IMG/VR virus record: IMGVR_UViG_3300021373_000958
Coordinates: 1-53,515 of that record
Strand: one strand, 5' to 3'
Length of the DNA stretch: 53,515 bases
Source of the DNA: a virus
Taxonomy: Duplodnaviria; Caudoviricetes
Part shown: in pieces, positions 1-53,515 of the stretch
Position numbering within the stretch: position 1 is the stretch's first letter
Layout of the letters: each line of letters opens with the position of its first letter
Translations under genes and position numbers: made by a program
Notes under the pieces: model-generated
Database searches by the model: none
What the model was told of the DNA's origin: nothing
Seen by the model: only the letters and a program-made list of their open reading frames with translations

Positions 1-1041
1 CCTATTCTGGGCGTAGTATGTAGTGCTCGTATTATTTAGAGTGTCATAAGATTCAGGTGACCACTTAGCACCAGATGTTTGACCAGTAATTACTTCAGCG
101 GTAGTGAAGGTTCCTGTTCTGTTGATGACCTGTAGAGATCTTGTAGTAGCATCCCAGGACTTGACTTCTGCTCTGTTGTCTTTTGGCGAGTAGTCGATTG
201 TAACGGTAGGTGCTGAAGTATACCCAGAACCACCGTTAGTGATAAGGATGCCAGTAACAAGACCAGTCGAACTAACTGATGCTGTGGCTGTTGCTCCACT
301 TCCTCCGCCTCCTGAGATTGTAACTGTAGGTGGTAATGCAGAATTGTAATGCAATCCACTATCAGTAATGGTGATGCTATCTACAGCATCTCCATCTGTT
401 GTTGCTGTCGCCTTAGCAAGGAACTCATCGCCAACAACTTCCTCACCAACAACAAATGCTCCTGTGCCACCAGGATCCATAACAAGTTTGATGGCAGCGC
501 CAAACTCCAGTTCAATATCATCAATCTCTTCAACACCTGTCTCAAAGGTATCGCTACCGAGTTCATAGAGTTCACAAGTTAATATGTAGAATTGGATCTT
601 GCCAAACTGGAAGAATGGACTTTCTTTCTCTACAAACTTGATCTCGTAGATGTCTTGTGTTAGTGGGAAGTAAAGAAGGTCTCCTTCATTAGGTCTTCCG
701 TCATAAGTTAGAGTTGGTTGCTCTGCTGCTACTACCTGATCCCAACGTCTAGTTGAGACACGGAATACAACCTCGTCTGTAATTTTCAATCCAAACTTAC
801 TGACAAACTCTGCTCCGTCAGCAAATCCAGTTACATTTTGTAGAAGCATCTCAATCTGAAACTGCTCCTGATACTTTGAATATCTTACCTCTTCAAGAGT
901 ATTATCTTGAAGCATAGTTCTAGGCAGATAATAGATATCTGTTCCGAACAATTTAATTTGCTCGTCAACTAGATCCTGGTAGAGGTTTTGCTCTCCAGGA
1001 TCTCCCTGATAGTATGTTGGAAAGTAAGGACTAGTAGGCAT
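1..1041 (-). CDS. gp14: T4-like neck protein gp14, 3' end runs off the window
   Basis: Manual translation from ATG at 1041: MPTSPYFPTYYQGDPGEQNLYQDLVDEQIKLFGTDIYYLPR...FVSKFGL...RPNEGDLLYFPLTQDIYEIKFVEKESPFFQFGK; directly follows gp13; not in the ORF track because it is open at the edge. Confidence 0.9.
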   Translation of the reverse strand, partial: MPTSPYFPTYYQGDPGEQNLYQDLVDEQIKLFGTDIYYLPRTMLQDNTLEEVRYSKYQEQFQIEMLLQNVTGFADGAEFVSKFGLKITDEVVFRVSTRRWDQVVAAEQPTLTYDGRPNEGDLLYFPLTQDIYEIKFVEKESPFFQFGKIQFYILTCELYELGSDTFETGVEEIDDIELEFGAAIKLVMDPGGTGAFVVGEEVVGDEFLAKATATTDGDAVDSITITDSGLHYNSALPPTVTISGGGGSGATATASVSSTGLVTGILITNGGSGYTSAPTVTIDYSPKDNRAEVKSWDATTRSLQVINRTGTFTTAEVITGQTSGAKWSPESYDTLNNTSTTYYAQNR

Positions 1042-1042
1042 C

Positions 1043-1843
1043 TTATCCGATCATATCCATAGGTGGAATAGCATACTTGCTGAGAACTTCGCTTTCGATT
1101 TTCTCAATTTCTGCTAGTGCGTCTGTGTAGAGTTCTCTGCCGTTGAGGGTGATACCACCAGGCAGTTGAACATTGTTGAACTTGATTAGGTTCTGACCCC
1201 ACTGCTTCTTCATCAGAGCAGTAGCATATCTCTTCACGAACATATCATTATACATTTCAGTCGCATCTGTAGGATCGATGAGACGATGTGCTTCAATCAA
1301 GAGCCAGGTATCCTCTTTGAGGAATGACTTATTGATGTCAAGATACAAACGATCACGACGCATGGTGTATCTGAACTGCTGGAATGATCCATTGTTGAGG
1401 ACCATATCTAGAGTTTCTAGATACTGTTTATTCATATAGTAGTTGAGGATATCAAGTGATCCAAACGCATACAAGTCGTTCAGGAACAACTGATATTCAA
1501 CACCAAAAAGGTTTGAACGAATTGAGTTGCTGACTAGACCGAATACTCTGGTGACACCTACAACATGATCTGGAATGGGAATATAATTTGTCGCCTCTTC
1601 CCAGTTCGTAGTTCCAGATGATGTGGTATCTTCACCATCAAATCTTGTTAGATCATCAGCATTGATTTTGTGTCTTAGGTATGCTCTCTCCATACCATTG
1701 TAGCAGTTCTCTTGGAAGAACTGGATGGTATCGTCAATAACATTGTTTACCTGTTCGTCGTCAATATTAACTTGGAGGACAGGCTCACCAAGCTGCCTCT
1801 TACAGTAAGTGATAAGATCAGCCCTAGAACTTGGAGATGCCAT
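1043..1843 (-). CDS. gp13: T4-like neck protein gp13
   Basis: MASPSSRADLITYCKRQLGEPVLQVNIDDEQV...KRYATALMKKQWGQNLIKFNNVQLPGGITLNG, typical gp13; ATG at 1843 preferred over the 1852 start. Confidence 0.93.
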   Translation of the reverse strand: MASPSSRADLITYCKRQLGEPVLQVNIDDEQVNNVIDDTIQFFQENCYNGMERAYLRHKINADDLTRFDGEDTTSSGTTNWEEATNYIPIPDHVVGVTRVFGLVSNSIRSNLFGVEYQLFLNDLYAFGSLDILNYYMNKQYLETLDMVLNNGSFQQFRYTMRRDRLYLDINKSFLKEDTWLLIEAHRLIDPTDATEMYNDMFVKRYATALMKKQWGQNLIKFNNVQLPGGITLNGRELYTDALAEIEKIESEVLSKYAIPPMDMIG

Positions 1844-1850
1844 TACACAC

Positions 1851-1888
1851 AAAAAATCCCTTCTTACCTATTTAGGAAGAAGGGATTT
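1851..1888 (-). terminator. Intrinsic terminator-like hairpin with a late promoter at its apex
   Basis: Minus strand AAATCCCTTCTT-cctaaataggt-AAGAAGGGATTT followed by a T-run; TAAATA at 1869-1874. Confidence 0.7.
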
Positions 1889-1893
1889 AGTAT

Positions 1894-2088
1894 TTATTCT
1901 ACTACTTCGGTTGGTGCTACTTGACCCTCTTCTCCTTCTCCTTCAAGAAGACCTAGAGTTTCTAAACCACCTTCTAGTTTTAGTTTGTATTCTTTTGCTT
2001 TAGTCAGATTTGTTTCTAATTCCGAAATCTGTTTTGCGGTTTGAGCAATCTGCTCTTCAAAGTTTTTCTTTAATGTTGCTGGATCCAT
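1894..2088 (-). CDS. small coiled-coil hypothetical protein
   Basis: MDPATLKKNFEEQIAQTAKQISELETNLTKAKEYKLKLEGG heptad pattern; own CTAAATA at about 2117-2123. Confidence 0.75.
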   Translation of the reverse strand: MDPATLKKNFEEQIAQTAKQISELETNLTKAKEYKLKLEGGLETLGLLEGEGEEGQVAPTEVVE

Positions 2089-2124
2089 AGTAATCACCGT
2101 GAATTGTGTGTGTAAGTATTTAGT

Positions 2125-2721
2125 CTATCTCTGTTGAGGGATAGGAACAAAATTGCAAGAAAAAATTACTCTTTCTTCATCTGATAAATTTTTTGGAGCA
2201 TAGTGATTTAGCATACTGGGAAAAAATATAATGTCACCAGATTTGATGTCTTCTGGGCAAAACATTTGAGTTACACCGCCAATATAATCTCCGTGTGGAG
2301 AAATAAAAGTTGTTGGCATATGCTTTTCTTGATCAAAATCAATATAAAGCACACAACTAAATCCCAAAGATCCGTGGTTATGTACACCATGTAGTTGATT
2401 ATTAGTCAGTTTTTCAAACCATGCTCCACTTACTGTCCAATCAACACTTGCTAGTTCTGGGATTAGCTTAGGAACTTCATCAAAGAATTTTTGTGCAGTT
2501 GGTGTAATAATACTCAGCATATTCTGTAGATACTGAGGACTGCTATTATACTTTGCATTTGCTTGAAAATCTGTATAGAGATTATCTCCATCTCTACCAT
2601 CTTTATTGATTTCCTCAATGAAAGAATTTGCATACTGCGAAAGTGCGTATGTCTTATTCAATGTATCCCAATCTTCTATGGAATACTTCCCGATCGGGAT
2701 CTGAAAAATATTAGTAATCAT
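2125..2721 (-). CDS. putative 2OG-Fe(II) oxygenase (TIGR02466-like)
   Basis: HGVHNH...FSCVLYIDF...GDIIFFPSMLNHYAPKNLSDEERVIFSCN: His ligands and distal R-x-x-x-S-x-N. Confidence 0.8.
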   Translation of the reverse strand: MITNIFQIPIGKYSIEDWDTLNKTYALSQYANSFIEEINKDGRDGDNLYTDFQANAKYNSSPQYLQNMLSIITPTAQKFFDEVPKLIPELASVDWTVSGAWFEKLTNNQLHGVHNHGSLGFSCVLYIDFDQEKHMPTTFISPHGDYIGGVTQMFCPEDIKSGDIIFFPSMLNHYAPKNLSDEERVIFSCNFVPIPQQR

Positions 2722-3407
2722 AACAAATCAAAGAAAAATACTTGTGTTAGCCTTGAATTTTCTGGAGTGGTTCCAAAATACTTCGTTGCAGAATGAAAAT
2801 GTTTAGCATTGAAAATAACACATCTATTAAAAACATTTTCACAATATTCTAGCATCTCCCATTCATCAAAGTTTGATGCTTGTTCTGGCGTGAATAATTG
2901 TTCTTTATCAGTTTTATAAAATTTTCCAGTTTCTTTATGTTTAAAAAACCCAGTTCCAGTTCCTTCTGGTGGATCTGGAGTTAAGTATACAACTCCCGCA
3001 AATGAATTCATTTCGTCGGAATGTATCCACATTTTTGAATTTTCATCACAATACTGGAAACATCCATTAGACATTGGCAGAAAAGGATTTAGATATATAT
3101 CTGTTCCTTTTATTTTCATCTCCATATTTGTTAGATCGAATTCAAGGAGATCAAATGATACTTCTTTGTCAACTGCTAATGTAAATGCCCATCTGGTTGT
3201 ATCTATGGAACGACCCAAACTTCGTTCCATTTTATCTTTATTTTCAATTAGATTTTTTAGACATGCCTTTGTTCTTCTGCCTGGATAAATCTCAAAACCA
3301 TTAGCTCTTTTTTTATCGCCTGGTATGTTATCGTCAGTTTTAAATTTTGACAGGGCAAGATCTCTGACCCCATATGGGTCGTCATACCAATTATCAACTA
3401 TGATCAT
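2718..3407 (-). CDS. putative 2OG-Fe(II) oxygenase (DUF6445-like)
   Basis: IIVDNWYDDPYGVR...YPGRRT...WIHSD...FAGVVYLTPDPPEGTGTGFF...FNRCVIFNAKHFHSA...RLTQVFFF: HxD...H triad and distal Arg. Confidence 0.8.
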   Translation of the reverse strand: MIIVDNWYDDPYGVRDLALSKFKTDDNIPGDKKRANGFEIYPGRRTKACLKNLIENKDKMERSLGRSIDTTRWAFTLAVDKEVSFDLLEFDLTNMEMKIKGTDIYLNPFLPMSNGCFQYCDENSKMWIHSDEMNSFAGVVYLTPDPPEGTGTGFFKHKETGKFYKTDKEQLFTPEQASNFDEWEMLEYCENVFNRCVIFNAKHFHSATKYFGTTPENSRLTQVFFFDLL

Positions 3408-3422
3408 AATAAAATTAAATTC

Positions 3423-3746
3423 TTATTCTGGTTTTGGAAACTGATCTTTAATTTCTTGAATTGCTGCTTTCCAACCATCATAACCAAGATGGAAGAGCAT
3501 GTCTAGTTGCTCATGATATTCTGGATATGCTTCAATTCTTTGATTTGCATATAGTTGTTCGGCATCAAACTTTGCTAGCAACTCAGCGTGCTTAGCTTCA
3601 ATCTCTTCTTTAGATGGTTGTGCGTGGACATTATCTGGCATCCACTCAACATTGCCGTCTTCATCAATTGAAAACATTGCTCCATCTGGATACATTGCAT
3701 GTAAAGTATCCGCAAGATCTGGACGTGGGGTTAATCTTCTAAACAT
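3423..3746 (-). CDS. putative tail fibre assembly chaperone (XkdW/Tfa-like)
   Basis: W...QPSKEEIEAKHAEL...YANQRIEAYPEYHEQLDMLFH..GYDGWKAAIQEIKDQFPKP, a type usually found after fibre genes; perfect TATAAATA at 3771-3778. Confidence 0.6.
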   Translation of the reverse strand: MFRRLTPRPDLADTLHAMYPDGAMFSIDEDGNVEWMPDNVHAQPSKEEIEAKHAELLAKFDAEQLYANQRIEAYPEYHEQLDMLFHLGYDGWKAAIQEIKDQFPKPE

Positions 3747-3782
3747 TGGTGCTTCAATCTTCCAGCGTATTATTTATATTTA

Positions 3783-4337
3783 TTATGGTCTAATACTTTC
3801 GTAAATTGTGGCACTGCAAAGACCAGTCTCATAACTATCCTGACCCCAAGAACCTACGGTTCTGTTTTGATAGAACGTATAGTTACCTGTACTAGAACTT
3901 CTCACAGCTGGACAAAAATAAGTATATCCAGTTGTATTAGCAATACAGTGATATAACAGATACCAGCAAGATGGTGTAGAACTTTCGTTTCTATCATACC
4001 ATCCAGATGCGTATCCCATCCATCTATTGTTGTTTGTGGAGTTTCTGCCTTGCTCACCGCCAGTTGTGACTAGACCGCCATTTCTGTGAATTAACCAAAC
4101 ATTATCTTGGTGTAATTCTCCCATAATCATAAACTCAACAATAAGTCTACTGGAAGATGCAGTTGGGGTAATTCCAATAGTAAGATCTCTCAAAGGAGTT
4201 CCACTTCCACTATTTGGTGATGAAAGTGAATTTTTTCTCTCACTCATTACAGTATTTACCTGAATGACTGGTCCATTATTTGTGAGGATATTTCTTCCTG
4301 CTAAGGTTTGAATTGTATTTGTTTTAATTAGTGACAT
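3783..4337 (-). CDS. tail fibre tip/adhesin-like beta protein, paralog 3
   Basis: MSLIKTNTIQ...GPVIQV...LTIGITPTASSSRLIVEF...PAVRSS...TFYQNRT...SATIYE; homologous to the two upstream ORFs. Confidence 0.65.
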   Translation of the reverse strand: MSLIKTNTIQTLAGRNILTNNGPVIQVNTVMSERKNSLSSPNSGSGTPLRDLTIGITPTASSSRLIVEFMIMGELHQDNVWLIHRNGGLVTTGGEQGRNSTNNNRWMGYASGWYDRNESSTPSCWYLLYHCIANTTGYTYFCPAVRSSSTGNYTFYQNRTVGSWGQDSYETGLCSATIYESIRP

Positions 4338-4342
4338 GATTT

Positions 4343-4909
4343 TTATCCTCTTGTTACTTCAAACGCAATCATGGAAGAATAGCAAATTTCATAACTATTT
4401 TGCCCAGCAGAACTCTGAGTTCTATTTAGATATAATGTTCTGTTGCTACCATTAGAAGATCTAACCCCAGGAGTAAATCTAATCTGGGAAAGAGTGTTTG
4501 CTTGCCAAGTTCCTTGTAAGAAATAATTTCTTGGGGTAGAACTATTATCATCACCAGTATAATCACCAGCAATCATACCAGAGTGTCTTGGGTTGAAATT
4601 GTGAAATGAGTTTGCATCTACTCCATATGGCAAACTTTCATCTTTACCATAGTCACGAAGAATTGTTATAACTGTGTCGTGATGAATTTCACCAGCCAAA
4701 CATAGTTGAACAACAATAAGATTATTAGGATGCTGTGGCGTAATAGTTAGAGTTAAAGAAGTTACTGGAGTAAAAATATAACTATTTGGAGCACTCCATG
4801 TATTTCTAGCATCTGTTCTTACATGAACTGTCTGAACAATATTTCCACTATTGTTCAAAAGTTTTTTGTTGGATGTGTTTACAATTGAATTTACTTTAAG
4901 TGTGCTCAT
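4343..4909 (-). CDS. tail fibre tip/adhesin-like beta protein, paralog 2
   Basis: ATG 4909 (ATGA overlap with the upstream stop): MSTLKVNSIV...GNIVQTV...LTLTITP...PGVRSS...TLYLNRT...SMIAFEV. Confidence 0.65.
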   Translation of the reverse strand: MSTLKVNSIVNTSNKKLLNNSGNIVQTVHVRTDARNTWSAPNSYIFTPVTSLTLTITPQHPNNLIVVQLCLAGEIHHDTVITILRDYGKDESLPYGVDANSFHNFNPRHSGMIAGDYTGDDNSSTPRNYFLQGTWQANTLSQIRFTPGVRSSNGSNRTLYLNRTQSSAGQNSYEICYSSMIAFEVTRG

Positions 4910-5466
4910 ACTGCTACCTCCCAGCAAACTCCAGATGATACGGTAATTTCATATGCGTTTTGACCATTGTTGCCACTACCAACACAGCGATTTAAATAGA
5001 ACGTTCTGCCTGATGAGTTAGAACTTCTAACAGCTGGTCTATAAGATCTGGATGATGTGGAACCAGCAATTCCAGACCAGAAAATTACCGTGTTTTGTGG
5101 AGTTGAACTATTGTTTCTGTCATAAACTGAAGGAGCAGCACCAGTCCATCTTGAATTTGAATATGAGTTATATCCTTGAGCTCCACTTTGAGTAATAAGA
5201 CTACCATCCTGATAGACAGTGAATACTGCGTTTTCATTATTAAATTCGCCGTTAACCATCCACTTACAGATAATTCTGTTAGCGGAATTTCTTGGGGTGA
5301 TGGTCAAATTTAACTGTGAAATTACAGTTCCATTACCAGAGCCTGGTGCTGAAAATGTAGTTCTAGTATCAGTCCTTACAACAACACATTGGACGATAGA
5401 TCCAGCTGTATTTAAAAGTGGTCTACCATCTACAGTTTGGACAGCATTAGTTCGTATAGTGCTCAT
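4906..5466 (-). CDS. tail fibre tip/adhesin-like beta protein, paralog 1
   Basis: MSTIRTNAVQ...GSIVQCV...LNLTITP...PAVRSS...TFYLNRC...GVCWEV; ATAAATA at 5491-5497. Confidence 0.65.
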   Translation of the reverse strand: MSTIRTNAVQTVDGRPLLNTAGSIVQCVVVRTDTRTTFSAPGSGNGTVISQLNLTITPRNSANRIICKWMVNGEFNNENAVFTVYQDGSLITQSGAQGYNSYSNSRWTGAAPSVYDRNNSSTPQNTVIFWSGIAGSTSSRSYRPAVRSSNSSGRTFYLNRCVGSGNNGQNAYEITVSSGVCWEVAV

Positions 5467-5505
5467 TACTATTAGTTACTCCGTATTGACTATTTATTAA
5501 GATTA

Positions 5506-8500
5506 TCAAATGACTGTCCAAGTTCCACCATTGCCAATGTATACGGTGATGTTACTATTAACCGTAATTGGACCATAACTACATGCGTTTAGTGTTGTTG
5601 GAATTGTGAGGTTTTCGGCAATAGATTGTCTGTTTGCCTTGACAACACCATAAGTATCCAACCACTGACGATCGCCATTAGCATAGAGAACGTTGTTATT
5701 ATTGTTGGAGTTATTTCCGAGAGAAGTGCTTCCAAATGATGCAGTATATGTTCTGAAAGTCTTAGCGTAAATGTTACCAGTATTGGCATCAATATCTCCA
5801 CCAAATACCGCTTGGTTATTTGTTAGGTTGAGATACAATGGCCATCTGCTATTAGCAACTTGAGTCCATGCGCCTGTAGAAGCATTTGTAGCACCGCATA
5901 AGAAATACATCAAGTTGGAATTGACATGAATGTATCCTGATCTATTGTTGGTATCTCTAAATGTGATAGTTGGAGCAGTTCCAGTCATCATGATACCATC
6001 ACTGTTACCAGTTAGTCTTGCAACACCAGCAGTCAGAGTTGCTGTATTAGAAGAACCAAGATATAGGTTACCACTGTTATCCATGTAACCAACATTGCTT
6101 CCACCTCTTCTAAATCTTACAACCTCGGTGCTGTTAGAACCAGCGTTGATATACCATCTGTTTGAGTGATACTCAAGTTTACCAACTCCAGATCCAGCGT
6201 CACCACTCCAAGTGGATGTAGAAGTTTGAGTAATTCTAGTGCTATTACCAGTCAGAGAAATGCTACCAGTTAGAGTTACATTTCTTGCACTTACAATATC
6301 ACCAGTACCAAGTGTTAGAGATGTTCCAAAAATTCCACCAGCACCATTAACTCTAAATGTCTCAGCGTCATTACCTCTAACTTGTATAGCGTAGGTTGCT
6401 CCAGATCCAACATCAACTTTAAGACCATATTCATTCGCGCTACCATTATATTTGTCAACAATCAGACCCCAATCATTGTTGTTGGTTGCTGTGATGTATA
6501 CCGTAGCATCATTTGTTGCACTAGCAGTTCCACCATTGATTACTACCTCTGGCGATTCAATTCTTCCAGTAAATGTAACTGTATTGGAATTATATGGATA
6601 TTGGAATACTACCGTATTAGTTCCGTTATCTTTTCTATAGAATGCAATTCTATCAGCGAGTTCACCAGAAGAGAATGTAGGTGAACCATCACCATTATAT
6701 GCAAGACCACCACCGTAAGTAGATGACTGACCAACATAGAGATATCCAGTTCCCTGTGAGTTACCATATGCTTCAAAACCAGCGTTGTTGGAATCATTCG
6801 TTAGGACACGAACAAATCTTCCCGAACCAGTAGCAGTGGAACCAACAGTCAGGTTACCAGTCATGGTATCGCCAGACTTCAGGACGTTCAGAGAAGCAGC
6901 ACCAGTTAGAGATGCAGTAATGTTGTTAGCAGCAAAATTACCACTACTATCTCTGATTACAGCGGTTCCGTTTGCAACGCTACTGTTATAAGATCCACTA
7001 GATAGTCCAACCTCAAAAGTAACGTTACCTTCGTTCCAAACTTTGTTATTGTTTAGTGTGAGACTGTTTGGATCAAAAGCAGTAATATTCAGAGATCCCT
7101 GACCAGGATTTCCTGCTGTTCCACCACCAGTGGCAGTAATTGAAACATCAAATGCATTACCATTACCACTAGATCTGAACAAGATCTCTGGAGAACCAGA
7201 TACTGCAGAAGCACCAAGGGTTAGTGCAGCTTGTCCACCACTACCAGTTAGTGATGCCAACTCATAAGTTGTTAGAGTTGCTGGTGTGTAGTCATCAAAT
7301 GGAACGTTAATTGAGGCGGTTCCAATTCTGATAGCACCAGAAGCACCAAATCCACCGTTATCAAGTCGTACTCTTAGAATAGTGTAATGTTCGGTGGGAT
7401 CTGTATTAGTATCATCTGTGATTACATTGAGAACATATACCGTTCCAACACCTTGCGAATCGCTATCATATAGATTGATTGTTTCATTAATTAAGAATGG
7501 GAAAGTGTTTAGAACTCGTCCAGAAATATAAACATCAAAAATTGAGTTTCCAGAATAGTTTTTGACACTTAGTGTTTCATAAATGTGAGTGTTATCAAAC
7601 AACTCTGGCATATGAGAAGCACCAATTCTTCCGAAATTGATATTTCTTCCATTTTGATACCAAGTTCCTTGCTTACCATCAAGAACATCAGCATCTAGAC
7701 CAGATCCAACACCATCATTTCCATCATGCCACAATAGTCTCCAATCAGACCATTCCGAAACACCTGCTCCAGATCCACGCAACCAAAGATTGTTTTTATC
7801 GGTAAACGCTAACTGTCTTACACCACCACCAGTATCATCATTAGAAGTATCTCCAAACTGACGGAAAGTGATAACACCATGATATCCGCTGTCTGGATCA
7901 TCTGGTCTAGTTGGATCTGCCAAACCATCTGATAAATTAGTCTTCCAAGCGGATGTGATACCAACATTAAATGTATTTGGCAATCCGCTGTTTCCAGAGT
8001 TTAGTGTCTGAGTATTCAGACGAATTGTGTTACCAGACTGACCACTGATAGAGATGCTGTAAGTACCACTACCAAGTTTTGATGGTCCGATACTAGAATC
8101 GATGAAGTATTGACCATCTAAGTAGTAGTTACCATGCTGACCATCTAGTTTGTCAGCATCAAATCCAGATTCTGGTCCCTGGTCAATGTAAACACCACCA
8201 CCAGAAACAAATCTAAACTGACCAATTCTTCCAGTTGCTGTATCTGATTTGAGGAAACGAACGATACCAGCATTACCATATGGATCAGCATCAAGAGTTT
8301 TATCATCAACTCTTCTAATGTCCATTCCAATAACGCCACTGTTTTTAACAGAGTTAGCAACTTTAGCTGCAAGAACAAGACCGTTACCAGTGCCAAGAAT
8401 AGTTGGGTTTGGAGAAATTGTATAATCGTCAGTGAAGTTTGATCCTCCATCTGTTACGATAACGCTGGTAACACCACCATTAGTAACAACGATGTTAGCG

Positions 8501-11500
8501 AAACAGTCCGTTCCAACTCCACCAGAAGAAACGTCAACACCAAAGTATTCACCATCGGTGTATCCATTTCCAGGGTTGGTAATTACAATCTTATCAATAT
8601 AATTTACTTTTACGTTAGAAGCATCAAATACTAGTGGAGAATCTGGTCTGATAAATTCAACAACTGCCCCAGAAGGAACGCTAGATTGAATTGGTGTACT
8701 TAGCGTAAGTGTTGCTTCGCCGTCTGCTACAACAATTTGAGAAATTGTGGTATCTTCTGCAAAATATGATCCAGGAACTAACTCATGACCAATCAGTAAC
8801 TGACTATCGGCATTGAAAACCAATTGCTGTGATGGAGTATTTGAAGCGGAAATCGTCTTGAGGAAGTAACGATTTTCTAGTGCTTTGATAGTCTGAGTTA
8901 CTGGTTTATATGTTTGATCACCAGCAAGGAATGTAAAGGAAGATGCAGCTCCATCACCAAGCAATGTCGTAGACATCTTGCCAGGACCAGTGATATTATT
9001 AACAGCAACTGATGTTGTAGATAGAGAAACCCAGTTATCAATATCTTGTGCTGAAGTATTGACAACACGTAGAACATTTACTAGATTTGGAGCTGGGGCG
9101 TGATCTTCAATATTATCTGTATCTTCAATCTTGATATTGTTGACAATATTTGCATAAACACGAGATTCAATTAATGAATTAGCGGAGGCAGTTGTTCCAC
9201 CAGCACCAGGAGCACTGAAGCTAATTCCTGGTGCCGTTGTATAACCTTGACCACCAACATATCCAGCATTCTCTGTGATAGTAATAAGAATTACTTTTCC
9301 ATCAGCGATAGTTGCTGTTGCTGTTGCCGTAGTTCCTGAGGCAGGAGCTGCAATACTTACTGTTGGAGCAGAAGTGTATCCAGAACCACCATCTACAATT
9401 TGAATTTCGTATACTACACCTTCAACATAATCAGTAACTTGTTGAATACCTCCAGTGATATCACCTGTCAGAAGTTGACCATTAGTAAATACAAGAGTAG
9501 GATCAACATTAATTCCGAGATAAGAACTTGTTAGATCATTTTCTAGAATGTATGATGTGTTAGTATCACCTTGAATTGCGATATCACCCGCAAGTGGACC
9601 TTCTAGAGAAAGTCTTTCTGCTTCATCAGCAACCGTATAGATGCTGAATGGTCTTAGTGCTGGGATCTGGTCTAGAGAGATCTTACCACTATCGGTAAGT
9701 TCAACCAGTGCTCTAGGAACTGCGCTAGTTGAATATGGTTTGTTTAGATAGGGACCGAGGTTGTTTCCAATGTAATCCTTGACTGCCTTCTGAGTTGAAA
9801 TCAGTGAGTTGCTGGAGAATGCTCCACCAAGGTCATTAGCAGCAGAGAAACCTGTAACAACAACGTCACCACCTTTCAATTTGAGGAATTCAACTTCGGA
9901 GATCGAAACCGTTCCAGTAAAGGTAATGTTACCAGTTCTGTTTTCAATCTTTGCGAACGTTCCAACCTTAAAGTCTCCAAGTTCGTCAGTTCCAGAAACA
10001 TAAACACGACCATAGTTTTCAGAAACCTGTTCGTATCCATCAATCTTAGTTCCGCCGTTTTCTGGTAGAGCATTATAGTCTGTTCCAGAACCAGCATATT
10101 CCCAAGTGTGTGAAGAGGAGTTAACGATAGATGGTCTGTGAAGTCTAACCTGTGTGCCAACCATTGTGGCATCATCTACGTTAAGAACTGGAGTTTGAGT
10201 TGCTTTATCCTGAATAAGAATAGGAGCGTTCAGTGAGAGAGATGCTGTGAAAGGAGGACCAACAGTTACAGAACCTACACTATCAACAAAATACTCAATG
10301 TTAGGATCTTGGTTCTCAAAATCTGCAAATTTTACAACATAGTGCTCAAGTGGTTCTCTTCCAAGACCACCAACACGAAGAATTGTGCTACCGTTTGGAG
10401 TAATGTTTGTGCTTACAACCGTTCCAATGTCGAACGAATATGCTTCATCTCTGTAACCAGTTGCTCTCAGAGCATAGATACCGAAGTTAGTAGCAGAGTT
10501 AGTAATAGAAGCATAACCACCAGATTCTGCGAGAACACCATCTTTAGCAAATAGAACGAATACCGAAACCAGCTGGGTGTATCCATCGTTAATGATCTTA
10601 TATCCAGTTCCGTTGAATGAAACAATGGTAAACTGTGCAGCAACCATGGATTTACCCTGGTTGGGAGTTTCTGCATTGCCGTTAGCGTCTAGACCTGGGA
10701 ATGGACAGTTTGGTTGCTTAACCTTACTACCATCGATTTCGCAACCACCACCACCTTTAAAGGAAATAACAGAAGCGTTTTGAATATATGGAGATGCTTC
10801 AATAATAGGAAGATCCATATATGTTGATAAAATATTGACACGTTTTTGGTCAATATCATACATTGAAAGTTCTGGAACGTTTAAAATGGAATCTGTATTG
10901 TATAGAGTTCCGTAAGTTTTTGCAGGTGGAGTTCCACCTGCAAGAATATCATCTACTGTTTGGAAAGATGTTGTAATGGTTGAGACAACATCAGCACAAG
11001 TTGGTGTAGTAGTATCTTCGGTGACAGTTGAATCTGTATACAGAGGTAAGATGGAATACAGTGGTTGGTATACTGGCTCTGAGTATGCACCAGTTCCAGT
11101 ATGCCAATTTCTTACTGCAAGAATACAAAGATCTCTTACCTTCTCAAAGGCATATCTTGTAACAGGAAGTTCTGGTTGAGAAATGCCAGTAAGAACTCCT
11201 CCAGTGAAATATGCTTCAGCGGAGGTAACCATACCAGAGTTACCACCCAGAACCATGTCTCTTCTTAGAGATTGGAGAATGTAACCAATATCTCTCTTAC
11301 AGACATTCTCACCTACTACATAATCTCCATAGTTAACCGTTGGGAGATTGTTGAGGTTTCCATTGGATACAGCATCTGTAATAACACCAACTAAGGTGTC
11401 GATTGCTGCTCTAACATTTGCACAAGAGTTAGGATCTGTGTTGGATCCAGTTGCGGGATCTGCGGTAATTGTTAAGTCAGTTACAGTTAACTGGTTTGTA

Positions 11501-14496
11501 ACTGCTTGCTTCATCAAATCTCTTGCTTTATTAAAAGCAGTGATAGATTCCGCTTCTTCTCCAACTAATCCATTACTGATTGGATTTCCGCTTCCATCAA
11601 AGTAATATTTTGTAGCAAGAATAATATTTGAGTTGCCGCCATTATAAAGATCGTTTGCAGTCGCTTTTACAATATACCCGATATCACGCTTGCATTTTAC
11701 AGGATCTGGATTTGTAAATGTTGGATGAACAATAGCAATTTCATCATATGCAGTGTCTACAATTTCTGTAAAGTTGGCGTAGATTAGATTTCTACCATCC
11801 TTAAATCTGTGTCCATCTGTATCGACATTATCATCTGGAATATAGAAATCTGGGAATTGAGTTGATACGAAACCAATTGTTTCTTCGAGAATTAACTCTT
11901 CATTTCTAGCAATCAACTCAGATGCATCTAGATACCTATCAGCAGCGTTATTAGTGATAACATCAACGAATAAGTAACCTAGAGTATCAATCGCAGCAAC
12001 AACATCTGCACAGGTAGCAGATGGTCCTGGTGTGAATGTGCTGTCCTCAATTACAGAAGTGTCTGTGTAATACGAAAGTGCCGAATATTCTGGGGTATAT
12101 TGTGGTTCTGAATATAAACCAGAACCAGTGTGCCAGTTTCTTACAGCAAGTTTACACAAATCTTTTGCGATTTCAAATGCTCTTACAGTTTCTGTAATTT
12201 CGTTACCAATGTATCCAATTTGTGTTCCTGAGACATAACGGTTTGCAGCTTCAATAACATTAAAGTTGCTGCCAAATTGTAAATCCTGAACGATAGAATA
12301 TACAAAGTGTCCAATATCTCTACGACACTTATTTGGATCTGGTTGGGTAAATGTCGTGAAGTTTACACCGTCAAACTCATCTGTGACTTTAAGATAAGTT
12401 TCGTCCTTAATAAACTCAACGTTATTCTTGATTAAGTTTGTAGCATCTTGCCATCTTCTTCCGAGTGATGGAGTTGCTTCAAAATTATTTGGTGAGTTTA
12501 GAAGTGATACTAAAACATAATGGGAATATCCTCTAACATTTACAGCAACTGGAACAAAGTTTGAATCGGTAAATGATGGAAGTTTCTTTGGAATTACAAA
12601 TCTTCTTGCGCGACCATCAGCATCTTCAATAATCTTATAAATTCTCTGAACACCGTTTAGTTCTGCTAGATTTCCTACCAATCCAGTGATAAGGACTTCA
12701 GATCCTTCTTTAAAATCATGAGTATTTGCTCTACCAGTAATTGGGTTGGTGTAGAATACAATACCACCAAGATCATCGTCTCCACCAAATCCACCAGTAA
12801 ATGTTCCCTGTAGAGAACCATCAATTCTGGTAATTGAAATTGGAGTTCCTGGCTCTGTTCCATGGAATACAACTTCGCCTTCCGCACGAATAGATTTTAG
12901 GTCGTTAGAAACAAATTCGTATGTTGTGATGTTTGGATCTGTTCCAACATCATATTGGTAAATATCAGCAAAGTTGAATGCTCCACTGACAACTTCAATA
13001 TCAACAGTACCTGTTGTATATCCATCAGGCGCTTCCGTGGAATCGTATGTAACACCGATCACAGTACCAATGGCACTACTGTTAACACCTTGAACTGTTG
13101 CTCCAATTGTTAAGAAAGAACTAACTGGATCTCCTCCAACAACTTCAATACCAGTATGATCCTGGAACGTAATTCTAAACTTTTGCTTACCAAAAATTTG
13201 GTGACCGATTGGGAAGTTTCTTAGGAAATCTCCACCAGCAGTTGGTTCGTAGTAAAGTCTTTGCTTATCGTCAAAAGCAACAGCGAAATCCCAAGTTTCG
13301 TCTGCTCTTCCTTCTGAATCTAGTTTATCTCTAAAGACAATTCCGCTAATATAGTTCTTGTCCGCAAACTTGAACATGTGTTTGCGAGGATTTTTTGGTC
13401 TGATAATTACCAGACGTAGGTTATCACCAACAACTGAACAATCGGGTGGAATTGAAATTGGGTTATCTTCTGAATAATCGCCACCAGAAATAATAACTGT
13501 TTCCTTTACACCAATAGTTTCGGTAGCGATCTGACATGCTCTCTTAATTGTTCTTACAGGAGTTGCAGCAGATCTACCTGTGTTTACGTCATCACCAATT
13601 TCTTGTGAAACATAAACACGACCACCAACGTCATTGGTTGCTAGATTGAGAACATATTCTGTAGTAGCAATTCTGTCTGATCTATCTCCTAGAGGTGGAG
13701 TTACAGATCTTGGATATACAGTTTGACCATAAAATGGTTTTTCTTGATCGTCAACTCTATAACCAATATGCTTTAGAGTTACTTCTCCATTAATATCCGA
13801 TCCATCTTTGAATAGTGGAGCATTGGTTCCTGTTCTACCAGTATTTTCTACACGATATACATTATCTCCAAAATATAGATACGTATCTTCGGGGTAAGTT
13901 GTTGAGGCTTCCCAAATACTTCCAGCAGCATTTGAGTAGATTTTTAAGTCTGGAGCCCTGAAGTTGATATCTGGAGTAACAAAGTTTTCAATATCAAGGT
14001 TTAAAATTCTTGCAGTATCAGAAATAATAGACGTTGATGTTCTGATAGCACCGTTAACGTCGAGTTCATAATCTACGCTGTCCAAAAACGCAGTTGCAGA
14101 AGCACCAACGCCACCTCCACCAGATACTGTAATTGTTGGTGGAGTAGAATAACCAAAACCAGGATTGTCAACAGAAATGCTACTTACTGCTTCTCCCAAA
14201 ACATTAGCAGTTGCTGTTGCTTGAACGCCAAGAATAGGATCATCTGGAGCGGAGATAATTACATCTGGGACAGAAGTATATCCGCTACCCGTGGTATCAA
14301 CAGCAATTGATTCTAGTCTTCTACCAGTTCTATTAACACCAACTCTAGGCAGTTTACTAGTAGGATCAATAAGGAAACGCATAATTTCCTTTTCATCTGT
14401 TCCAGCACCAGAACGGACTGTCAAGTCATCTGAACTAGCAATTTTTAGATTTGAAGACCTAAGCTCCTGCTTGTCGGCATTAAATTCTAAACTCAT
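5506..14496 (-). CDS. giant (2996 aa) tail fibre/tailspike-like virion protein with beta-helix, helical CxRD repeats and fibre repeats
   Basis: G/T/S/N-rich; GSGY..P.V repeats; YVS..GDD..G.S...P.RTI.RA beta-helix cap; DADKLDG/DADVLDG and VLKSGDTMTGNL fibre motifs; C-terminal GPITV...TWTVI; ATAAATA at 14536-14542. Confidence 0.8.
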   Translation of the reverse strand: MSLEFNADKQELRSSNLKIASSDDLTVRSGAGTDEKEIMRFLIDPTSKLPRVGVNRTGRRLESIAVDTTGSGYTSVPDVIISAPDDPILGVQATATANVLGEAVSSISVDNPGFGYSTPPTITVSGGGGVGASATAFLDSVDYELDVNGAIRTSTSIISDTARILNLDIENFVTPDINFRAPDLKIYSNAAGSIWEASTTYPEDTYLYFGDNVYRVENTGRTGTNAPLFKDGSDINGEVTLKHIGYRVDDQEKPFYGQTVYPRSVTPPLGDRSDRIATTEYVLNLATNDVGGRVYVSQEIGDDVNTGRSAATPVRTIKRACQIATETIGVKETVIISGGDYSEDNPISIPPDCSVVGDNLRLVIIRPKNPRKHMFKFADKNYISGIVFRDKLDSEGRADETWDFAVAFDDKQRLYYEPTAGGDFLRNFPIGHQIFGKQKFRITFQDHTGIEVVGGDPVSSFLTIGATVQGVNSSAIGTVIGVTYDSTEAPDGYTTGTVDIEVVSGAFNFADIYQYDVGTDPNITTYEFVSNDLKSIRAEGEVVFHGTEPGTPISITRIDGSLQGTFTGGFGGDDDLGGIVFYTNPITGRANTHDFKEGSEVLITGLVGNLAELNGVQRIYKIIEDADGRARRFVIPKKLPSFTDSNFVPVAVNVRGYSHYVLVSLLNSPNNFEATPSLGRRWQDATNLIKNNVEFIKDETYLKVTDEFDGVNFTTFTQPDPNKCRRDIGHFVYSIVQDLQFGSNFNVIEAANRYVSGTQIGYIGNEITETVRAFEIAKDLCKLAVRNWHTGSGLYSEPQYTPEYSALSYYTDTSVIEDSTFTPGPSATCADVVAAIDTLGYLFVDVITNNAADRYLDASELIARNEELILEETIGFVSTQFPDFYIPDDNVDTDGHRFKDGRNLIYANFTEIVDTAYDEIAIVHPTFTNPDPVKCKRDIGYIVKATANDLYNGGNSNIILATKYYFDGSGNPISNGLVGEEAESITAFNKARDLMKQAVTNQLTVTDLTITADPATGSNTDPNSCANVRAAIDTLVGVITDAVSNGNLNNLPTVNYGDYVVGENVCKRDIGYILQSLRRDMVLGGNSGMVTSAEAYFTGGVLTGISQPELPVTRYAFEKVRDLCILAVRNWHTGTGAYSEPVYQPLYSILPLYTDSTVTEDTTTPTCADVVSTITTSFQTVDDILAGGTPPAKTYGTLYNTDSILNVPELSMYDIDQKRVNILSTYMDLPIIEASPYIQNASVISFKGGGGCEIDGSKVKQPNCPFPGLDANGNAETPNQGKSMVAAQFTIVSFNGTGYKIINDGYTQLVSVFVLFAKDGVLAESGGYASITNSATNFGIYALRATGYRDEAYSFDIGTVVSTNITPNGSTILRVGGLGREPLEHYVVKFADFENQDPNIEYFVDSVGSVTVGPPFTASLSLNAPILIQDKATQTPVLNVDDATMVGTQVRLHRPSIVNSSSHTWEYAGSGTDYNALPENGGTKIDGYEQVSENYGRVYVSGTDELGDFKVGTFAKIENRTGNITFTGTVSISEVEFLKLKGGDVVVTGFSAANDLGGAFSSNSLISTQKAVKDYIGNNLGPYLNKPYSTSAVPRALVELTDSGKISLDQIPALRPFSIYTVADEAERLSLEGPLAGDIAIQGDTNTSYILENDLTSSYLGINVDPTLVFTNGQLLTGDITGGIQQVTDYVEGVVYEIQIVDGGSGYTSAPTVSIAAPASGTTATATATIADGKVILITITENAGYVGGQGYTTAPGISFSAPGAGGTTASANSLIESRVYANIVNNIKIEDTDNIEDHAPAPNLVNVLRVVNTSAQDIDNWVSLSTTSVAVNNITGPGKMSTTLLGDGAASSFTFLAGDQTYKPVTQTIKALENRYFLKTISASNTPSQQLVFNADSQLLIGHELVPGSYFAEDTTISQIVVADGEATLTLSTPIQSSVPSGAVVEFIRPDSPLVFDASNVKVNYIDKIVITNPGNGYTDGEYFGVDVSSGGVGTDCFANIVVTNGGVTSVIVTDGGSNFTDDYTISPNPTILGTGNGLVLAAKVANSVKNSGVIGMDIRRVDDKTLDADPYGNAGIVRFLKSDTATGRIGQFRFVSGGGVYIDQGPESGFDADKLDGQHGNYYLDGQYFIDSSIGPSKLGSGTYSISISGQSGNTIRLNTQTLNSGNSGLPNTFNVGITSAWKTNLSDGLADPTRPDDPDSGYHGVITFRQFGDTSNDDTGGGVRQLAFTDKNNLWLRGSGAGVSEWSDWRLLWHDGNDGVGSGLDADVLDGKQGTWYQNGRNINFGRIGASHMPELFDNTHIYETLSVKNYSGNSIFDVYISGRVLNTFPFLINETINLYDSDSQGVGTVYVLNVITDDTNTDPTEHYTILRVRLDNGGFGASGAIRIGTASINVPFDDYTPATLTTYELASLTGSGGQAALTLGASAVSGSPEILFRSSGNGNAFDVSITATGGGTAGNPGQGSLNITAFDPNSLTLNNNKVWNEGNVTFEVGLSSGSYNSSVANGTAVIRDSSGNFAANNITASLTGAASLNVLKSGDTMTGNLTVGSTATGSGRFVRVLTNDSNNAGFEAYGNSQGTGYLYVGQSSTYGGGLAYNGDGSPTFSSGELADRIAFYRKDNGTNTVVFQYPYNSNTVTFTGRIESPEVVINGGTASATNDATVYITATNNNDWGLIVDKYNGSANEYGLKVDVGSGATYAIQVRGNDAETFRVNGAGGIFGTSLTLGTGDIVSARNVTLTGSISLTGNSTRITQTSTSTWSGDAGSGVGKLEYHSNRWYINAGSNSTEVVRFRRGGSNVGYMDNSGNLYLGSSNTATLTAGVARLTGNSDGIMMTGTAPTITFRDTNNRSGYIHVNSNLMYFLCGATNASTGAWTQVANSRWPLYLNLTNNQAVFGGDIDANTGNIYAKTFRTYTASFGSTSLGNNSNNNNNVLYANGDRQWLDTYGVVKANRQSIAENLTIPTTLNACSYGPITVNSNITVYIGNGGTWTVI

Positions 14497-14554
14497 CTTA
14501 CTGGAAACTCCAAGATTTTATTGTATCCCTCGTTCTATTTATTACGAGATTAAA

Positions 14555-15058
14555 TCATAAAGTGCAAGTTATGACTTGTATATATCCAATCCACTTTGCA
14601 TTATCTGCAGCGCCAGATCTGGTAGTTGCGTAACTATATTTGTTATTTGCACCACCATCGTATTCTTCTACTGCCCAAGTCTGATCTGAAGGAACCTTAT
14701 CAGAAATAATACTTTTAATATTTGATCTAGAAATAACATCACCAGTTGCATCTACTGTAACAACAGTTTCAAATTTTACAGAGTAATATGCAGAACCAGT
14801 TGTGTTAATACCAATAATTTTTGAGTTGATAAAATTAATTGTATTGCTAGGAAGATCGATCAAATTACTTCCATCTAAGGTCATAAATCCAGTATTTACA
14901 CCTCTAACAATATAATCATTTTTAATGGCATCGGTGTAGTTTGCATTTTGAATTGATAAACTATTGATATTCTTCAAATCTCTTTCAGCAGATATAACTG
15001 GTGTATATCCTACAGAAAATCCATGCCCCGAATCTAGCGGATTGTTTGTTAAAGCCAT
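14555..15058 (-). CDS. hypothetical virion structural protein
   Basis: 167-aa beta-rich ORF between two fibre-like genes. Confidence 0.65.
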   Translation of the reverse strand: MALTNNPLDSGHGFSVGYTPVISAERDLKNINSLSIQNANYTDAIKNDYIVRGVNTGFMTLDGSNLIDLPSNTINFINSKIIGINTTGSAYYSVKFETVVTVDATGDVISRSNIKSIISDKVPSDQTWAVEEYDGGANNKYSYATTRSGAADNAKWIGYIQVITCTL

Positions 15059-15069
15059 GTTAGGTTACT

Positions 15070-18000
15070 CTATTTTTTTACGTTAGTTCTGACTACGGTG
15101 ATGTTAACAATTTCACCAGTAGTAATACCACTATCTAATGCTAAAGACAAACGAACTTTTCCAGTGGCATTAAGATCTACTACAGCAGCAAAAAGATTTG
15201 TAGTTTTGTTTGTTCCATATTCAACAGTATATAGGTCACTTCCTTTTACAATCACACTAATTTCTTCTGTGTGAATGTCTTCTGTCGTTGTGTTATATGC
15301 TGTTACAATAACTTTTGAACTCTTTGCTTCTACTGGATCATACAAAACAACAGTTCCAGTATCAGTAGTTCCTTTGGTTAGAACTACATCATCTGTCTTG
15401 ATTTGAACGTCATCCAATTCAAAAGTTTTTAGGAAGGCATCAATAAATTTGACCCCCTCAAAAACTCCAGTTCCATATCCTTTATTCAAGAAAATTTCGC
15501 CAGCATCAGACAATCTTAATACTGTATCGATAGTTAGACCAGTGCTGAGACCAAGATCTAAATTATTTACCGACGAATATACAAGAGTAGTTGTAGCGTC
15601 TGATACATCAATTCCAGAATGTAGATTATTGAATGTTACATTCTCAACATTAATATTGAGTGCATTGCTTGTCGAACTAATACTGTCAATAGTTCCAAAC
15701 AGAACTTGTGACTGTGTTACTTGTAAAGTGTTGTCGTCGTTGTTGTAGAAGTATAAAATGTTTTCATTAGCACCTGCAGCAGATTCTGGAATAATATAAG
15801 TATTTCCATCTACGTCTCTTACTCCGCCAAGAGAAGACCAATTTGAAGCAGCAGCATTGTATCCTTCATACTGATTGATCTCATTGTTATATCTAATAGA
15901 ACCAGCAACGGGAGTTCCTCTCTGCAGGTTATCTCCAACTGGAACTGCAAGAGATCCTGTCGCTGTTACGACGAGATTAGAACCATCTGGAATTTTAATA
16001 GAAAGATTTCCATCTGCTTCAATCTCTTCGCCAGTTATTAATAAATTTCTTCCACTGATAGTATTTGATGCATGAATTGTGCTGTCTGTAAAGATTACTT
16101 CATTGATATCTTCAAATTCGATGTTTCCCGCTGTAGTTCCATACCAAGTTAGTTCTAGAGCTACAGCAATTTCGGTAATTGTAATCGTTAGATCATCAAC
16201 TCCATCAGTTCCTCCAATAAGAGAACCAAGAATAGTAATAACATTATCTACTCCTCCCCCACTAGTAGAATAACCACCAGATCCTTGACTTAGAAGATTT
16301 ACTTGAACTGTTCCAAGTTGGAATATAATTTCAAATTGTGCAGAACCATAAGTATCATCATAACTATACGTTCCTGCCGCATTATTTCCAGATGGAGTTG
16401 AAACGGTAAATTCTGCAATAGCACCAGCAATAGTTGGTGTGCCTCCATTAGCGGTTACGGCACCAGTTTCGTGTGTTGGAGCAATTGTATCTGACAGACC
16501 AGCAACAGTTACTTCATATACATTAAGATCTTGATATAACAATTCTCCAAGACCATAATATGTGTTTCCTGCCCATACTGTATAAGATGACACATCTGTG
16601 GACTTAAACTTATTTGCAGACTTTAAATTGATTGTTGATTGACTGATGGTTAGACTATTGGTTCCTCCATTATAGAACCAGAAAGTATTATCATTTGCAC
16701 CAGTAAATTCTTCAGCAAGAATATATGTATTACCATCAACGTCTCTTACACCACCCAGAGATGACCATGCTGCGGCAATACCATTATATCCTTCATACTG
16801 CTGCGTCTCAGTGTTAAATCTAATTGAACCACTTTCTGCTTTTGCTCCTTGTGGTCTTTGACTAATATCTCCAGACGGAATAATTAATGACATCGTGCCA
16901 CTAACTTTAGCATTTGTATTTGCTATAGGGGCAAGAACAACATCCGAAGTTCCTAGAGATGCAACTGTGTTATTAGTAATAGTAAGTTGGTCGTTAGAGT
17001 TAAACGAACCAGTTGACTTCAATACTCCACTGGTGGTTAAATTGCCAGTTGATGCTTGAACGGAAAGTGCTGCTCCAACATTAAAATTATTACCAGGAGT
17101 TACTGTAAAATTAGTAGTTCCTCCAGTTGTGACTGCAATTCCAGCACCTCTATCTGTTAATGTCGCAATTTTAAGGGCACTGATCTCACCATTTGTGGAA
17201 GTAAGTGTGGATACGGTTCCAGTTGTTGCTGTTAGATTTGTTGTGACGGTATCTAATGCAGTTACACTACCATCAATAATATCAAGAGAAACACTATCTA
17301 AAATAGTAACACTATTTACTAGTAATTGAAATCCAGATCCTGGTGGATTTGGATTATTTGGATTTATAGTTATGGAAGAAGTTCCTCCATAATTTGGATT
17401 ACCTGTACTGAAATAATACAGAGTTGATGGGAATGTATCAGATACAATTACTGTTAATTTATTATTCTCAGCATCACGAGTAACTCCATTTTGATACTCA
17501 GTTGGACCATCAATAGTTTGACTTAAAGCAAACGGATTGGATGCAGAATATGTAAATTCATAAGATCCGCCTTCGTATAGAGTTAAATTTGGAGTATATT
17601 GAGCTCCATTTCCATCATCAAGATCAATTCCCGCTCTATTCTCCGTTGTGACGGTATTAACAGTGTAAACTGGAGTTGCAACTCCATTTAATACTACAAG
17701 TTCTGTAGCTGAAAAATTTCCATCTTGTAAAACTACTGAAGCAATATTTCCACCAGAAGTGGTAATTTCCTTAATTGAAAATTGAGTTCCATCTAATGTT
17801 GAAAGTTCTAGAGTATCTCCAATGGAAAATGTTGCAGCAGAAATAGTTTCTACAAATGTAATCCTCTGTACCGTAATATCTGATACTGTATATGGGGTTG
17901 GTACAGTTAAATTAGCATCATTTACATTAAGAACATCTCCAGTAGCATAACCATTGCCACCATCGACAATCGATACAATTGAAACAGCCTGTGTTGCAGA

Positions 18001-18861
18001 AATGGTATATCTAAATCCAGAACCACCACCATATGGAGGAACAATAGTAATTGTGGATGCACCATCAATTTCTGGATTTGCAGATAATTCTAAAGTAGTT
18101 GCATCGATAATAGATGAAACGATAGTCCCTGCCGCAATTCCAGTTCCAGTTACCGTTGAATTTACAAGAACATTTGATGTATCATCAATTATGATCTGAA
18201 CATCTGCAGTAGACAAAGTTGTTGTTGCTGTTCTTTGTCCATAAAGACCAAGGATAGTATTTGCTGTATATCCAGTGCCATACTGTCCAATTGTTAAGGT
18301 ATCTACATTTCCACTAGCATTAACTGTTATTGTAAAAAATGCATCCGAACCAGATCCAGAAATAACTTGAAGTGGAATTGATGTATAGGATCCTTCAGTA
18401 TAACTAGATCCAGCGTTAGTAATAGATCCAACCCAATCTGTAACTGTAATATCAGCAGTAGCTCCATTACCTGTTCCACCAACAAGAGGAACGGCAGAAT
18501 ATGCTCCAATGCTATATCCAGAACCAGGAGAGGTAACAATAATGTCGTTATTAGTAATATAATATTTTCTTAAATTGATATCTGTATAGTATACAGTTCC
18601 CGTAATTGCTAAATCTACAATATCTTTATCAGATGCTGCAGCAGATAAAACACCAAGAGTTTTTCTGTAAAAACCGAGAGAATTTTCATTCGCATAAGAA
18701 AACGACGGCGCGGAAACGCTGCCATCTAATAATTGAATTCCTCCAAAAGTTTGAGAGGCTGAACCAGAGGAAAGATTAAATAAATCTTGCCCGATAGAGT
18801 TGATCGTTTGCCTTTGTTTTTCAAAGGTATCTGTCTTTGCAACGGATCTAAGAACTGCCAT
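15070..18861 (-). CDS. large (1263 aa) fibre-like virion structural protein
   Basis: N-terminal LRSVAKTDTFEKQRQTIN, DGSVSAPSFSY motif, G-x-G-Y repeats, duplicated P.G...QR...GSIR.N.E..QYEGY...WSSLGGVRDVDGNTYI module. Confidence 0.75.
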   Translation of the reverse strand: MAVLRSVAKTDTFEKQRQTINSIGQDLFNLSSGSASQTFGGIQLLDGSVSAPSFSYANENSLGFYRKTLGVLSAAASDKDIVDLAITGTVYYTDINLRKYYITNNDIIVTSPGSGYSIGAYSAVPLVGGTGNGATADITVTDWVGSITNAGSSYTEGSYTSIPLQVISGSGSDAFFTITVNASGNVDTLTIGQYGTGYTANTILGLYGQRTATTTLSTADVQIIIDDTSNVLVNSTVTGTGIAAGTIVSSIIDATTLELSANPEIDGASTITIVPPYGGGSGFRYTISATQAVSIVSIVDGGNGYATGDVLNVNDANLTVPTPYTVSDITVQRITFVETISAATFSIGDTLELSTLDGTQFSIKEITTSGGNIASVVLQDGNFSATELVVLNGVATPVYTVNTVTTENRAGIDLDDGNGAQYTPNLTLYEGGSYEFTYSASNPFALSQTIDGPTEYQNGVTRDAENNKLTVIVSDTFPSTLYYFSTGNPNYGGTSSITINPNNPNPPGSGFQLLVNSVTILDSVSLDIIDGSVTALDTVTTNLTATTGTVSTLTSTNGEISALKIATLTDRGAGIAVTTGGTTNFTVTPGNNFNVGAALSVQASTGNLTTSGVLKSTGSFNSNDQLTITNNTVASLGTSDVVLAPIANTNAKVSGTMSLIIPSGDISQRPQGAKAESGSIRFNTETQQYEGYNGIAAAWSSLGGVRDVDGNTYILAEEFTGANDNTFWFYNGGTNSLTISQSTINLKSANKFKSTDVSSYTVWAGNTYYGLGELLYQDLNVYEVTVAGLSDTIAPTHETGAVTANGGTPTIAGAIAEFTVSTPSGNNAAGTYSYDDTYGSAQFEIIFQLGTVQVNLLSQGSGGYSTSGGGVDNVITILGSLIGGTDGVDDLTITITEIAVALELTWYGTTAGNIEFEDINEVIFTDSTIHASNTISGRNLLITGEEIEADGNLSIKIPDGSNLVVTATGSLAVPVGDNLQRGTPVAGSIRYNNEINQYEGYNAAASNWSSLGGVRDVDGNTYIIPESAAGANENILYFYNNDDNTLQVTQSQVLFGTIDSISSTSNALNINVENVTFNNLHSGIDVSDATTTLVYSSVNNLDLGLSTGLTIDTVLRLSDAGEIFLNKGYGTGVFEGVKFIDAFLKTFELDDVQIKTDDVVLTKGTTDTGTVVLYDPVEAKSSKVIVTAYNTTTEDIHTEEISVIVKGSDLYTVEYGTNKTTNLFAAVVDLNATGKVRLSLALDSGITTGEIVNITVVRTNVKK

Positions 18862-19054
18862 TTTTGATTAACTCTCTCAGTAGTGATTTGATTTCAGTGA
18901 TTTCATTCTTCAACATATTTATGTCGTCCAACGCGGAATTAAGACGCTTCAACTTACGCCTAGCTTCTATAGCAGAATCGTTGTAATTCAAGATGGCACC
19001 TGTGGTCTCGTCCCTGACAAGACCATCATGCCCTTCAACTTTGATATACGACAT
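18848..19054 (-). CDS. conserved small cyanophage protein with coiled-coil C-terminus
   Basis: MSYIKVEGHDGLVRDETTGAILN...LKNEITEIKSLLRELI, typical downstream neighbour of the VrlC-like gene. Confidence 0.75.
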   Translation of the reverse strand: MSYIKVEGHDGLVRDETTGAILNYNDSAIEARRKLKRLNSALDDINMLKNEITEIKSLLRELIKNGSS

Positions 19055-19063
19055 ACGCGGAAA

Positions 19064-22000
19064 TTAGAACGATGCTACTGCTCTGATATCTTGAACCTTA
19101 GGAGCGAATGCTGGGTCAACAGTCTTCATTACAATCTTAACAGCAAACGAAGAGAACTCAGGAAGATCTGCAACGCTATACTTCAATTCTTGATACGAAG
19201 ATTGTTTCTCAACAGTTCCAGAGATGCTGTTCTCACTGGATGCAATCTCTAGATTATCAGGACCTCCATCAGCATTGAAGTATTCCCAATCAATATCTTC
19301 GAAGTTTTCTTGACTGGATGCCTTCTTAAATCTGTAGAGAACTCTGATGTTTGAGATATCCTTGATGTTAGCGGTAAGTCTTACATCAATAGATGTTCCA
19401 GGATTGCCAATTGCAACCTCCTTAGTTACATACTTAGCAACCGCAGAACTGTTCTTTGAAGAATCTTCGGAAACAAAATCAATACCGTTAGAATATGTGA
19501 TGCTTCCAACTTCCAGATAAGATGCTTCGACATCATCCTGAGAAGCATACTTGACATAATCGCCAATACGGAAGATATCAGAAACTTGTTCTGAGGTCTG
19601 AGCATTTCTTGCGAATGCTACATTATCAATAATTCTTCCAGTAAAATCATTACTAATTGGTTGAGTGTCGGTTCTTAAGATTAACTCTTGTGTTTTGTTA
19701 TTCCAAAGAACTGATTTACCAGTAATCTTATTGTCATAAGTCTCAAGAATTACTGATGGATTGCGAGCAACGATAGTTGCACCATCAGCAATATCAAAGA
19801 ATAGTTCAACAGGATTTGAATCTACGGTAACGCTAGTGAGTGATGCTTGATTTCCAAGAGAAACAGTTTCTCCAATCTGGAAGAACTGTGCCGTCTTAAC
19901 TCTTACATAAACAACAGCACCATTTACTCTGGCAATAGTTCCAGATGCTTTTGTAGTTACTCCCTTGATAGTTTGACCTGCTTGGATTTCAGTTCCACCA
20001 TTTCCTGCAAGTTGGAATTGATAAACTGGATAGAACTTGATGATTTGATCTCTTCTACCAAATCTGTCTTCTTGACCGCTTGCGTTTTCAACTCTGGAAG
20101 TAGATGTCTTAACAGAAGCAGAAGACAAATCAATCAATGGCGATAGATTAGAAACTGTAGAAGTCATCACCATCTTATATGTCAATGACTGATTTAGACT
20201 ATTGAGGGTCTCATTAATCTCGGATGCGATCAACTTTTGATTGGTAAAGTATTGTGGTTCATTCAAGAAAGTTCTCTCATAGTCTGTCTGAGAATATGAG
20301 GTATAATTTGTCGTCGTAGAATCGACGGGAACTACATTAGTAGTCTTGACATAGTTCTCAAGTTTTGTTCCAGTGAATGAAAGGTAATTGACTTGAGGAT
20401 ATAAAGTTTCAAATTTTCTGTTGTGTGATGCATAAACATTAGTTCCACCACCAAATGCATTGCTAGAAGCGTTTGCAGTAGAAGTGATGTTGTATGTGTC
20501 AATACCACTGTTTGAAATCTTAAACAGGTTGCTGTTTAAGATGTCAGAGGTGACGCCTCCTGTCTCTTGTGCAGTCCTATAGAAGACATACGACCTACCA
20601 GATGTCTCAAATCCATGGTCTCTGTGTGAAACCTTAACGATAGAGTTGTTGTTCTTGAATAATTTTGAGGTGGCGTTAGTATTTGCACTAGCATTAGTTT
20701 CAAATGGATTGTAGTCAAGAAGTTCATAACCCAAGTTATCATTCTTAAGTAGAAGTTCTGCAGGTTTGCTGATGTCAAACTCTGCACGATATAGAGTGAA
20801 CTTGAGATCTTCAAAAATGTCTTCTGTCCAACTCTCAGTATTTTGAGACTTGTAAACAGATCCTAGTGATGGTTGAGTTGTAATAACAGTGCTGGTAGCA
20901 ATATCAGTAGCACCTAGTTTAGATGACCAGAGCATATAGTCGGTAGAATCTGTTTCTACAACTAGAGCATACTCACTATCATTTTGTAGGTATACAGGAT
21001 ACTCAAATCCAAAGTATGTTGGGGTTGTGGACTGCGTAACTCCTTCGTTATCGACCGCTACGCCCATTCTAACTGCAGGTGTGTCAATCTCAATAAAGGT
21101 TTGGATTTCGCACCCTCCAGCGCCATTTCCGACGCCTCTGACAACGACTGAAGGAGCTTCTGTATATCCAAAACCAGATAGAGAAACTTCAGCATTGTAG
21201 ATTTTACCACCAGAGACTTTGATTGCTGCAGTAGCGGTAGATCCACCAGGAAGTTGTGGACTTTCGATAGTTAGGATTGCACTATCATAGTTTTGTCCTG
21301 GGTTAGTAACTCTGACCTTAGAGACTTTTCCACTATCTTTTGCAATCGTAATCTTTCCAGTGGTTCCCTGAGTAGCATTTGCTGTAGTTACAGATGGAAT
21401 AGTTAGATCTTCATTCTGAACGAACGACTTACCATTGTGATTGCTTAGAACGAAAGTATAAACTTGCTCGTTTGTGAGACTATACTTACCAGATGAAGTT
21501 GCTACCAATTCAACGTTATTTTTATCAAAGATCTTGAGAATAGGTCCAGAAGCAGCAGAACTTACTCCTGTAACATTTTCTCCCTTGTAAACAGCAACAT
21601 CGCCATTCGCATAACACTTGAGAAATGTATTAGGTGATAGAACCTTCTCGGATCCAGGAACAACATTCTTTCCTGGTTTCTCTGCATCTACATTGGTGAG
21701 GTATGCTTTAATTGGAATATTGCTGCTCTTCTTGCTGAAGTAGAGATCAACACCAGTTACAAAACATCCGCCCTCTAGATTTTCAACTTTAAATGTCTGT
21801 GCTAGTGGGTTGGGTCTTACTGGATTATCAGTGTTGCTTTCAATTAACTGAACACCTTCATTTGACTTGAAGTATGAAGGTTTCGTAGATACAATAGTTC
21901 CTGGGTTCTCTGGAAGAATACCCGTGGCATAGTATTTGACCTCGGTATAACTATCAACTTCATCCTTAGGTGCATTGGTAGCACTAGAAGTAAATCTGAA

Positions 22001-25000
22001 GGTTAGAATACCAGAAGTGATTGATACTTCTTCTGCATTTGTATCATAAGATAAAGTATCTACGCTGCCGTTCCAAGTAGCATTTTCGATTGGTGGGAAA
22101 CCAGCAGGAAGAACAATCAAACCAGATGCATTTCCATATTCATCAGTGGTGATTGGACCATTAAATGCTGATAGTGAGTTACCTGCAAGACCAGTAAATC
22201 TTAGATCGGGATTTACCCAACGACTGATGTCTCTTCCCTCTAGGAATACATACATCTTAGTATTGGGTTTCATTCTTCTAATCACATACTTAACGGGAAC
22301 ACTTCTCGCAAAGAATGATAGTGAATTGGAAACAAGACTTCCTCTTACGTTCTTGGTTTGGACACCTTTACCAACATCATTATTTTGTGGACTAATATTT
22401 GAAGAACTGGAAACAGATGCAGACTGAACCTTTGTAGATGCCTGCTGACTATTAACCTCACCTAAAGAATTAATTGAAGTAAATGAAGGTGAAGATCCAA
22501 CCCAGTTAACTACAAATGAGTTGTGAATGCTGGAGAACGCTTCCTTAACATTATCTTTTGCCAAGAAAATATTAAAGAGACTTGTGTTTGTATCGACAAC
22601 TAGTGGTTCTTCATTTTGATCATACCACTGATCAATTGATGGGGACAGTTCACCATCTCCAACATACTGAAGAACAACAAATGGGTTTGGATTAATCTTT
22701 GTTGATGCAAACTCATTGCCAAGTAGATTTAAGTTTGAGTATGGTAGAGTGACAACATTGTTTACTTTCTTATAACCAGAAACTGCTCTCTGATCTTCTC
22801 TTACATTAACTTCGACTAGTTTAATGCTATCTTCTTTCGACTGTGGACGAAGAACTGATTGCTGAGGATCAATAGCACATGCATAATCAAGTGAGGTCAA
22901 ATTACCAACGCTATGTGCCTCAAAATTATCAACAAAGAAACCAGACTTAAATCTGTCTAGACCAACTTCATCCTTGACCTGCATGTTGAGAGCTTGCTGC
23001 TCAAGGATGCTAAGAGTAGTGTAATACTCAAGACGCTCAATACGCTTCTCCAATTTACCGATATCTCGCATAGTATAGCGACGATTATCAACTGGAGTAA
23101 TTCTTACATCCTTGCTAGTCTTAGTGAAAGCAGGAATGTACGCATAGAATAGAGGAACCGCATCTTCAATAGGATCTGGTTTGGATGGGTTGAGAGAAGA
23201 ATTCCCTTCTTTTACTAGGAACTCTCCTTTCTTGTTAAGGAATACGCCATCAATACGATCTAGATACTGGATTTGACTGAAGGAGAAAGTATACTCAATA
23301 CCAGCATCTGGAGCAGGAGTGCTAGAAACAACAGCGCCAGGACCAGCAAATGCTCCCTCGGTAACTTCTAGTAGCGACTTATCTAGATAACCTGGGATGA
23401 TTGCTGTGGTGTCTACCTTAGGTCTAAAATCAATTACATTTTTAAGTTCTACATTACCAAGAACAGGAGAGTTGAAAGAAGGAATTTCATCTTCAGGAAC
23501 ACCTGCTTCGTGTAGGTAACTGTCAATTGTGCAGAAGTCTCCTTGAGATTGCTCGAAATAATCAAAAGCAATAACAAGTTGTCCTACAGATGCTTCAAAT
23601 CCTGGTTTGAGAACTAATCTTGAAACATCATATACGGTGTCTCTTTGACCGTCATCAAATGTATATCTAGAAGTAACATCAGTTCCAGAAACCAGATTGC
23701 CAGCAGTATCAACGTCTGGAGCTTGTGAAGGAGTTCCTTCATAGACATATCTTAGTTTGAAGACATCGGAATATGAGAGGGTCTCGATAACTTCAGTATC
23801 GTAATCAGATCCTCTAAGAGGAATAACTCGGTCACCAGATGATGTAACAACAATTCTCTTATTTCTTACAGCAGTCTTAAGTCTTGGTTTTGCGTTAGAT
23901 ACTTCTAGAGTTGCGGTTAACTTAAGTTTAGGGAACGCACCATTAGAAGGAATAGTTCCAAAATAATCAGATGTTAGTTGTAGACTAATAGATCCAGAAG
24001 TAAGACCACTGGCAGTATCAGTAGAAGATGAGATTTCTACAGCATCTGTAGGAATATAAATGATATCACCCTTTGCAATGCTTGGAGCATCGCCTGGGTC
24101 AAGAACTGTAATGATATAATTTTCTTCTGTGAATGCAGCAAATCTTTGTGTTCCAAATGGCAACTGTGCTGCAAATGTAATCGTTCCACCAGAAGTGGAA
24201 GCAGTTGTTACAAAATCTCTGCGGAAATAATACTTAATCTTAGTGTCATCACCACCAGCAGAAATTTGCTCTACTTGCTTACTGCCAGTTGGGAATAGAA
24301 GGGTTCCACCATTAGTATTGTCTGGTCTAGGTCTTAGACGAACAATACTTGTATTTGTTACATCACCAGGAAGAGCTGTATCTAGATAAATTCTAGTCTT
24401 AGCAACCCCCGCTGCTTGAGTTGCATACTGAACAATGGCACGAACTAGATTGTTATCCTGGTCAGAGAATTGAATTAGATCTCCCTGCTGAACAATGCTA
24501 GAGGCATCGGCGCTGAAACTCGTTGATTCGACAAACATCGTTCCTTTCTTGCCGAAGAAAGTGTAATCAGTTACAGCGGAGATGTTTGAATATGATTGAT
24601 TATCTACAACTAAATCAGCACTAAACTTATTGCTACCACCAGAACCATACGCACCACCAATAGATTTGACATTCTGTGGTGTATATGTAGTAACAGCATT
24701 TCTAACTAAGACAGCACGGACAGCAGCAGCACCTGCGCTATCGGTAGTTCCAGCAATTACAATTTCTGGTGGTTGGGTGAATTCTAAGTTTCTGAGAGCA
24801 GCTTGGTTATTGATTGCTACTTTATAGATTTTACCGCCATAAACAGTTGGTTCGATCTTAGACGAATCATACTCAACACCATTTAATAAGATGGTAGCTC
24901 CAGCAGAATAACCAGATCCTCTCTCGATAACAGTGAAGTGTGAGATAGTATTATCTTTTGCAATCTTTACTGTATTTGAATCTTCATCTCTGATTGTTTC

Positions 25001-27148
25001 ACCAGACTTGAAGTTTCCAGAAATGGTCTTAACAAAAAGTAGTCTGTCTGTTGAATAGACACCAGAAGCAGGTCCTTCTACAACACCATATGCACCACTT
25101 TCTAAACCAAATACATACTTACCTTCATCAAATCCAGCAGGAACAGTTTCTAATAGAATTCTCGTAAAGAATTGTGGATCAAAATATGAGAAACCAAAGA
25201 TGCTATTATAGGTCTCGGATCCTCCACCAAGACGACCTTTTGATAAAACAACATCAGAATCCGAATTAAATCCTTCTCCTCTCTTCTTAAGGAAGAAGTT
25301 GCTTGGTTTTACTTTCCCAATAACTGGAGTGATTGAACCTCTGTAATCTACTACCTCTGCCCAATAATCATCATTGTCCTGAGCGTCCCCATTCGAAAGG
25401 AAGATCTTTCTCTTCTTCTCGGAATCTCCCTCATCATATTCAAGGAGCAGATTTTCCAATTCTGCTTTATTGCCAAATACAGTAAGCTCTAGGAATTGTT
25501 TGTTTGCATTATCACTAATTCCAGGTCTATTGATAGTAGCATAAGCAAGAGTTGTTACCGTTCCAATATCAGTTGCTGTGCCATCGGCACTTCTAGATTT
25601 GATAAAATAGAGTGTCTTATAATTTGTTTGGAAATTGGCATCTGTCAATGCACCTAAAGTAGGTTGACCATTAAGACCAAGAACATCTAAAGTGATAGTC
25701 TTAATAGCATCATTTGCTGTAAATGTAAGACCTCTTCTGGAAACAGTTTGTCTGTGGTCAGTAGTTGCCTCTGTGCCATTTACTCCAATAGAACCATCAG
25801 AGAAAGTGCTGTAAAGGAAGATATCTGGATATGCCGTAAGATCAGAACCTTCCTTGTTTAGTGGAACACTACCAAAAACATTGGTAACCGAGAAAGTTGG
25901 GAGACCTTTTGTTTTTAGTGTGATGTTATCACTGGTCAGACTTTCTCTTGCTTTATTGATCTCAAGATACTTGGTCTCTTTGTTTACAATTTCATATCCT
26001 TTAATATAGGCTTTACCAGGACCAATGCTAGCAACCATTTTTCTGGAAGCTTCGCTAGCACTGTATCCATTATAAAGACCAAACTCATCGGCACCATAAA
26101 GACCTTTATTGCCGTCTTTTTGTGCCCACTCACGAATATCAATATCAAAATTATCTACAACGTAATCACCGCTCTCGTCAAATGTTCTGCGAGCAAGAGT
26201 TTGCTCAAGAACACTGAAGTCTGTAGAAGTAACTTTTCTTTGAACAACTCCTCTCTTAACTGTGAGGAGCTGAATAAAGTTCTTGTCGGTGATTGCATCT
26301 AAAGCAAACTCTTTCATCTCTAGACTAATTTTTAGTCTATGTGCTCCAGGTGCAGTATAGTTAGAAGATCCAATTGCATTATCATATAGAGAAGCATCTG
26401 CTTCTGGAGTTACAATCTCTTCTTTGATTGTAAATCCTACTTTTGCCGATGGTTTGTCATAATATTCTTCAATGACAAGAAGTTGCTCTTCATTTCTAAC
26501 AAAATATCCATTAACAAAGTAAATACCTTCCTGCACTTTGACTGCAGAAGCAAATCCCATTGCAGGACTTTCTAGGGAAATAACTTCTCCTGTATCTGGG
26601 TTGGTGACTAGAATGCTCGTAGGAAGAACACTACCATCGGTTCCGACAACTAGAAGTGGAGTATTAACACCATCTACTACTTCTAGTGTTTCACCTTGAC
26701 GGAAAGTTGGTTCAATGTTTGAGTTACCACTATTAATATAGCTAACAAAAACTGTATCTGCGGTGCTTTCAGTTGCTAACTTTGCAGACAAAACAGTTCC
26801 TACAACGCCAGAAGTGAGACCTTGGAGTTGCTGTCCAACCAACTGAGTAATATCATACTTTTTGTAGACAATATCAGTGCCATCAGAAACGGCGACTTCC
26901 GAAACTGACGATAGTTTTACATAATCTAATTTTGTGTTTAAACCTACCTCACCAGGAATTACTTGTTCTCCTTGCTTGAAAGCATATTTACCAAAACTCT
27001 CGATCTGGTTTTGGAGAATAGATTGAACTTGAGTTAATTCTCTACCTTGAATAGAGTACCCAGGACGGAAGAGAATCTTATAAAAATTCTTATTCGCGTC
27101 AAAGTCCTCGTAATAAGGATTTACATTGAGGTTAGTCTTCTGAGGCAT
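19064..27148 (-). CDS. VrlC/DUF4815-like large virion (baseplate/tail) protein
   Basis: MPQKTNLNVNPYYEDFDANKNFYKILFRPGYSIQGRELTQVQSILQNQ; APGAHRLKI; NRRYTMRDIGKLEKRIERLEYYTTLS; DRFKSGFFVDNF; PLAQTFKV. Confidence 0.85.
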   Translation of the reverse strand: MPQKTNLNVNPYYEDFDANKNFYKILFRPGYSIQGRELTQVQSILQNQIESFGKYAFKQGEQVIPGEVGLNTKLDYVKLSSVSEVAVSDGTDIVYKKYDITQLVGQQLQGLTSGVVGTVLSAKLATESTADTVFVSYINSGNSNIEPTFRQGETLEVVDGVNTPLLVVGTDGSVLPTSILVTNPDTGEVISLESPAMGFASAVKVQEGIYFVNGYFVRNEEQLLVIEEYYDKPSAKVGFTIKEEIVTPEADASLYDNAIGSSNYTAPGAHRLKISLEMKEFALDAITDKNFIQLLTVKRGVVQRKVTSTDFSVLEQTLARRTFDESGDYVVDNFDIDIREWAQKDGNKGLYGADEFGLYNGYSASEASRKMVASIGPGKAYIKGYEIVNKETKYLEINKARESLTSDNITLKTKGLPTFSVTNVFGSVPLNKEGSDLTAYPDIFLYSTFSDGSIGVNGTEATTDHRQTVSRRGLTFTANDAIKTITLDVLGLNGQPTLGALTDANFQTNYKTLYFIKSRSADGTATDIGTVTTLAYATINRPGISDNANKQFLELTVFGNKAELENLLLEYDEGDSEKKRKIFLSNGDAQDNDDYWAEVVDYRGSITPVIGKVKPSNFFLKKRGEGFNSDSDVVLSKGRLGGGSETYNSIFGFSYFDPQFFTRILLETVPAGFDEGKYVFGLESGAYGVVEGPASGVYSTDRLLFVKTISGNFKSGETIRDEDSNTVKIAKDNTISHFTVIERGSGYSAGATILLNGVEYDSSKIEPTVYGGKIYKVAINNQAALRNLEFTQPPEIVIAGTTDSAGAAAVRAVLVRNAVTTYTPQNVKSIGGAYGSGGSNKFSADLVVDNQSYSNISAVTDYTFFGKKGTMFVESTSFSADASSIVQQGDLIQFSDQDNNLVRAIVQYATQAAGVAKTRIYLDTALPGDVTNTSIVRLRPRPDNTNGGTLLFPTGSKQVEQISAGGDDTKIKYYFRRDFVTTASTSGGTITFAAQLPFGTQRFAAFTEENYIITVLDPGDAPSIAKGDIIYIPTDAVEISSSTDTASGLTSGSISLQLTSDYFGTIPSNGAFPKLKLTATLEVSNAKPRLKTAVRNKRIVVTSSGDRVIPLRGSDYDTEVIETLSYSDVFKLRYVYEGTPSQAPDVDTAGNLVSGTDVTSRYTFDDGQRDTVYDVSRLVLKPGFEASVGQLVIAFDYFEQSQGDFCTIDSYLHEAGVPEDEIPSFNSPVLGNVELKNVIDFRPKVDTTAIIPGYLDKSLLEVTEGAFAGPGAVVSSTPAPDAGIEYTFSFSQIQYLDRIDGVFLNKKGEFLVKEGNSSLNPSKPDPIEDAVPLFYAYIPAFTKTSKDVRITPVDNRRYTMRDIGKLEKRIERLEYYTTLSILEQQALNMQVKDEVGLDRFKSGFFVDNFEAHSVGNLTSLDYACAIDPQQSVLRPQSKEDSIKLVEVNVREDQRAVSGYKKVNNVVTLPYSNLNLLGNEFASTKINPNPFVVLQYVGDGELSPSIDQWYDQNEEPLVVDTNTSLFNIFLAKDNVKEAFSSIHNSFVVNWVGSSPSFTSINSLGEVNSQQASTKVQSASVSSSSNISPQNNDVGKGVQTKNVRGSLVSNSLSFFARSVPVKYVIRRMKPNTKMYVFLEGRDISRWVNPDLRFTGLAGNSLSAFNGPITTDEYGNASGLIVLPAGFPPIENATWNGSVDTLSYDTNAEEVSITSGILTFRFTSSATNAPKDEVDSYTEVKYYATGILPENPGTIVSTKPSYFKSNEGVQLIESNTDNPVRPNPLAQTFKVENLEGGCFVTGVDLYFSKKSSNIPIKAYLTNVDAEKPGKNVVPGSEKVLSPNTFLKCYANGDVAVYKGENVTGVSSAASGPILKIFDKNNVELVATSSGKYSLTNEQVYTFVLSNHNGKSFVQNEDLTIPSVTTANATQGTTGKITIAKDSGKVSKVRVTNPGQNYDSAILTIESPQLPGGSTATAAIKVSGGKIYNAEVSLSGFGYTEAPSVVVRGVGNGAGGCEIQTFIEIDTPAVRMGVAVDNEGVTQSTTPTYFGFEYPVYLQNDSEYALVVETDSTDYMLWSSKLGATDIATSTVITTQPSLGSVYKSQNTESWTEDIFEDLKFTLYRAEFDISKPAELLLKNDNLGYELLDYNPFETNASANTNATSKLFKNNNSIVKVSHRDHGFETSGRSYVFYRTAQETGGVTSDILNSNLFKISNSGIDTYNITSTANASSNAFGGGTNVYASHNRKFETLYPQVNYLSFTGTKLENYVKTTNVVPVDSTTTNYTSYSQTDYERTFLNEPQYFTNQKLIASEINETLNSLNQSLTYKMVMTSTVSNLSPLIDLSSASVKTSTSRVENASGQEDRFGRRDQIIKFYPVYQFQLAGNGGTEIQAGQTIKGVTTKASGTIARVNGAVVYVRVKTAQFFQIGETVSLGNQASLTSVTVDSNPVELFFDIADGATIVARNPSVILETYDNKITGKSVLWNNKTQELILRTDTQPISNDFTGRIIDNVAFARNAQTSEQVSDIFRIGDYVKYASQDDVEASYLEVGSITYSNGIDFVSEDSSKNSSAVAKYVTKEVAIGNPGTSIDVRLTANIKDISNIRVLYRFKKASSQENFEDIDWEYFNADGGPDNLEIASSENSISGTVEKQSSYQELKYSVADLPEFSSFAVKIVMKTVDPAFAPKVQDIRAVASF

Positions 27149-27182
27149 TGTACTCCGCCAACTACTAGTATCTAGTCCCTAG

Positions 27183-27189
27183 TATTTAG
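27183..27189 (-). promoter_or_regulatory. T4-type late promoter (CTAAATA)
   Basis: TAAATA 35 nt upstream of the VrlC-like start, just after a terminator. Confidence 0.65.
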
Positions 27190-27196
27190 TAGAGAT

Positions 27197-27227
27197 AAAA
27201 AAAATCCCCCCATTGCTGGGAGGATTT
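27197..27227 (-). terminator. intrinsic terminator after gp8
   Basis: Minus strand AAATCCTCCCA-gcaa-TGGGGGGATTTTTTTT. Confidence 0.75.
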
Positions 27228-27243
27228 GATAATGTCCAATAAA

Positions 27244-29055
27244 TCAGAATTCGATAACTAGTTTGATATCTTCGATCTGGTCAGGAGCACGAGTGATAAG
27301 ACGACGGTTTTCGATGTAGATAACCTCACCAGAGTTATTCTCAATTTCGGGGGATGCTAGACCTGCAGCAAAAGTAGATCCCAGAAGAGCACCAGCATAA
27401 GTAGTAGAGACAAAACCCGATGCTGTAGAACTTTCTCCAGTAATAGCATTAGCACCATTGCTTTCAAATGCTCTTACAACACCCTGATTTGTGTGAGCAT
27501 CATTGGTTTGAATATACTTAAGAACACCGTCAGTTGTAGAACCGCTGTCTAGTGTCCAAGAAACGACCGTTCCGTATGCAAATCCACCTGCTACAGTTTG
27601 GAAAATCTTTTCATCAACCGCATAGTCTGCACTAGCACCAGTGATCTTGACAGCTTTCAGACCAGAAAGTGTATCTGCTGTTGCAAATGTAGTTGTTCCC
27701 CAGGATAGCGGATCTGCAATGATACCAATACGACGGAAGTCATTATCAACTGGGAAGTCACCAGCACCTTCTGCATAAGTTAAGCGAATATTGGTCATTA
27801 CACGCTTACCATTCAATTCGGTTTCGTGATCGGAACCATGACCACCTTGAGGAGGTAAAATTGCTTCTAGTGCAGCATTTCCACTGTAACCGCTAACACT
27901 ATTGGTCAAACCAGCATCACTGAATAGATTACCAGTTTCTAGAAGGATGTTTGCATAGGTGTATCCAGATCCACGAGACTGAATGCTTGCGGAAGTGATA
28001 GTGCCAGAACCATTAGTTACTAGTTCTACAACTCCACCTACACCATCACCCTTAATTCCAGTATAAAGAGTTTGTGAAATTGGAAGACCTGCTCCACCAT
28101 CTTCAATAACTACTGTATCAATAGCACCAGGAACTGCTAGTGCTTCAACTGCTTGACGTGAAGTGTTGCTGCGAAGAACGACTGGCATGAAGTCGGAAGA
28201 CAAGAACTTCAGAACATCATCTGTTGGGATGGTATACATGTATTTCCAGATGTAACCAGCACCAGTGGTTTCTGTATAGAGACCTGTTCCTGCATCGTAG
28301 TTAGGAGCGCCAGTGGATGGTTCTTCCGTAGCGTTTTGACCAGTTGTGTTTGAAGGATTTTCGCCATTGAATAGGCACTTGAATACTTCATATTGGGAGT
28401 TCATTACATAGAACTTAGCATCAGCGATAGAAGCAGCACCAGTTGCGGCTTGCTTACCAATCTGACCGCCACCGCCAGGAGTATCTGCATAATCTGGTTT
28501 CCACATGTCAAACTTAGGATTGGCAACTAGATCCCAGTTGTAACGACGGATAACTGTTCTTGCGAAAGCATCGTTAATGCGCTTTGCAGCAATGATTTCG
28601 TCATATAGAGCAATTTTTTCTCTCTGATTGTCTAGTGGGAGAGGTGGAACATCTTCGGTTGCATAACGATAAACACCAGACTTAGCAGTAGCACCTGTAT
28701 CGGATCCACCAGATCCGCCAGTGCGGCACTTAAGATCAGATCCCAACGCTGGAGCAGAGTTAACACCGTTGCTGCCAAAAACGTCGGTTAGAAGAAGGGC
28801 GCTATCATAAACAGCAGCAATTGTGGCACGGAAAGTAGTGGAACCATATGTTCCTACATACACTTCATCGCCAATTGTAAAAGAAGTAGCATTCTTGGAA
28901 TAAATTTCTAGGTATGCTCTCCATGGTTGTGGACGACCCACGAAGAAATACATTCGTGAACGCTCTGCACTAGTGTCAGTCGCGCCCTCAGTGAGAGATT
29001 CTAGGAATTGCTTCGCGTTAAAAATACGAAACTTATCAGAAATAATAGCAGCCAT
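27244..29055 (-). CDS. gp8: baseplate wedge subunit gp8
   Basis: MAAIISDKFRIFNAKQFLESL...YFFVGRPQPW...FYVMNSQYEVFKCLFNG...GYIWKYMYTI...NDFRRIGIIADP...IYIENRRLITRAPDQIEDIKLVIEF. Confidence 0.9.
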   Translation of the reverse strand: MAAIISDKFRIFNAKQFLESLTEGATDTSAERSRMYFFVGRPQPWRAYLEIYSKNATSFTIGDEVYVGTYGSTTFRATIAAVYDSALLLTDVFGSNGVNSAPALGSDLKCRTGGSGGSDTGATAKSGVYRYATEDVPPLPLDNQREKIALYDEIIAAKRINDAFARTVIRRYNWDLVANPKFDMWKPDYADTPGGGGQIGKQAATGAASIADAKFYVMNSQYEVFKCLFNGENPSNTTGQNATEEPSTGAPNYDAGTGLYTETTGAGYIWKYMYTIPTDDVLKFLSSDFMPVVLRSNTSRQAVEALAVPGAIDTVVIEDGGAGLPISQTLYTGIKGDGVGGVVELVTNGSGTITSASIQSRGSGYTYANILLETGNLFSDAGLTNSVSGYSGNAALEAILPPQGGHGSDHETELNGKRVMTNIRLTYAEGAGDFPVDNDFRRIGIIADPLSWGTTTFATADTLSGLKAVKITGASADYAVDEKIFQTVAGGFAYGTVVSWTLDSGSTTDGVLKYIQTNDAHTNQGVVRAFESNGANAITGESSTASGFVSTTYAGALLGSTFAAGLASPEIENNSGEVIYIENRRLITRAPDQIEDIKLVIEF

Positions 29056-29092
29056 GGGTTTCTTTGTCCGACGTTGTAGTTTGTGCCTGAGT

Positions 29093-29105
29093 TATTTATA
29101 TTTAT
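29093..29105 (-). promoter_or_regulatory. T4-type late promoter(s), ATAAATATAAATA
   Basis: Perfect TATAAATA at 29093-29100 plus an overlapping second copy, upstream of gp8. Confidence 0.8.
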
Positions 29106-29113
29106 GCAGTTAT

Positions 29114-32100
29114 TTAGTTAATTGCAAACGGTATCACTTCATCGCCACTTGAGATAGTATTTGGTCCAGATATGACTGTGCAACTATTGAAAGATGTATT
29201 TGACTTACTGGTGTAAGAAATGAGAGTTCCTTGTGCAGTAAAGAGATGACCACTATCTGGGAAATATGCAGTGTTATTGACATTCAGAATGAATGGAATA
29301 GTTCCAGTAAATGCACTGTGAGTAACTGGATTATTGATAGATGGGCGAACCAATCTAAAGACTCTACCAGACTTCATGTAACTAGAACTATGTCTTTCGG
29401 TAAAATCTCCAATTGTCAGTGCGGGGTAATAAATTGCCATATCACCAATCGCAATTCCAGAAACACTCATGACACCACTGTCAACAAATACATCACCAAA
29501 ATTGCCAATAGAAGGTCCTAGTTTTGCTAATGTGTAATCTCCTCTATAATCAATTTGTCCAACAACAAATGTGAAGTTGTTGATAATAACTACGTTTCCG
29601 TTTCTTTGTGTGACATCTTTGGATGCTAGTTGAATTGTAGATCCACCTCTCAAAATAATTTCATCAGTGAAGAATACCTCTTCGACATATCTATCAATAA
29701 ATCCAGTTTCGGGTGGTTTAACAATGACTTCCCTATTAACAATCAGACTATCTGAAATCGTAGTGATCTTCTGAATCTCTAATTCAATCACAGATGAAAC
29801 ATCTGAAGTAGTAATTTCGAAATCACTCTCAATCGTAACAAAACCAGCAAATGTTACTGCGATATCTGTATTCTGAATAGGAGCAGCGATTACAGAACCA
29901 ATAATCTCTTTTGTTGGAGTTGCAATTGAGTATGTTGGCGAAGAAATTTGTCTTTGAGTTTTTCTTTCGATCTCACGACTTGTGGTGCTTGCACTGACAG
30001 TGGTTACTCCACTCTCACTTTCAATTACTACTACACCGCCATAAACCACGGATACTGGATCTGGGATTTGACGTAAGAAAGTTCCAGCAACCCAGTTTTG
30101 AGCAATTGTATTTTGCTCTCCTCTTTGTACTTTGAGGAAACGATCACCAATCTTACGATAGTAGTAAACTACCTCGTCGCCAATTAACAAATATCCAGAA
30201 GTCTTAAATTTGCTAGTGTCTGCAATGTATATAATGTTTTCACTAGCTTCAAGATCAATTTGTAGATAAGCACCAACTTCAAAGAAGTTAATATTATCAA
30301 TAGCGTTATTAAGAATAATATTTTGTAAAGATGTAGTAATCTGTCTACTAGCAGATACAACAGAAGTTGATGTAATATCTTCAATAGGAGTAGCAACTAT
30401 AGAAACATATTCGCAAACATCTTTAAATACATCAATTTTCTCTACTGTGGTATTCAGTGGAGCAGTATACTTTAATAATTTAGATCCAGCGGAAAGGTTA
30501 GTTCCAACTTCCTCTTCTAACTGAATTTCTTCTTCTAGTTCCCAGTCTACCTTTTTGGGACTATCTGCAACAATAGCAGATGTTGCAAATCCCAGTGGTG
30601 GTGGGAAACTGATAAGATCAACAGTTGAAGATATAATTATACCAGCAGTTTCAACATATGGATTGACCGCAATATTAATAAGTGATACGCCGATGTCTCT
30701 TTCTGAGAGAATTTCATATCTTCTAGAAACAACCGCTATGGGCGCTTCTTCGTAACCAGAACCACCATCAATCAAATCAACACTAATTACCTGTCCTTTA
30801 CTTACCAGAACGTTTGCTCTAGCACCACCGCCCCTTCCAGTCTTAGGAATAAATTTAATAACTGGTGGTGTGTAATATTGATATGCTGTTGGTTGAGTTA
30901 TAGGATCATAACTACGTTGGTTCCACTCCAACCTCTCAATCTTACCAGTAAGATTACCATTGCTATCTTTTTCCATGATAGCAACAACGGCAAGACCTTC
31001 GCCTCTTGTTATTCCAGTATATGTTTCAATAGATACTGCAGCATAGATTTCATTAGATAGAGTATTGCCATCTCTGCCATCTTTGCTAGTTGCAGTTGCT
31101 GGAAGTTGTTTTACAGATCTAAATCCTTCTTCTCCTTCAACGCGAATTTTGTCACCATTTGCAAGATATACAAATGGATTTCTGTAAGATTTTCCAATAA
31201 TAGTTCCTTTCCAGAGAGCACTGTCATCTTTCAGAATTTTTCTTCCATCATCGTCTGTATTCAAAGATAATGCTGATGATGTGATATCACTATCACTAAT
31301 AGTATACTGAATGTCATAACGACCCTTAACTGCAAATACAAAATCTAATCCGTCTTCGATGTATCCATTTTGAGATTTAACATCAAATTCAATAGTTCCA
31401 GCATTATTAAAGAAGTTTGAAACTTCACCAATAATATTAAATGTTCCATCTGCTCTCTGTTGCCATAGGTGAATTAGATTTCCAATCTTGTCTCCCATCC
31501 AAGCATAAGTTCCAAACTCATTAATGATTGTAGATGTTAATCCAGAAATTGTTAGTTTTCCTCTAGCATAGTAAGTATCTGGTGCAAAATCGTAGATATT
31601 CAAAATCTGACCAACATCTCTTCCATAAAGATATCTCATGTCAATCTTCATTTCCTTTTGGATGGGAACATTGAAGTAAATGTTTGGACCAGAAATTGTA
31701 TAAGAATATCCTTTTCTTTGTAAAACGCCATCTAGGAAGACGTATAAGTTATCTTCCGATTCTACATTTTGTACGGTGTTATCGATAACATCCAAAATTA
31801 AGAATGGACCATTCCTAATTCCATCAACCAAATCATAATCAATTGTAAGGCGTTTGTAGTTGCCAACACCAACACCAACAATTTTTTCAACTGCTGTTGG
31901 CTCACCAATACTCTTGGCACTAAAGTCTTGATCCCAAATTGGAGCAACATCAAATTTGATGATGTTTGGAATTACAGTTCTATCAATAAAGTATGCATCA
32001 AATAGTGGGAAGTTTTCTGTATACTTTGGTCTTTGCAATACAGCATTAATTGTCAAGAATAGATCTTCATCTTCTTCAACAATTACTTCGGAACCATCTT

Positions 32101-35100
32101 CCCAATACAACTCAAATTCTTTAGTTTCACCATCAATATAATCTGGGAGTGTTCTGGTAACTGCCTCTTGCTGTAGAATATCATCAACGTTTGAAGTCAA
32201 AGAATCGACAGAAGAAATTACATCATTACACTCTTGTGCTAGAAGTAGAGGATCACCAATAATATTGTAATTAGAATAGGTTAGTGTCTGTGACCAGTTA
32301 CCTGCCTTATTTGGATTTTGGTTTGTTTTACTAACTAGACCCTTACCCTCAGATAGAATTGTGTCAACAATACTATTGTAAGTGTCAAGGGCACTTTCTA
32401 CTTCAGCGCAGAAAGGACTTTGACTGTCAACCAGAATATTGTTGTCAACGACTGGTGTAATAGCAGTATAAATTCCAGCACCAAGAGTGTTTCTCATTGC
32501 TTGGATCATCAAGTTTTTTGCATACTCAAATGCAGCAAGACTTTCTGTTAGTTCATTGTTGATGAATAGTAAGTTCTCGGATTCTGGATATTTTGCTTTT
32601 ACATAGTATAGTTGTCCAAACTCAACAACTTTTTCATTTCCACCGAAACGGAGATGATAGACATATGCATCCACTAAGAAACCAAGATCTCTTTGGCACT
32701 TAGTTCCTTTTGAATTCCAATCAACACCAGGATATGTTGCTTCTGCCCATCCAATAGTTTCTTCTTGAATATATGCTTTGTTTGCTGCAATTAAATTAGC
32801 AGCATCATAGAAAGTGCCGTTGTTAATGCCACTCCATGAGAACGTTGCCTGATCAGTTCCAGAGAAGGATACGGGTGCAGTAACTGTAAAGCCAGGAGGA
32901 ACAGAGAAAGTATTTCCAGGAGCAACTGCACCTGTGTTGGTAGCAAAGGATCCTCCAGTTGCTGTTCCACTCAACAAAGTGGTTCCTGCTGGAGCTCCGC
33001 CGCCACCTGAAGAGTTTGATAATGCACTGTTATTTAAAGTGACTTGTGTTGCACTGTCAATAGAAACAATGTAAGTTCCAGATGGGAATGCTCTGCCAGA
33101 ACTTACAAACATACCAATAGCGAGGTTCTCAGTATCAGTGACATTCATAGTTCTAGAACCTTGAATGTATATTACACTGCTGTCTGTGTAATCCCAGTTT
33201 CTAATGGCAAGTTTTGCTAGTCTTGCTGCATACTTAAAGATACCAGTAGATTGAGATCTATTGTTTTGAATGTATAGATAATCGCTATCTGTGTTGAAGA
33301 TGGAAGTGTAGTCTACAGTTTTAATGTTTCCACCAAATCTAAGATCGTGCTCATATGCATCGAGAATAGAACCGATGTTTACTTCATAATCATCTTGCTT
33401 TGTGCTCCAATCTAAAGATGGATATGTTGCTTTTGCATATCCGATAGTTTCTTCGACAATGAATTGACGATTTCTCTCAACCTGATTAGCAGCATCTAAC
33501 CACCTACCATTACGTTGGAAAATGTTTCTAATTTTCTTGAAGTATCTTGCATTATACTGATTATCTTTAAATGCAACATACTTTCCATAGAAAGTAACAC
33601 CATTATAATATGTAATATCAGACTGTCCTTCACCAGTTTGTTTCTGATATGGTCCAAGAGGTGGTTGACTGAAGATGATACGATCACCAGATACAGTGAA
33701 AGCAACTCCTGGTTCTTGTAGTACACCATCTAGACTAATTACTAGATTTTTGTCACTATATGGACTAAATGGAACTCCGCTGTCATTTAAAATCTGGAAT
33801 GATGTTGTTCCCTGCAATCTGCCATCGGTATCATAGTATCCATCGAAAGGAGCATCAAGTGATACTTCAAACGCACGCATTTCATTGAACAAGAACTCAC
33901 TAGTAGCAGCAGAACCAAATCCTCTACGAATTCTTTGATTTTCTACCTTTTGAACAATCTGCGTAACAGTTCTAGTAGTGTTCTCTACAGTAATTTTATT
34001 TTTTGCAGGATCCCAAAGTTGAATAATTGAGAAATGAGATGCTTTTGGTGTTTCTGCTGGCATCTCAACTGGTGCCGTCGCCTCAACATCAACTTGACCA
34101 AATAGTTTAAATCCAGCGGGGTGAGTTGTGGACTTAATTAATTCACGCCATTGACCAATGGGTGTCTTGGATTTTACAACATATGAGTAGTCTTGATAGA
34201 AGAAACTATCCAAGATCTTCTGATTTGATACTCCAAGTTTTCCTCTGTCGGACTTGAAATATCCAATGTTGTCATAGAAACCAGTGATTTGTTCTGCAAA
34301 TGTGCTTACAAAAATTGCTTTGATTGTCGCAGATACTGGAGAATTTAGAGACTGGACAGTTTGATTTTCTCTGAAGATACCTTCTACATCCTCCACCTTC
34401 AATAAGTTCGAACCAAATCTCCATTCAGATACTCTAGCACGAGCGACTTCAGTAGATCCAATTCTCTGAACTACAATTTCACCTTTACTAAAATCTCCAT
34501 TGAAGTTGGAAAGTGATAAAACTGATTTGGTATTAAATGTCGATGCTACTGTTCTATCTCTATGGAATGCACCTCCATTGTTAACAATAGAAATACTTCT
34601 CGGAATACCAACAGTTTGACTTTCTGCAAATGCTTCAACATCACTTTCGACAATAGCAACTTCTGGAGCAAAGGTATATCCAACACCAGGATTATCAATA
34701 GTAATGGAGAAAATCTCCCCATTTCTTACAACAATTTTAAACTTCGCATCAACACCATCACCATTGGTAATAATAACTTTTGGATTTACATAATTTGATC
34801 CTTTCTCGTCAATTCTAATACCAACAATAGTGCTGGTAGGAATATCAAATAAAACAGTAGCAGAAGCTCTGAAGTTTTCATTTGAATCTACGCCGCTAAT
34901 TGCTGGAACTTTTTTGTAATTTAATCCTAGATTTGTGATTGCAAATGAATTGATTTCACCAATAGCGAACTGACCAGTAGTAGTATAAGAAATGGATCCA
35001 GAACCATCCCAAAGAGGCTCGCTATTAATATCATAAACAAAACGAGTTGGGGTAACATAATTGAGAGTTTTTACTCCTTGTAGTGGGTCTGTAATTATTT

Positions 35101-38100
35101 TTAGAGAAGCACCATCTGCCTGAACAATACCTTTTCTATCATAATAGTAGAAATTGGTAAAGTTAGTGCCAGTTTTTGTTTGATATGCATTGCCAGCAAG
35201 TCTTGCACCAAAACCGAACTTGACATCAGTAAATGATCCTGCATTTCCAGGAAGAATTGTAGATGCTGTTTTCTCTACAGTTTCTAAGTTAAAACTTCTG
35301 CTTGGGGACATATCAAAGTATGTTCCAGTCAAAGAAGAGTGTGAAGTATCAAAAACATACTTGTAGAACTCTTGAATATTGATATTTGGATTTGGAGTGA
35401 ATGATATGTTATCTTCTGAGAATTCAAACTTATAATTCAAATCACCAGCAGATCTCACAGCAACAAGTCTGGAGGGACTGCTGCTATCGAAGAAACTGGA
35501 ACTTAGAGTTACTTCATTTGCATTTGTTGTCTGAGTAGCATAATCATAAACAATTACAATTTTTTGGGTTTCTCTATCATATGATTGGACATATCCAGAG
35601 TTAGCACCAGCAAAAATTTGGAAGTTTGGATCGAAGTTGTATCTTGGTTTGTATAGAGATACAACATCGCCGTTATAGTGATCAGAAGATTTAGTTCCTT
35701 CAAGACCTCTAGTTACAAATAATGTGTTGTCAGTAATTGTTTGAACTTCCACAACTTCATTATTAATGGAAAGTAAGTCACCTTCTGCAAATCCAATAGA
35801 AGATTTTACTTGCAGTGCGGAAGAATTTCTAGAGATTCCTACATGATCAACATAAAGTGTAAATCTTGAAATCGATTGTGACGCAATTGATCGAGAAAGA
35901 CTTTCATCATCTATAGATAGATAATCTCCTTTTGCGTATCCACTTCCAGGATTTGTTAAAGTTATAGAAGAAACTCCTGCTGATACTGTAGCAAGTATTT
36001 CTAGATCTTGACTGATAAGATCTCCATTACCATCCCTAACCAACATAAATTCTGGGAAGGTTTGGATTAAGAAATCTCCGTTTGTATAACCATATCCACC
36101 TTCTTTGACGAAAATAACATTGTCCTTGATGACTCCACTTTCGATAGAAAAGTTTGCAAGAAGTCCAGTTCCATTTCCGCCACTAAGGGGAATATTTTTG
36201 TATACACCATCTTTGTATCCAGAATGTGTTCCAGAAACAGTAAGTTTCGAAACATTGTTACTCGTCACAGTGACTAAAGCTTCTGCTCCAGACCCAGAAC
36301 CTCCTGTTAGAGGAACACTAGTATAAGTCCCTGCAGTATAGTCTGCACCACCGTTTAAAATTTGATATCTACCAATACCAGTGAAATCAACTTCATTTCT
36401 TACAATGGGAGCAATAAGAGTTGCTTCTTGATATAATCTCTTTCTCAAGTAATATGTCTTTGTCTTTGTTGTATCGTCTGGATTGACATCAATAGTTACT
36501 TTGTCTCCAATGCCAAGACCATGTGCGACATCAGTTTCAATCAAAGCAACACTCTGATTGACTTCAAATGGTTCTAAGTTGTCGCTGAGTGAAGTTAGAG
36601 TTACAATTCTGGATCCAATGGTGTTGAATAGATTGCTAGACTGAATAAAGTAATCTTCATCTACAATCCAAGTTCCTGTAAGAACTTTGATTTTAACGAC
36701 GTTTTGGCGATTTGTGCTTTCTAATACTTCTGCTGTAGCAATTGGTGTGTTAACACCATCTGTTAAACTTAATATAGCACCTTCTGTATATGAACTATCT
36801 TGATCTACCAAGATTGAGAAAGTCTTGATATCAGCAGAGAATGTGCCTGTGGTATCAAAAGTGCCAACAACTTCCTTGAGAACGATTACATTGTCACTTG
36901 CTACAGTTCCAACAATTCTACCAGACGCTCCAGAAGATGGTTGTCTTAGTGTATCATCAGCAAATAAGAATGCCGTTTGAATTGTTGTAAGTTTTACTAC
37001 CTTTGTCTCTTTGCTTTGTAGATAATTGACAGACTTACCTTTAACAGAAGCAACATTTGCCTCTACCTCGGAACCTTCTGTTCCTTGGTTGTCAAAATAT
37101 ACTTTTGAATTTACAGAGAAGTTAGAAGACGATCTAACAGCATCAATATTATCAATAGTTCCCGATGAAACATCAGAAATGCTCGCAATTAAACCTTCTC
37201 CATTCCTAGACATGCCAGGAACATAATATCTCTTTGCATTCTTTGGAATATCATTCTGATTGATGTCAGAATTATAATTGCTGTCTACTGGGAGAGAATA
37301 GAAATTTGCACCTATGATATAAGGGAACTGTGGTACTTGATTGCTATCAATAGTAAGGAAATAAGCATAAATTCCTTCTGGAAATTCTGGGGTAATGCAA
37401 AATCTTCCATTGTTTTCGTCTAGTGATCCGTTGCGATGAGTATACTCATAGTCATCGATAAAAGATCCAAGTGCGTACGTATTGACAGAAGGACCACCAG
37501 AACGAGAATTTTTGATAGAATAACCAGATGTCATTCTAACAATAGAAGATTGTGGATCTAGTGGATTTTGATGTGCAAAAGGTCCATAGATTGGATTGCC
37601 ATCATAAGCAAAACCAATGATAGGAGAGTGAACTTTATTTGCTGGTTCTGTTCCAGCACTATTCAAGTTATCATTTAAAGCAACACGCAAAGCTTTTGGA
37701 TTGGCAACATAACCATATCCATATTCTAATGCATTGTTATAATTTTGGAAAATGTAACCATTCTCTGTATCAAGATTATTCTTTAACTTTTCAAATCTAT
37801 TGAAATTCCATTCTTTAAGGAGAGGAATGCCAGTAGCGTCTTCTCCAACGGGAATAATGTCTACAATTACAGTTTGCTGAGTGTAGAAGTTACCCTCATC
37901 AATTTTTTCGAAATCTGTAATTCTTCCATCGCCATCAACAATTGCCTCGTAATTAGCAAATCTTCCTCTACCAGCATTATCCCTAATTCTTACAATAGGT
38001 GGAGAAGAATAATATTCACCAGGATTGTCGATAACTAAACTTGTAACTTTTCCTCCAGTTACAATAGCACGAACTTCTGCTCTTCTTCCAGAAGTAATTG

Positions 38101-39898
38101 TAATCTCTGGGGTTGTTGGGAAAATATCATTAGTATCAACAATAACTCTCTCAACTACTTGACCAGCAAGAACTGCTCTTGCCTTATTTGGAACTTCATC
38201 GACTAAAACAAATGGAGGTTTTACATAACCTCTACCTTGAATGTCAATTTTAATTTCTTCTAGTCTGCCAAATCTTACGCTGTCAGTGTCTCTATAACTA
38301 TAGGTACGAACACCGTTGAGGAGAATACCAGTATCTGCTTTAGGTGTTTGATATCTTTCAGTGGATGTTGTTGCTCTCTTTCTAATTAAACGCAAGACTT
38401 TTTGATCTAGAACTTGCTCATTGACAGTAGAACCGTCTAAAATCTTGTGTGATGGGAAACTGGATGAGGTAACATAGTAATATTGATCATCTTCATGAAT
38501 AGAAGTAACATTTGTAGGAACTTCATTGAGAGATGCTGCTACAGATGGCAAAGTTGGAACATTTACATCTGCTCCAGTGCTCAACAACCAACGAGTTTGA
38601 TTGGTTCCGCTAAAAACAATTTTTGGATCAGCAGTTATAAATCCAGGTGCAGAAACTTGAATTCTATCACCAACACTGGAATATGGTTGAGCATCTTCTG
38701 GTGTGAGGTTATATACAACACCAAGAATGATAAGAGTAACACCAGATCCAGAAATTTTTACTGGTTTGTATACAGAAGTTCCCGCCGTATGAATAACAGC
38801 ACCAGATGGTTGTCTATTCTTAATGATAAATTGAGTTGCTGTTTTCTCTTCAAAGTCAATTGTTTCGTCACCAATCAAAACAGAACCTTTTTTGTCCCAA
38901 CCTAACGTTGAGAACACATCAATCCTGTTGCCAGTGGTAGCAGTTCCTGATAATGTTTTTTCCAGTTTAGTTTTTGTGGAAACAAAAAACTCACCATTTA
39001 CAGTTTCTGGAGCAAGAACCAAATTGACAATCTGTTCTTCGTCTCTTGTTCCATCTGAAGAAACATTATCTACCGTTGCAGAGGCATATCCATACTCAGA
39101 TGTCTCGGTCTGAACTACTTGTCTGCCAATTAAATCGTTAACATTTCCAGAAACTAGTTTGCACTTAAGTGCATATACATTAATCCAATCAGCATTGGAT
39201 GACTTATATGTGTAATCTTTTGGTTTATATACTTCTGGTTTGTTGTCAATATCTTGAGCAACAATTGTATTGAAGATAAACTTAATAGAACTGGTTGTTC
39301 CCTTTGCCTTGTAGAACTTAGAGATATTCTTGATTAATGTTCTCTTGTCTACTTCCCCCTTTAAATATTTTTCTGGAAATGAACCAAGATATTGCTTCTC
39401 AAAATTCTTTACTAACGCATAAAGAAAGAGATTGCTTACATTATATACTTTTTGTCCAGAATTATGAGGTGCTGCTTCTGTACTGCTAAAGTTGCTTGAA
39501 TTATACAGATCACCAAGAGTTGTGTTACCACTAACACCCCTAGAGCACTCTTGTAGTTCTGTATCTGTTCTGGTAGCATAAAAAATGATTTCGTTATCAA
39601 TTCTGACGTAACCATTCTTTTCTGGGAATGATTGTGCATCCTCTAAAACGATGGTTGTGTCGCTATCAGTAATAGAAGTTACTAGAACATCATTTTGCTT
39701 GAGGATGTTCTTTTCGTAGTAATCAATGTCTGCATATTTTTGGAGGTTGTTGATAACATCCAAAGTGCCACCTTGCACTTCCTGTGCTTCATAATACTTT
39801 TGCACAAACTTACTGAAAAGTTCATACTCCGTACTGATGAATTGAGGAAGCTGCGATTCGATTAGAGTGGAAATTCTCTTAGTCTTTACAGCAGGCAT
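29114..39898 (-). CDS. gp7: baseplate wedge initiator gp7, greatly enlarged (3594 aa)
   Basis: RISTLIESQLPQFI...LIKNISKFYKAKGTTSSIKFIF; DSFFYQDYSYVVKS...W...IK..THPAGFKLFG; located between gp6 and gp8; contains YHYH-like and CxRD helical inserts. Confidence 0.85.
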   Translation of the reverse strand: MPAVKTKRISTLIESQLPQFISTEYELFSKFVQKYYEAQEVQGGTLDVINNLQKYADIDYYEKNILKQNDVLVTSITDSDTTIVLEDAQSFPEKNGYVRIDNEIIFYATRTDTELQECSRGVSGNTTLGDLYNSSNFSSTEAAPHNSGQKVYNVSNLFLYALVKNFEKQYLGSFPEKYLKGEVDKRTLIKNISKFYKAKGTTSSIKFIFNTIVAQDIDNKPEVYKPKDYTYKSSNADWINVYALKCKLVSGNVNDLIGRQVVQTETSEYGYASATVDNVSSDGTRDEEQIVNLVLAPETVNGEFFVSTKTKLEKTLSGTATTGNRIDVFSTLGWDKKGSVLIGDETIDFEEKTATQFIIKNRQPSGAVIHTAGTSVYKPVKISGSGVTLIILGVVYNLTPEDAQPYSSVGDRIQVSAPGFITADPKIVFSGTNQTRWLLSTGADVNVPTLPSVAASLNEVPTNVTSIHEDDQYYYVTSSSFPSHKILDGSTVNEQVLDQKVLRLIRKRATTSTERYQTPKADTGILLNGVRTYSYRDTDSVRFGRLEEIKIDIQGRGYVKPPFVLVDEVPNKARAVLAGQVVERVIVDTNDIFPTTPEITITSGRRAEVRAIVTGGKVTSLVIDNPGEYYSSPPIVRIRDNAGRGRFANYEAIVDGDGRITDFEKIDEGNFYTQQTVIVDIIPVGEDATGIPLLKEWNFNRFEKLKNNLDTENGYIFQNYNNALEYGYGYVANPKALRVALNDNLNSAGTEPANKVHSPIIGFAYDGNPIYGPFAHQNPLDPQSSIVRMTSGYSIKNSRSGGPSVNTYALGSFIDDYEYTHRNGSLDENNGRFCITPEFPEGIYAYFLTIDSNQVPQFPYIIGANFYSLPVDSNYNSDINQNDIPKNAKRYYVPGMSRNGEGLIASISDVSSGTIDNIDAVRSSSNFSVNSKVYFDNQGTEGSEVEANVASVKGKSVNYLQSKETKVVKLTTIQTAFLFADDTLRQPSSGASGRIVGTVASDNVIVLKEVVGTFDTTGTFSADIKTFSILVDQDSSYTEGAILSLTDGVNTPIATAEVLESTNRQNVVKIKVLTGTWIVDEDYFIQSSNLFNTIGSRIVTLTSLSDNLEPFEVNQSVALIETDVAHGLGIGDKVTIDVNPDDTTKTKTYYLRKRLYQEATLIAPIVRNEVDFTGIGRYQILNGGADYTAGTYTSVPLTGGSGSGAEALVTVTSNNVSKLTVSGTHSGYKDGVYKNIPLSGGNGTGLLANFSIESGVIKDNVIFVKEGGYGYTNGDFLIQTFPEFMLVRDGNGDLISQDLEILATVSAGVSSITLTNPGSGYAKGDYLSIDDESLSRSIASQSISRFTLYVDHVGISRNSSALQVKSSIGFAEGDLLSINNEVVEVQTITDNTLFVTRGLEGTKSSDHYNGDVVSLYKPRYNFDPNFQIFAGANSGYVQSYDRETQKIVIVYDYATQTTNANEVTLSSSFFDSSSPSRLVAVRSAGDLNYKFEFSEDNISFTPNPNINIQEFYKYVFDTSHSSLTGTYFDMSPSRSFNLETVEKTASTILPGNAGSFTDVKFGFGARLAGNAYQTKTGTNFTNFYYYDRKGIVQADGASLKIITDPLQGVKTLNYVTPTRFVYDINSEPLWDGSGSISYTTTGQFAIGEINSFAITNLGLNYKKVPAISGVDSNENFRASATVLFDIPTSTIVGIRIDEKGSNYVNPKVIITNGDGVDAKFKIVVRNGEIFSITIDNPGVGYTFAPEVAIVESDVEAFAESQTVGIPRSISIVNNGGAFHRDRTVASTFNTKSVLSLSNFNGDFSKGEIVVQRIGSTEVARARVSEWRFGSNLLKVEDVEGIFRENQTVQSLNSPVSATIKAIFVSTFAEQITGFYDNIGYFKSDRGKLGVSNQKILDSFFYQDYSYVVKSKTPIGQWRELIKSTTHPAGFKLFGQVDVEATAPVEMPAETPKASHFSIIQLWDPAKNKITVENTTRTVTQIVQKVENQRIRRGFGSAATSEFLFNEMRAFEVSLDAPFDGYYDTDGRLQGTTSFQILNDSGVPFSPYSDKNLVISLDGVLQEPGVAFTVSGDRIIFSQPPLGPYQKQTGEGQSDITYYNGVTFYGKYVAFKDNQYNARYFKKIRNIFQRNGRWLDAANQVERNRQFIVEETIGYAKATYPSLDWSTKQDDYEVNIGSILDAYEHDLRFGGNIKTVDYTSIFNTDSDYLYIQNNRSQSTGIFKYAARLAKLAIRNWDYTDSSVIYIQGSRTMNVTDTENLAIGMFVSSGRAFPSGTYIVSIDSATQVTLNNSALSNSSGGGGAPAGTTLLSGTATGGSFATNTGAVAPGNTFSVPPGFTVTAPVSFSGTDQATFSWSGINNGTFYDAANLIAANKAYIQEETIGWAEATYPGVDWNSKGTKCQRDLGFLVDAYVYHLRFGGNEKVVEFGQLYYVKAKYPESENLLFINNELTESLAAFEYAKNLMIQAMRNTLGAGIYTAITPVVDNNILVDSQSPFCAEVESALDTYNSIVDTILSEGKGLVSKTNQNPNKAGNWSQTLTYSNYNIIGDPLLLAQECNDVISSVDSLTSNVDDILQQEAVTRTLPDYIDGETKEFELYWEDGSEVIVEEDEDLFLTINAVLQRPKYTENFPLFDAYFIDRTVIPNIIKFDVAPIWDQDFSAKSIGEPTAVEKIVGVGVGNYKRLTIDYDLVDGIRNGPFLILDVIDNTVQNVESEDNLYVFLDGVLQRKGYSYTISGPNIYFNVPIQKEMKIDMRYLYGRDVGQILNIYDFAPDTYYARGKLTISGLTSTIINEFGTYAWMGDKIGNLIHLWQQRADGTFNIIGEVSNFFNNAGTIEFDVKSQNGYIEDGLDFVFAVKGRYDIQYTISDSDITSSALSLNTDDDGRKILKDDSALWKGTIIGKSYRNPFVYLANGDKIRVEGEEGFRSVKQLPATATSKDGRDGNTLSNEIYAAVSIETYTGITRGEGLAVVAIMEKDSNGNLTGKIERLEWNQRSYDPITQPTAYQYYTPPVIKFIPKTGRGGGARANVLVSKGQVISVDLIDGGSGYEEAPIAVVSRRYEILSERDIGVSLINIAVNPYVETAGIIISSTVDLISFPPPLGFATSAIVADSPKKVDWELEEEIQLEEEVGTNLSAGSKLLKYTAPLNTTVEKIDVFKDVCEYVSIVATPIEDITSTSVVSASRQITTSLQNIILNNAIDNINFFEVGAYLQIDLEASENIIYIADTSKFKTSGYLLIGDEVVYYYRKIGDRFLKVQRGEQNTIAQNWVAGTFLRQIPDPVSVVYGGVVVIESESGVTTVSASTTSREIERKTQRQISSPTYSIATPTKEIIGSVIAAPIQNTDIAVTFAGFVTIESDFEITTSDVSSVIELEIQKITTISDSLIVNREVIVKPPETGFIDRYVEEVFFTDEIILRGGSTIQLASKDVTQRNGNVVIINNFTFVVGQIDYRGDYTLAKLGPSIGNFGDVFVDSGVMSVSGIAIGDMAIYYPALTIGDFTERHSSSYMKSGRVFRLVRPSINNPVTHSAFTGTIPFILNVNNTAYFPDSGHLFTAQGTLISYTSKSNTSFNSCTVISGPNTISSGDEVIPFAIN

Positions 39899-39902
39899 TT
39901 AC

Positions 39903-41696
39903 TTACTCTTTATATGCAGTGAATGAGGAATTGGCAACATCAACATCAAGATAAACCTCGCGGAGTGCCTTAATGTCATTAGAAAGTGGTTTTACTCTAA
40001 CCGAAATGCGATTATCAAAGAAACTACCTTTGATGATAGTTAAATTATAAATTTTTAGTTCACCTTTTAAATAATCAATATCGCCAACTTCGCTGTCAAG
40101 AACAACCTTTTCACCAGTTACGCTATCTAGTCTATATAGGACAATTTTGCCATCCCTATCTTCAAGATAGACATCAAAATTGGGATACTCAGTTACCCTA
40201 AACCCAGTTGTGGAAAGGACTGGATCGTCACAATCAACATCAAAAGCATTCTGGTAACAAATCTCATAGTAGAAGGTTGAATTGAGTTGAGGATAGAAAT
40301 CCTTCCTCATTGTTACAGAAGTTAAATTAGAATTAATTGCTTGATCTGCATCGTCAATAACACCAATTGCTTTACTGTATCTAAACTTGCCATTGAACTT
40401 CTCTGTATTAGAATTATCAAGATAAGACTGAACCGAAGCAATAACTTTATCTCTAATTTGAGCAGGAGTTTCGTCAGTCTTTGTTCTATCGTAGTAAACC
40501 TTACTTGTTAGTTCGACATATAGAATAGAAGGATCGATCAATACTGGTTCAACAGATGCGACAATATACTTCTCTAATTCTGTTACAATTTCATTTTTAG
40601 TGAGAGAAGTTAAGTAACTTGCATCATTTGGTTTCAATGCAATGAAAACTTTTCCATACTGTGGAGGGTCCTGATCTTCGCCTCCAAAGATGATAATATC
40701 GCTCGTGGCGGGATATATCCTACGAACGATTGCTTCGTAGTCCTGGGCGGTTACAGCGCGGTCCTGGGTGCCATATGACTTGGGAGCGGTATATTTAATT
40801 TTCTTGGTGCTCTCAATTTCCTCTCCACCAGAGGATGGAGTAGTGGAAGCAATGGAAACGGAAACATTGGGAGTAATACCATTTGGGTTTTCAAGTACAC
40901 CAGAGAAAACAAATGTCCTTACGCCATTGCTAGATGGTCCAGAAGTTGTGATATATGAGACTTCAACACGAGATCCATTCTCAAGTTTCTTTCCTAATAC
41001 TCCATCACCCAACAAAATTTCATATCTTTCATCTTCAATTTCGTCTAAGAAGAATACTTTTGAATTTCCGTCGATACCGAGAATATTATCTGCAACTAGA
41101 TATGGTTCACTAAAACTACCACCACCAGGATAAACTTTCACTCTAATGGTGTTAGTATCAATGTTGCGGTTGTCAAGAACAAATCTTTGCGTCTTGAGTG
41201 CTGTATTGACGGTGAATGTATTAGTAAGGAAAGTTCCCTCTCTCAAAGGAACATCAGTAAAGGTTGCAACACCGTTAGCTACCTGTGCCGTAACATCATC
41301 AACGACAACATACTGATAAATGCTATTATCATATGAAGCAATAAATCCTGTTCCTTTCTTCAAAAGCAACTCAGTATCAGTTGTAGCGTTTTGATAAGTT
41401 GCTGTAAAGGTAATATATGCTGTAGGAGAGGTTGCGCTCTTGGGTCTGTACCCTAATTGCTTTGCAATCGCTACTACGTTGTCCCTGAGGGTCGCTGAAT
41501 CAATGAATAGTTCATTGACCACCATGTTGGTGTTAAACGCCGTATAATAGGTGTTATAGGCGAGTGTATCGATGAGAGTGGATAATGCCGATCCCTCAAA
41601 ATCATAATCAGTAAAATCTGAATTTGCTCTGAGATAATCTTTCAGAGCAGCTTTGATATCTTCAAAGTCTAAGTTAGCAACTTGTGTATATGGCAT
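39903..41696 (-). CDS. gp6: baseplate wedge subunit gp6
   Basis: LDFEDIKAALKDYLRANSDFTDYDFEGSALSTLIDTLAYNTYY...FIDSATLRDNVVAIAKQLGYRPKS...QDRAVTAQDYEAI. Confidence 0.93.
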   Translation of the reverse strand: MPYTQVANLDFEDIKAALKDYLRANSDFTDYDFEGSALSTLIDTLAYNTYYTAFNTNMVVNELFIDSATLRDNVVAIAKQLGYRPKSATSPTAYITFTATYQNATTDTELLLKKGTGFIASYDNSIYQYVVVDDVTAQVANGVATFTDVPLREGTFLTNTFTVNTALKTQRFVLDNRNIDTNTIRVKVYPGGGSFSEPYLVADNILGIDGNSKVFFLDEIEDERYEILLGDGVLGKKLENGSRVEVSYITTSGPSSNGVRTFVFSGVLENPNGITPNVSVSIASTTPSSGGEEIESTKKIKYTAPKSYGTQDRAVTAQDYEAIVRRIYPATSDIIIFGGEDQDPPQYGKVFIALKPNDASYLTSLTKNEIVTELEKYIVASVEPVLIDPSILYVELTSKVYYDRTKTDETPAQIRDKVIASVQSYLDNSNTEKFNGKFRYSKAIGVIDDADQAINSNLTSVTMRKDFYPQLNSTFYYEICYQNAFDVDCDDPVLSTTGFRVTEYPNFDVYLEDRDGKIVLYRLDSVTGEKVVLDSEVGDIDYLKGELKIYNLTIIKGSFFDNRISVRVKPLSNDIKALREVYLDVDVANSSFTAYKE

Positions 41697-42088
41697 TATC
41701 GTGTGCGCTCTAAGAAGAATTCTACTGCTACTGGTGCATCTTCTCTACCAACAATGGTATACTTCAATTCAACTTGAAAACCATTATTATCAAAATCTGG
41801 AACACACAAGATAGAATTGATACTAATTCTTGGTTCATATCTGTTCAGAGTATTCCTGATTTCAGATTTGATTAGTCCAGCACTACCATAATCAAGTGGT
41901 TCGAATAATACCTTTTGAACATTACATCCCAATTGAGGTTGGAATGGTCTTTCTCCTTTCATAGTAAGAAGTAAGGCAGTAATCGATTGAACGATAGCTG
42001 CCTTGTCTTTTACCTGAACCAAATCATTGGAAACAGGATGCTTCTTAAATGTTACACTCAGATCTTTGAATGTCTGAAAGGTCGGCAT
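41696..42088 (-). CDS. gp25: baseplate wedge subunit gp25
   Basis: FKDLSVTFKKHPVSNDL...AIVQSITALLLTMKGERPFQPQLG...LFEP...YEPRI; ATAAATA at 42113-42119. Confidence 0.92.
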   Translation of the reverse strand: MPTFQTFKDLSVTFKKHPVSNDLVQVKDKAAIVQSITALLLTMKGERPFQPQLGCNVQKVLFEPLDYGSAGLIKSEIRNTLNRYEPRISINSILCVPDFDNNGFQVELKYTIVGREDAPVAVEFFLERTR

Positions 42089-42119
42089 TGAGACACAGCA
42101 GTAGGCTGTTTCTATTTAT

Positions 42120-42335
42120 TCACTCGTGCCAACGCTCAACAAAATCGTCAAATCCGCCCGCCCCTCCACAAGGGCGTTCTAGGCGGTCTTCGGGAAGTGG
42201 GTATAGTTCTTCCTTCATCTTGGATCTACGACGCTTTGTAGCGGCATCTAGAAGGCGATCACTGTCCGTTTCAGTAATGAGTGTCATGCCTTCTTCGATA
42301 AATTCTTCACTTTTGTCTACTGGAAATAGTCCCAT
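42120..42335 (-). CDS. hypothetical protein
   Basis: 71-aa ORF with an upstream GAGG and CTAAATA at about 42396-42402. Confidence 0.7.
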   Translation of the reverse strand: MGLFPVDKSEEFIEEGMTLITETDSDRLLDAATKRRRSKMKEELYPLPEDRLERPCGGAGGFDDFVERWHE

Positions 42336-42340
42336 TGAAA

Positions 42341-42380
42341 AACCTCTCTAAAGTCTGTTTCCAGAACTTTTAGAGAGGTT
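42341..42380 (-). promoter_or_regulatory. long hairpin that overlaps the RBS of the 42335 gene and resembles a terminator
   Basis: Minus strand AACCTCTCTAAAAGTTCTG-gaaa-CAGACTTTAGAGAGGTT then TTTC, 5 nt before the ATG. Confidence 0.6.
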
Positions 42381-42432
42381 GCTATCTCTTCTTACTATTT
42401 AGTTTCGGAGTACCGCTCGGCGCTTTCGGTCC

Positions 42433-42579
42433 TCAACGACCCTGACCGCGATAACGCTTCTTACGACCATTACGAGAACTCGCACCCAGATGAGTGTTCT
42501 TCGAACGACCTTGACGGGTCTTCTTCGGAGCACCCTCGGTGTAGTTCGACTTTACCAAACCAACCTTTGCTTTTGCCAT
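42433..42579 (-). CDS. small highly basic late protein (48 aa)
   Basis: Manual translation MAKAKVGLVKSNYTEGAPKKTRQGRSKNTHLGASSRNGRKKRYRGQGR; fills the gap after the PAAR-like gene; below the ORF-track cutoff. Confidence 0.75.
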   Translation of the reverse strand: MAKAKVGLVKSNYTEGAPKKTRQGRSKNTHLGASSRNGRKKRYRGQGR

Positions 42580-42594
42580 AAAACTCTAAGTGTG

Positions 42595-42963
42595 TTAACC
42601 AATTACTATTGTAGGATATTTGTAAGGACCTGTCAAGGGTCTCGGGGTGCCTGGCGCAAAAACCAGCACAGTCTCATCCCCACTTACTGCGAAAAGTTTC
42701 CCATTGATATGCACTGACGTGTTAACCCTGGGTACAAGCACTCGATCGCCTGGGAGACAACTCGTGTTGGGTGGAATTGGCGTACCCTCTACCGAAGATA
42801 ACACAATGTTCTCAACAACTGGATAATGCTCTACTTGCTCCCCTTCGAAGTATACATTGGGACTGATAGTAGTCTCCCCTCCAATCTCCTCTGCAGGATA
42901 CACACAAGGCAATCCAGCAGCACTTGGAGTGTCTAGACAATCTGATCCAACTACATTAGGCAT
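42595..42963 (-). CDS. PAAR-like baseplate spike tip protein (gp5.4-like)
   Basis: Three-part pattern SPNVYFEGEQV / SVHINGKLFAVSGD / PTIVIG, Cys/His residues, upstream of gp25. Confidence 0.6.
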   Translation of the reverse strand: MPNVVGSDCLDTPSAAGLPCVYPAEEIGGETTISPNVYFEGEQVEHYPVVENIVLSSVEGTPIPPNTSCLPGDRVLVPRVNTSVHINGKLFAVSGDETVLVFAPGTPRPLTGPYKYPTIVIG

Positions 42964-43193
42964 TACACTACTTTTGCAACGATTGCTAAATCTTTCTTAA
43001 TTCCTTCTACATTGTTATGTAGATAATCTAAAGTATCACTTAGAGATTCGTGCTGTCTACTGTGAGGTCGCCTGTACATCAATTGTGGTCTCTCCAGGGC
43101 TGATATCCGCTGGTCCAGGTTCTGCAACCTCTCGGACAGCTTCAGGAGTGCTGCTTCCAATTTCTGCTGCTGCTGTAGTAACTCTTCCATCAT
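42963..43193 (-). CDS. coiled-coil hypothetical protein
   Basis: Good SD (AAGAGGAG) before ATGATG; TAATG coupling to the next gene. Confidence 0.7.
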   Translation of the reverse strand: MMEELLQQQQKLEAALLKLSERLQNLDQRISALERPQLMYRRPHSRQHESLSDTLDYLHNNVEGIKKDLAIVAKVV

Positions 43194-43299
43194 TTTGATC
43201 TCCTCTTAGGAATGCTTCACTTGCACGACTTTCGAACTCATCACAAAATGCGTCGAAATTTTCTAGAATTTTTTCAAAATCTTTTAAATTACTTTCCAT
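43057..43299 (-). CDS. acidic hypothetical protein overlapping the downstream gene
   Basis: MESNLKDFEKILENFDAFCDEFESRASEAF; the only ORF covering 43194-43283. Confidence 0.55.
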   Translation of the reverse strand: MESNLKDFEKILENFDAFCDEFESRASEAFLRGDQNDGRVTTAAAEIGSSTPEAVREVAEPGPADISPGETTIDVQATSQ

Positions 43300-43475
43300 A
43301 ATGCTTTCAGTATTTGAGTGAAACTATCATTCTTTGAATATTTATTGGATGACTTTTTCGGGCGGTTTTGTCTGGCGACATTTTTTTGGAATTCATAAAA
43401 TCTCCTCATCGAATTCCTCTGACGTATCGCTTCTGCCCTCTGAGATCCTTGGGACATTCTTTGACCTTTTTTCAT
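43284..43475 (-). CDS. basic hypothetical protein, first gene of the late block
   Basis: 63-aa ORF preceded by ATAAATA at 43513-43519. Confidence 0.6.
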   Translation of the reverse strand: MKKGQRMSQGSQRAEAIRQRNSMRRFYEFQKNVARQNRPKKSSNKYSKNDSFTQILKALWKVI

Positions 43476-43590
43476 GGGGAATTTTTTTGGGAATTTTTTT
43501 ATTTGCGAAGAATATTTATCGGTCGTCTGGATACTTTTGTAGGTTAGGGAAGTAGTCGATTTTTGAAATCGCTTGGCGCCCTTAAGTATA

Positions 43591-43619
43591 ACAAAGGGGG
43601 GGCAATTAACTGTCCCCCC
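43591..43619 (-). terminator. intrinsic terminator closing the early cluster
   Basis: Minus strand GGGGGGACAG-ttaa-TTGCCCCCCC-TTTGT immediately after the HicA-like ORF. Confidence 0.7.
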
Positions 43620-43632
43620 GTATACCTTACTG

Positions 43633-43809
43633 TCAGGCGCTAAGTGTCACCAATCGCCTCGCAATGTGTCGTGCTGTGTGTTCTTTAGGTCTGTATGGAA
43701 TAGTCATCACATTGCCTGATTTGTGTATCCATTTCTCATGCTTACTGCCATTGCGTTCTTTAATCCAACCGTTGGCAAGTGCTAAGCGTTTGAGTTGCTT
43801 GTCTGTCAT
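43633..43809 (-). CDS. hicA: HicA-like (dsRBD-fold) toxin/mRNA interferase, 58 aa
   Basis: Manual translation MTDKQLKRLALANGWIKERNGSKHEKWIHKSGNVMTIPYRPKEHTARHIARRLVTLSA; matches HicA pattern helix-GW..R.G(S)xH..(W/F).H..G..vtiP-helix. Confidence 0.7.
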   Translation of the reverse strand: MTDKQLKRLALANGWIKERNGSKHEKWIHKSGNVMTIPYRPKEHTARHIARRLVTLSA

Positions 43810-43847
43810 GTGGTTAGTGTAGAGAAATGCCTAGGTGCTAGGATGGG

Positions 43848-44021
43848 TCACCATGTGGGCAAGCGGTCGATCGCTTCCTGTGCATGGTGCTCTGCAAAGA
43901 CGCCAGCGATCATGTAGGCGCTGTGTGCTGTGCCCTGTAGAGTGTTGCTGCTGACCCATCCTGTCTGGCGGGTGCTGATGTCAGAGGCGAGGCGGAAGCA
44001 GGTGGGGTGGCGCTTAGTCAT
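43848..44021 (-). CDS. hypothetical protein (57 aa)
   Basis: Manual translation MTKRHPTCFRLASDISTRQTGWVSSNTLQGTAHSAYMIAGVFAEHHAQEAIDRLPTW; AC-rich leader and TATAGT upstream. Confidence 0.55.
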   Translation of the reverse strand: MTKRHPTCFRLASDISTRQTGWVSSNTLQGTAHSAYMIAGVFAEHHAQEAIDRLPTW

Positions 44022-44069
44022 GCTGTGCTGTGTGTGATGGGGTTACTATAGCATGGGGGGGGCGACCCC

Positions 44070-44339
44070 TCAGAGGTCTGCCATCATCTCGTTCATCTCA
44101 TCAGCGTCGATCGCCACGCTGTCCCATGCCACGCCGTCGCCAGTCTTGACGAGGTGGCGACCGATCTGCCCGTCAGTCATGCAGCGCACGAACTTATCCC
44201 AAGGGGTCTCGTCATCAGAGCAGAACTCGACACACGCCTTAGCGGTGTTGTAAAGAAATTCATCGTTGCCGATCCACAGGGCAGCGTTCCAAGTCTCGTA
44301 GGTTGCCCAACCGTTGTAAGTGGAGAGGGTGCTGGTCAT
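44070..44339 (-). CDS. conserved phage hypothetical protein (YNGW.xYETW family)
   Basis: MTSTLSTYNGWATYETWNAALWIGNDEFLY...KTGDGVAWDSVAIDADEMNEMM; start chosen downstream of the promoter at 44365-44423. Confidence 0.75.
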   Translation of the reverse strand: MTSTLSTYNGWATYETWNAALWIGNDEFLYNTAKACVEFCSDDETPWDKFVRCMTDGQIGRHLVKTGDGVAWDSVAIDADEMNEMMADL

Positions 44340-44364
44340 GTCGTTGTGTTTGTTTGTTGTGTGT

Positions 44365-44423
44365 ATCCTAGTCGGTCTGCCGCTCAGTCGCGGTCGCTGA
44401 TGTGCCAGGTTGTGGATTGGCAC
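44365..44423 (-). promoter_or_regulatory. early-type promoter: palindrome + 30 nt + TAGGAT
   Basis: GTGCCAATCCACAACCTGGCACA-N30-TAGGAT. Confidence 0.65.
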
Positions 44424-44554
44424 TCAGGGGCAGGGAAGGGGAAAGGGCGACCCTCAGCGAACGCCTTGCGATTGGCAGCGGATCGTGCCATCATGGTGTT
44501 GTGCTGTTGAGTGTAGGATGCCATGATGGCGGCGAGGTCAGGTGTTTTGTTCAT
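44384..44554 (-). CDS. hypothetical protein, probably leaderless
   Basis: MNKTPDLAAIMASYTQQHN...; ATG 6 nt after the -10 CATACT (44561-44566). Confidence 0.6.
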   Translation of the reverse strand: MNKTPDLAAIMASYTQQHNTMMARSAANRKAFAEGRPFPFPAPECQSTTWHISDRD

Positions 44555-44560
44555 GCTCTT

Positions 44561-44618
44561 AGTATGGCAGGTCTTGAGGCGCTTTGGGGGAAATGGTGGA
44601 CAGTGCCTCAATCGTCCC
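44561..44618 (-). promoter_or_regulatory. early-type promoter: palindrome + 29 nt + CATACT
   Basis: GGGACGATTGAGGCACTGTCCAC-N29-CATACT. Confidence 0.65.
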
Positions 44619-44769
44619 AGTTCATCCATGCCTCGGGTTTGACGCCGCCAGGTGCTTTGATGGCGAACAGGACGCCAAACCCCATAGCAAGGGCGAACAG
44701 TAGGGCGACCTTGCCAGTGCCCTCAGGCAGTTGGTGGAATAGGTCGATGATGGGGGAGAGGTCGGGCAT
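44608..44769 (-). CDS. small single-TM membrane protein
   Basis: MPDLSPIIDLFHQLPEGTGKVALLFALAMGFGVLFAIKAPGG... Confidence 0.55.
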   Translation of the reverse strand: MPDLSPIIDLFHQLPEGTGKVALLFALAMGFGVLFAIKAPGGVKPEAWMNWDD

Positions 44770-44792
44770 CGGTCGTTTGCTTTGTTCCTTGT

Positions 44793-44851
44793 ATTCTACA
44801 GGGTCAGGGGCGCACAATCTGCTCAACAGTGGACAGTGCATCTGCCGTCAC
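44793..44851 (-). promoter_or_regulatory. early-type promoter: palindrome + 30 nt + TAGAAT
   Basis: GTGACGGCAGATGCACTGTCCAC-N30-TAGAAT. Confidence 0.65.
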
Positions 44852-44917
44852 ATTACGGGCAGGGGTGCTGGTCCAGAATAGGACGCCAACCGCTGCTAGG
44901 ATGATCAGGCGCATCAT
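44804..44917 (-). CDS. very small signal-anchor/membrane peptide (37 aa)
   Basis: MMRLIILAAVGVLFWTSTPARNVTADALSTVEQIVRP; ATGA overlap with the upstream ORF. Confidence 0.5.
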   Translation of the reverse strand: MMRLIILAAVGVLFWTSTPARNVTADALSTVEQIVRP

Positions 44918-45135
44918 TTGGCAACCCCAAAGACGAGATCAGCGATGGCGTTGGTGTTCTCATCACAGCGGCACCACTTGATAGGGTCACCGTTAGGAGG
45001 GCACATCCAAATCATGCACTTCTCACCCCATGCCTGACCTAGGCGGAAGGCGTGATTCATGTCCTTTGCCCACAGGCACCCGTTAGGATCGAACTTGCCC
45101 CATGCTGTGGGTTGAACTGCGATGGCGTTGGTCAT
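44914..45135 (-). CDS. hypothetical protein (Cys/Trp-rich)
   Basis: 73-aa ORF downstream of the promoter at 45160-45218. Confidence 0.65.
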   Translation of the reverse strand: MTNAIAVQPTAWGKFDPNGCLWAKDMNHAFRLGQAWGEKCMIWMCPPNGDPIKWCRCDENTNAIADLVFGVAK

Positions 45136-45159
45136 TTGGTCTTGCGTTTCGATGTAACC

Positions 45160-45218
45160 AGTATAAGGGCAGAGATGGCGCGTTTGGCGAGTTGAGTGGA
45201 CACCTGCTCAACTGGATG
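45160..45218 (-). promoter_or_regulatory. early-type promoter: palindrome + 30 nt + TATACT
   Basis: CATCCAGTTGAGCAGGTGTCCAC-N30-TATACT. Confidence 0.65.
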
Positions 45219-45348
45219 CCATTCTGCCTTGGGCAGGTAGGGCATAGAGTAATGTGCCATTTGCCGTGGTAGTGTGGTTGTACTAATTCGAGCCGCGATT
45301 CTCAATTAGAAAGTCTATTGAGAATGACAGATTAGAGGTGCTAAGTTA

Positions 45349-45537
45349 TCACTCCCCCAACAATTCGGGGTAGTATTCTTTCACCTCACCAATCAACTCA
45401 TCTACAGTGTACTTGTCCAAATTCTCATCGAATTGATCATACAAAAGCGCCATCATGTCTTTGATGTCCATACCATCCAAGATGGTGTTGATATAGTTTG
45501 CTTGCAGTTCGTCGCGGTCGATGATGTTGTCAGTCAT
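45349..45537 (-). CDS. acidic hypothetical protein
   Basis: MTDNIIDRDELQANYINTILDGMDIKDMM...ELIGEVKEYYPELL. Confidence 0.7.
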   Translation of the reverse strand: MTDNIIDRDELQANYINTILDGMDIKDMMALLYDQFDENLDKYTVDELIGEVKEYYPELLGE

Positions 45538-45573
45538 GATGATTGTGTGGTGATAGTGTTACGAAAGACCCGC

Positions 45574-45933
45574 TCAGGAGAGCAACAGTTGATGAGACAG
45601 AGCGCCCATCTTCATACCGTTACGAAACTCAGTCACAAAGAATTCAGTGCCATTGTAGAGACGAACAAACCACTGATAGTTCTTTTGGAATACACCTTCG
45701 CCAGCAATAGCGCACTCGCTGAAGATAGCATTCAGGCGAGACTTGGTGGTAGTAGACTGCCAACCACCATCAAAGATGCGAATGTAGTTCTCACCCACAT
45801 CTGCAATGTGGTTGCCGTGCAAATACACTTTGCTCTCTTGAGTGTCAGCGTCAAACTCTACACGAGTGTTAGCAGAATGCCAGTTGTCGCTGTTAGCGAT
45901 AGCGTTGAGCATTTGGCGTTCGATTTTACGCAT
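45574..45933 (-). CDS. conserved cyanophage hypothetical protein
   Basis: MRKIERQMLNAI...VYLHGNHIA...FDGGWQSTTTKSRLNAI...VFQKNYQWFV. Confidence 0.75.
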   Translation of the reverse strand: MRKIERQMLNAIANSDNWHSANTRVEFDADTQESKVYLHGNHIADVGENYIRIFDGGWQSTTTKSRLNAIFSECAIAGEGVFQKNYQWFVRLYNGTEFFVTEFRNGMKMGALSHQLLLS

Positions 45934-45962
45934 GAAAGTCGTTGGTTTTTGAACTTGAAACT

Positions 45963-46019
45963 ACAATACAGGATCAGGGGGGCAATGGGGAGAATGGTGG
46001 ACACTCCCCCAATTGTCAC
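45963..46019 (-). promoter_or_regulatory. early-type promoter: palindrome + 28 nt + TATTGT
   Basis: GTGACAATTGGGGGAGTGTCCAC-N28-TATTGT. Confidence 0.6.
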
Positions 46020-46213
46020 ATGCCGAAGAACTCTTCGAACTCGTCAGCGATACGATCGATTAACCAGTCGCTAGCGTTCACGCTGAACACATCACAGACC
46101 CAATCGACGCAATCGTTGAGATCAGTCATGTTAGAACACATGTACTCCCGAAGGGCGGGAGCGATATCCAGATCGAACTGGTGGACCATGGAGGAAGTGA
46201 GGTTGTTTGTCAT
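46016..46213 (-). CDS. hypothetical protein, probably leaderless
   Basis: ATG 6 nt after TATAAT (46220-46225). Confidence 0.7.
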   Translation of the reverse strand: MTNNLTSSMVHQFDLDIAPALREYMCSNMTDLNDCVDWVCDVFSVNASDWLIDRIADEFEEFFGM

Positions 46214-46219
46214 GTAGAC

Positions 46220-46278
46220 ATTATAGGCACGGGTGGGGACGATCTGCGAGGCAAAGTGGACACTCTGCCAACTGTCCT
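46220..46278 (-). promoter_or_regulatory. early-type promoter: palindrome + 30 nt + TATAAT
   Basis: AGGACAGTTGGCAGAGTGTCCAC-N30-TATAAT. Confidence 0.7.
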
Positions 46279-46534
46279 AGTCCTGGGTCGTGTAATCTAT
46301 ATCAAAGGTAGACTCACATTCAGGCATATCGTTATCATCCAGGATGATACGGTAGTCTATACTTTTCACACAATATCCTGCAGCAGCAGTAATCTCTTCT
46401 ACGAGATCATCACCATCATCTGCCTCCCAAAATGTGCCGATGTAATCATCAAAAAACTCAGCACATTCTTGCTCAGTCATAGGATAGAGACTATCCTCAA
46501 AATCGAACTCAATTTGTGTAACTTGGAATTGCAT
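46277..46534 (-). CDS. acidic conserved hypothetical protein
   Basis: MQFQVTQIEFDFED...WEADDGDDLVEEITAAAGYCVKSIDYR. Confidence 0.7.
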   Translation of the reverse strand: MQFQVTQIEFDFEDSLYPMTEQECAEFFDDYIGTFWEADDGDDLVEEITAAAGYCVKSIDYRIILDDNDMPECESTFDIDYTTQD

Positions 46535-46567
46535 GGTTAGTGTCAGTTAGTGATGAATGAGTTAGTG

Positions 46568-46729
46568 TCAGTTAGTGCCGAACATTTCTTTGTACAAATC
46601 GAGATCCTGGTTCTTATACTTTTCATTGGTTAACCAAATCTCTTGTTCAATCCAGGCAACTTGCTGCCGTGCTTTAATCAAACTCTCACGCAGTTCGTAT
46701 AACTTTTGGTTGCGCTCAGTGATAGTCAA
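46568..46729 (-). CDS. coiled-coil hypothetical protein (53 aa, TTG start)
   Basis: Manual translation MTITERNQKLYELRESLIKARQQVAWIEQEIWLTNEKYKNQDLDLYKEMFGTN. Confidence 0.6.
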   Translation of the reverse strand: MTITERNQKLYELRESLIKARQQVAWIEQEIWLTNEKYKNQDLDLYKEMFGTN

Positions 46730-46755
46730 AATGGAAAAATCCCGTCAACATGTAT

Positions 46756-46812
46756 ACAATACACGATAACGGGACAGATGGGGGATTAGGTGGACAGTTC
46801 AATAAGTGTCAT
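46756..46812 (-). promoter_or_regulatory. early-type promoter: palindrome + 28 nt + TATTGT
   Basis: ATGACACTTATTGAACTGTCCAC-N28-TATTGT. Confidence 0.6.
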
Positions 46813-46957
46813 AGTATTCGTCCGTTTCCCTCTTGAATTTGGTAACTTTCTTTTTAGTCTGCCTTCGAATGTTCTTTACTTCATAACCAAAGTCTTCGAA
46901 TTCTTCATCGAATTGTTGAAACTTTTGGTTGTCGGACTGATTGTAACGTTTGCCCAT
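46799..46957 (-). CDS. hypothetical protein (52 aa)
   Basis: Manual translation MGKRYNQSDNQKFQQFDEEFEDFGYEVKNIRRQTKKKVTKFKRETDEYYDTY. Confidence 0.6.
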   Translation of the reverse strand: MGKRYNQSDNQKFQQFDEEFEDFGYEVKNIRRQTKKKVTKFKRETDEYYDTY

Positions 46958-46990
46958 GATTTGTGGTGAATGTTAACTCAAACTGTGTGA

Positions 46991-47236
46991 CTATTTAGAT
47001 TGAACAAGGGCACCATCTCGGACTTGTTGGTGTAGAAATCGCCCAACAGATCCTTTACCATTGTTCATCTCAACATCGATCAATTCTTCACTCAATTGTT
47101 GTTGGAATTGTTCAGTATCTTTACAGTCAAATGTATATTCTTTGTCTATATTACTATTATACACTACTTTAACTACATTATCCTCTATAGTAATACTATT
47201 AATAGCACTACTATTCAGATTTTGATAGGTTTTCAT
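46991..47236 (-). CDS. KTSC-like small nucleic-acid-binding protein
   Basis: NSSAINSITIEDNVVKVVYNSNIDKEYTF...KGSVGRFLHQQVRDG resembles the KTSC pattern SS.I..i.....l.V.f.....Y.y ... S.G.f....ir. Confidence 0.5.
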   Translation of the reverse strand: MKTYQNLNSSAINSITIEDNVVKVVYNSNIDKEYTFDCKDTEQFQQQLSEELIDVEMNNGKGSVGRFLHQQVRDGALVQSK

Positions 47237-47400
47237 GTCTTTTGGTGTTAATTGTTAAAGTTTAAAGTTTAAAAATCCAAAAAACTTAAAAAAACAAGAA
47301 TTTAAGTTTTCTCATTTTTTCAAAATCTTAAAAAAGTCAGTTTTTTGGATTTTTGAGATTTAGAGAAAACTCGAAAGTCCTCCCCTTGCCTCATGACAGT

Positions 47401-47459
47401 ATTATAGGGCACCTTGGAGGGTCTCTGAGGGTTTCTGTGCCACTTTGAGGACTGGCACA
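47401..47459 (-). promoter_or_regulatory. early-type promoter: palindrome + 29 nt + TATAAT
   Basis: TGTGCCAGTCCTCAAAGTGGCACA-N29-TATAAT. Confidence 0.7.
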
Positions 47460-47540
47460 TGTGTTCTTGACTTTCGATAGGTAGCGTGCTAAGCCAACAT
47501 CTCCACCGCGCCTTTACCCTATTTAATTAACCATTTCTTA

Positions 47541-47637
47541 TTATTGATTATCAATAAGACTTCCTTATTGAGAACCATTGGTATCACTAGCGCGGAGCAC
47601 CTTGAAAACTACATAATTTTCTTATTGATTATCAATA
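47541..47637. repeat. two copies of the palindrome TATTGATTATCAATA plus a half-site
   Basis: TTATTGATTATCAATAA at 47541-47557, TATTGATTATCAATA at 47623-47637, CTTATTGAGAA at 47564-47574. Confidence 0.75.
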
Positions 47638-47775
47638 GCACGATGCTTCGTAACACCTATTACATTTTGCCCTGGGTTGAGATCTTTTACAACTTGTGCT
47701 GCATCTTCATAGTCAATAGCATCTGCTACTGTATGGTATCTTACCATATGATATTCTTCATCCCATGTCTGTACA

Positions 47776-47985
47776 CTATACATTATTCTTCTCTTGTTTA
47801 ACTGTTTGGTAGTATAGTTTATAGTATCGTTGTTTCATATCATTGATGATAGCATTGTCATCATCAAATGCCATATACTTTGTTAGTTGGTATGCTCCTT
47901 CCAGTTCACTGATTAGTCTGAGTATGTTTATACTTGATGGTTCTAATCCACCATGTTTAAATTGACTGGACTGTTGGGATTGCAT
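47776..47985 (-). CDS. conserved hypothetical protein
   Basis: FKHGGLEPSSINILRLISELEGAYQLTKYMAFDDD...MKQRYYKLYY. Confidence 0.7.
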   Translation of the reverse strand: MQSQQSSQFKHGGLEPSSINILRLISELEGAYQLTKYMAFDDDNAIINDMKQRYYKLYYQTVKQEKNNV

Positions 47986-48110
47986 ACTAGTAGATCATAT
48001 GTTGGTTGTTGACAGAAGTATTGTGGTGGTGGTTCAGGTAGTCTTGATAGTGTAATGATAGCAATGATGATTTGTATGAATGGTAGGGCGAATACGATTT
48101 TGTCTCTCAT
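47943..48110 (-). CDS. small membrane protein (55 aa)
   Basis: Manual translation MRDKIVFALPFIQIIIAIITLSRLPEPPPQYFCQQPTYDLLVCNPNSPVNLNMVD; ATGA overlap with the upstream stop. Confidence 0.55.
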   Translation of the reverse strand: MRDKIVFALPFIQIIIAIITLSRLPEPPPQYFCQQPTYDLLVCNPNSPVNLNMVD

Positions 48111-48331
48111 TCAAATACTGGTATAACTTTAGGGTTCCATTCTTCTCTTACTGCTTTCATTATGTGTTTGGGCACACCATAGTAACCCATATGCATCCAT
48201 ACACAGTCAACATAGCGTAGATCTTCTCGATCTGCGTCTACAGTGAATGCATCACAGTATTGTACAATATCATATGGGACTTCAATCTTTTTCCATGTGA
48301 TAGGTTCTTCAACATAGTATGGTACAGTCAT
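48107..48331 (-). CDS. hypothetical protein
   Basis: 74-aa ORF translationally coupled on both sides. Confidence 0.7.
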   Translation of the reverse strand: MTVPYYVEEPITWKKIEVPYDIVQYCDAFTVDADREDLRYVDCVWMHMGYYGVPKHIMKAVREEWNPKVIPVFE

Positions 48332-48426
48332 TTGAATCGTTTAATTGCGTCTTTTACTGGCCAAGTGTATTCTAGTGTTGCTACTAGAAGAATAGTGAAT
48401 GAGAGAACAAAGAATGTACTAATCAT
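48328..48426 (-). CDS. tiny membrane peptide (32 aa)
   Basis: MISTFFVLSFTILLVATLEYTWPVKDAIKRFK; ATGA overlaps at both ends. Confidence 0.55.
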   Translation of the reverse strand: MISTFFVLSFTILLVATLEYTWPVKDAIKRFK

Positions 48427-48956
48427 AGTGCTAGATTAAATGAGAGGGCGATGCGTTCTTCATCAGTAGTAGAGAAATATACTCTGTGTCTAAGTGATGC
48501 AGGGAACATTAACATTTGCCCTTCTACTGGTGTGAACTTATAGACAGTGTAATAATTATACTGTTGTTGTAGTTCTGGTTTGAATGAATTGATTGCTTTG
48601 TATTGTGCGAAGCAATCAGGATGTTCAAACTCTAGTGGTGCTGGATCTGGTGGTAGTTTCAACCATAATACACCTGCCCAATCATTTCTTGGATGTTGGT
48701 GTGAGTAATTACCTTGTAGATTAGTATTGACCATATACCATGCTAGTGATGAAGTATATGGGAATGGAATATATGGTGAGAGTAGATCAGGTAATGGTTG
48801 ATAGTTAGAATGCCATCCACCCATATTAGATGCTTTCATTCCTTTGGTATCTTGTTGTCTGAGTTTGTTTAATTCAGGCAATAGATCTTTGTAGTTTGGT
48901 ATTTGGAATTGTAGCACCATTGTAGGGAACAATGGGATGGCATTACATTCAATCAT
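48423..48956 (-). CDS. putative 2OG-Fe(II) oxygenase (TIGR02466-like)
   Basis: PLFPT...SNMGGWHS...NYSHQHP..WAGVLWLK...PVEGQMLMFPASLRHRV....ERIALSFN. Confidence 0.85.
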   Translation of the reverse strand: MIECNAIPLFPTMVLQFQIPNYKDLLPELNKLRQQDTKGMKASNMGGWHSNYQPLPDLLSPYIPFPYTSSLAWYMVNTNLQGNYSHQHPRNDWAGVLWLKLPPDPAPLEFEHPDCFAQYKAINSFKPELQQQYNYYTVYKFTPVEGQMLMFPASLRHRVYFSTTDEERIALSFNLAL

Positions 48957-49149
48957 CTACTTTCTTAATCGTGATAGTATTATCATCATTGACAATCCAT
49001 TCTAACACATCACCTTCTTGCCAGTCAAGTTCATCTAGGATCTCATCTGGTAGAGGGAGAATGCATTCATCACCGTCCTCCTCCAGTGTAACAGTATAGT
49101 TTGTATTGGGGGTTGTATCGTTCAATGTATTTTCTAGCATGTTCTTCAC
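48949..49149 (-). CDS. AbrB/MazE/SpoVT-like DNA-binding protein
   Basis: YTVTLEEDGDECILPLPDEILDELDWQEGDVLEWIVNDDNTITIKK, swapped-hairpin pattern; start position uncertain. Confidence 0.7.
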   Translation of the reverse strand: MKNMLENTLNDTTPNTNYTVTLEEDGDECILPLPDEILDELDWQEGDVLEWIVNDDNTITIKKVDD

Positions 49150-49582
49150 AGGTAAACCAACACTTTTTCTTTTCAGTTAGATCATCAAGGAAATAGGGGA
49201 AAGATGTCAGGTGGGGGAACAGTTCGATCTTGCGACTGTTCTGTATCTTGATCTCTTGCTGCGAGGAAGTCTTCCGCGTTTTGGATGTCTTCGAAGAGTT
49301 CGATTGCGGACTGGTCGATGAACTCGTAGAGCGTGGTGTCTTTTTCGTCGTGGGGACCGACTTCGTAGGACGCTTGGATGTATTCTTGGTAGGCGATTTC
49401 GTCTTCGATGTGGTCGTTGATTTGGTTGACTGCTTCGGTTGCGTTGTCAAGGACGCCAAGTTCTTCGAGAGACTTGAGTTTGTCTTGGATTGCGTTGATG
49501 AAGTCTTCTTCTGTCCAGGTGTTGAACATCTTTTCGTTGGGGTCGTTTTCGTCCCAACTGATTGTGAACGTGTTTTCGCCAT
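49070..49582 (-). CDS. K/T/S-rich basic protein with a globular C-terminal domain, overprinted on the acidic ORF
   Basis: C-terminus LFPHLTSFPYFLDDLTEKKKCWFTCEEHARKYIERY looks folded; the only in-frame ATG is at 49582. Confidence 0.55.
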   Translation of the reverse strand: MAKTRSQSVGTKTTPTKRCSTPGQKKTSSTQSKTNSSLSKNLASLTTQPKQSTKSTTTSKTKSPTKNTSKRPTKSVPTTKKTPRSTSSSTSPQSNSSKTSKTRKTSSQQEIKIQNSRKIELFPHLTSFPYFLDDLTEKKKCWFTCEEHARKYIERYNPQYKLYCYTGGGR

Positions 49583-49601
49583 CTTGTGTTACCTCAATCA
49601 T
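49185..49601 (-). CDS. acidic hypothetical protein
   Basis: MIEVTQDGENTFTISWDENDPNEKMFNTWTEEDFINAI; coupled to the upstream stop. Confidence 0.7.
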   Translation of the reverse strand: MIEVTQDGENTFTISWDENDPNEKMFNTWTEEDFINAIQDKLKSLEELGVLDNATEAVNQINDHIEDEIAYQEYIQASYEVGPHDEKDTTLYEFIDQSAIELFEDIQNAEDFLAARDQDTEQSQDRTVPPPDIFPLFP

Positions 49602-49977
49602 CGCCTAAATGGTCCGCACATGCTAGTGTATCACACTCATTCTTATATTGCAACTCATAGGGTGTGAGTGCTTCATTGAGTGCTTCTAATACATTCTCTT
49701 TGAAACTACGATACGGAATGAACAGTTCATCCTCACCATTCTTATACTCTGGGTGAGCATCTTTGAATGCATACTCAGTATCATAGATCAGTGATTGCGT
49801 GATGTCTCTGAGGACTTCTTGACATGTGCCAGGCAGGTTGGAATAATTACCACCACCAGTGCCATACATCATATCCTTCACTTTGTTCATCATGTTGATG
49901 TACACTTGTGCTTTCTGTTCGAACAACAGTTCAAACTCTTGTTGATGTTCTTCAGTTTGAAAATCAGGGATACTCAT
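49594..49977 (-). CDS. hypothetical protein
   Basis: 127-aa ORF with coupled junctions. Confidence 0.7.
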   Translation of the reverse strand: MSIPDFQTEEHQQEFELLFEQKAQVYINMMNKVKDMMYGTGGGNYSNLPGTCQEVLRDITQSLIYDTEYAFKDAHPEYKNGEDELFIPYRSFKENVLEALNEALTPYELQYKNECDTLACADHLGDD

Positions 49978-50189
49978 TTGTTCTTCTCACAATAAAGGAA
50001 ATACTTGTACTCAGCGAGTTGATTGTTGGTCCATCTAATTATATCACACTCTTTGTATGTGCCAACTACATCAGCAGATGGTTCAGCGATTGGTATATTA
50101 TTATTACCAACAACCATGGCAATTACTACAAAAGCAAATGCCGTGATGGCAATACTAAATGCGACACCATTACGAAACTCATTAGTCAT
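49974..50189 (-). CDS. membrane-anchored hypothetical protein
   Basis: MTNEFRNGVAFSIAITAFAFVVIAMVV...VVGTYKECDIIRW...YFLYC; ATG 50189 preferred. Confidence 0.65.
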   Translation of the reverse strand: MTNEFRNGVAFSIAITAFAFVVIAMVVGNNNIPIAEPSADVVGTYKECDIIRWTNNQLAEYKYFLYCEKNK

Positions 50190-50364
50190 AAGTGGTAAAG
50201 AGAAATACTTTGAGTGTTTGTCCGTCATCCTGAAGTGATACTTGAACATTAGAGCATTCGTATCTTACAAACTCTCTTCCTTCACCAGTAATTACTTCAA
50301 CACGAGTTACATCAGGATAGTTCTTTAGGAAATCTCCATTTGGTTGTTGAATGTCTTCACTCAT
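50182..50364 (-). CDS. conserved hypothetical protein
   Basis: DVTRVEVITGEGREFVRY...VSLQDDGQTLKVFL. Confidence 0.7.
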   Translation of the reverse strand: MSEDIQQPNGDFLKNYPDVTRVEVITGEGREFVRYECSNVQVSLQDDGQTLKVFLFTTYD

Positions 50365-50828
50365 GCTACTCCATCAGCACTGTCAACTAATGCTTCCATG
50401 TCAGAATGTCCCCATGGTGGCATATGATCACCTTTGATCTTCGGTTCACTACCAAAGTTCTTCTCATAATGAGCATTCATTTTTGCCCATTGAGCATCAC
50501 GCTCTTTCCACTGTTCATACTTCTTGTCAAGATCTTCATCCATGGTGAGTTCATACTCAGCACATACTTTACGCTGATCTTCCTCACGCACACAGTCATT
50601 GAATACCAATGACATAGCACCAGAGCGAATGGATTGTGGGTCCATGCCTACACATAGCATGAATTTCTCAAATAACTTGAAATACTGTTTGGCATTGAGA
50701 TCAGCAGCAGGTGCTGTAATCAAATAATGCTCTTCAGGAATGTAATCATCACTAGTCCAAGATGATGTACCATAGGTGGGAGTGAAGGTAGCATCAAACT
50801 TAAATTGTACTTCTGCTTCGTAGGTCAT
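50361..50828 (-). CDS. conserved hypothetical protein
   Basis: 155-aa ORF with ATGA-coupled junctions. Confidence 0.7.
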   Translation of the reverse strand: MTYEAEVQFKFDATFTPTYGTSSWTSDDYIPEEHYLITAPAADLNAKQYFKLFEKFMLCVGMDPQSIRSGAMSLVFNDCVREEDQRKVCAEYELTMDEDLDKKYEQWKERDAQWAKMNAHYEKNFGSEPKIKGDHMPPWGHSDMEALVDSADGVA

Positions 50829-51028
50829 GAATATGTCCTCATGAATTGATCAAGGGTGAAGATGTCATCAGTCTGTGTCTCTTCTACTAGTTCATCATAG
50901 GATAGATCCTTGATTGCGTCAAGGTATTCTTCTGGTGTGGGATCTTCCTCTGGGTCAAAGTCATCATGGCATAACCACTCATACTCTTTGACTAGAGCAT
51001 CAATTAGTTCTTGATTAGTGTATGTCAT
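50825..51028 (-). CDS. acidic hypothetical protein
   Basis: MTYTNQELIDALVKEYEWLCHDDFDP...; ATG 51028 by ATGA overlap. Confidence 0.7.
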   Translation of the reverse strand: MTYTNQELIDALVKEYEWLCHDDFDPEEDPTPEEYLDAIKDLSYDELVEETQTDDIFTLDQFMRTYS

Positions 51029-51693
51029 TTGATAAAACCTTCCTCTTCCAACCATTTGCGTGTGAGTGGTGTCGGTTCATAAACTGTCCACATATTACCA
51101 TCAGCACATGCTTTGAGTGCTTTCATGGTCATGCCTTCAGTTTTACCTGCCCATGTTGCTTCTGCTTCCCATGGTACAGCACTAGCAGGATATGTTTTCT
51201 CTGCAATCTCACGCCACAGAGGTGGCACTGCCTCTTCAGGTTTAATAATAGCAATCATGCTATTCTTGATACTACCTGCCATACAATCTTGTGCAGCGTG
51301 CCATCCTTCATGCCTCATTACACTCATCAGAGTATTATAACGCTTCACGAGTGTACCATTGAGGAAGAAGTTATTACTGACTGTGTGATAGACACCACGA
51401 TGACCAGGAGGGAAATACTTCTCAGGTGCCATGTATACTTTGACACCAACCTTGCCCAATGATGTCATCATCTCATTGAACTCTGTGCGGACTGGCTCCA
51501 TCATGCCATACTTCTGATAGTATTTGCCTACATCAGCAGCAGATTTGATCTCAACTACACCATCAGTACACTCACGAAGGATCATACATCCCATGGCATC
51601 GTAAGTATAATATCCCTTGATGTCTGCTTCCTTAGCTTTAGACGCTGGGATCATCATTGTCATCAGGATTGCGAGGATTAGCGAACGTGCCAT
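51025..51693 (-). CDS. exported protein with HExxH zinc-metallopeptidase-like motif
   Basis: N-terminal signal-like MARSLILAILMTMMIPASKA; RGVYHTVSNNFFLN...VMRHEGWHAAQDC...WEAEA (HExxH plus downstream E). Confidence 0.65.
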   Translation of the reverse strand: MARSLILAILMTMMIPASKAKEADIKGYYTYDAMGCMILRECTDGVVEIKSAADVGKYYQKYGMMEPVRTEFNEMMTSLGKVGVKVYMAPEKYFPPGHRGVYHTVSNNFFLNGTLVKRYNTLMSVMRHEGWHAAQDCMAGSIKNSMIAIIKPEEAVPPLWREIAEKTYPASAVPWEAEATWAGKTEGMTMKALKACADGNMWTVYEPTPLTRKWLEEEGFIK

Positions 51694-51814
51694 AGTTGTA
51701 TGTGTAATAAAGGAAGTTGTTGATGCTACGCTCGATGCCTAGCGATTGTTTCACATCCAACCATGACTGATACTCTAGTTGGAGATCTTCACCTAATTCA
51801 AGAGTGACTTTCAT
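51638..51814 (-). CDS. hypothetical protein
   Basis: MKVTLELGEDLQLEYQSWLDVKQSLGIERSINNFLYY; ATG 51814 preferred. Confidence 0.6.
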   Translation of the reverse strand: MKVTLELGEDLQLEYQSWLDVKQSLGIERSINNFLYYTYNYGTFANPRNPDDNDDPSV

Positions 51815-51956
51815 TGTATTTCCTGATGGAGAACATGATGCTGTCTGCTTTAGCATAATCCCCAGCATTACATGCTTCCATGTAACTGAGGATCATCTTC
51901 TTCAGTTCATCACTCAGAGGTGAGTTGGGCGTAGAGTTGGAGGAGTTCTTCTTCAT
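51798..51956 (-). CDS. hypothetical protein (52 aa)
   Basis: Manual translation MKKNSSNSTPNSPLSDELKKMILSYMEACNAGDYAKADSIMFSIRKYNESHS; fills the gap; start uncertain. Confidence 0.45.
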   Translation of the reverse strand: MKKNSSNSTPNSPLSDELKKMILSYMEACNAGDYAKADSIMFSIRKYNESHS

Positions 51957-52134
51957 TGTAGTAGAGGGTTTCTTCTTCTTCCATTTGCTCAGGATCTAAC
52001 CACTCAAAGAACTCATCGGCAATAGCGAGAGCACTGTCATGGTCTTCTTCTACCATCAGTTCTTTGAAACGATCAGTACACCAATCGTAGATAAGATCGC
52101 GCTGGTAAGAAAGGCGTTGGGTGTCAGTGCTCAT
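51910..52134 (-). CDS. acidic hypothetical protein
   Basis: 74-aa ORF in tandem cluster. Confidence 0.7.
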   Translation of the reverse strand: MSTDTQRLSYQRDLIYDWCTDRFKELMVEEDHDSALAIADEFFEWLDPEQMEEEETLYYNEEELLQLYAQLTSE

Positions 52135-52136
52135 GA

Positions 52137-52385
52137 TCAGAGTTTGTTGGCGAACAGGATGTTGTTGAGGTGGTCGTATTGAATGAATTCTACATCATCA
52201 GGGAGCAGAGAGACAGCGGCAGCAGCAAAATCGTTAGGAAACTTCTTGAAGAGACGCCAGAACTTCTCTACACCATCATAATCTAGATCATCGTGAGGGA
52301 GAACACGGATCTCATACTGACCACGAGTGTAACGATTAGGGAAAGGATTGATAAACTCGCGGATGTGCTCTTGTAGCATGTTCAT
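52137..52385 (-). CDS. hypothetical protein
   Basis: MNMLQEHIREFINPFPNRYTRGQYEIRV...; ATG 52385 by ATGA overlap. Confidence 0.7.
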   Translation of the reverse strand: MNMLQEHIREFINPFPNRYTRGQYEIRVLPHDDLDYDGVEKFWRLFKKFPNDFAAAAVSLLPDDVEFIQYDHLNNILFANKL

Positions 52386-52609
52386 TTGATAAAGACCTCT
52401 TGAGCGTGTTCGATGTGCAGTTGCGCTGCTTGCTTCAGATAATAACACATGTGAGCAACATAGTCCACATCTTCTTCATTAGGATCGAAGTCGTAAGCAC
52501 AATCCCAATCCACAGTGCCGTCTGGATTAACAGGCGCACCGTAGAAATCATCACCATCGAGGGCAAAAGCATGATCGTCAGCAACAATATAGAACTGAGG
52601 AGCAGACAT
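52382..52609 (-). CDS. hypothetical protein
   Basis: MSAPQFYIVADDHAFALDGDDFYGAPVNPDGTVDWD. Confidence 0.7.
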   Translation of the reverse strand: MSAPQFYIVADDHAFALDGDDFYGAPVNPDGTVDWDCAYDFDPNEEDVDYVAHMCYYLKQAAQLHIEHAQEVFIK

Positions 52610-52660
52610 TGGAGGAGAAGCGAATGAACTAGAGTAATTTAGCAGAGAAAGCGCGGAATG

Positions 52661-53014
52661 TCAACGCATGTAGAGGTAACCACCTGCCCAGTCACACTTT
52701 TCAAACATCTCTTCGCGGGAAGGAATAGAGAGAAGATTGTAACGAACACCCTTGGCAGGCGCTTTGGTGTTAGCAGGTTTGTAGACCTCACCAGTCTTCT
52801 TGTCAATGAAAGCGTGGATACTATCACGCTTGCCGTTGATGGTCATGTAGATCTTGTGATACTTACGACCATCAGAGTTCAAGTCATAACCATAACCATC
52901 AGGAGCATCTTGAGTGAGAGCATCACACAGCATCAGGCAATACTTCACGATGTTGAGGTGAATGGTGTTGCGGGCGGTTTGCTCGGAAGCGAACTGGGCG
53001 AAGGTGGCGGTCAT
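52661..53014 (-). CDS. conserved phage hypothetical protein (GRKYHKI...HAF.DKKTGEVYKPA family)
   Basis: GRKYHKIYM...SIHAFIDKKTGEVYKPANTKAPAKGVRYNL...CDWAGGYLY; start placed after the promoter. Confidence 0.75.
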   Translation of the reverse strand: MTATFAQFASEQTARNTIHLNIVKYCLMLCDALTQDAPDGYGYDLNSDGRKYHKIYMTINGKRDSIHAFIDKKTGEVYKPANTKAPAKGVRYNLLSIPSREEMFEKCDWAGGYLYMR

Positions 53015-53035
53015 GTCGTTGTCTGAACTGAGATC

Positions 53036-53094
53036 AGTATAGAGGGTCTTGGTGGGGTTCGGGAGACTGATCATGCCACTTCCTCAGCTGGCAC
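53036..53094 (-). promoter_or_regulatory. early-type promoter: palindrome + 30 nt + TATACT
   Basis: GTGCCAGCTGAGGAAGTGGCATG-N30-TATACT. Confidence 0.65.
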
Positions 53095-53277
53095 ACGGGA
53101 CACGGTGAGACGCTTGAAGTCATACTGACGCCAGGCATCACATGCCTCGTTCACCATACGATTGTGCTGACGGTCCATGCCCTTGGCAGTGGTGCAACGC
53201 TTGACCTTACGGAAATACACGATGGGGATCTCGGTCTCGGGCATGTCGATCTCGATCTTGTAGTGTGAGTAGGTCAT
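53071..53277 (-). CDS. hypothetical protein
   Basis: 68-aa ORF with AAGGA upstream and its own promoter. Confidence 0.7.
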   Translation of the reverse strand: MTYSHYKIEIDMPETEIPIVYFRKVKRCTTAKGMDRQHNRMVNEACDAWRQYDFKRLTVSRVPAEEVA

Positions 53278-53303
53278 GGGTGGTGTCCTTTGCTGATGTA
53301 ATC

Positions 53304-53361
53304 AGTATAGGGCAGATCAGAGCAGTTCTCGTGCCTCGTAGGACAGTTCCTCAACTGGCAT
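53304..53361 (-). promoter_or_regulatory. early-type promoter: palindrome + 29 nt + TATACT
   Basis: ATGCCAGTTGAGGAACTGTCCTA-N29-TATACT. Confidence 0.65.
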
Positions 53362-53439
53362 ATCGCGTTCGATCTCGGTCACATCGTATTCTTCATCGAG
53401 TTGATCCAGGAGCCAGCGGTCGAGCATAACTTCATTCAT
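53317..53439 (-). CDS. small acidic hypothetical protein (40 aa)
   Basis: Manual translation MNEVMLDRWLLDQLDEEYDVTEIERDMPVEELSYEARELL. Confidence 0.5.
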   Translation of the reverse strand: MNEVMLDRWLLDQLDEEYDVTEIERDMPVEELSYEARELL

Positions 53440-53515
53440 GGTTCAAAAAAGGGTAAGTTGTTGAAAGTTAATGTGGTCAGAGCAAGAGTCATCGTCTTGC
53501 AGGCCTAGCATGTCA

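What the first reader, a model, noticed from the sequence alone, without database searches (positions are those of the whole stretch)
10940..12460. Phycobiliprotein-like helical repeats with the CxRD bilin-attachment motif inside a virion fibre protein
Seen: three related helical repeats in the otherwise beta-rich 2996-aa protein: 'RWQDATNLIKNNVEFIKDET...PDPNKCRRDIGHFVYSIVQDLQFGS', 'RFKDGRNLIYANFTEIVDTAYDEIAIVHPTFTNPDPVKCKRDIGYIVKATANDLYNGG' and 'RYLDASELIARNEELILEET...FP // VCKRDIGYILQSLRRDMVLGG' (Cys codons at 12325-27, 11692-94, 11299-301). Established: phycocyanin/allophycocyanin subunits have R..A..l..N...iv..A...l....P followed by the chromophore site, e.g. CpcA 'KCARDIGYYLRMVTYCL.AGG', where Cys84 binds the bilin and Arg/Asp hold it. 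Many cyanomyophages encode bilin enzymes (ho1, pebS, pcyA) and a CpeT-like lyase; none of these is in this window. Inference: the phage has built phycobiliprotein/globin-fold domains into its virion. They could be a phage-encoded bilin acceptor (pigmented or light-sensing tail, photoprotection, light-dependent adsorption) or a mimic of host antenna proteins. Each repeat ends with a second Cys (CADV/CANV), so a structural disulfide is the main alternative.
Basis: partly seen in the sequence, partly recalled or inferred. Interest (0 to 1): 0.88.

Follow-up and report, generated by a model that had tools for sequence, protein, structure and literature searches.

The report
Phycobiliprotein-like domains in cyanophage tail fibre
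A giant tail-fibre protein of a T4-like virus of marine cyanobacteria contains three domains, one inserted inside another, that are distant relatives of the host's light-harvesting pigment proteins and keep their pigment-attachment residues, so one can now test whether the virus particle itself carries pigment.

Summary
ORF 5506-14496 (-), 2996 aa, holds three related ~170-aa helical domains with CxRD cysteines at the stated codons. The third domain is split: domain 895-1062 sits inside it.

Relatedness to phycobiliproteins (PBPs) is supported three ways:
- A profile of 34 copies hits only PBPs or PBP-derived fluorescent proteins in the PDB (best E 1.4e-5).
- hhalign against real CpcB/CpcA gives 95.5% probability, E 1.4e-8.
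- The AlphaFold model (pLDDT 87) matches phycoerythrin beta at Z 16.

The two conserved cysteines align with the bilin sites Cys82 and Cys153 of CpcB. Over about 1460 copies, Cys, Arg and Asp are 98, 94 and 99% conserved. Copies that lost Cys tend to lose Arg and Asp too.

Among 50,697 phage records the domain appears only in cyanophages, plus one record named 'Marine'. It also occurs in uncultured jumbo phages that encode heme oxygenase plus bilin reductase.

Bilin binding is untested, and I give it about even odds. Against it:
- P-SSM2 has a bilin reductase but no such domain.
- The C-terminal half shows no sequence similarity to PBPs.

I found no paper describing this. The scan had already noted the same thing on other genomes.

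The parts
5506..14496 (-). Gene for the 2996-aa tail-fibre-like virion protein that carries the domains
   Evidence: ORF list and translation. PHROGs phrog_5342 'tail fiber protein', E 0. The syntenic S-WAM2 gene is annotated 'tail fiber-like protein'.
11947..12462 (-). PBP-like domain 1 (aa 679-850), contiguous. Motif KCRRD with Cys724 (codon 12325-12327); second Cys829 (codon 12010-12012).
   Evidence: HMM match 1-172, E 1.6e-68. AF2 model pLDDT 87.4. Phycoerythrin beta at Z 16.0, rmsd 2.5 A, 147 residues aligned.
11815..11946 (-). N-terminal two helices (A-B equivalent) of the split outer PBP-like domain 2 (aa 851-894)
   Evidence: HMM match to positions 2-36 only, at 11836-11940, E 2.3e-5. 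BLASTP against domain 1, E 5e-5.
11311..11814 (-). PBP-like domain 3 (aa 895-1062), a complete domain inserted into the B-E loop of domain 2. Motif KCKRD with Cys935 (codon 11692-11694); second Cys1025 (codon 11422-11424).
   Evidence: HMM match 1-171, E 4.6e-37. In the model of the nested unit, residues 40-200 match PBPs at Z 12-15.7.
10939..11310 (-). C-terminal part (helices E to H) of the split outer domain 2 (aa 1063-1186). Motif VCKRD with Cys1066 (codon 11299-11301); second Cys1167 (codon 10996-10998).
   Evidence: HMM match 28-170, E 2.6e-36. BLASTP against domain 1, E 1e-30.
32351..32815 (-). A further PBP-like copy in the 3594-aa gp7-position baseplate ORF (29114-39898). Motif KCQRD (Cys codon 32696-32698); second Cys (codon 32414-32416, the Cys of FCAEV).
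   Evidence: HMM match 3-170, E 8.5e-38. Motif positions; the Cys codon is derived by me from the FCAEV start at 32411-32413.
33146..33541 (-). Degenerate PBP-like copy in the same ORF. It has DYEVN where the others have KCxRD and contains no Cys.
   Evidence: HMM match 3-126, E 1.6e-22. Alignment. This is the place where Pfam PF00502 itself gives a weak hit (13.5 bits, below the 22.2 cut-off).

Best explanation
SHOWN. The three repeats are globin-fold domains homologous to phycobiliproteins (PBPs). They have helices equivalent to A, B, E, F, G and H and lack the N-terminal X-Y hairpin. One copy is inserted into the B-E loop of another, immediately before its cysteine. The family keeps the Lys-Cys-x-Arg-Asp site that aligns with the Cys82/84 bilin site. 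In the cyanomyovirus type it also keeps a second Cys that aligns with beta-Cys153.

INFERRED, at about even odds. During assembly in the cyanobacterial cytoplasm these sites receive a bilin. The first Cys would form the thioether, Asp would hold the pyrrole nitrogens and Arg a propionate, as in PBPs. Attachment would be by host S/U-type lyases or autocatalysis at the first Cys, and by a T-type lyase (host or phage CpeT) at the second. The fibre and baseplate would then carry chromophores.

MORE SPECULATIVE. The chromophore either stabilises the helical module or makes the fibre light-responsive, which could underlie light-dependent adsorption.
For: Homology by sequence:
- phmmer of the 507-aa region: 6 of 7 PDB hits at E<=10 are phycocyanin alpha chains.
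- Profile of 34 copies (A2): all 60 listed of 80 hits are PBPs or bilin-binding fluorescent proteins built on them, best E 1.4e-5. Profile positions 5-62 align with PBP residues 38-101.
- Pfam scan of the 34 members at E<=10: PF00502 in 10, no other family in more than 1.
- hhalign of A2 vs four Acaryochloris CpcB/CpcA sequences: probability 95.5%, E 1.4e-8, 123 columns. It places C46 on Cys82 and C151 on Cys153.

Homology by fold:
- AF2 model pLDDT 87.4, pTM 0.87.
- Every listed Foldseek hit is a PBP, best E 6.5e-4, TM about 0.6.
- In an all-against-48,161-chain search the top 8 are PBPs or ApcE (Z 16.0 to 11.5). Sensor globins follow at Z<=11.2.

Constraint on the site:
- Over about 1465 copies in 151 proteins: Cys 98%, Arg 94%, Asp 99%.
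- With Cys present, Arg is kept in 1364/1428 copies and Asp in 1428/1428. Without Cys, Arg is kept in 18/30 and Asp in 23/30.
- Of 15 aromatic replacements of Cys, only 4 keep Arg and 8 keep Asp. Of 15 small-residue replacements, 14 keep Arg and 15 keep Asp.
- The window's own Cys-less copy has lost all three.

Distribution:
- 405 of 406 phage records with a tblastn match are named cyanophage.
- HTVC008M has 0 matches, against 19 in the positive control S-WAM2.
- 0 of 41 pattern matches in 185,579 prokaryote species' genomes were confirmed.
- Both 100%-complete jumbo records with multi-copy proteins encode adjacent heme oxygenase and bilin reductase.
- 10 of 11 reductase-bearing jumbo contigs that are >=35% complete carry the domain.
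- S-WAM2 encodes CpeT, E 4e-42.

Adsorption phenotype:
- P-HM2 and S-PM2 adsorb only in the light (passages of PMC6628666). They carry 5 and 13 matches, and all their copies that span the motif keep the Cys.
- P-SSM2 and P-SSP7 adsorb in the dark and carry 0 matches.
Against: - No adduct, colour or spectrum has been shown, and none can be shown here.
- The window ORFs do not reach Pfam PF00502's cut-off. There are 0 families at E<=1 for the protein, and the best six-frame hit is 13.5 bits against a 22.2 cut-off.
- A profile of the C-terminal half (positions 62-172) finds nothing in the PDB at E<=10. Sequence similarity is therefore confined to helices A/B and E, and conservation of the rest of the bilin pocket is unknown.
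- Phage bilin genes and the domain are not coupled in cyanomyoviruses. P-SSM2 has a bilin reductase but no domain. S-PM2 and S-WAM2 have many domains but no reductase.
- Three of the five P-HM2 copies have Asp in place of Arg.
- Other near-invariant residues (D60 98%, Y76 99%) are not PBP features by the hhalign register. They point to a constraint of the family's own.
- The copies counted are related to each other, so the Fisher p-values (7e-9 and 7e-13) overstate independence.
- The adsorption comparison rests on four phages.
- The jumbo-phage co-occurrence is within one lineage.
- I could not read model coordinates, so no pocket or Cys-Cys distance was measured.
Confidence: 0.45

Rival explanations
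1. Ligand-free building block. A phycobiliprotein gene captured from a host was turned into a rigid helical spacer for fibres and baseplate. The conserved Cys-Arg-Asp, D60 and Y76 form a buried polar network needed only for folding.
For: - The domain is used as a stackable and nestable module, with up to 36 copies per protein and nesting.
- The family has its own near-invariant residues D60 and Y76, and D60 persists in 29 of the 30 copies that lost Cys.
- A Cys-less copy is retained in the window.
- The C-terminal half has no PBP sequence signal.
- Bilin genes and the domain are uncoupled in P-SSM2, S-PM2 and S-WAM2.
Against: - A purely structural role does not explain why exactly the three bilin-contacting residues of PBPs stay at 94-99% while overall identity is about 30%.
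- It does not explain why Arg and Asp decay once Cys is replaced by an aromatic residue.
- It does not explain why the second Cys sits at the beta-153 position.
Confidence: 0.33
2. The cysteines are there for disulfides. These would be either Cys46-Cys151 within a domain, or bonds between chains or neighbouring repeats, stabilising the fibre in oxidising seawater.
For: Both cysteines are invariant in the 34 cyanomyovirus-type copies. The three window repeats each have both.
Against: - In many multi-copy relatives the motif Cys is almost the only Cys per repeat. P0015 has 23 copies, 27 Cys in all and 23 motif Cys; P0035 has 18 copies, 21 Cys and 18 motif Cys. Yet the motif Cys is 98% conserved.
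- The two Cys align with two separate bilin sites of CpcB. From recalled PBP structures these lie far apart.
- The Cys-Cys distance in the model could not be measured.
Confidence: 0.1
3. The pocket binds something other than a bilin, such as heme, another tetrapyrrole or a metal, as in the sensor globins that are the next-best structural matches.
For: Globin-coupled sensor and stressosome globin domains match at Z 8-11.
Against: - PBPs score higher (Z 11.5-16) and are the only sequence-level relatives.
- No histidine is among the three commonest residues at any of the 172 columns tabulated, so no conserved heme ligand is apparent.
Confidence: 0.07
4. Mimicry. The domains imitate host antenna subunits in order to bind a host factor such as a lyase, NblA or a linker during infection, rather than acting in the free virion.
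For: The only support is the resemblance to host PBPs.
Against: - The domains lack the X-Y hairpin that PBPs use to pair.
- They sit in virion fibre and baseplate proteins.
- They are only about 15% identical to CpcB.
Confidence: 0.05

Closest known systems
Phycobiliprotein beta subunits (CpcB, CpeB; Pfam PF00502)
   Same: - Same globin-type fold over helices A-H: Z 16.0, rmsd 2.5 A, 147 residues aligned with phycoerythrin beta.
- Significant profile similarity.
- A K/A-C-x-R-D site at the start of helix E, and a second Cys before helix H at the Cys153 position.
   Different: - No X-Y hairpin.
- Below the Pfam cut-off.
- About 15% identity.
- The C-terminal half is unrecognisable by sequence.
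- Embedded in 3000-aa virion proteins as tandem or nested modules.
- Has its own invariant D60 and Y76.
- A bound bilin has not been shown.
Bilin-binding domain of the phycobilisome core-membrane linker ApcE
   Same: Second-best structural match: 4xxi_A at Z 14.2, rmsd 2.0 A, 115 residues aligned. It is a PBP-type domain that forms part of a much larger multidomain protein. From recall, ApcE carries a large loop inserted between helices B and E and attaches its bilin without a lyase.
   Different: From recall, ApcE binds its bilin through a Cys at a different position. The phage domains keep the canonical Cys82/84 position. The inserts in the phage B-E loop are whole domains.
Recursively nested domains such as the Si3 insertion of cyanobacterial RNA polymerase beta'
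   Same: Copies of one fold are inserted into the same loop of another copy, so N-terminal pieces are followed by C-terminal pieces in mirror order. This window is nested one deep (one domain inside another). S-WAM2 and S-PM2 are nested deeper. The Si3 comparison comes from earlier notes of this scan, not from a test here.
   Different: A different fold (helical globin, not sandwich-barrel hybrid) and a different setting (virion fibre).

Membership tests
Phycobiliproteins (Pfam PF00502 Phycobilisome) | Sequence match to the family model above its curated cut-off (22.2 bits) | tested here: not met
   - 0 Pfam families at E<=1 for the whole protein and for the 507-aa region.
- The best six-frame hit in the window is 13.5 bits.
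- 10 of 34 family members match at E<=10, best 1.3e-4.
Phycobiliproteins (Pfam PF00502 Phycobilisome) | Globin-type fold with helices A, B, E, F, G, H | tested here: met
   AF2 model pLDDT 87.4. Every listed Foldseek hit is a PBP. The VIA-align top 8 are PBPs or ApcE, at Z 16.0-11.5.
Phycobiliproteins (Pfam PF00502 Phycobilisome) | N-terminal X-Y helical hairpin that forms the alpha-beta monomer | tested here: not met
   The model aligns with chain residues 32-184 of phycoerythrin beta. hhalign starts at CpcB residue 37. The domain begins at the helix A equivalent.
Phycobiliproteins (Pfam PF00502 Phycobilisome) | Cys82/84-x-Arg-Asp bilin attachment site at the start of helix E | tested here: met
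   Present in all three window repeats. Aligned with Cys82 of CpcB and with the alpha-84 site. Conserved at 98/94/99% over about 1465 copies.
Phycobiliproteins (Pfam PF00502 Phycobilisome) | Second bilin cysteine of beta subunits (Cys153) in the G-H loop | tested here: met
   hhalign puts the invariant second Cys (C151 of domain 1; aa 829, 1025, 1167) on Cys153 of CpcB. It is absent from most multi-copy jumbo-phage relatives.
Phycobiliproteins (Pfam PF00502 Phycobilisome) | Covalently bound bilin chromophore | not testable with these tools
   Needs expression or virion biochemistry.
Phycobiliproteins (Pfam PF00502 Phycobilisome) | Assembly into (alpha-beta)3 rings | not tested
   No oligomer prediction was run. 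The missing X-Y hairpin makes this assembly unlikely (inference).
Heme-binding sensor globins (globin-coupled sensors, RsbR-type) | Conserved proximal histidine for heme | tested here: not met
   No His is among the three commonest residues at any of the 172 columns tabulated. Fold similarity is lower than to PBPs, at Z 8-11.

The most novel reading that the evidence does not exclude
The virion of T4-like cyanophages and of a lineage of uncultured jumbo phages is a chromoprotein. Bilins made by the host, or by phage ho1/pebS/pcyA, are attached to the fibre and baseplate domains, partly by phage CpeT at the Cys153-like site. They make the fibres light-responsive, which would explain adsorption that occurs only in the light. 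The phage bilin genes, whose role is called a mystery in the literature, would then serve the virus particle at least as much as the host antenna.
Probability: 0.2. Interest if true: 0.95.

Novelty: new variant of a known kind. Interest (0 to 1): 0.8.

Why it matters
Two open questions in cyanophage biology become directly testable.

- Why do cyanomyoviruses carry bilin synthesis genes and a lone cpeT? Sullivan et al. [quoted passage not shown]
- Why do some cyanophages adsorb only in the light, independently of host photosynthesis? Liu et al. [quoted passage not shown]

A pigment-protein fold with intact attachment residues in the fibre and baseplate proteins offers a concrete candidate for both. 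Even without pigment, it is an example of a host photosynthetic protein fold rebuilt into a nestable structural module of a virus particle.

Tried and rejected
- ESM Atlas look-alikes of domain 1 gave only capsid-family clusters at scores of 0.88 or below. These are below the tool's own reliability line, so I ignored them.
- A profile of the C-terminal half alone found nothing in the PDB.
- The genome-contig scan with the family pattern confirmed 0 of 41 candidates.
- The first related-loci run, with a single sequence, returned only 7 close relatives. An alignment query was needed.
- P0009 (16 copies) hit 18 non-cyanophage records by tblastn. The one non-cyanophage-named row seen in the spread list (Roseobacter phage CRP-603) matched only P0009 residues 9-88, at its N-terminal end, and an unclassified 'uncultured phage' row matched within residues 174-2878. 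The Pelagibacter phage has no hit to the domain profile. I therefore do not count these as domain occurrences, though the other rows were not inspected.
- The nested unit was folded with a shallow alignment for its outer domain (A5). The inner domain is clearly PBP-like. The outer split domain is supported only by weak globin rows spanning residues 1-336 at Z about 6, so its reassembly is suggested, not shown.
I could therefore not measure a pocket, the burial of the cysteines or the Cys-Cys distance.
- Gasper et al. 2017 on phage CpeT and Jia et al. 2010 on light-dependent adsorption are not held. I saw only their titles in reference lists.
- Literature searches for a prior description found none among the papers listed. 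Subscription journals are not covered.
Full report
OBSERVATION

The window is part of the structural module of a T4-like cyanomyovirus.
- Pfam finds a neck protein, gp8, gp6 and gp25.
- The best cultured relative is Synechococcus phage S-WAM2 (Kyanoviridae), with the same gene order.
- The record held for this virus is the window itself and is 28% complete.

ORF 5506-14496 on the minus strand encodes 2996 aa.
- The CADV/CANV cysteines are at aa 829, 1025 and 1167.
- Pairwise BLASTP confirms that the repeats are related: A vs C E 1e-24, A vs D E 1e-30, A vs B E 5e-5.

The third repeat is split. Residues 851-894 supply only the first two helices and residues 1063-1186 supply the rest. The complete domain 895-1062 lies between them, just before the cysteine of the outer domain.

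A family HMM also finds two copies in the 3594-aa ORF at the gp7 position (29114-39898). One has KCQRD and a second Cys. The other is degenerate, with DYEVN in place of KCxRD and no Cys.

RELATIONSHIP TO PHYCOBILIPROTEINS

Pfam does not call the domain: 0 families at E<=1.

Sequence evidence still points to PBPs:
- phmmer of the region against PDB sequences returns phycocyanin alpha chains as 6 of 7 hits at E<=10, best E 0.0099.
- I collected 32 further full-length copies (<80% identical to each other) from IMG/VR loci and aligned them with the two contiguous window copies (A2).
- The profile of A2 hits 80 PDB sequences at E<=10. All 60 listed are PBPs or bilin-binding fluorescent proteins built on them. 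The best is E 1.4e-5, aligning profile positions 5-62 with PBP residues 38-101.
- In the reverse direction, PF00502 matches 10 of the 34 members at E<=10 (best 1.3e-4), and no other family matches more than one.
- I took real CpcB and CpcA genes from the Acaryochloris marina plasmid pREB3. hhalign of A2 against them gives probability 95.5%, E 1.4e-8 and 123 aligned columns. The first Cys falls on Cys82 and the second on Cys153 of CpcB.

Structural evidence agrees:
- AlphaFold2 with A2 gives pLDDT 87.4 and pTM 0.87, with six helices.
- All listed Foldseek hits are PBPs, best E 6.5e-4, TM about 0.6.
- A search of 48,161 representative chains puts phycoerythrin beta first (Z 16.0, rmsd 2.5 A, 147 residues, chain 32-184). 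The ApcE bilin domain is second (Z 14.2). PBPs fill the top eight places, ahead of sensor globins at Z<=11.2.

The domain is therefore a PBP-type globin without the X-Y hairpin.

One limit: a profile of the C-terminal half alone finds nothing in the PDB. The sequence signal lies only in helices A/B and E.

SIZE OF THE FAMILY AND CONSTRAINT ON THE SITE

- A full HMMER scan of 1.84 billion representative proteins finds 666 at E<=1e-3, with up to 34 matched stretches in one protein.
- In the best 150 plus the window protein, my HMM finds about 1560 copies.
- Over about 1465 copies that cover the motif: Cys 98%, Arg 94%, Asp 99%. Also D60 98%, Y76 99% and N66 82%.
- Of 1458 copies with residues at all the tested positions, 1364 have all of C, R and D.
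- Among the 30 copies without Cys, Arg is kept in 18 and Asp in 23. With Cys the figures are 1364/1428 and 1428/1428.
- Where Cys is replaced by Phe, Tyr or Trp (15 copies), Arg survives in 4 and Asp in 8. Where it is replaced by Ser, Thr, Ala or Gly (15 copies), Arg survives in 14 and Asp in 15.
- The window's own degenerate copy follows the first pattern.

This is what one expects if the three residues serve one ligand site. The copies are related to each other, however, so the statistics are not independent.

In 72 proteins with at least 10 copies there are 1112 copies, 1013 motif cysteines and 1813 cysteines in all. In several proteins the motif Cys is nearly the only one per repeat. A conserved intradomain disulfide therefore cannot explain the conservation family-wide.

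DISTRIBUTION

- tblastn of the 507-aa region against 50,697 phage records finds 406 records: 332 named Synechococcus phage, 59 Cyanophage, 14 Prochlorococcus phage and 1 'Marine'. All 60 rows shown are genomes of 151-223 kb.
- The Pelagibacter T4-like phage HTVC008M has no match to A2 at E<=1. S-WAM2 has 19 matches and four jumbo contigs have 8-17.
- A pattern scan of one genome for each of 185,579 prokaryote species confirmed none of 41 candidates.
- The multi-copy proteins lie on uncultured viral contigs of up to 382 kb.
- Both jumbo records that are 100% complete carry adjacent heme oxygenase and ferredoxin-dependent bilin reductase genes. They carry no psbA and no CpeT.
- Of 30 contigs carrying a related reductase, 10 carry the domain. 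These are 10 of the 11 contigs that are >=35% complete and none of the 19 that are <=30% complete.
- S-WAM2 has CpeT (E 4e-42) and psbA but no reductase or oxygenase.

RESULTS THAT CUT THE OTHER WAY

- P-SSM2 has a bilin reductase but no domain. S-PM2 has 13 domain matches and no reductase. P-HM2 has both. Phage bilin synthesis is thus neither necessary nor sufficient for having the domain. Synechococcus phages would have to use host bilin.
- Three of the five P-HM2 copies have Asp instead of Arg.

LINK TO A PHENOTYPE

Liu et al. 2019 (PMC6628666; passages read) report the following.
- P-HM1 and P-HM2 do not adsorb in the dark.
- P-SSM2 and P-SSP7 do adsorb in the dark.

In my search the two light-dependent phages tested, P-HM2 and S-PM2, carry the domain, and all their copies that span the motif have the Cys intact. 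The two dark-adsorbing phages carry none. This is four phages and only a lead. P-SSM2 is itself a myovirus, though, so the contrast is not merely tail type.

NESTING

- The window protein has one domain inside another.
- Relatives 98-99% identical in domain 1 have an extra level.
- S-WAM2 and S-PM2 show N,N,(N),full,C,C,(C) orders.
- Many other cyanophage copies carry an insert of about 85 aa, and some about 500 aa, at the same B-E loop.
- The AF2 model of the window's nested unit (pLDDT 75.2) shows a clear PBP fold for the inner domain. Support for the reassembled outer domain is only weak.

COMPARISON AND NOVELTY

The closest known proteins are PBP beta subunits and the ApcE bilin domain.

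The phage domain fails two membership features of PF00502, the curated score and the X-Y hairpin. It meets the fold and both cysteine sites. Bilin binding cannot be tested here. I file it as a new, distant variant of the PBP kind, not as a member of PF00502.

Four full-text searches listed no paper describing it.

This scan had already reached the same reading, and had noted the nesting, on other genomes. The tests above were run independently on this window.

VERDICT

- Observation: confirmed.
- Homology to PBPs: near certain.
- Covalent bilin: about even odds.
- Light sensing by the fibre: a bolder possibility, at about 0.2.

Noticed in passing
window 29114-39898 (-), copies at 32351-32815 and 33146-33541: The 3594-aa ORF at the gp7 baseplate position also carries PBP-like copies. 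One is intact (KCQRD plus a second Cys). One is degenerate, with DYEVN and no Cys.
   Followed up: yes
window 29114-39898 (-), aa 728-856: The same giant baseplate ORF has a YHYH domain (Pfam PF14240, E 1.2e-28). Its role in a virion protein is unexplained.
   Followed up: no
window 2125-2721 (-) and 48423-48956 (-): Two putative 2OG-Fe(II) oxygenase genes (PF13759) flank the structural module.
   Followed up: no
L001, L002, L006, L009, L024 versus the window: Viral contigs 92-99% identical to the window in domain 1 carry one more nesting level in the next unit. Whole modules are therefore gained or lost between very close relatives.
   Followed up: partly
L025-L088 (IMG/VR loci), e.g. L029:2286-3059: In many cyanophage copies the B-E loop, just before the Cys, holds an insert of about 85 aa that looks beta-rich from its sequence. 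In some (e.g. L028, L041, L075) the insert is about 500 aa. The same loop is an insertion hot spot.
   Followed up: partly
L132 (G002:C1:279000-292000): In a complete 372-kb jumbo phage the heme oxygenase and bilin reductase pair lies beside genes for CsgG, CsgF, a curlin repeat protein, FecR, RimK, Hsp20 and a DnaK-type Hsp70. The host is unknown, and curli genes are not typical of cyanobacteria (the last point from recall).
   Followed up: partly
NC_006883 (P-SSM2), whole record: P-SSM2, a T4-like cyanomyovirus with a bilin reductase, has no match to the domain profile. It would serve as a natural domain-free control.
   Followed up: yes
window 19064-27148 (-): The 2694-aa ORF has DUF4815 (E 3.4e-46). 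Its S-WAM2 counterpart is annotated 'virulence-associated structural protein'.
   Followed up: no
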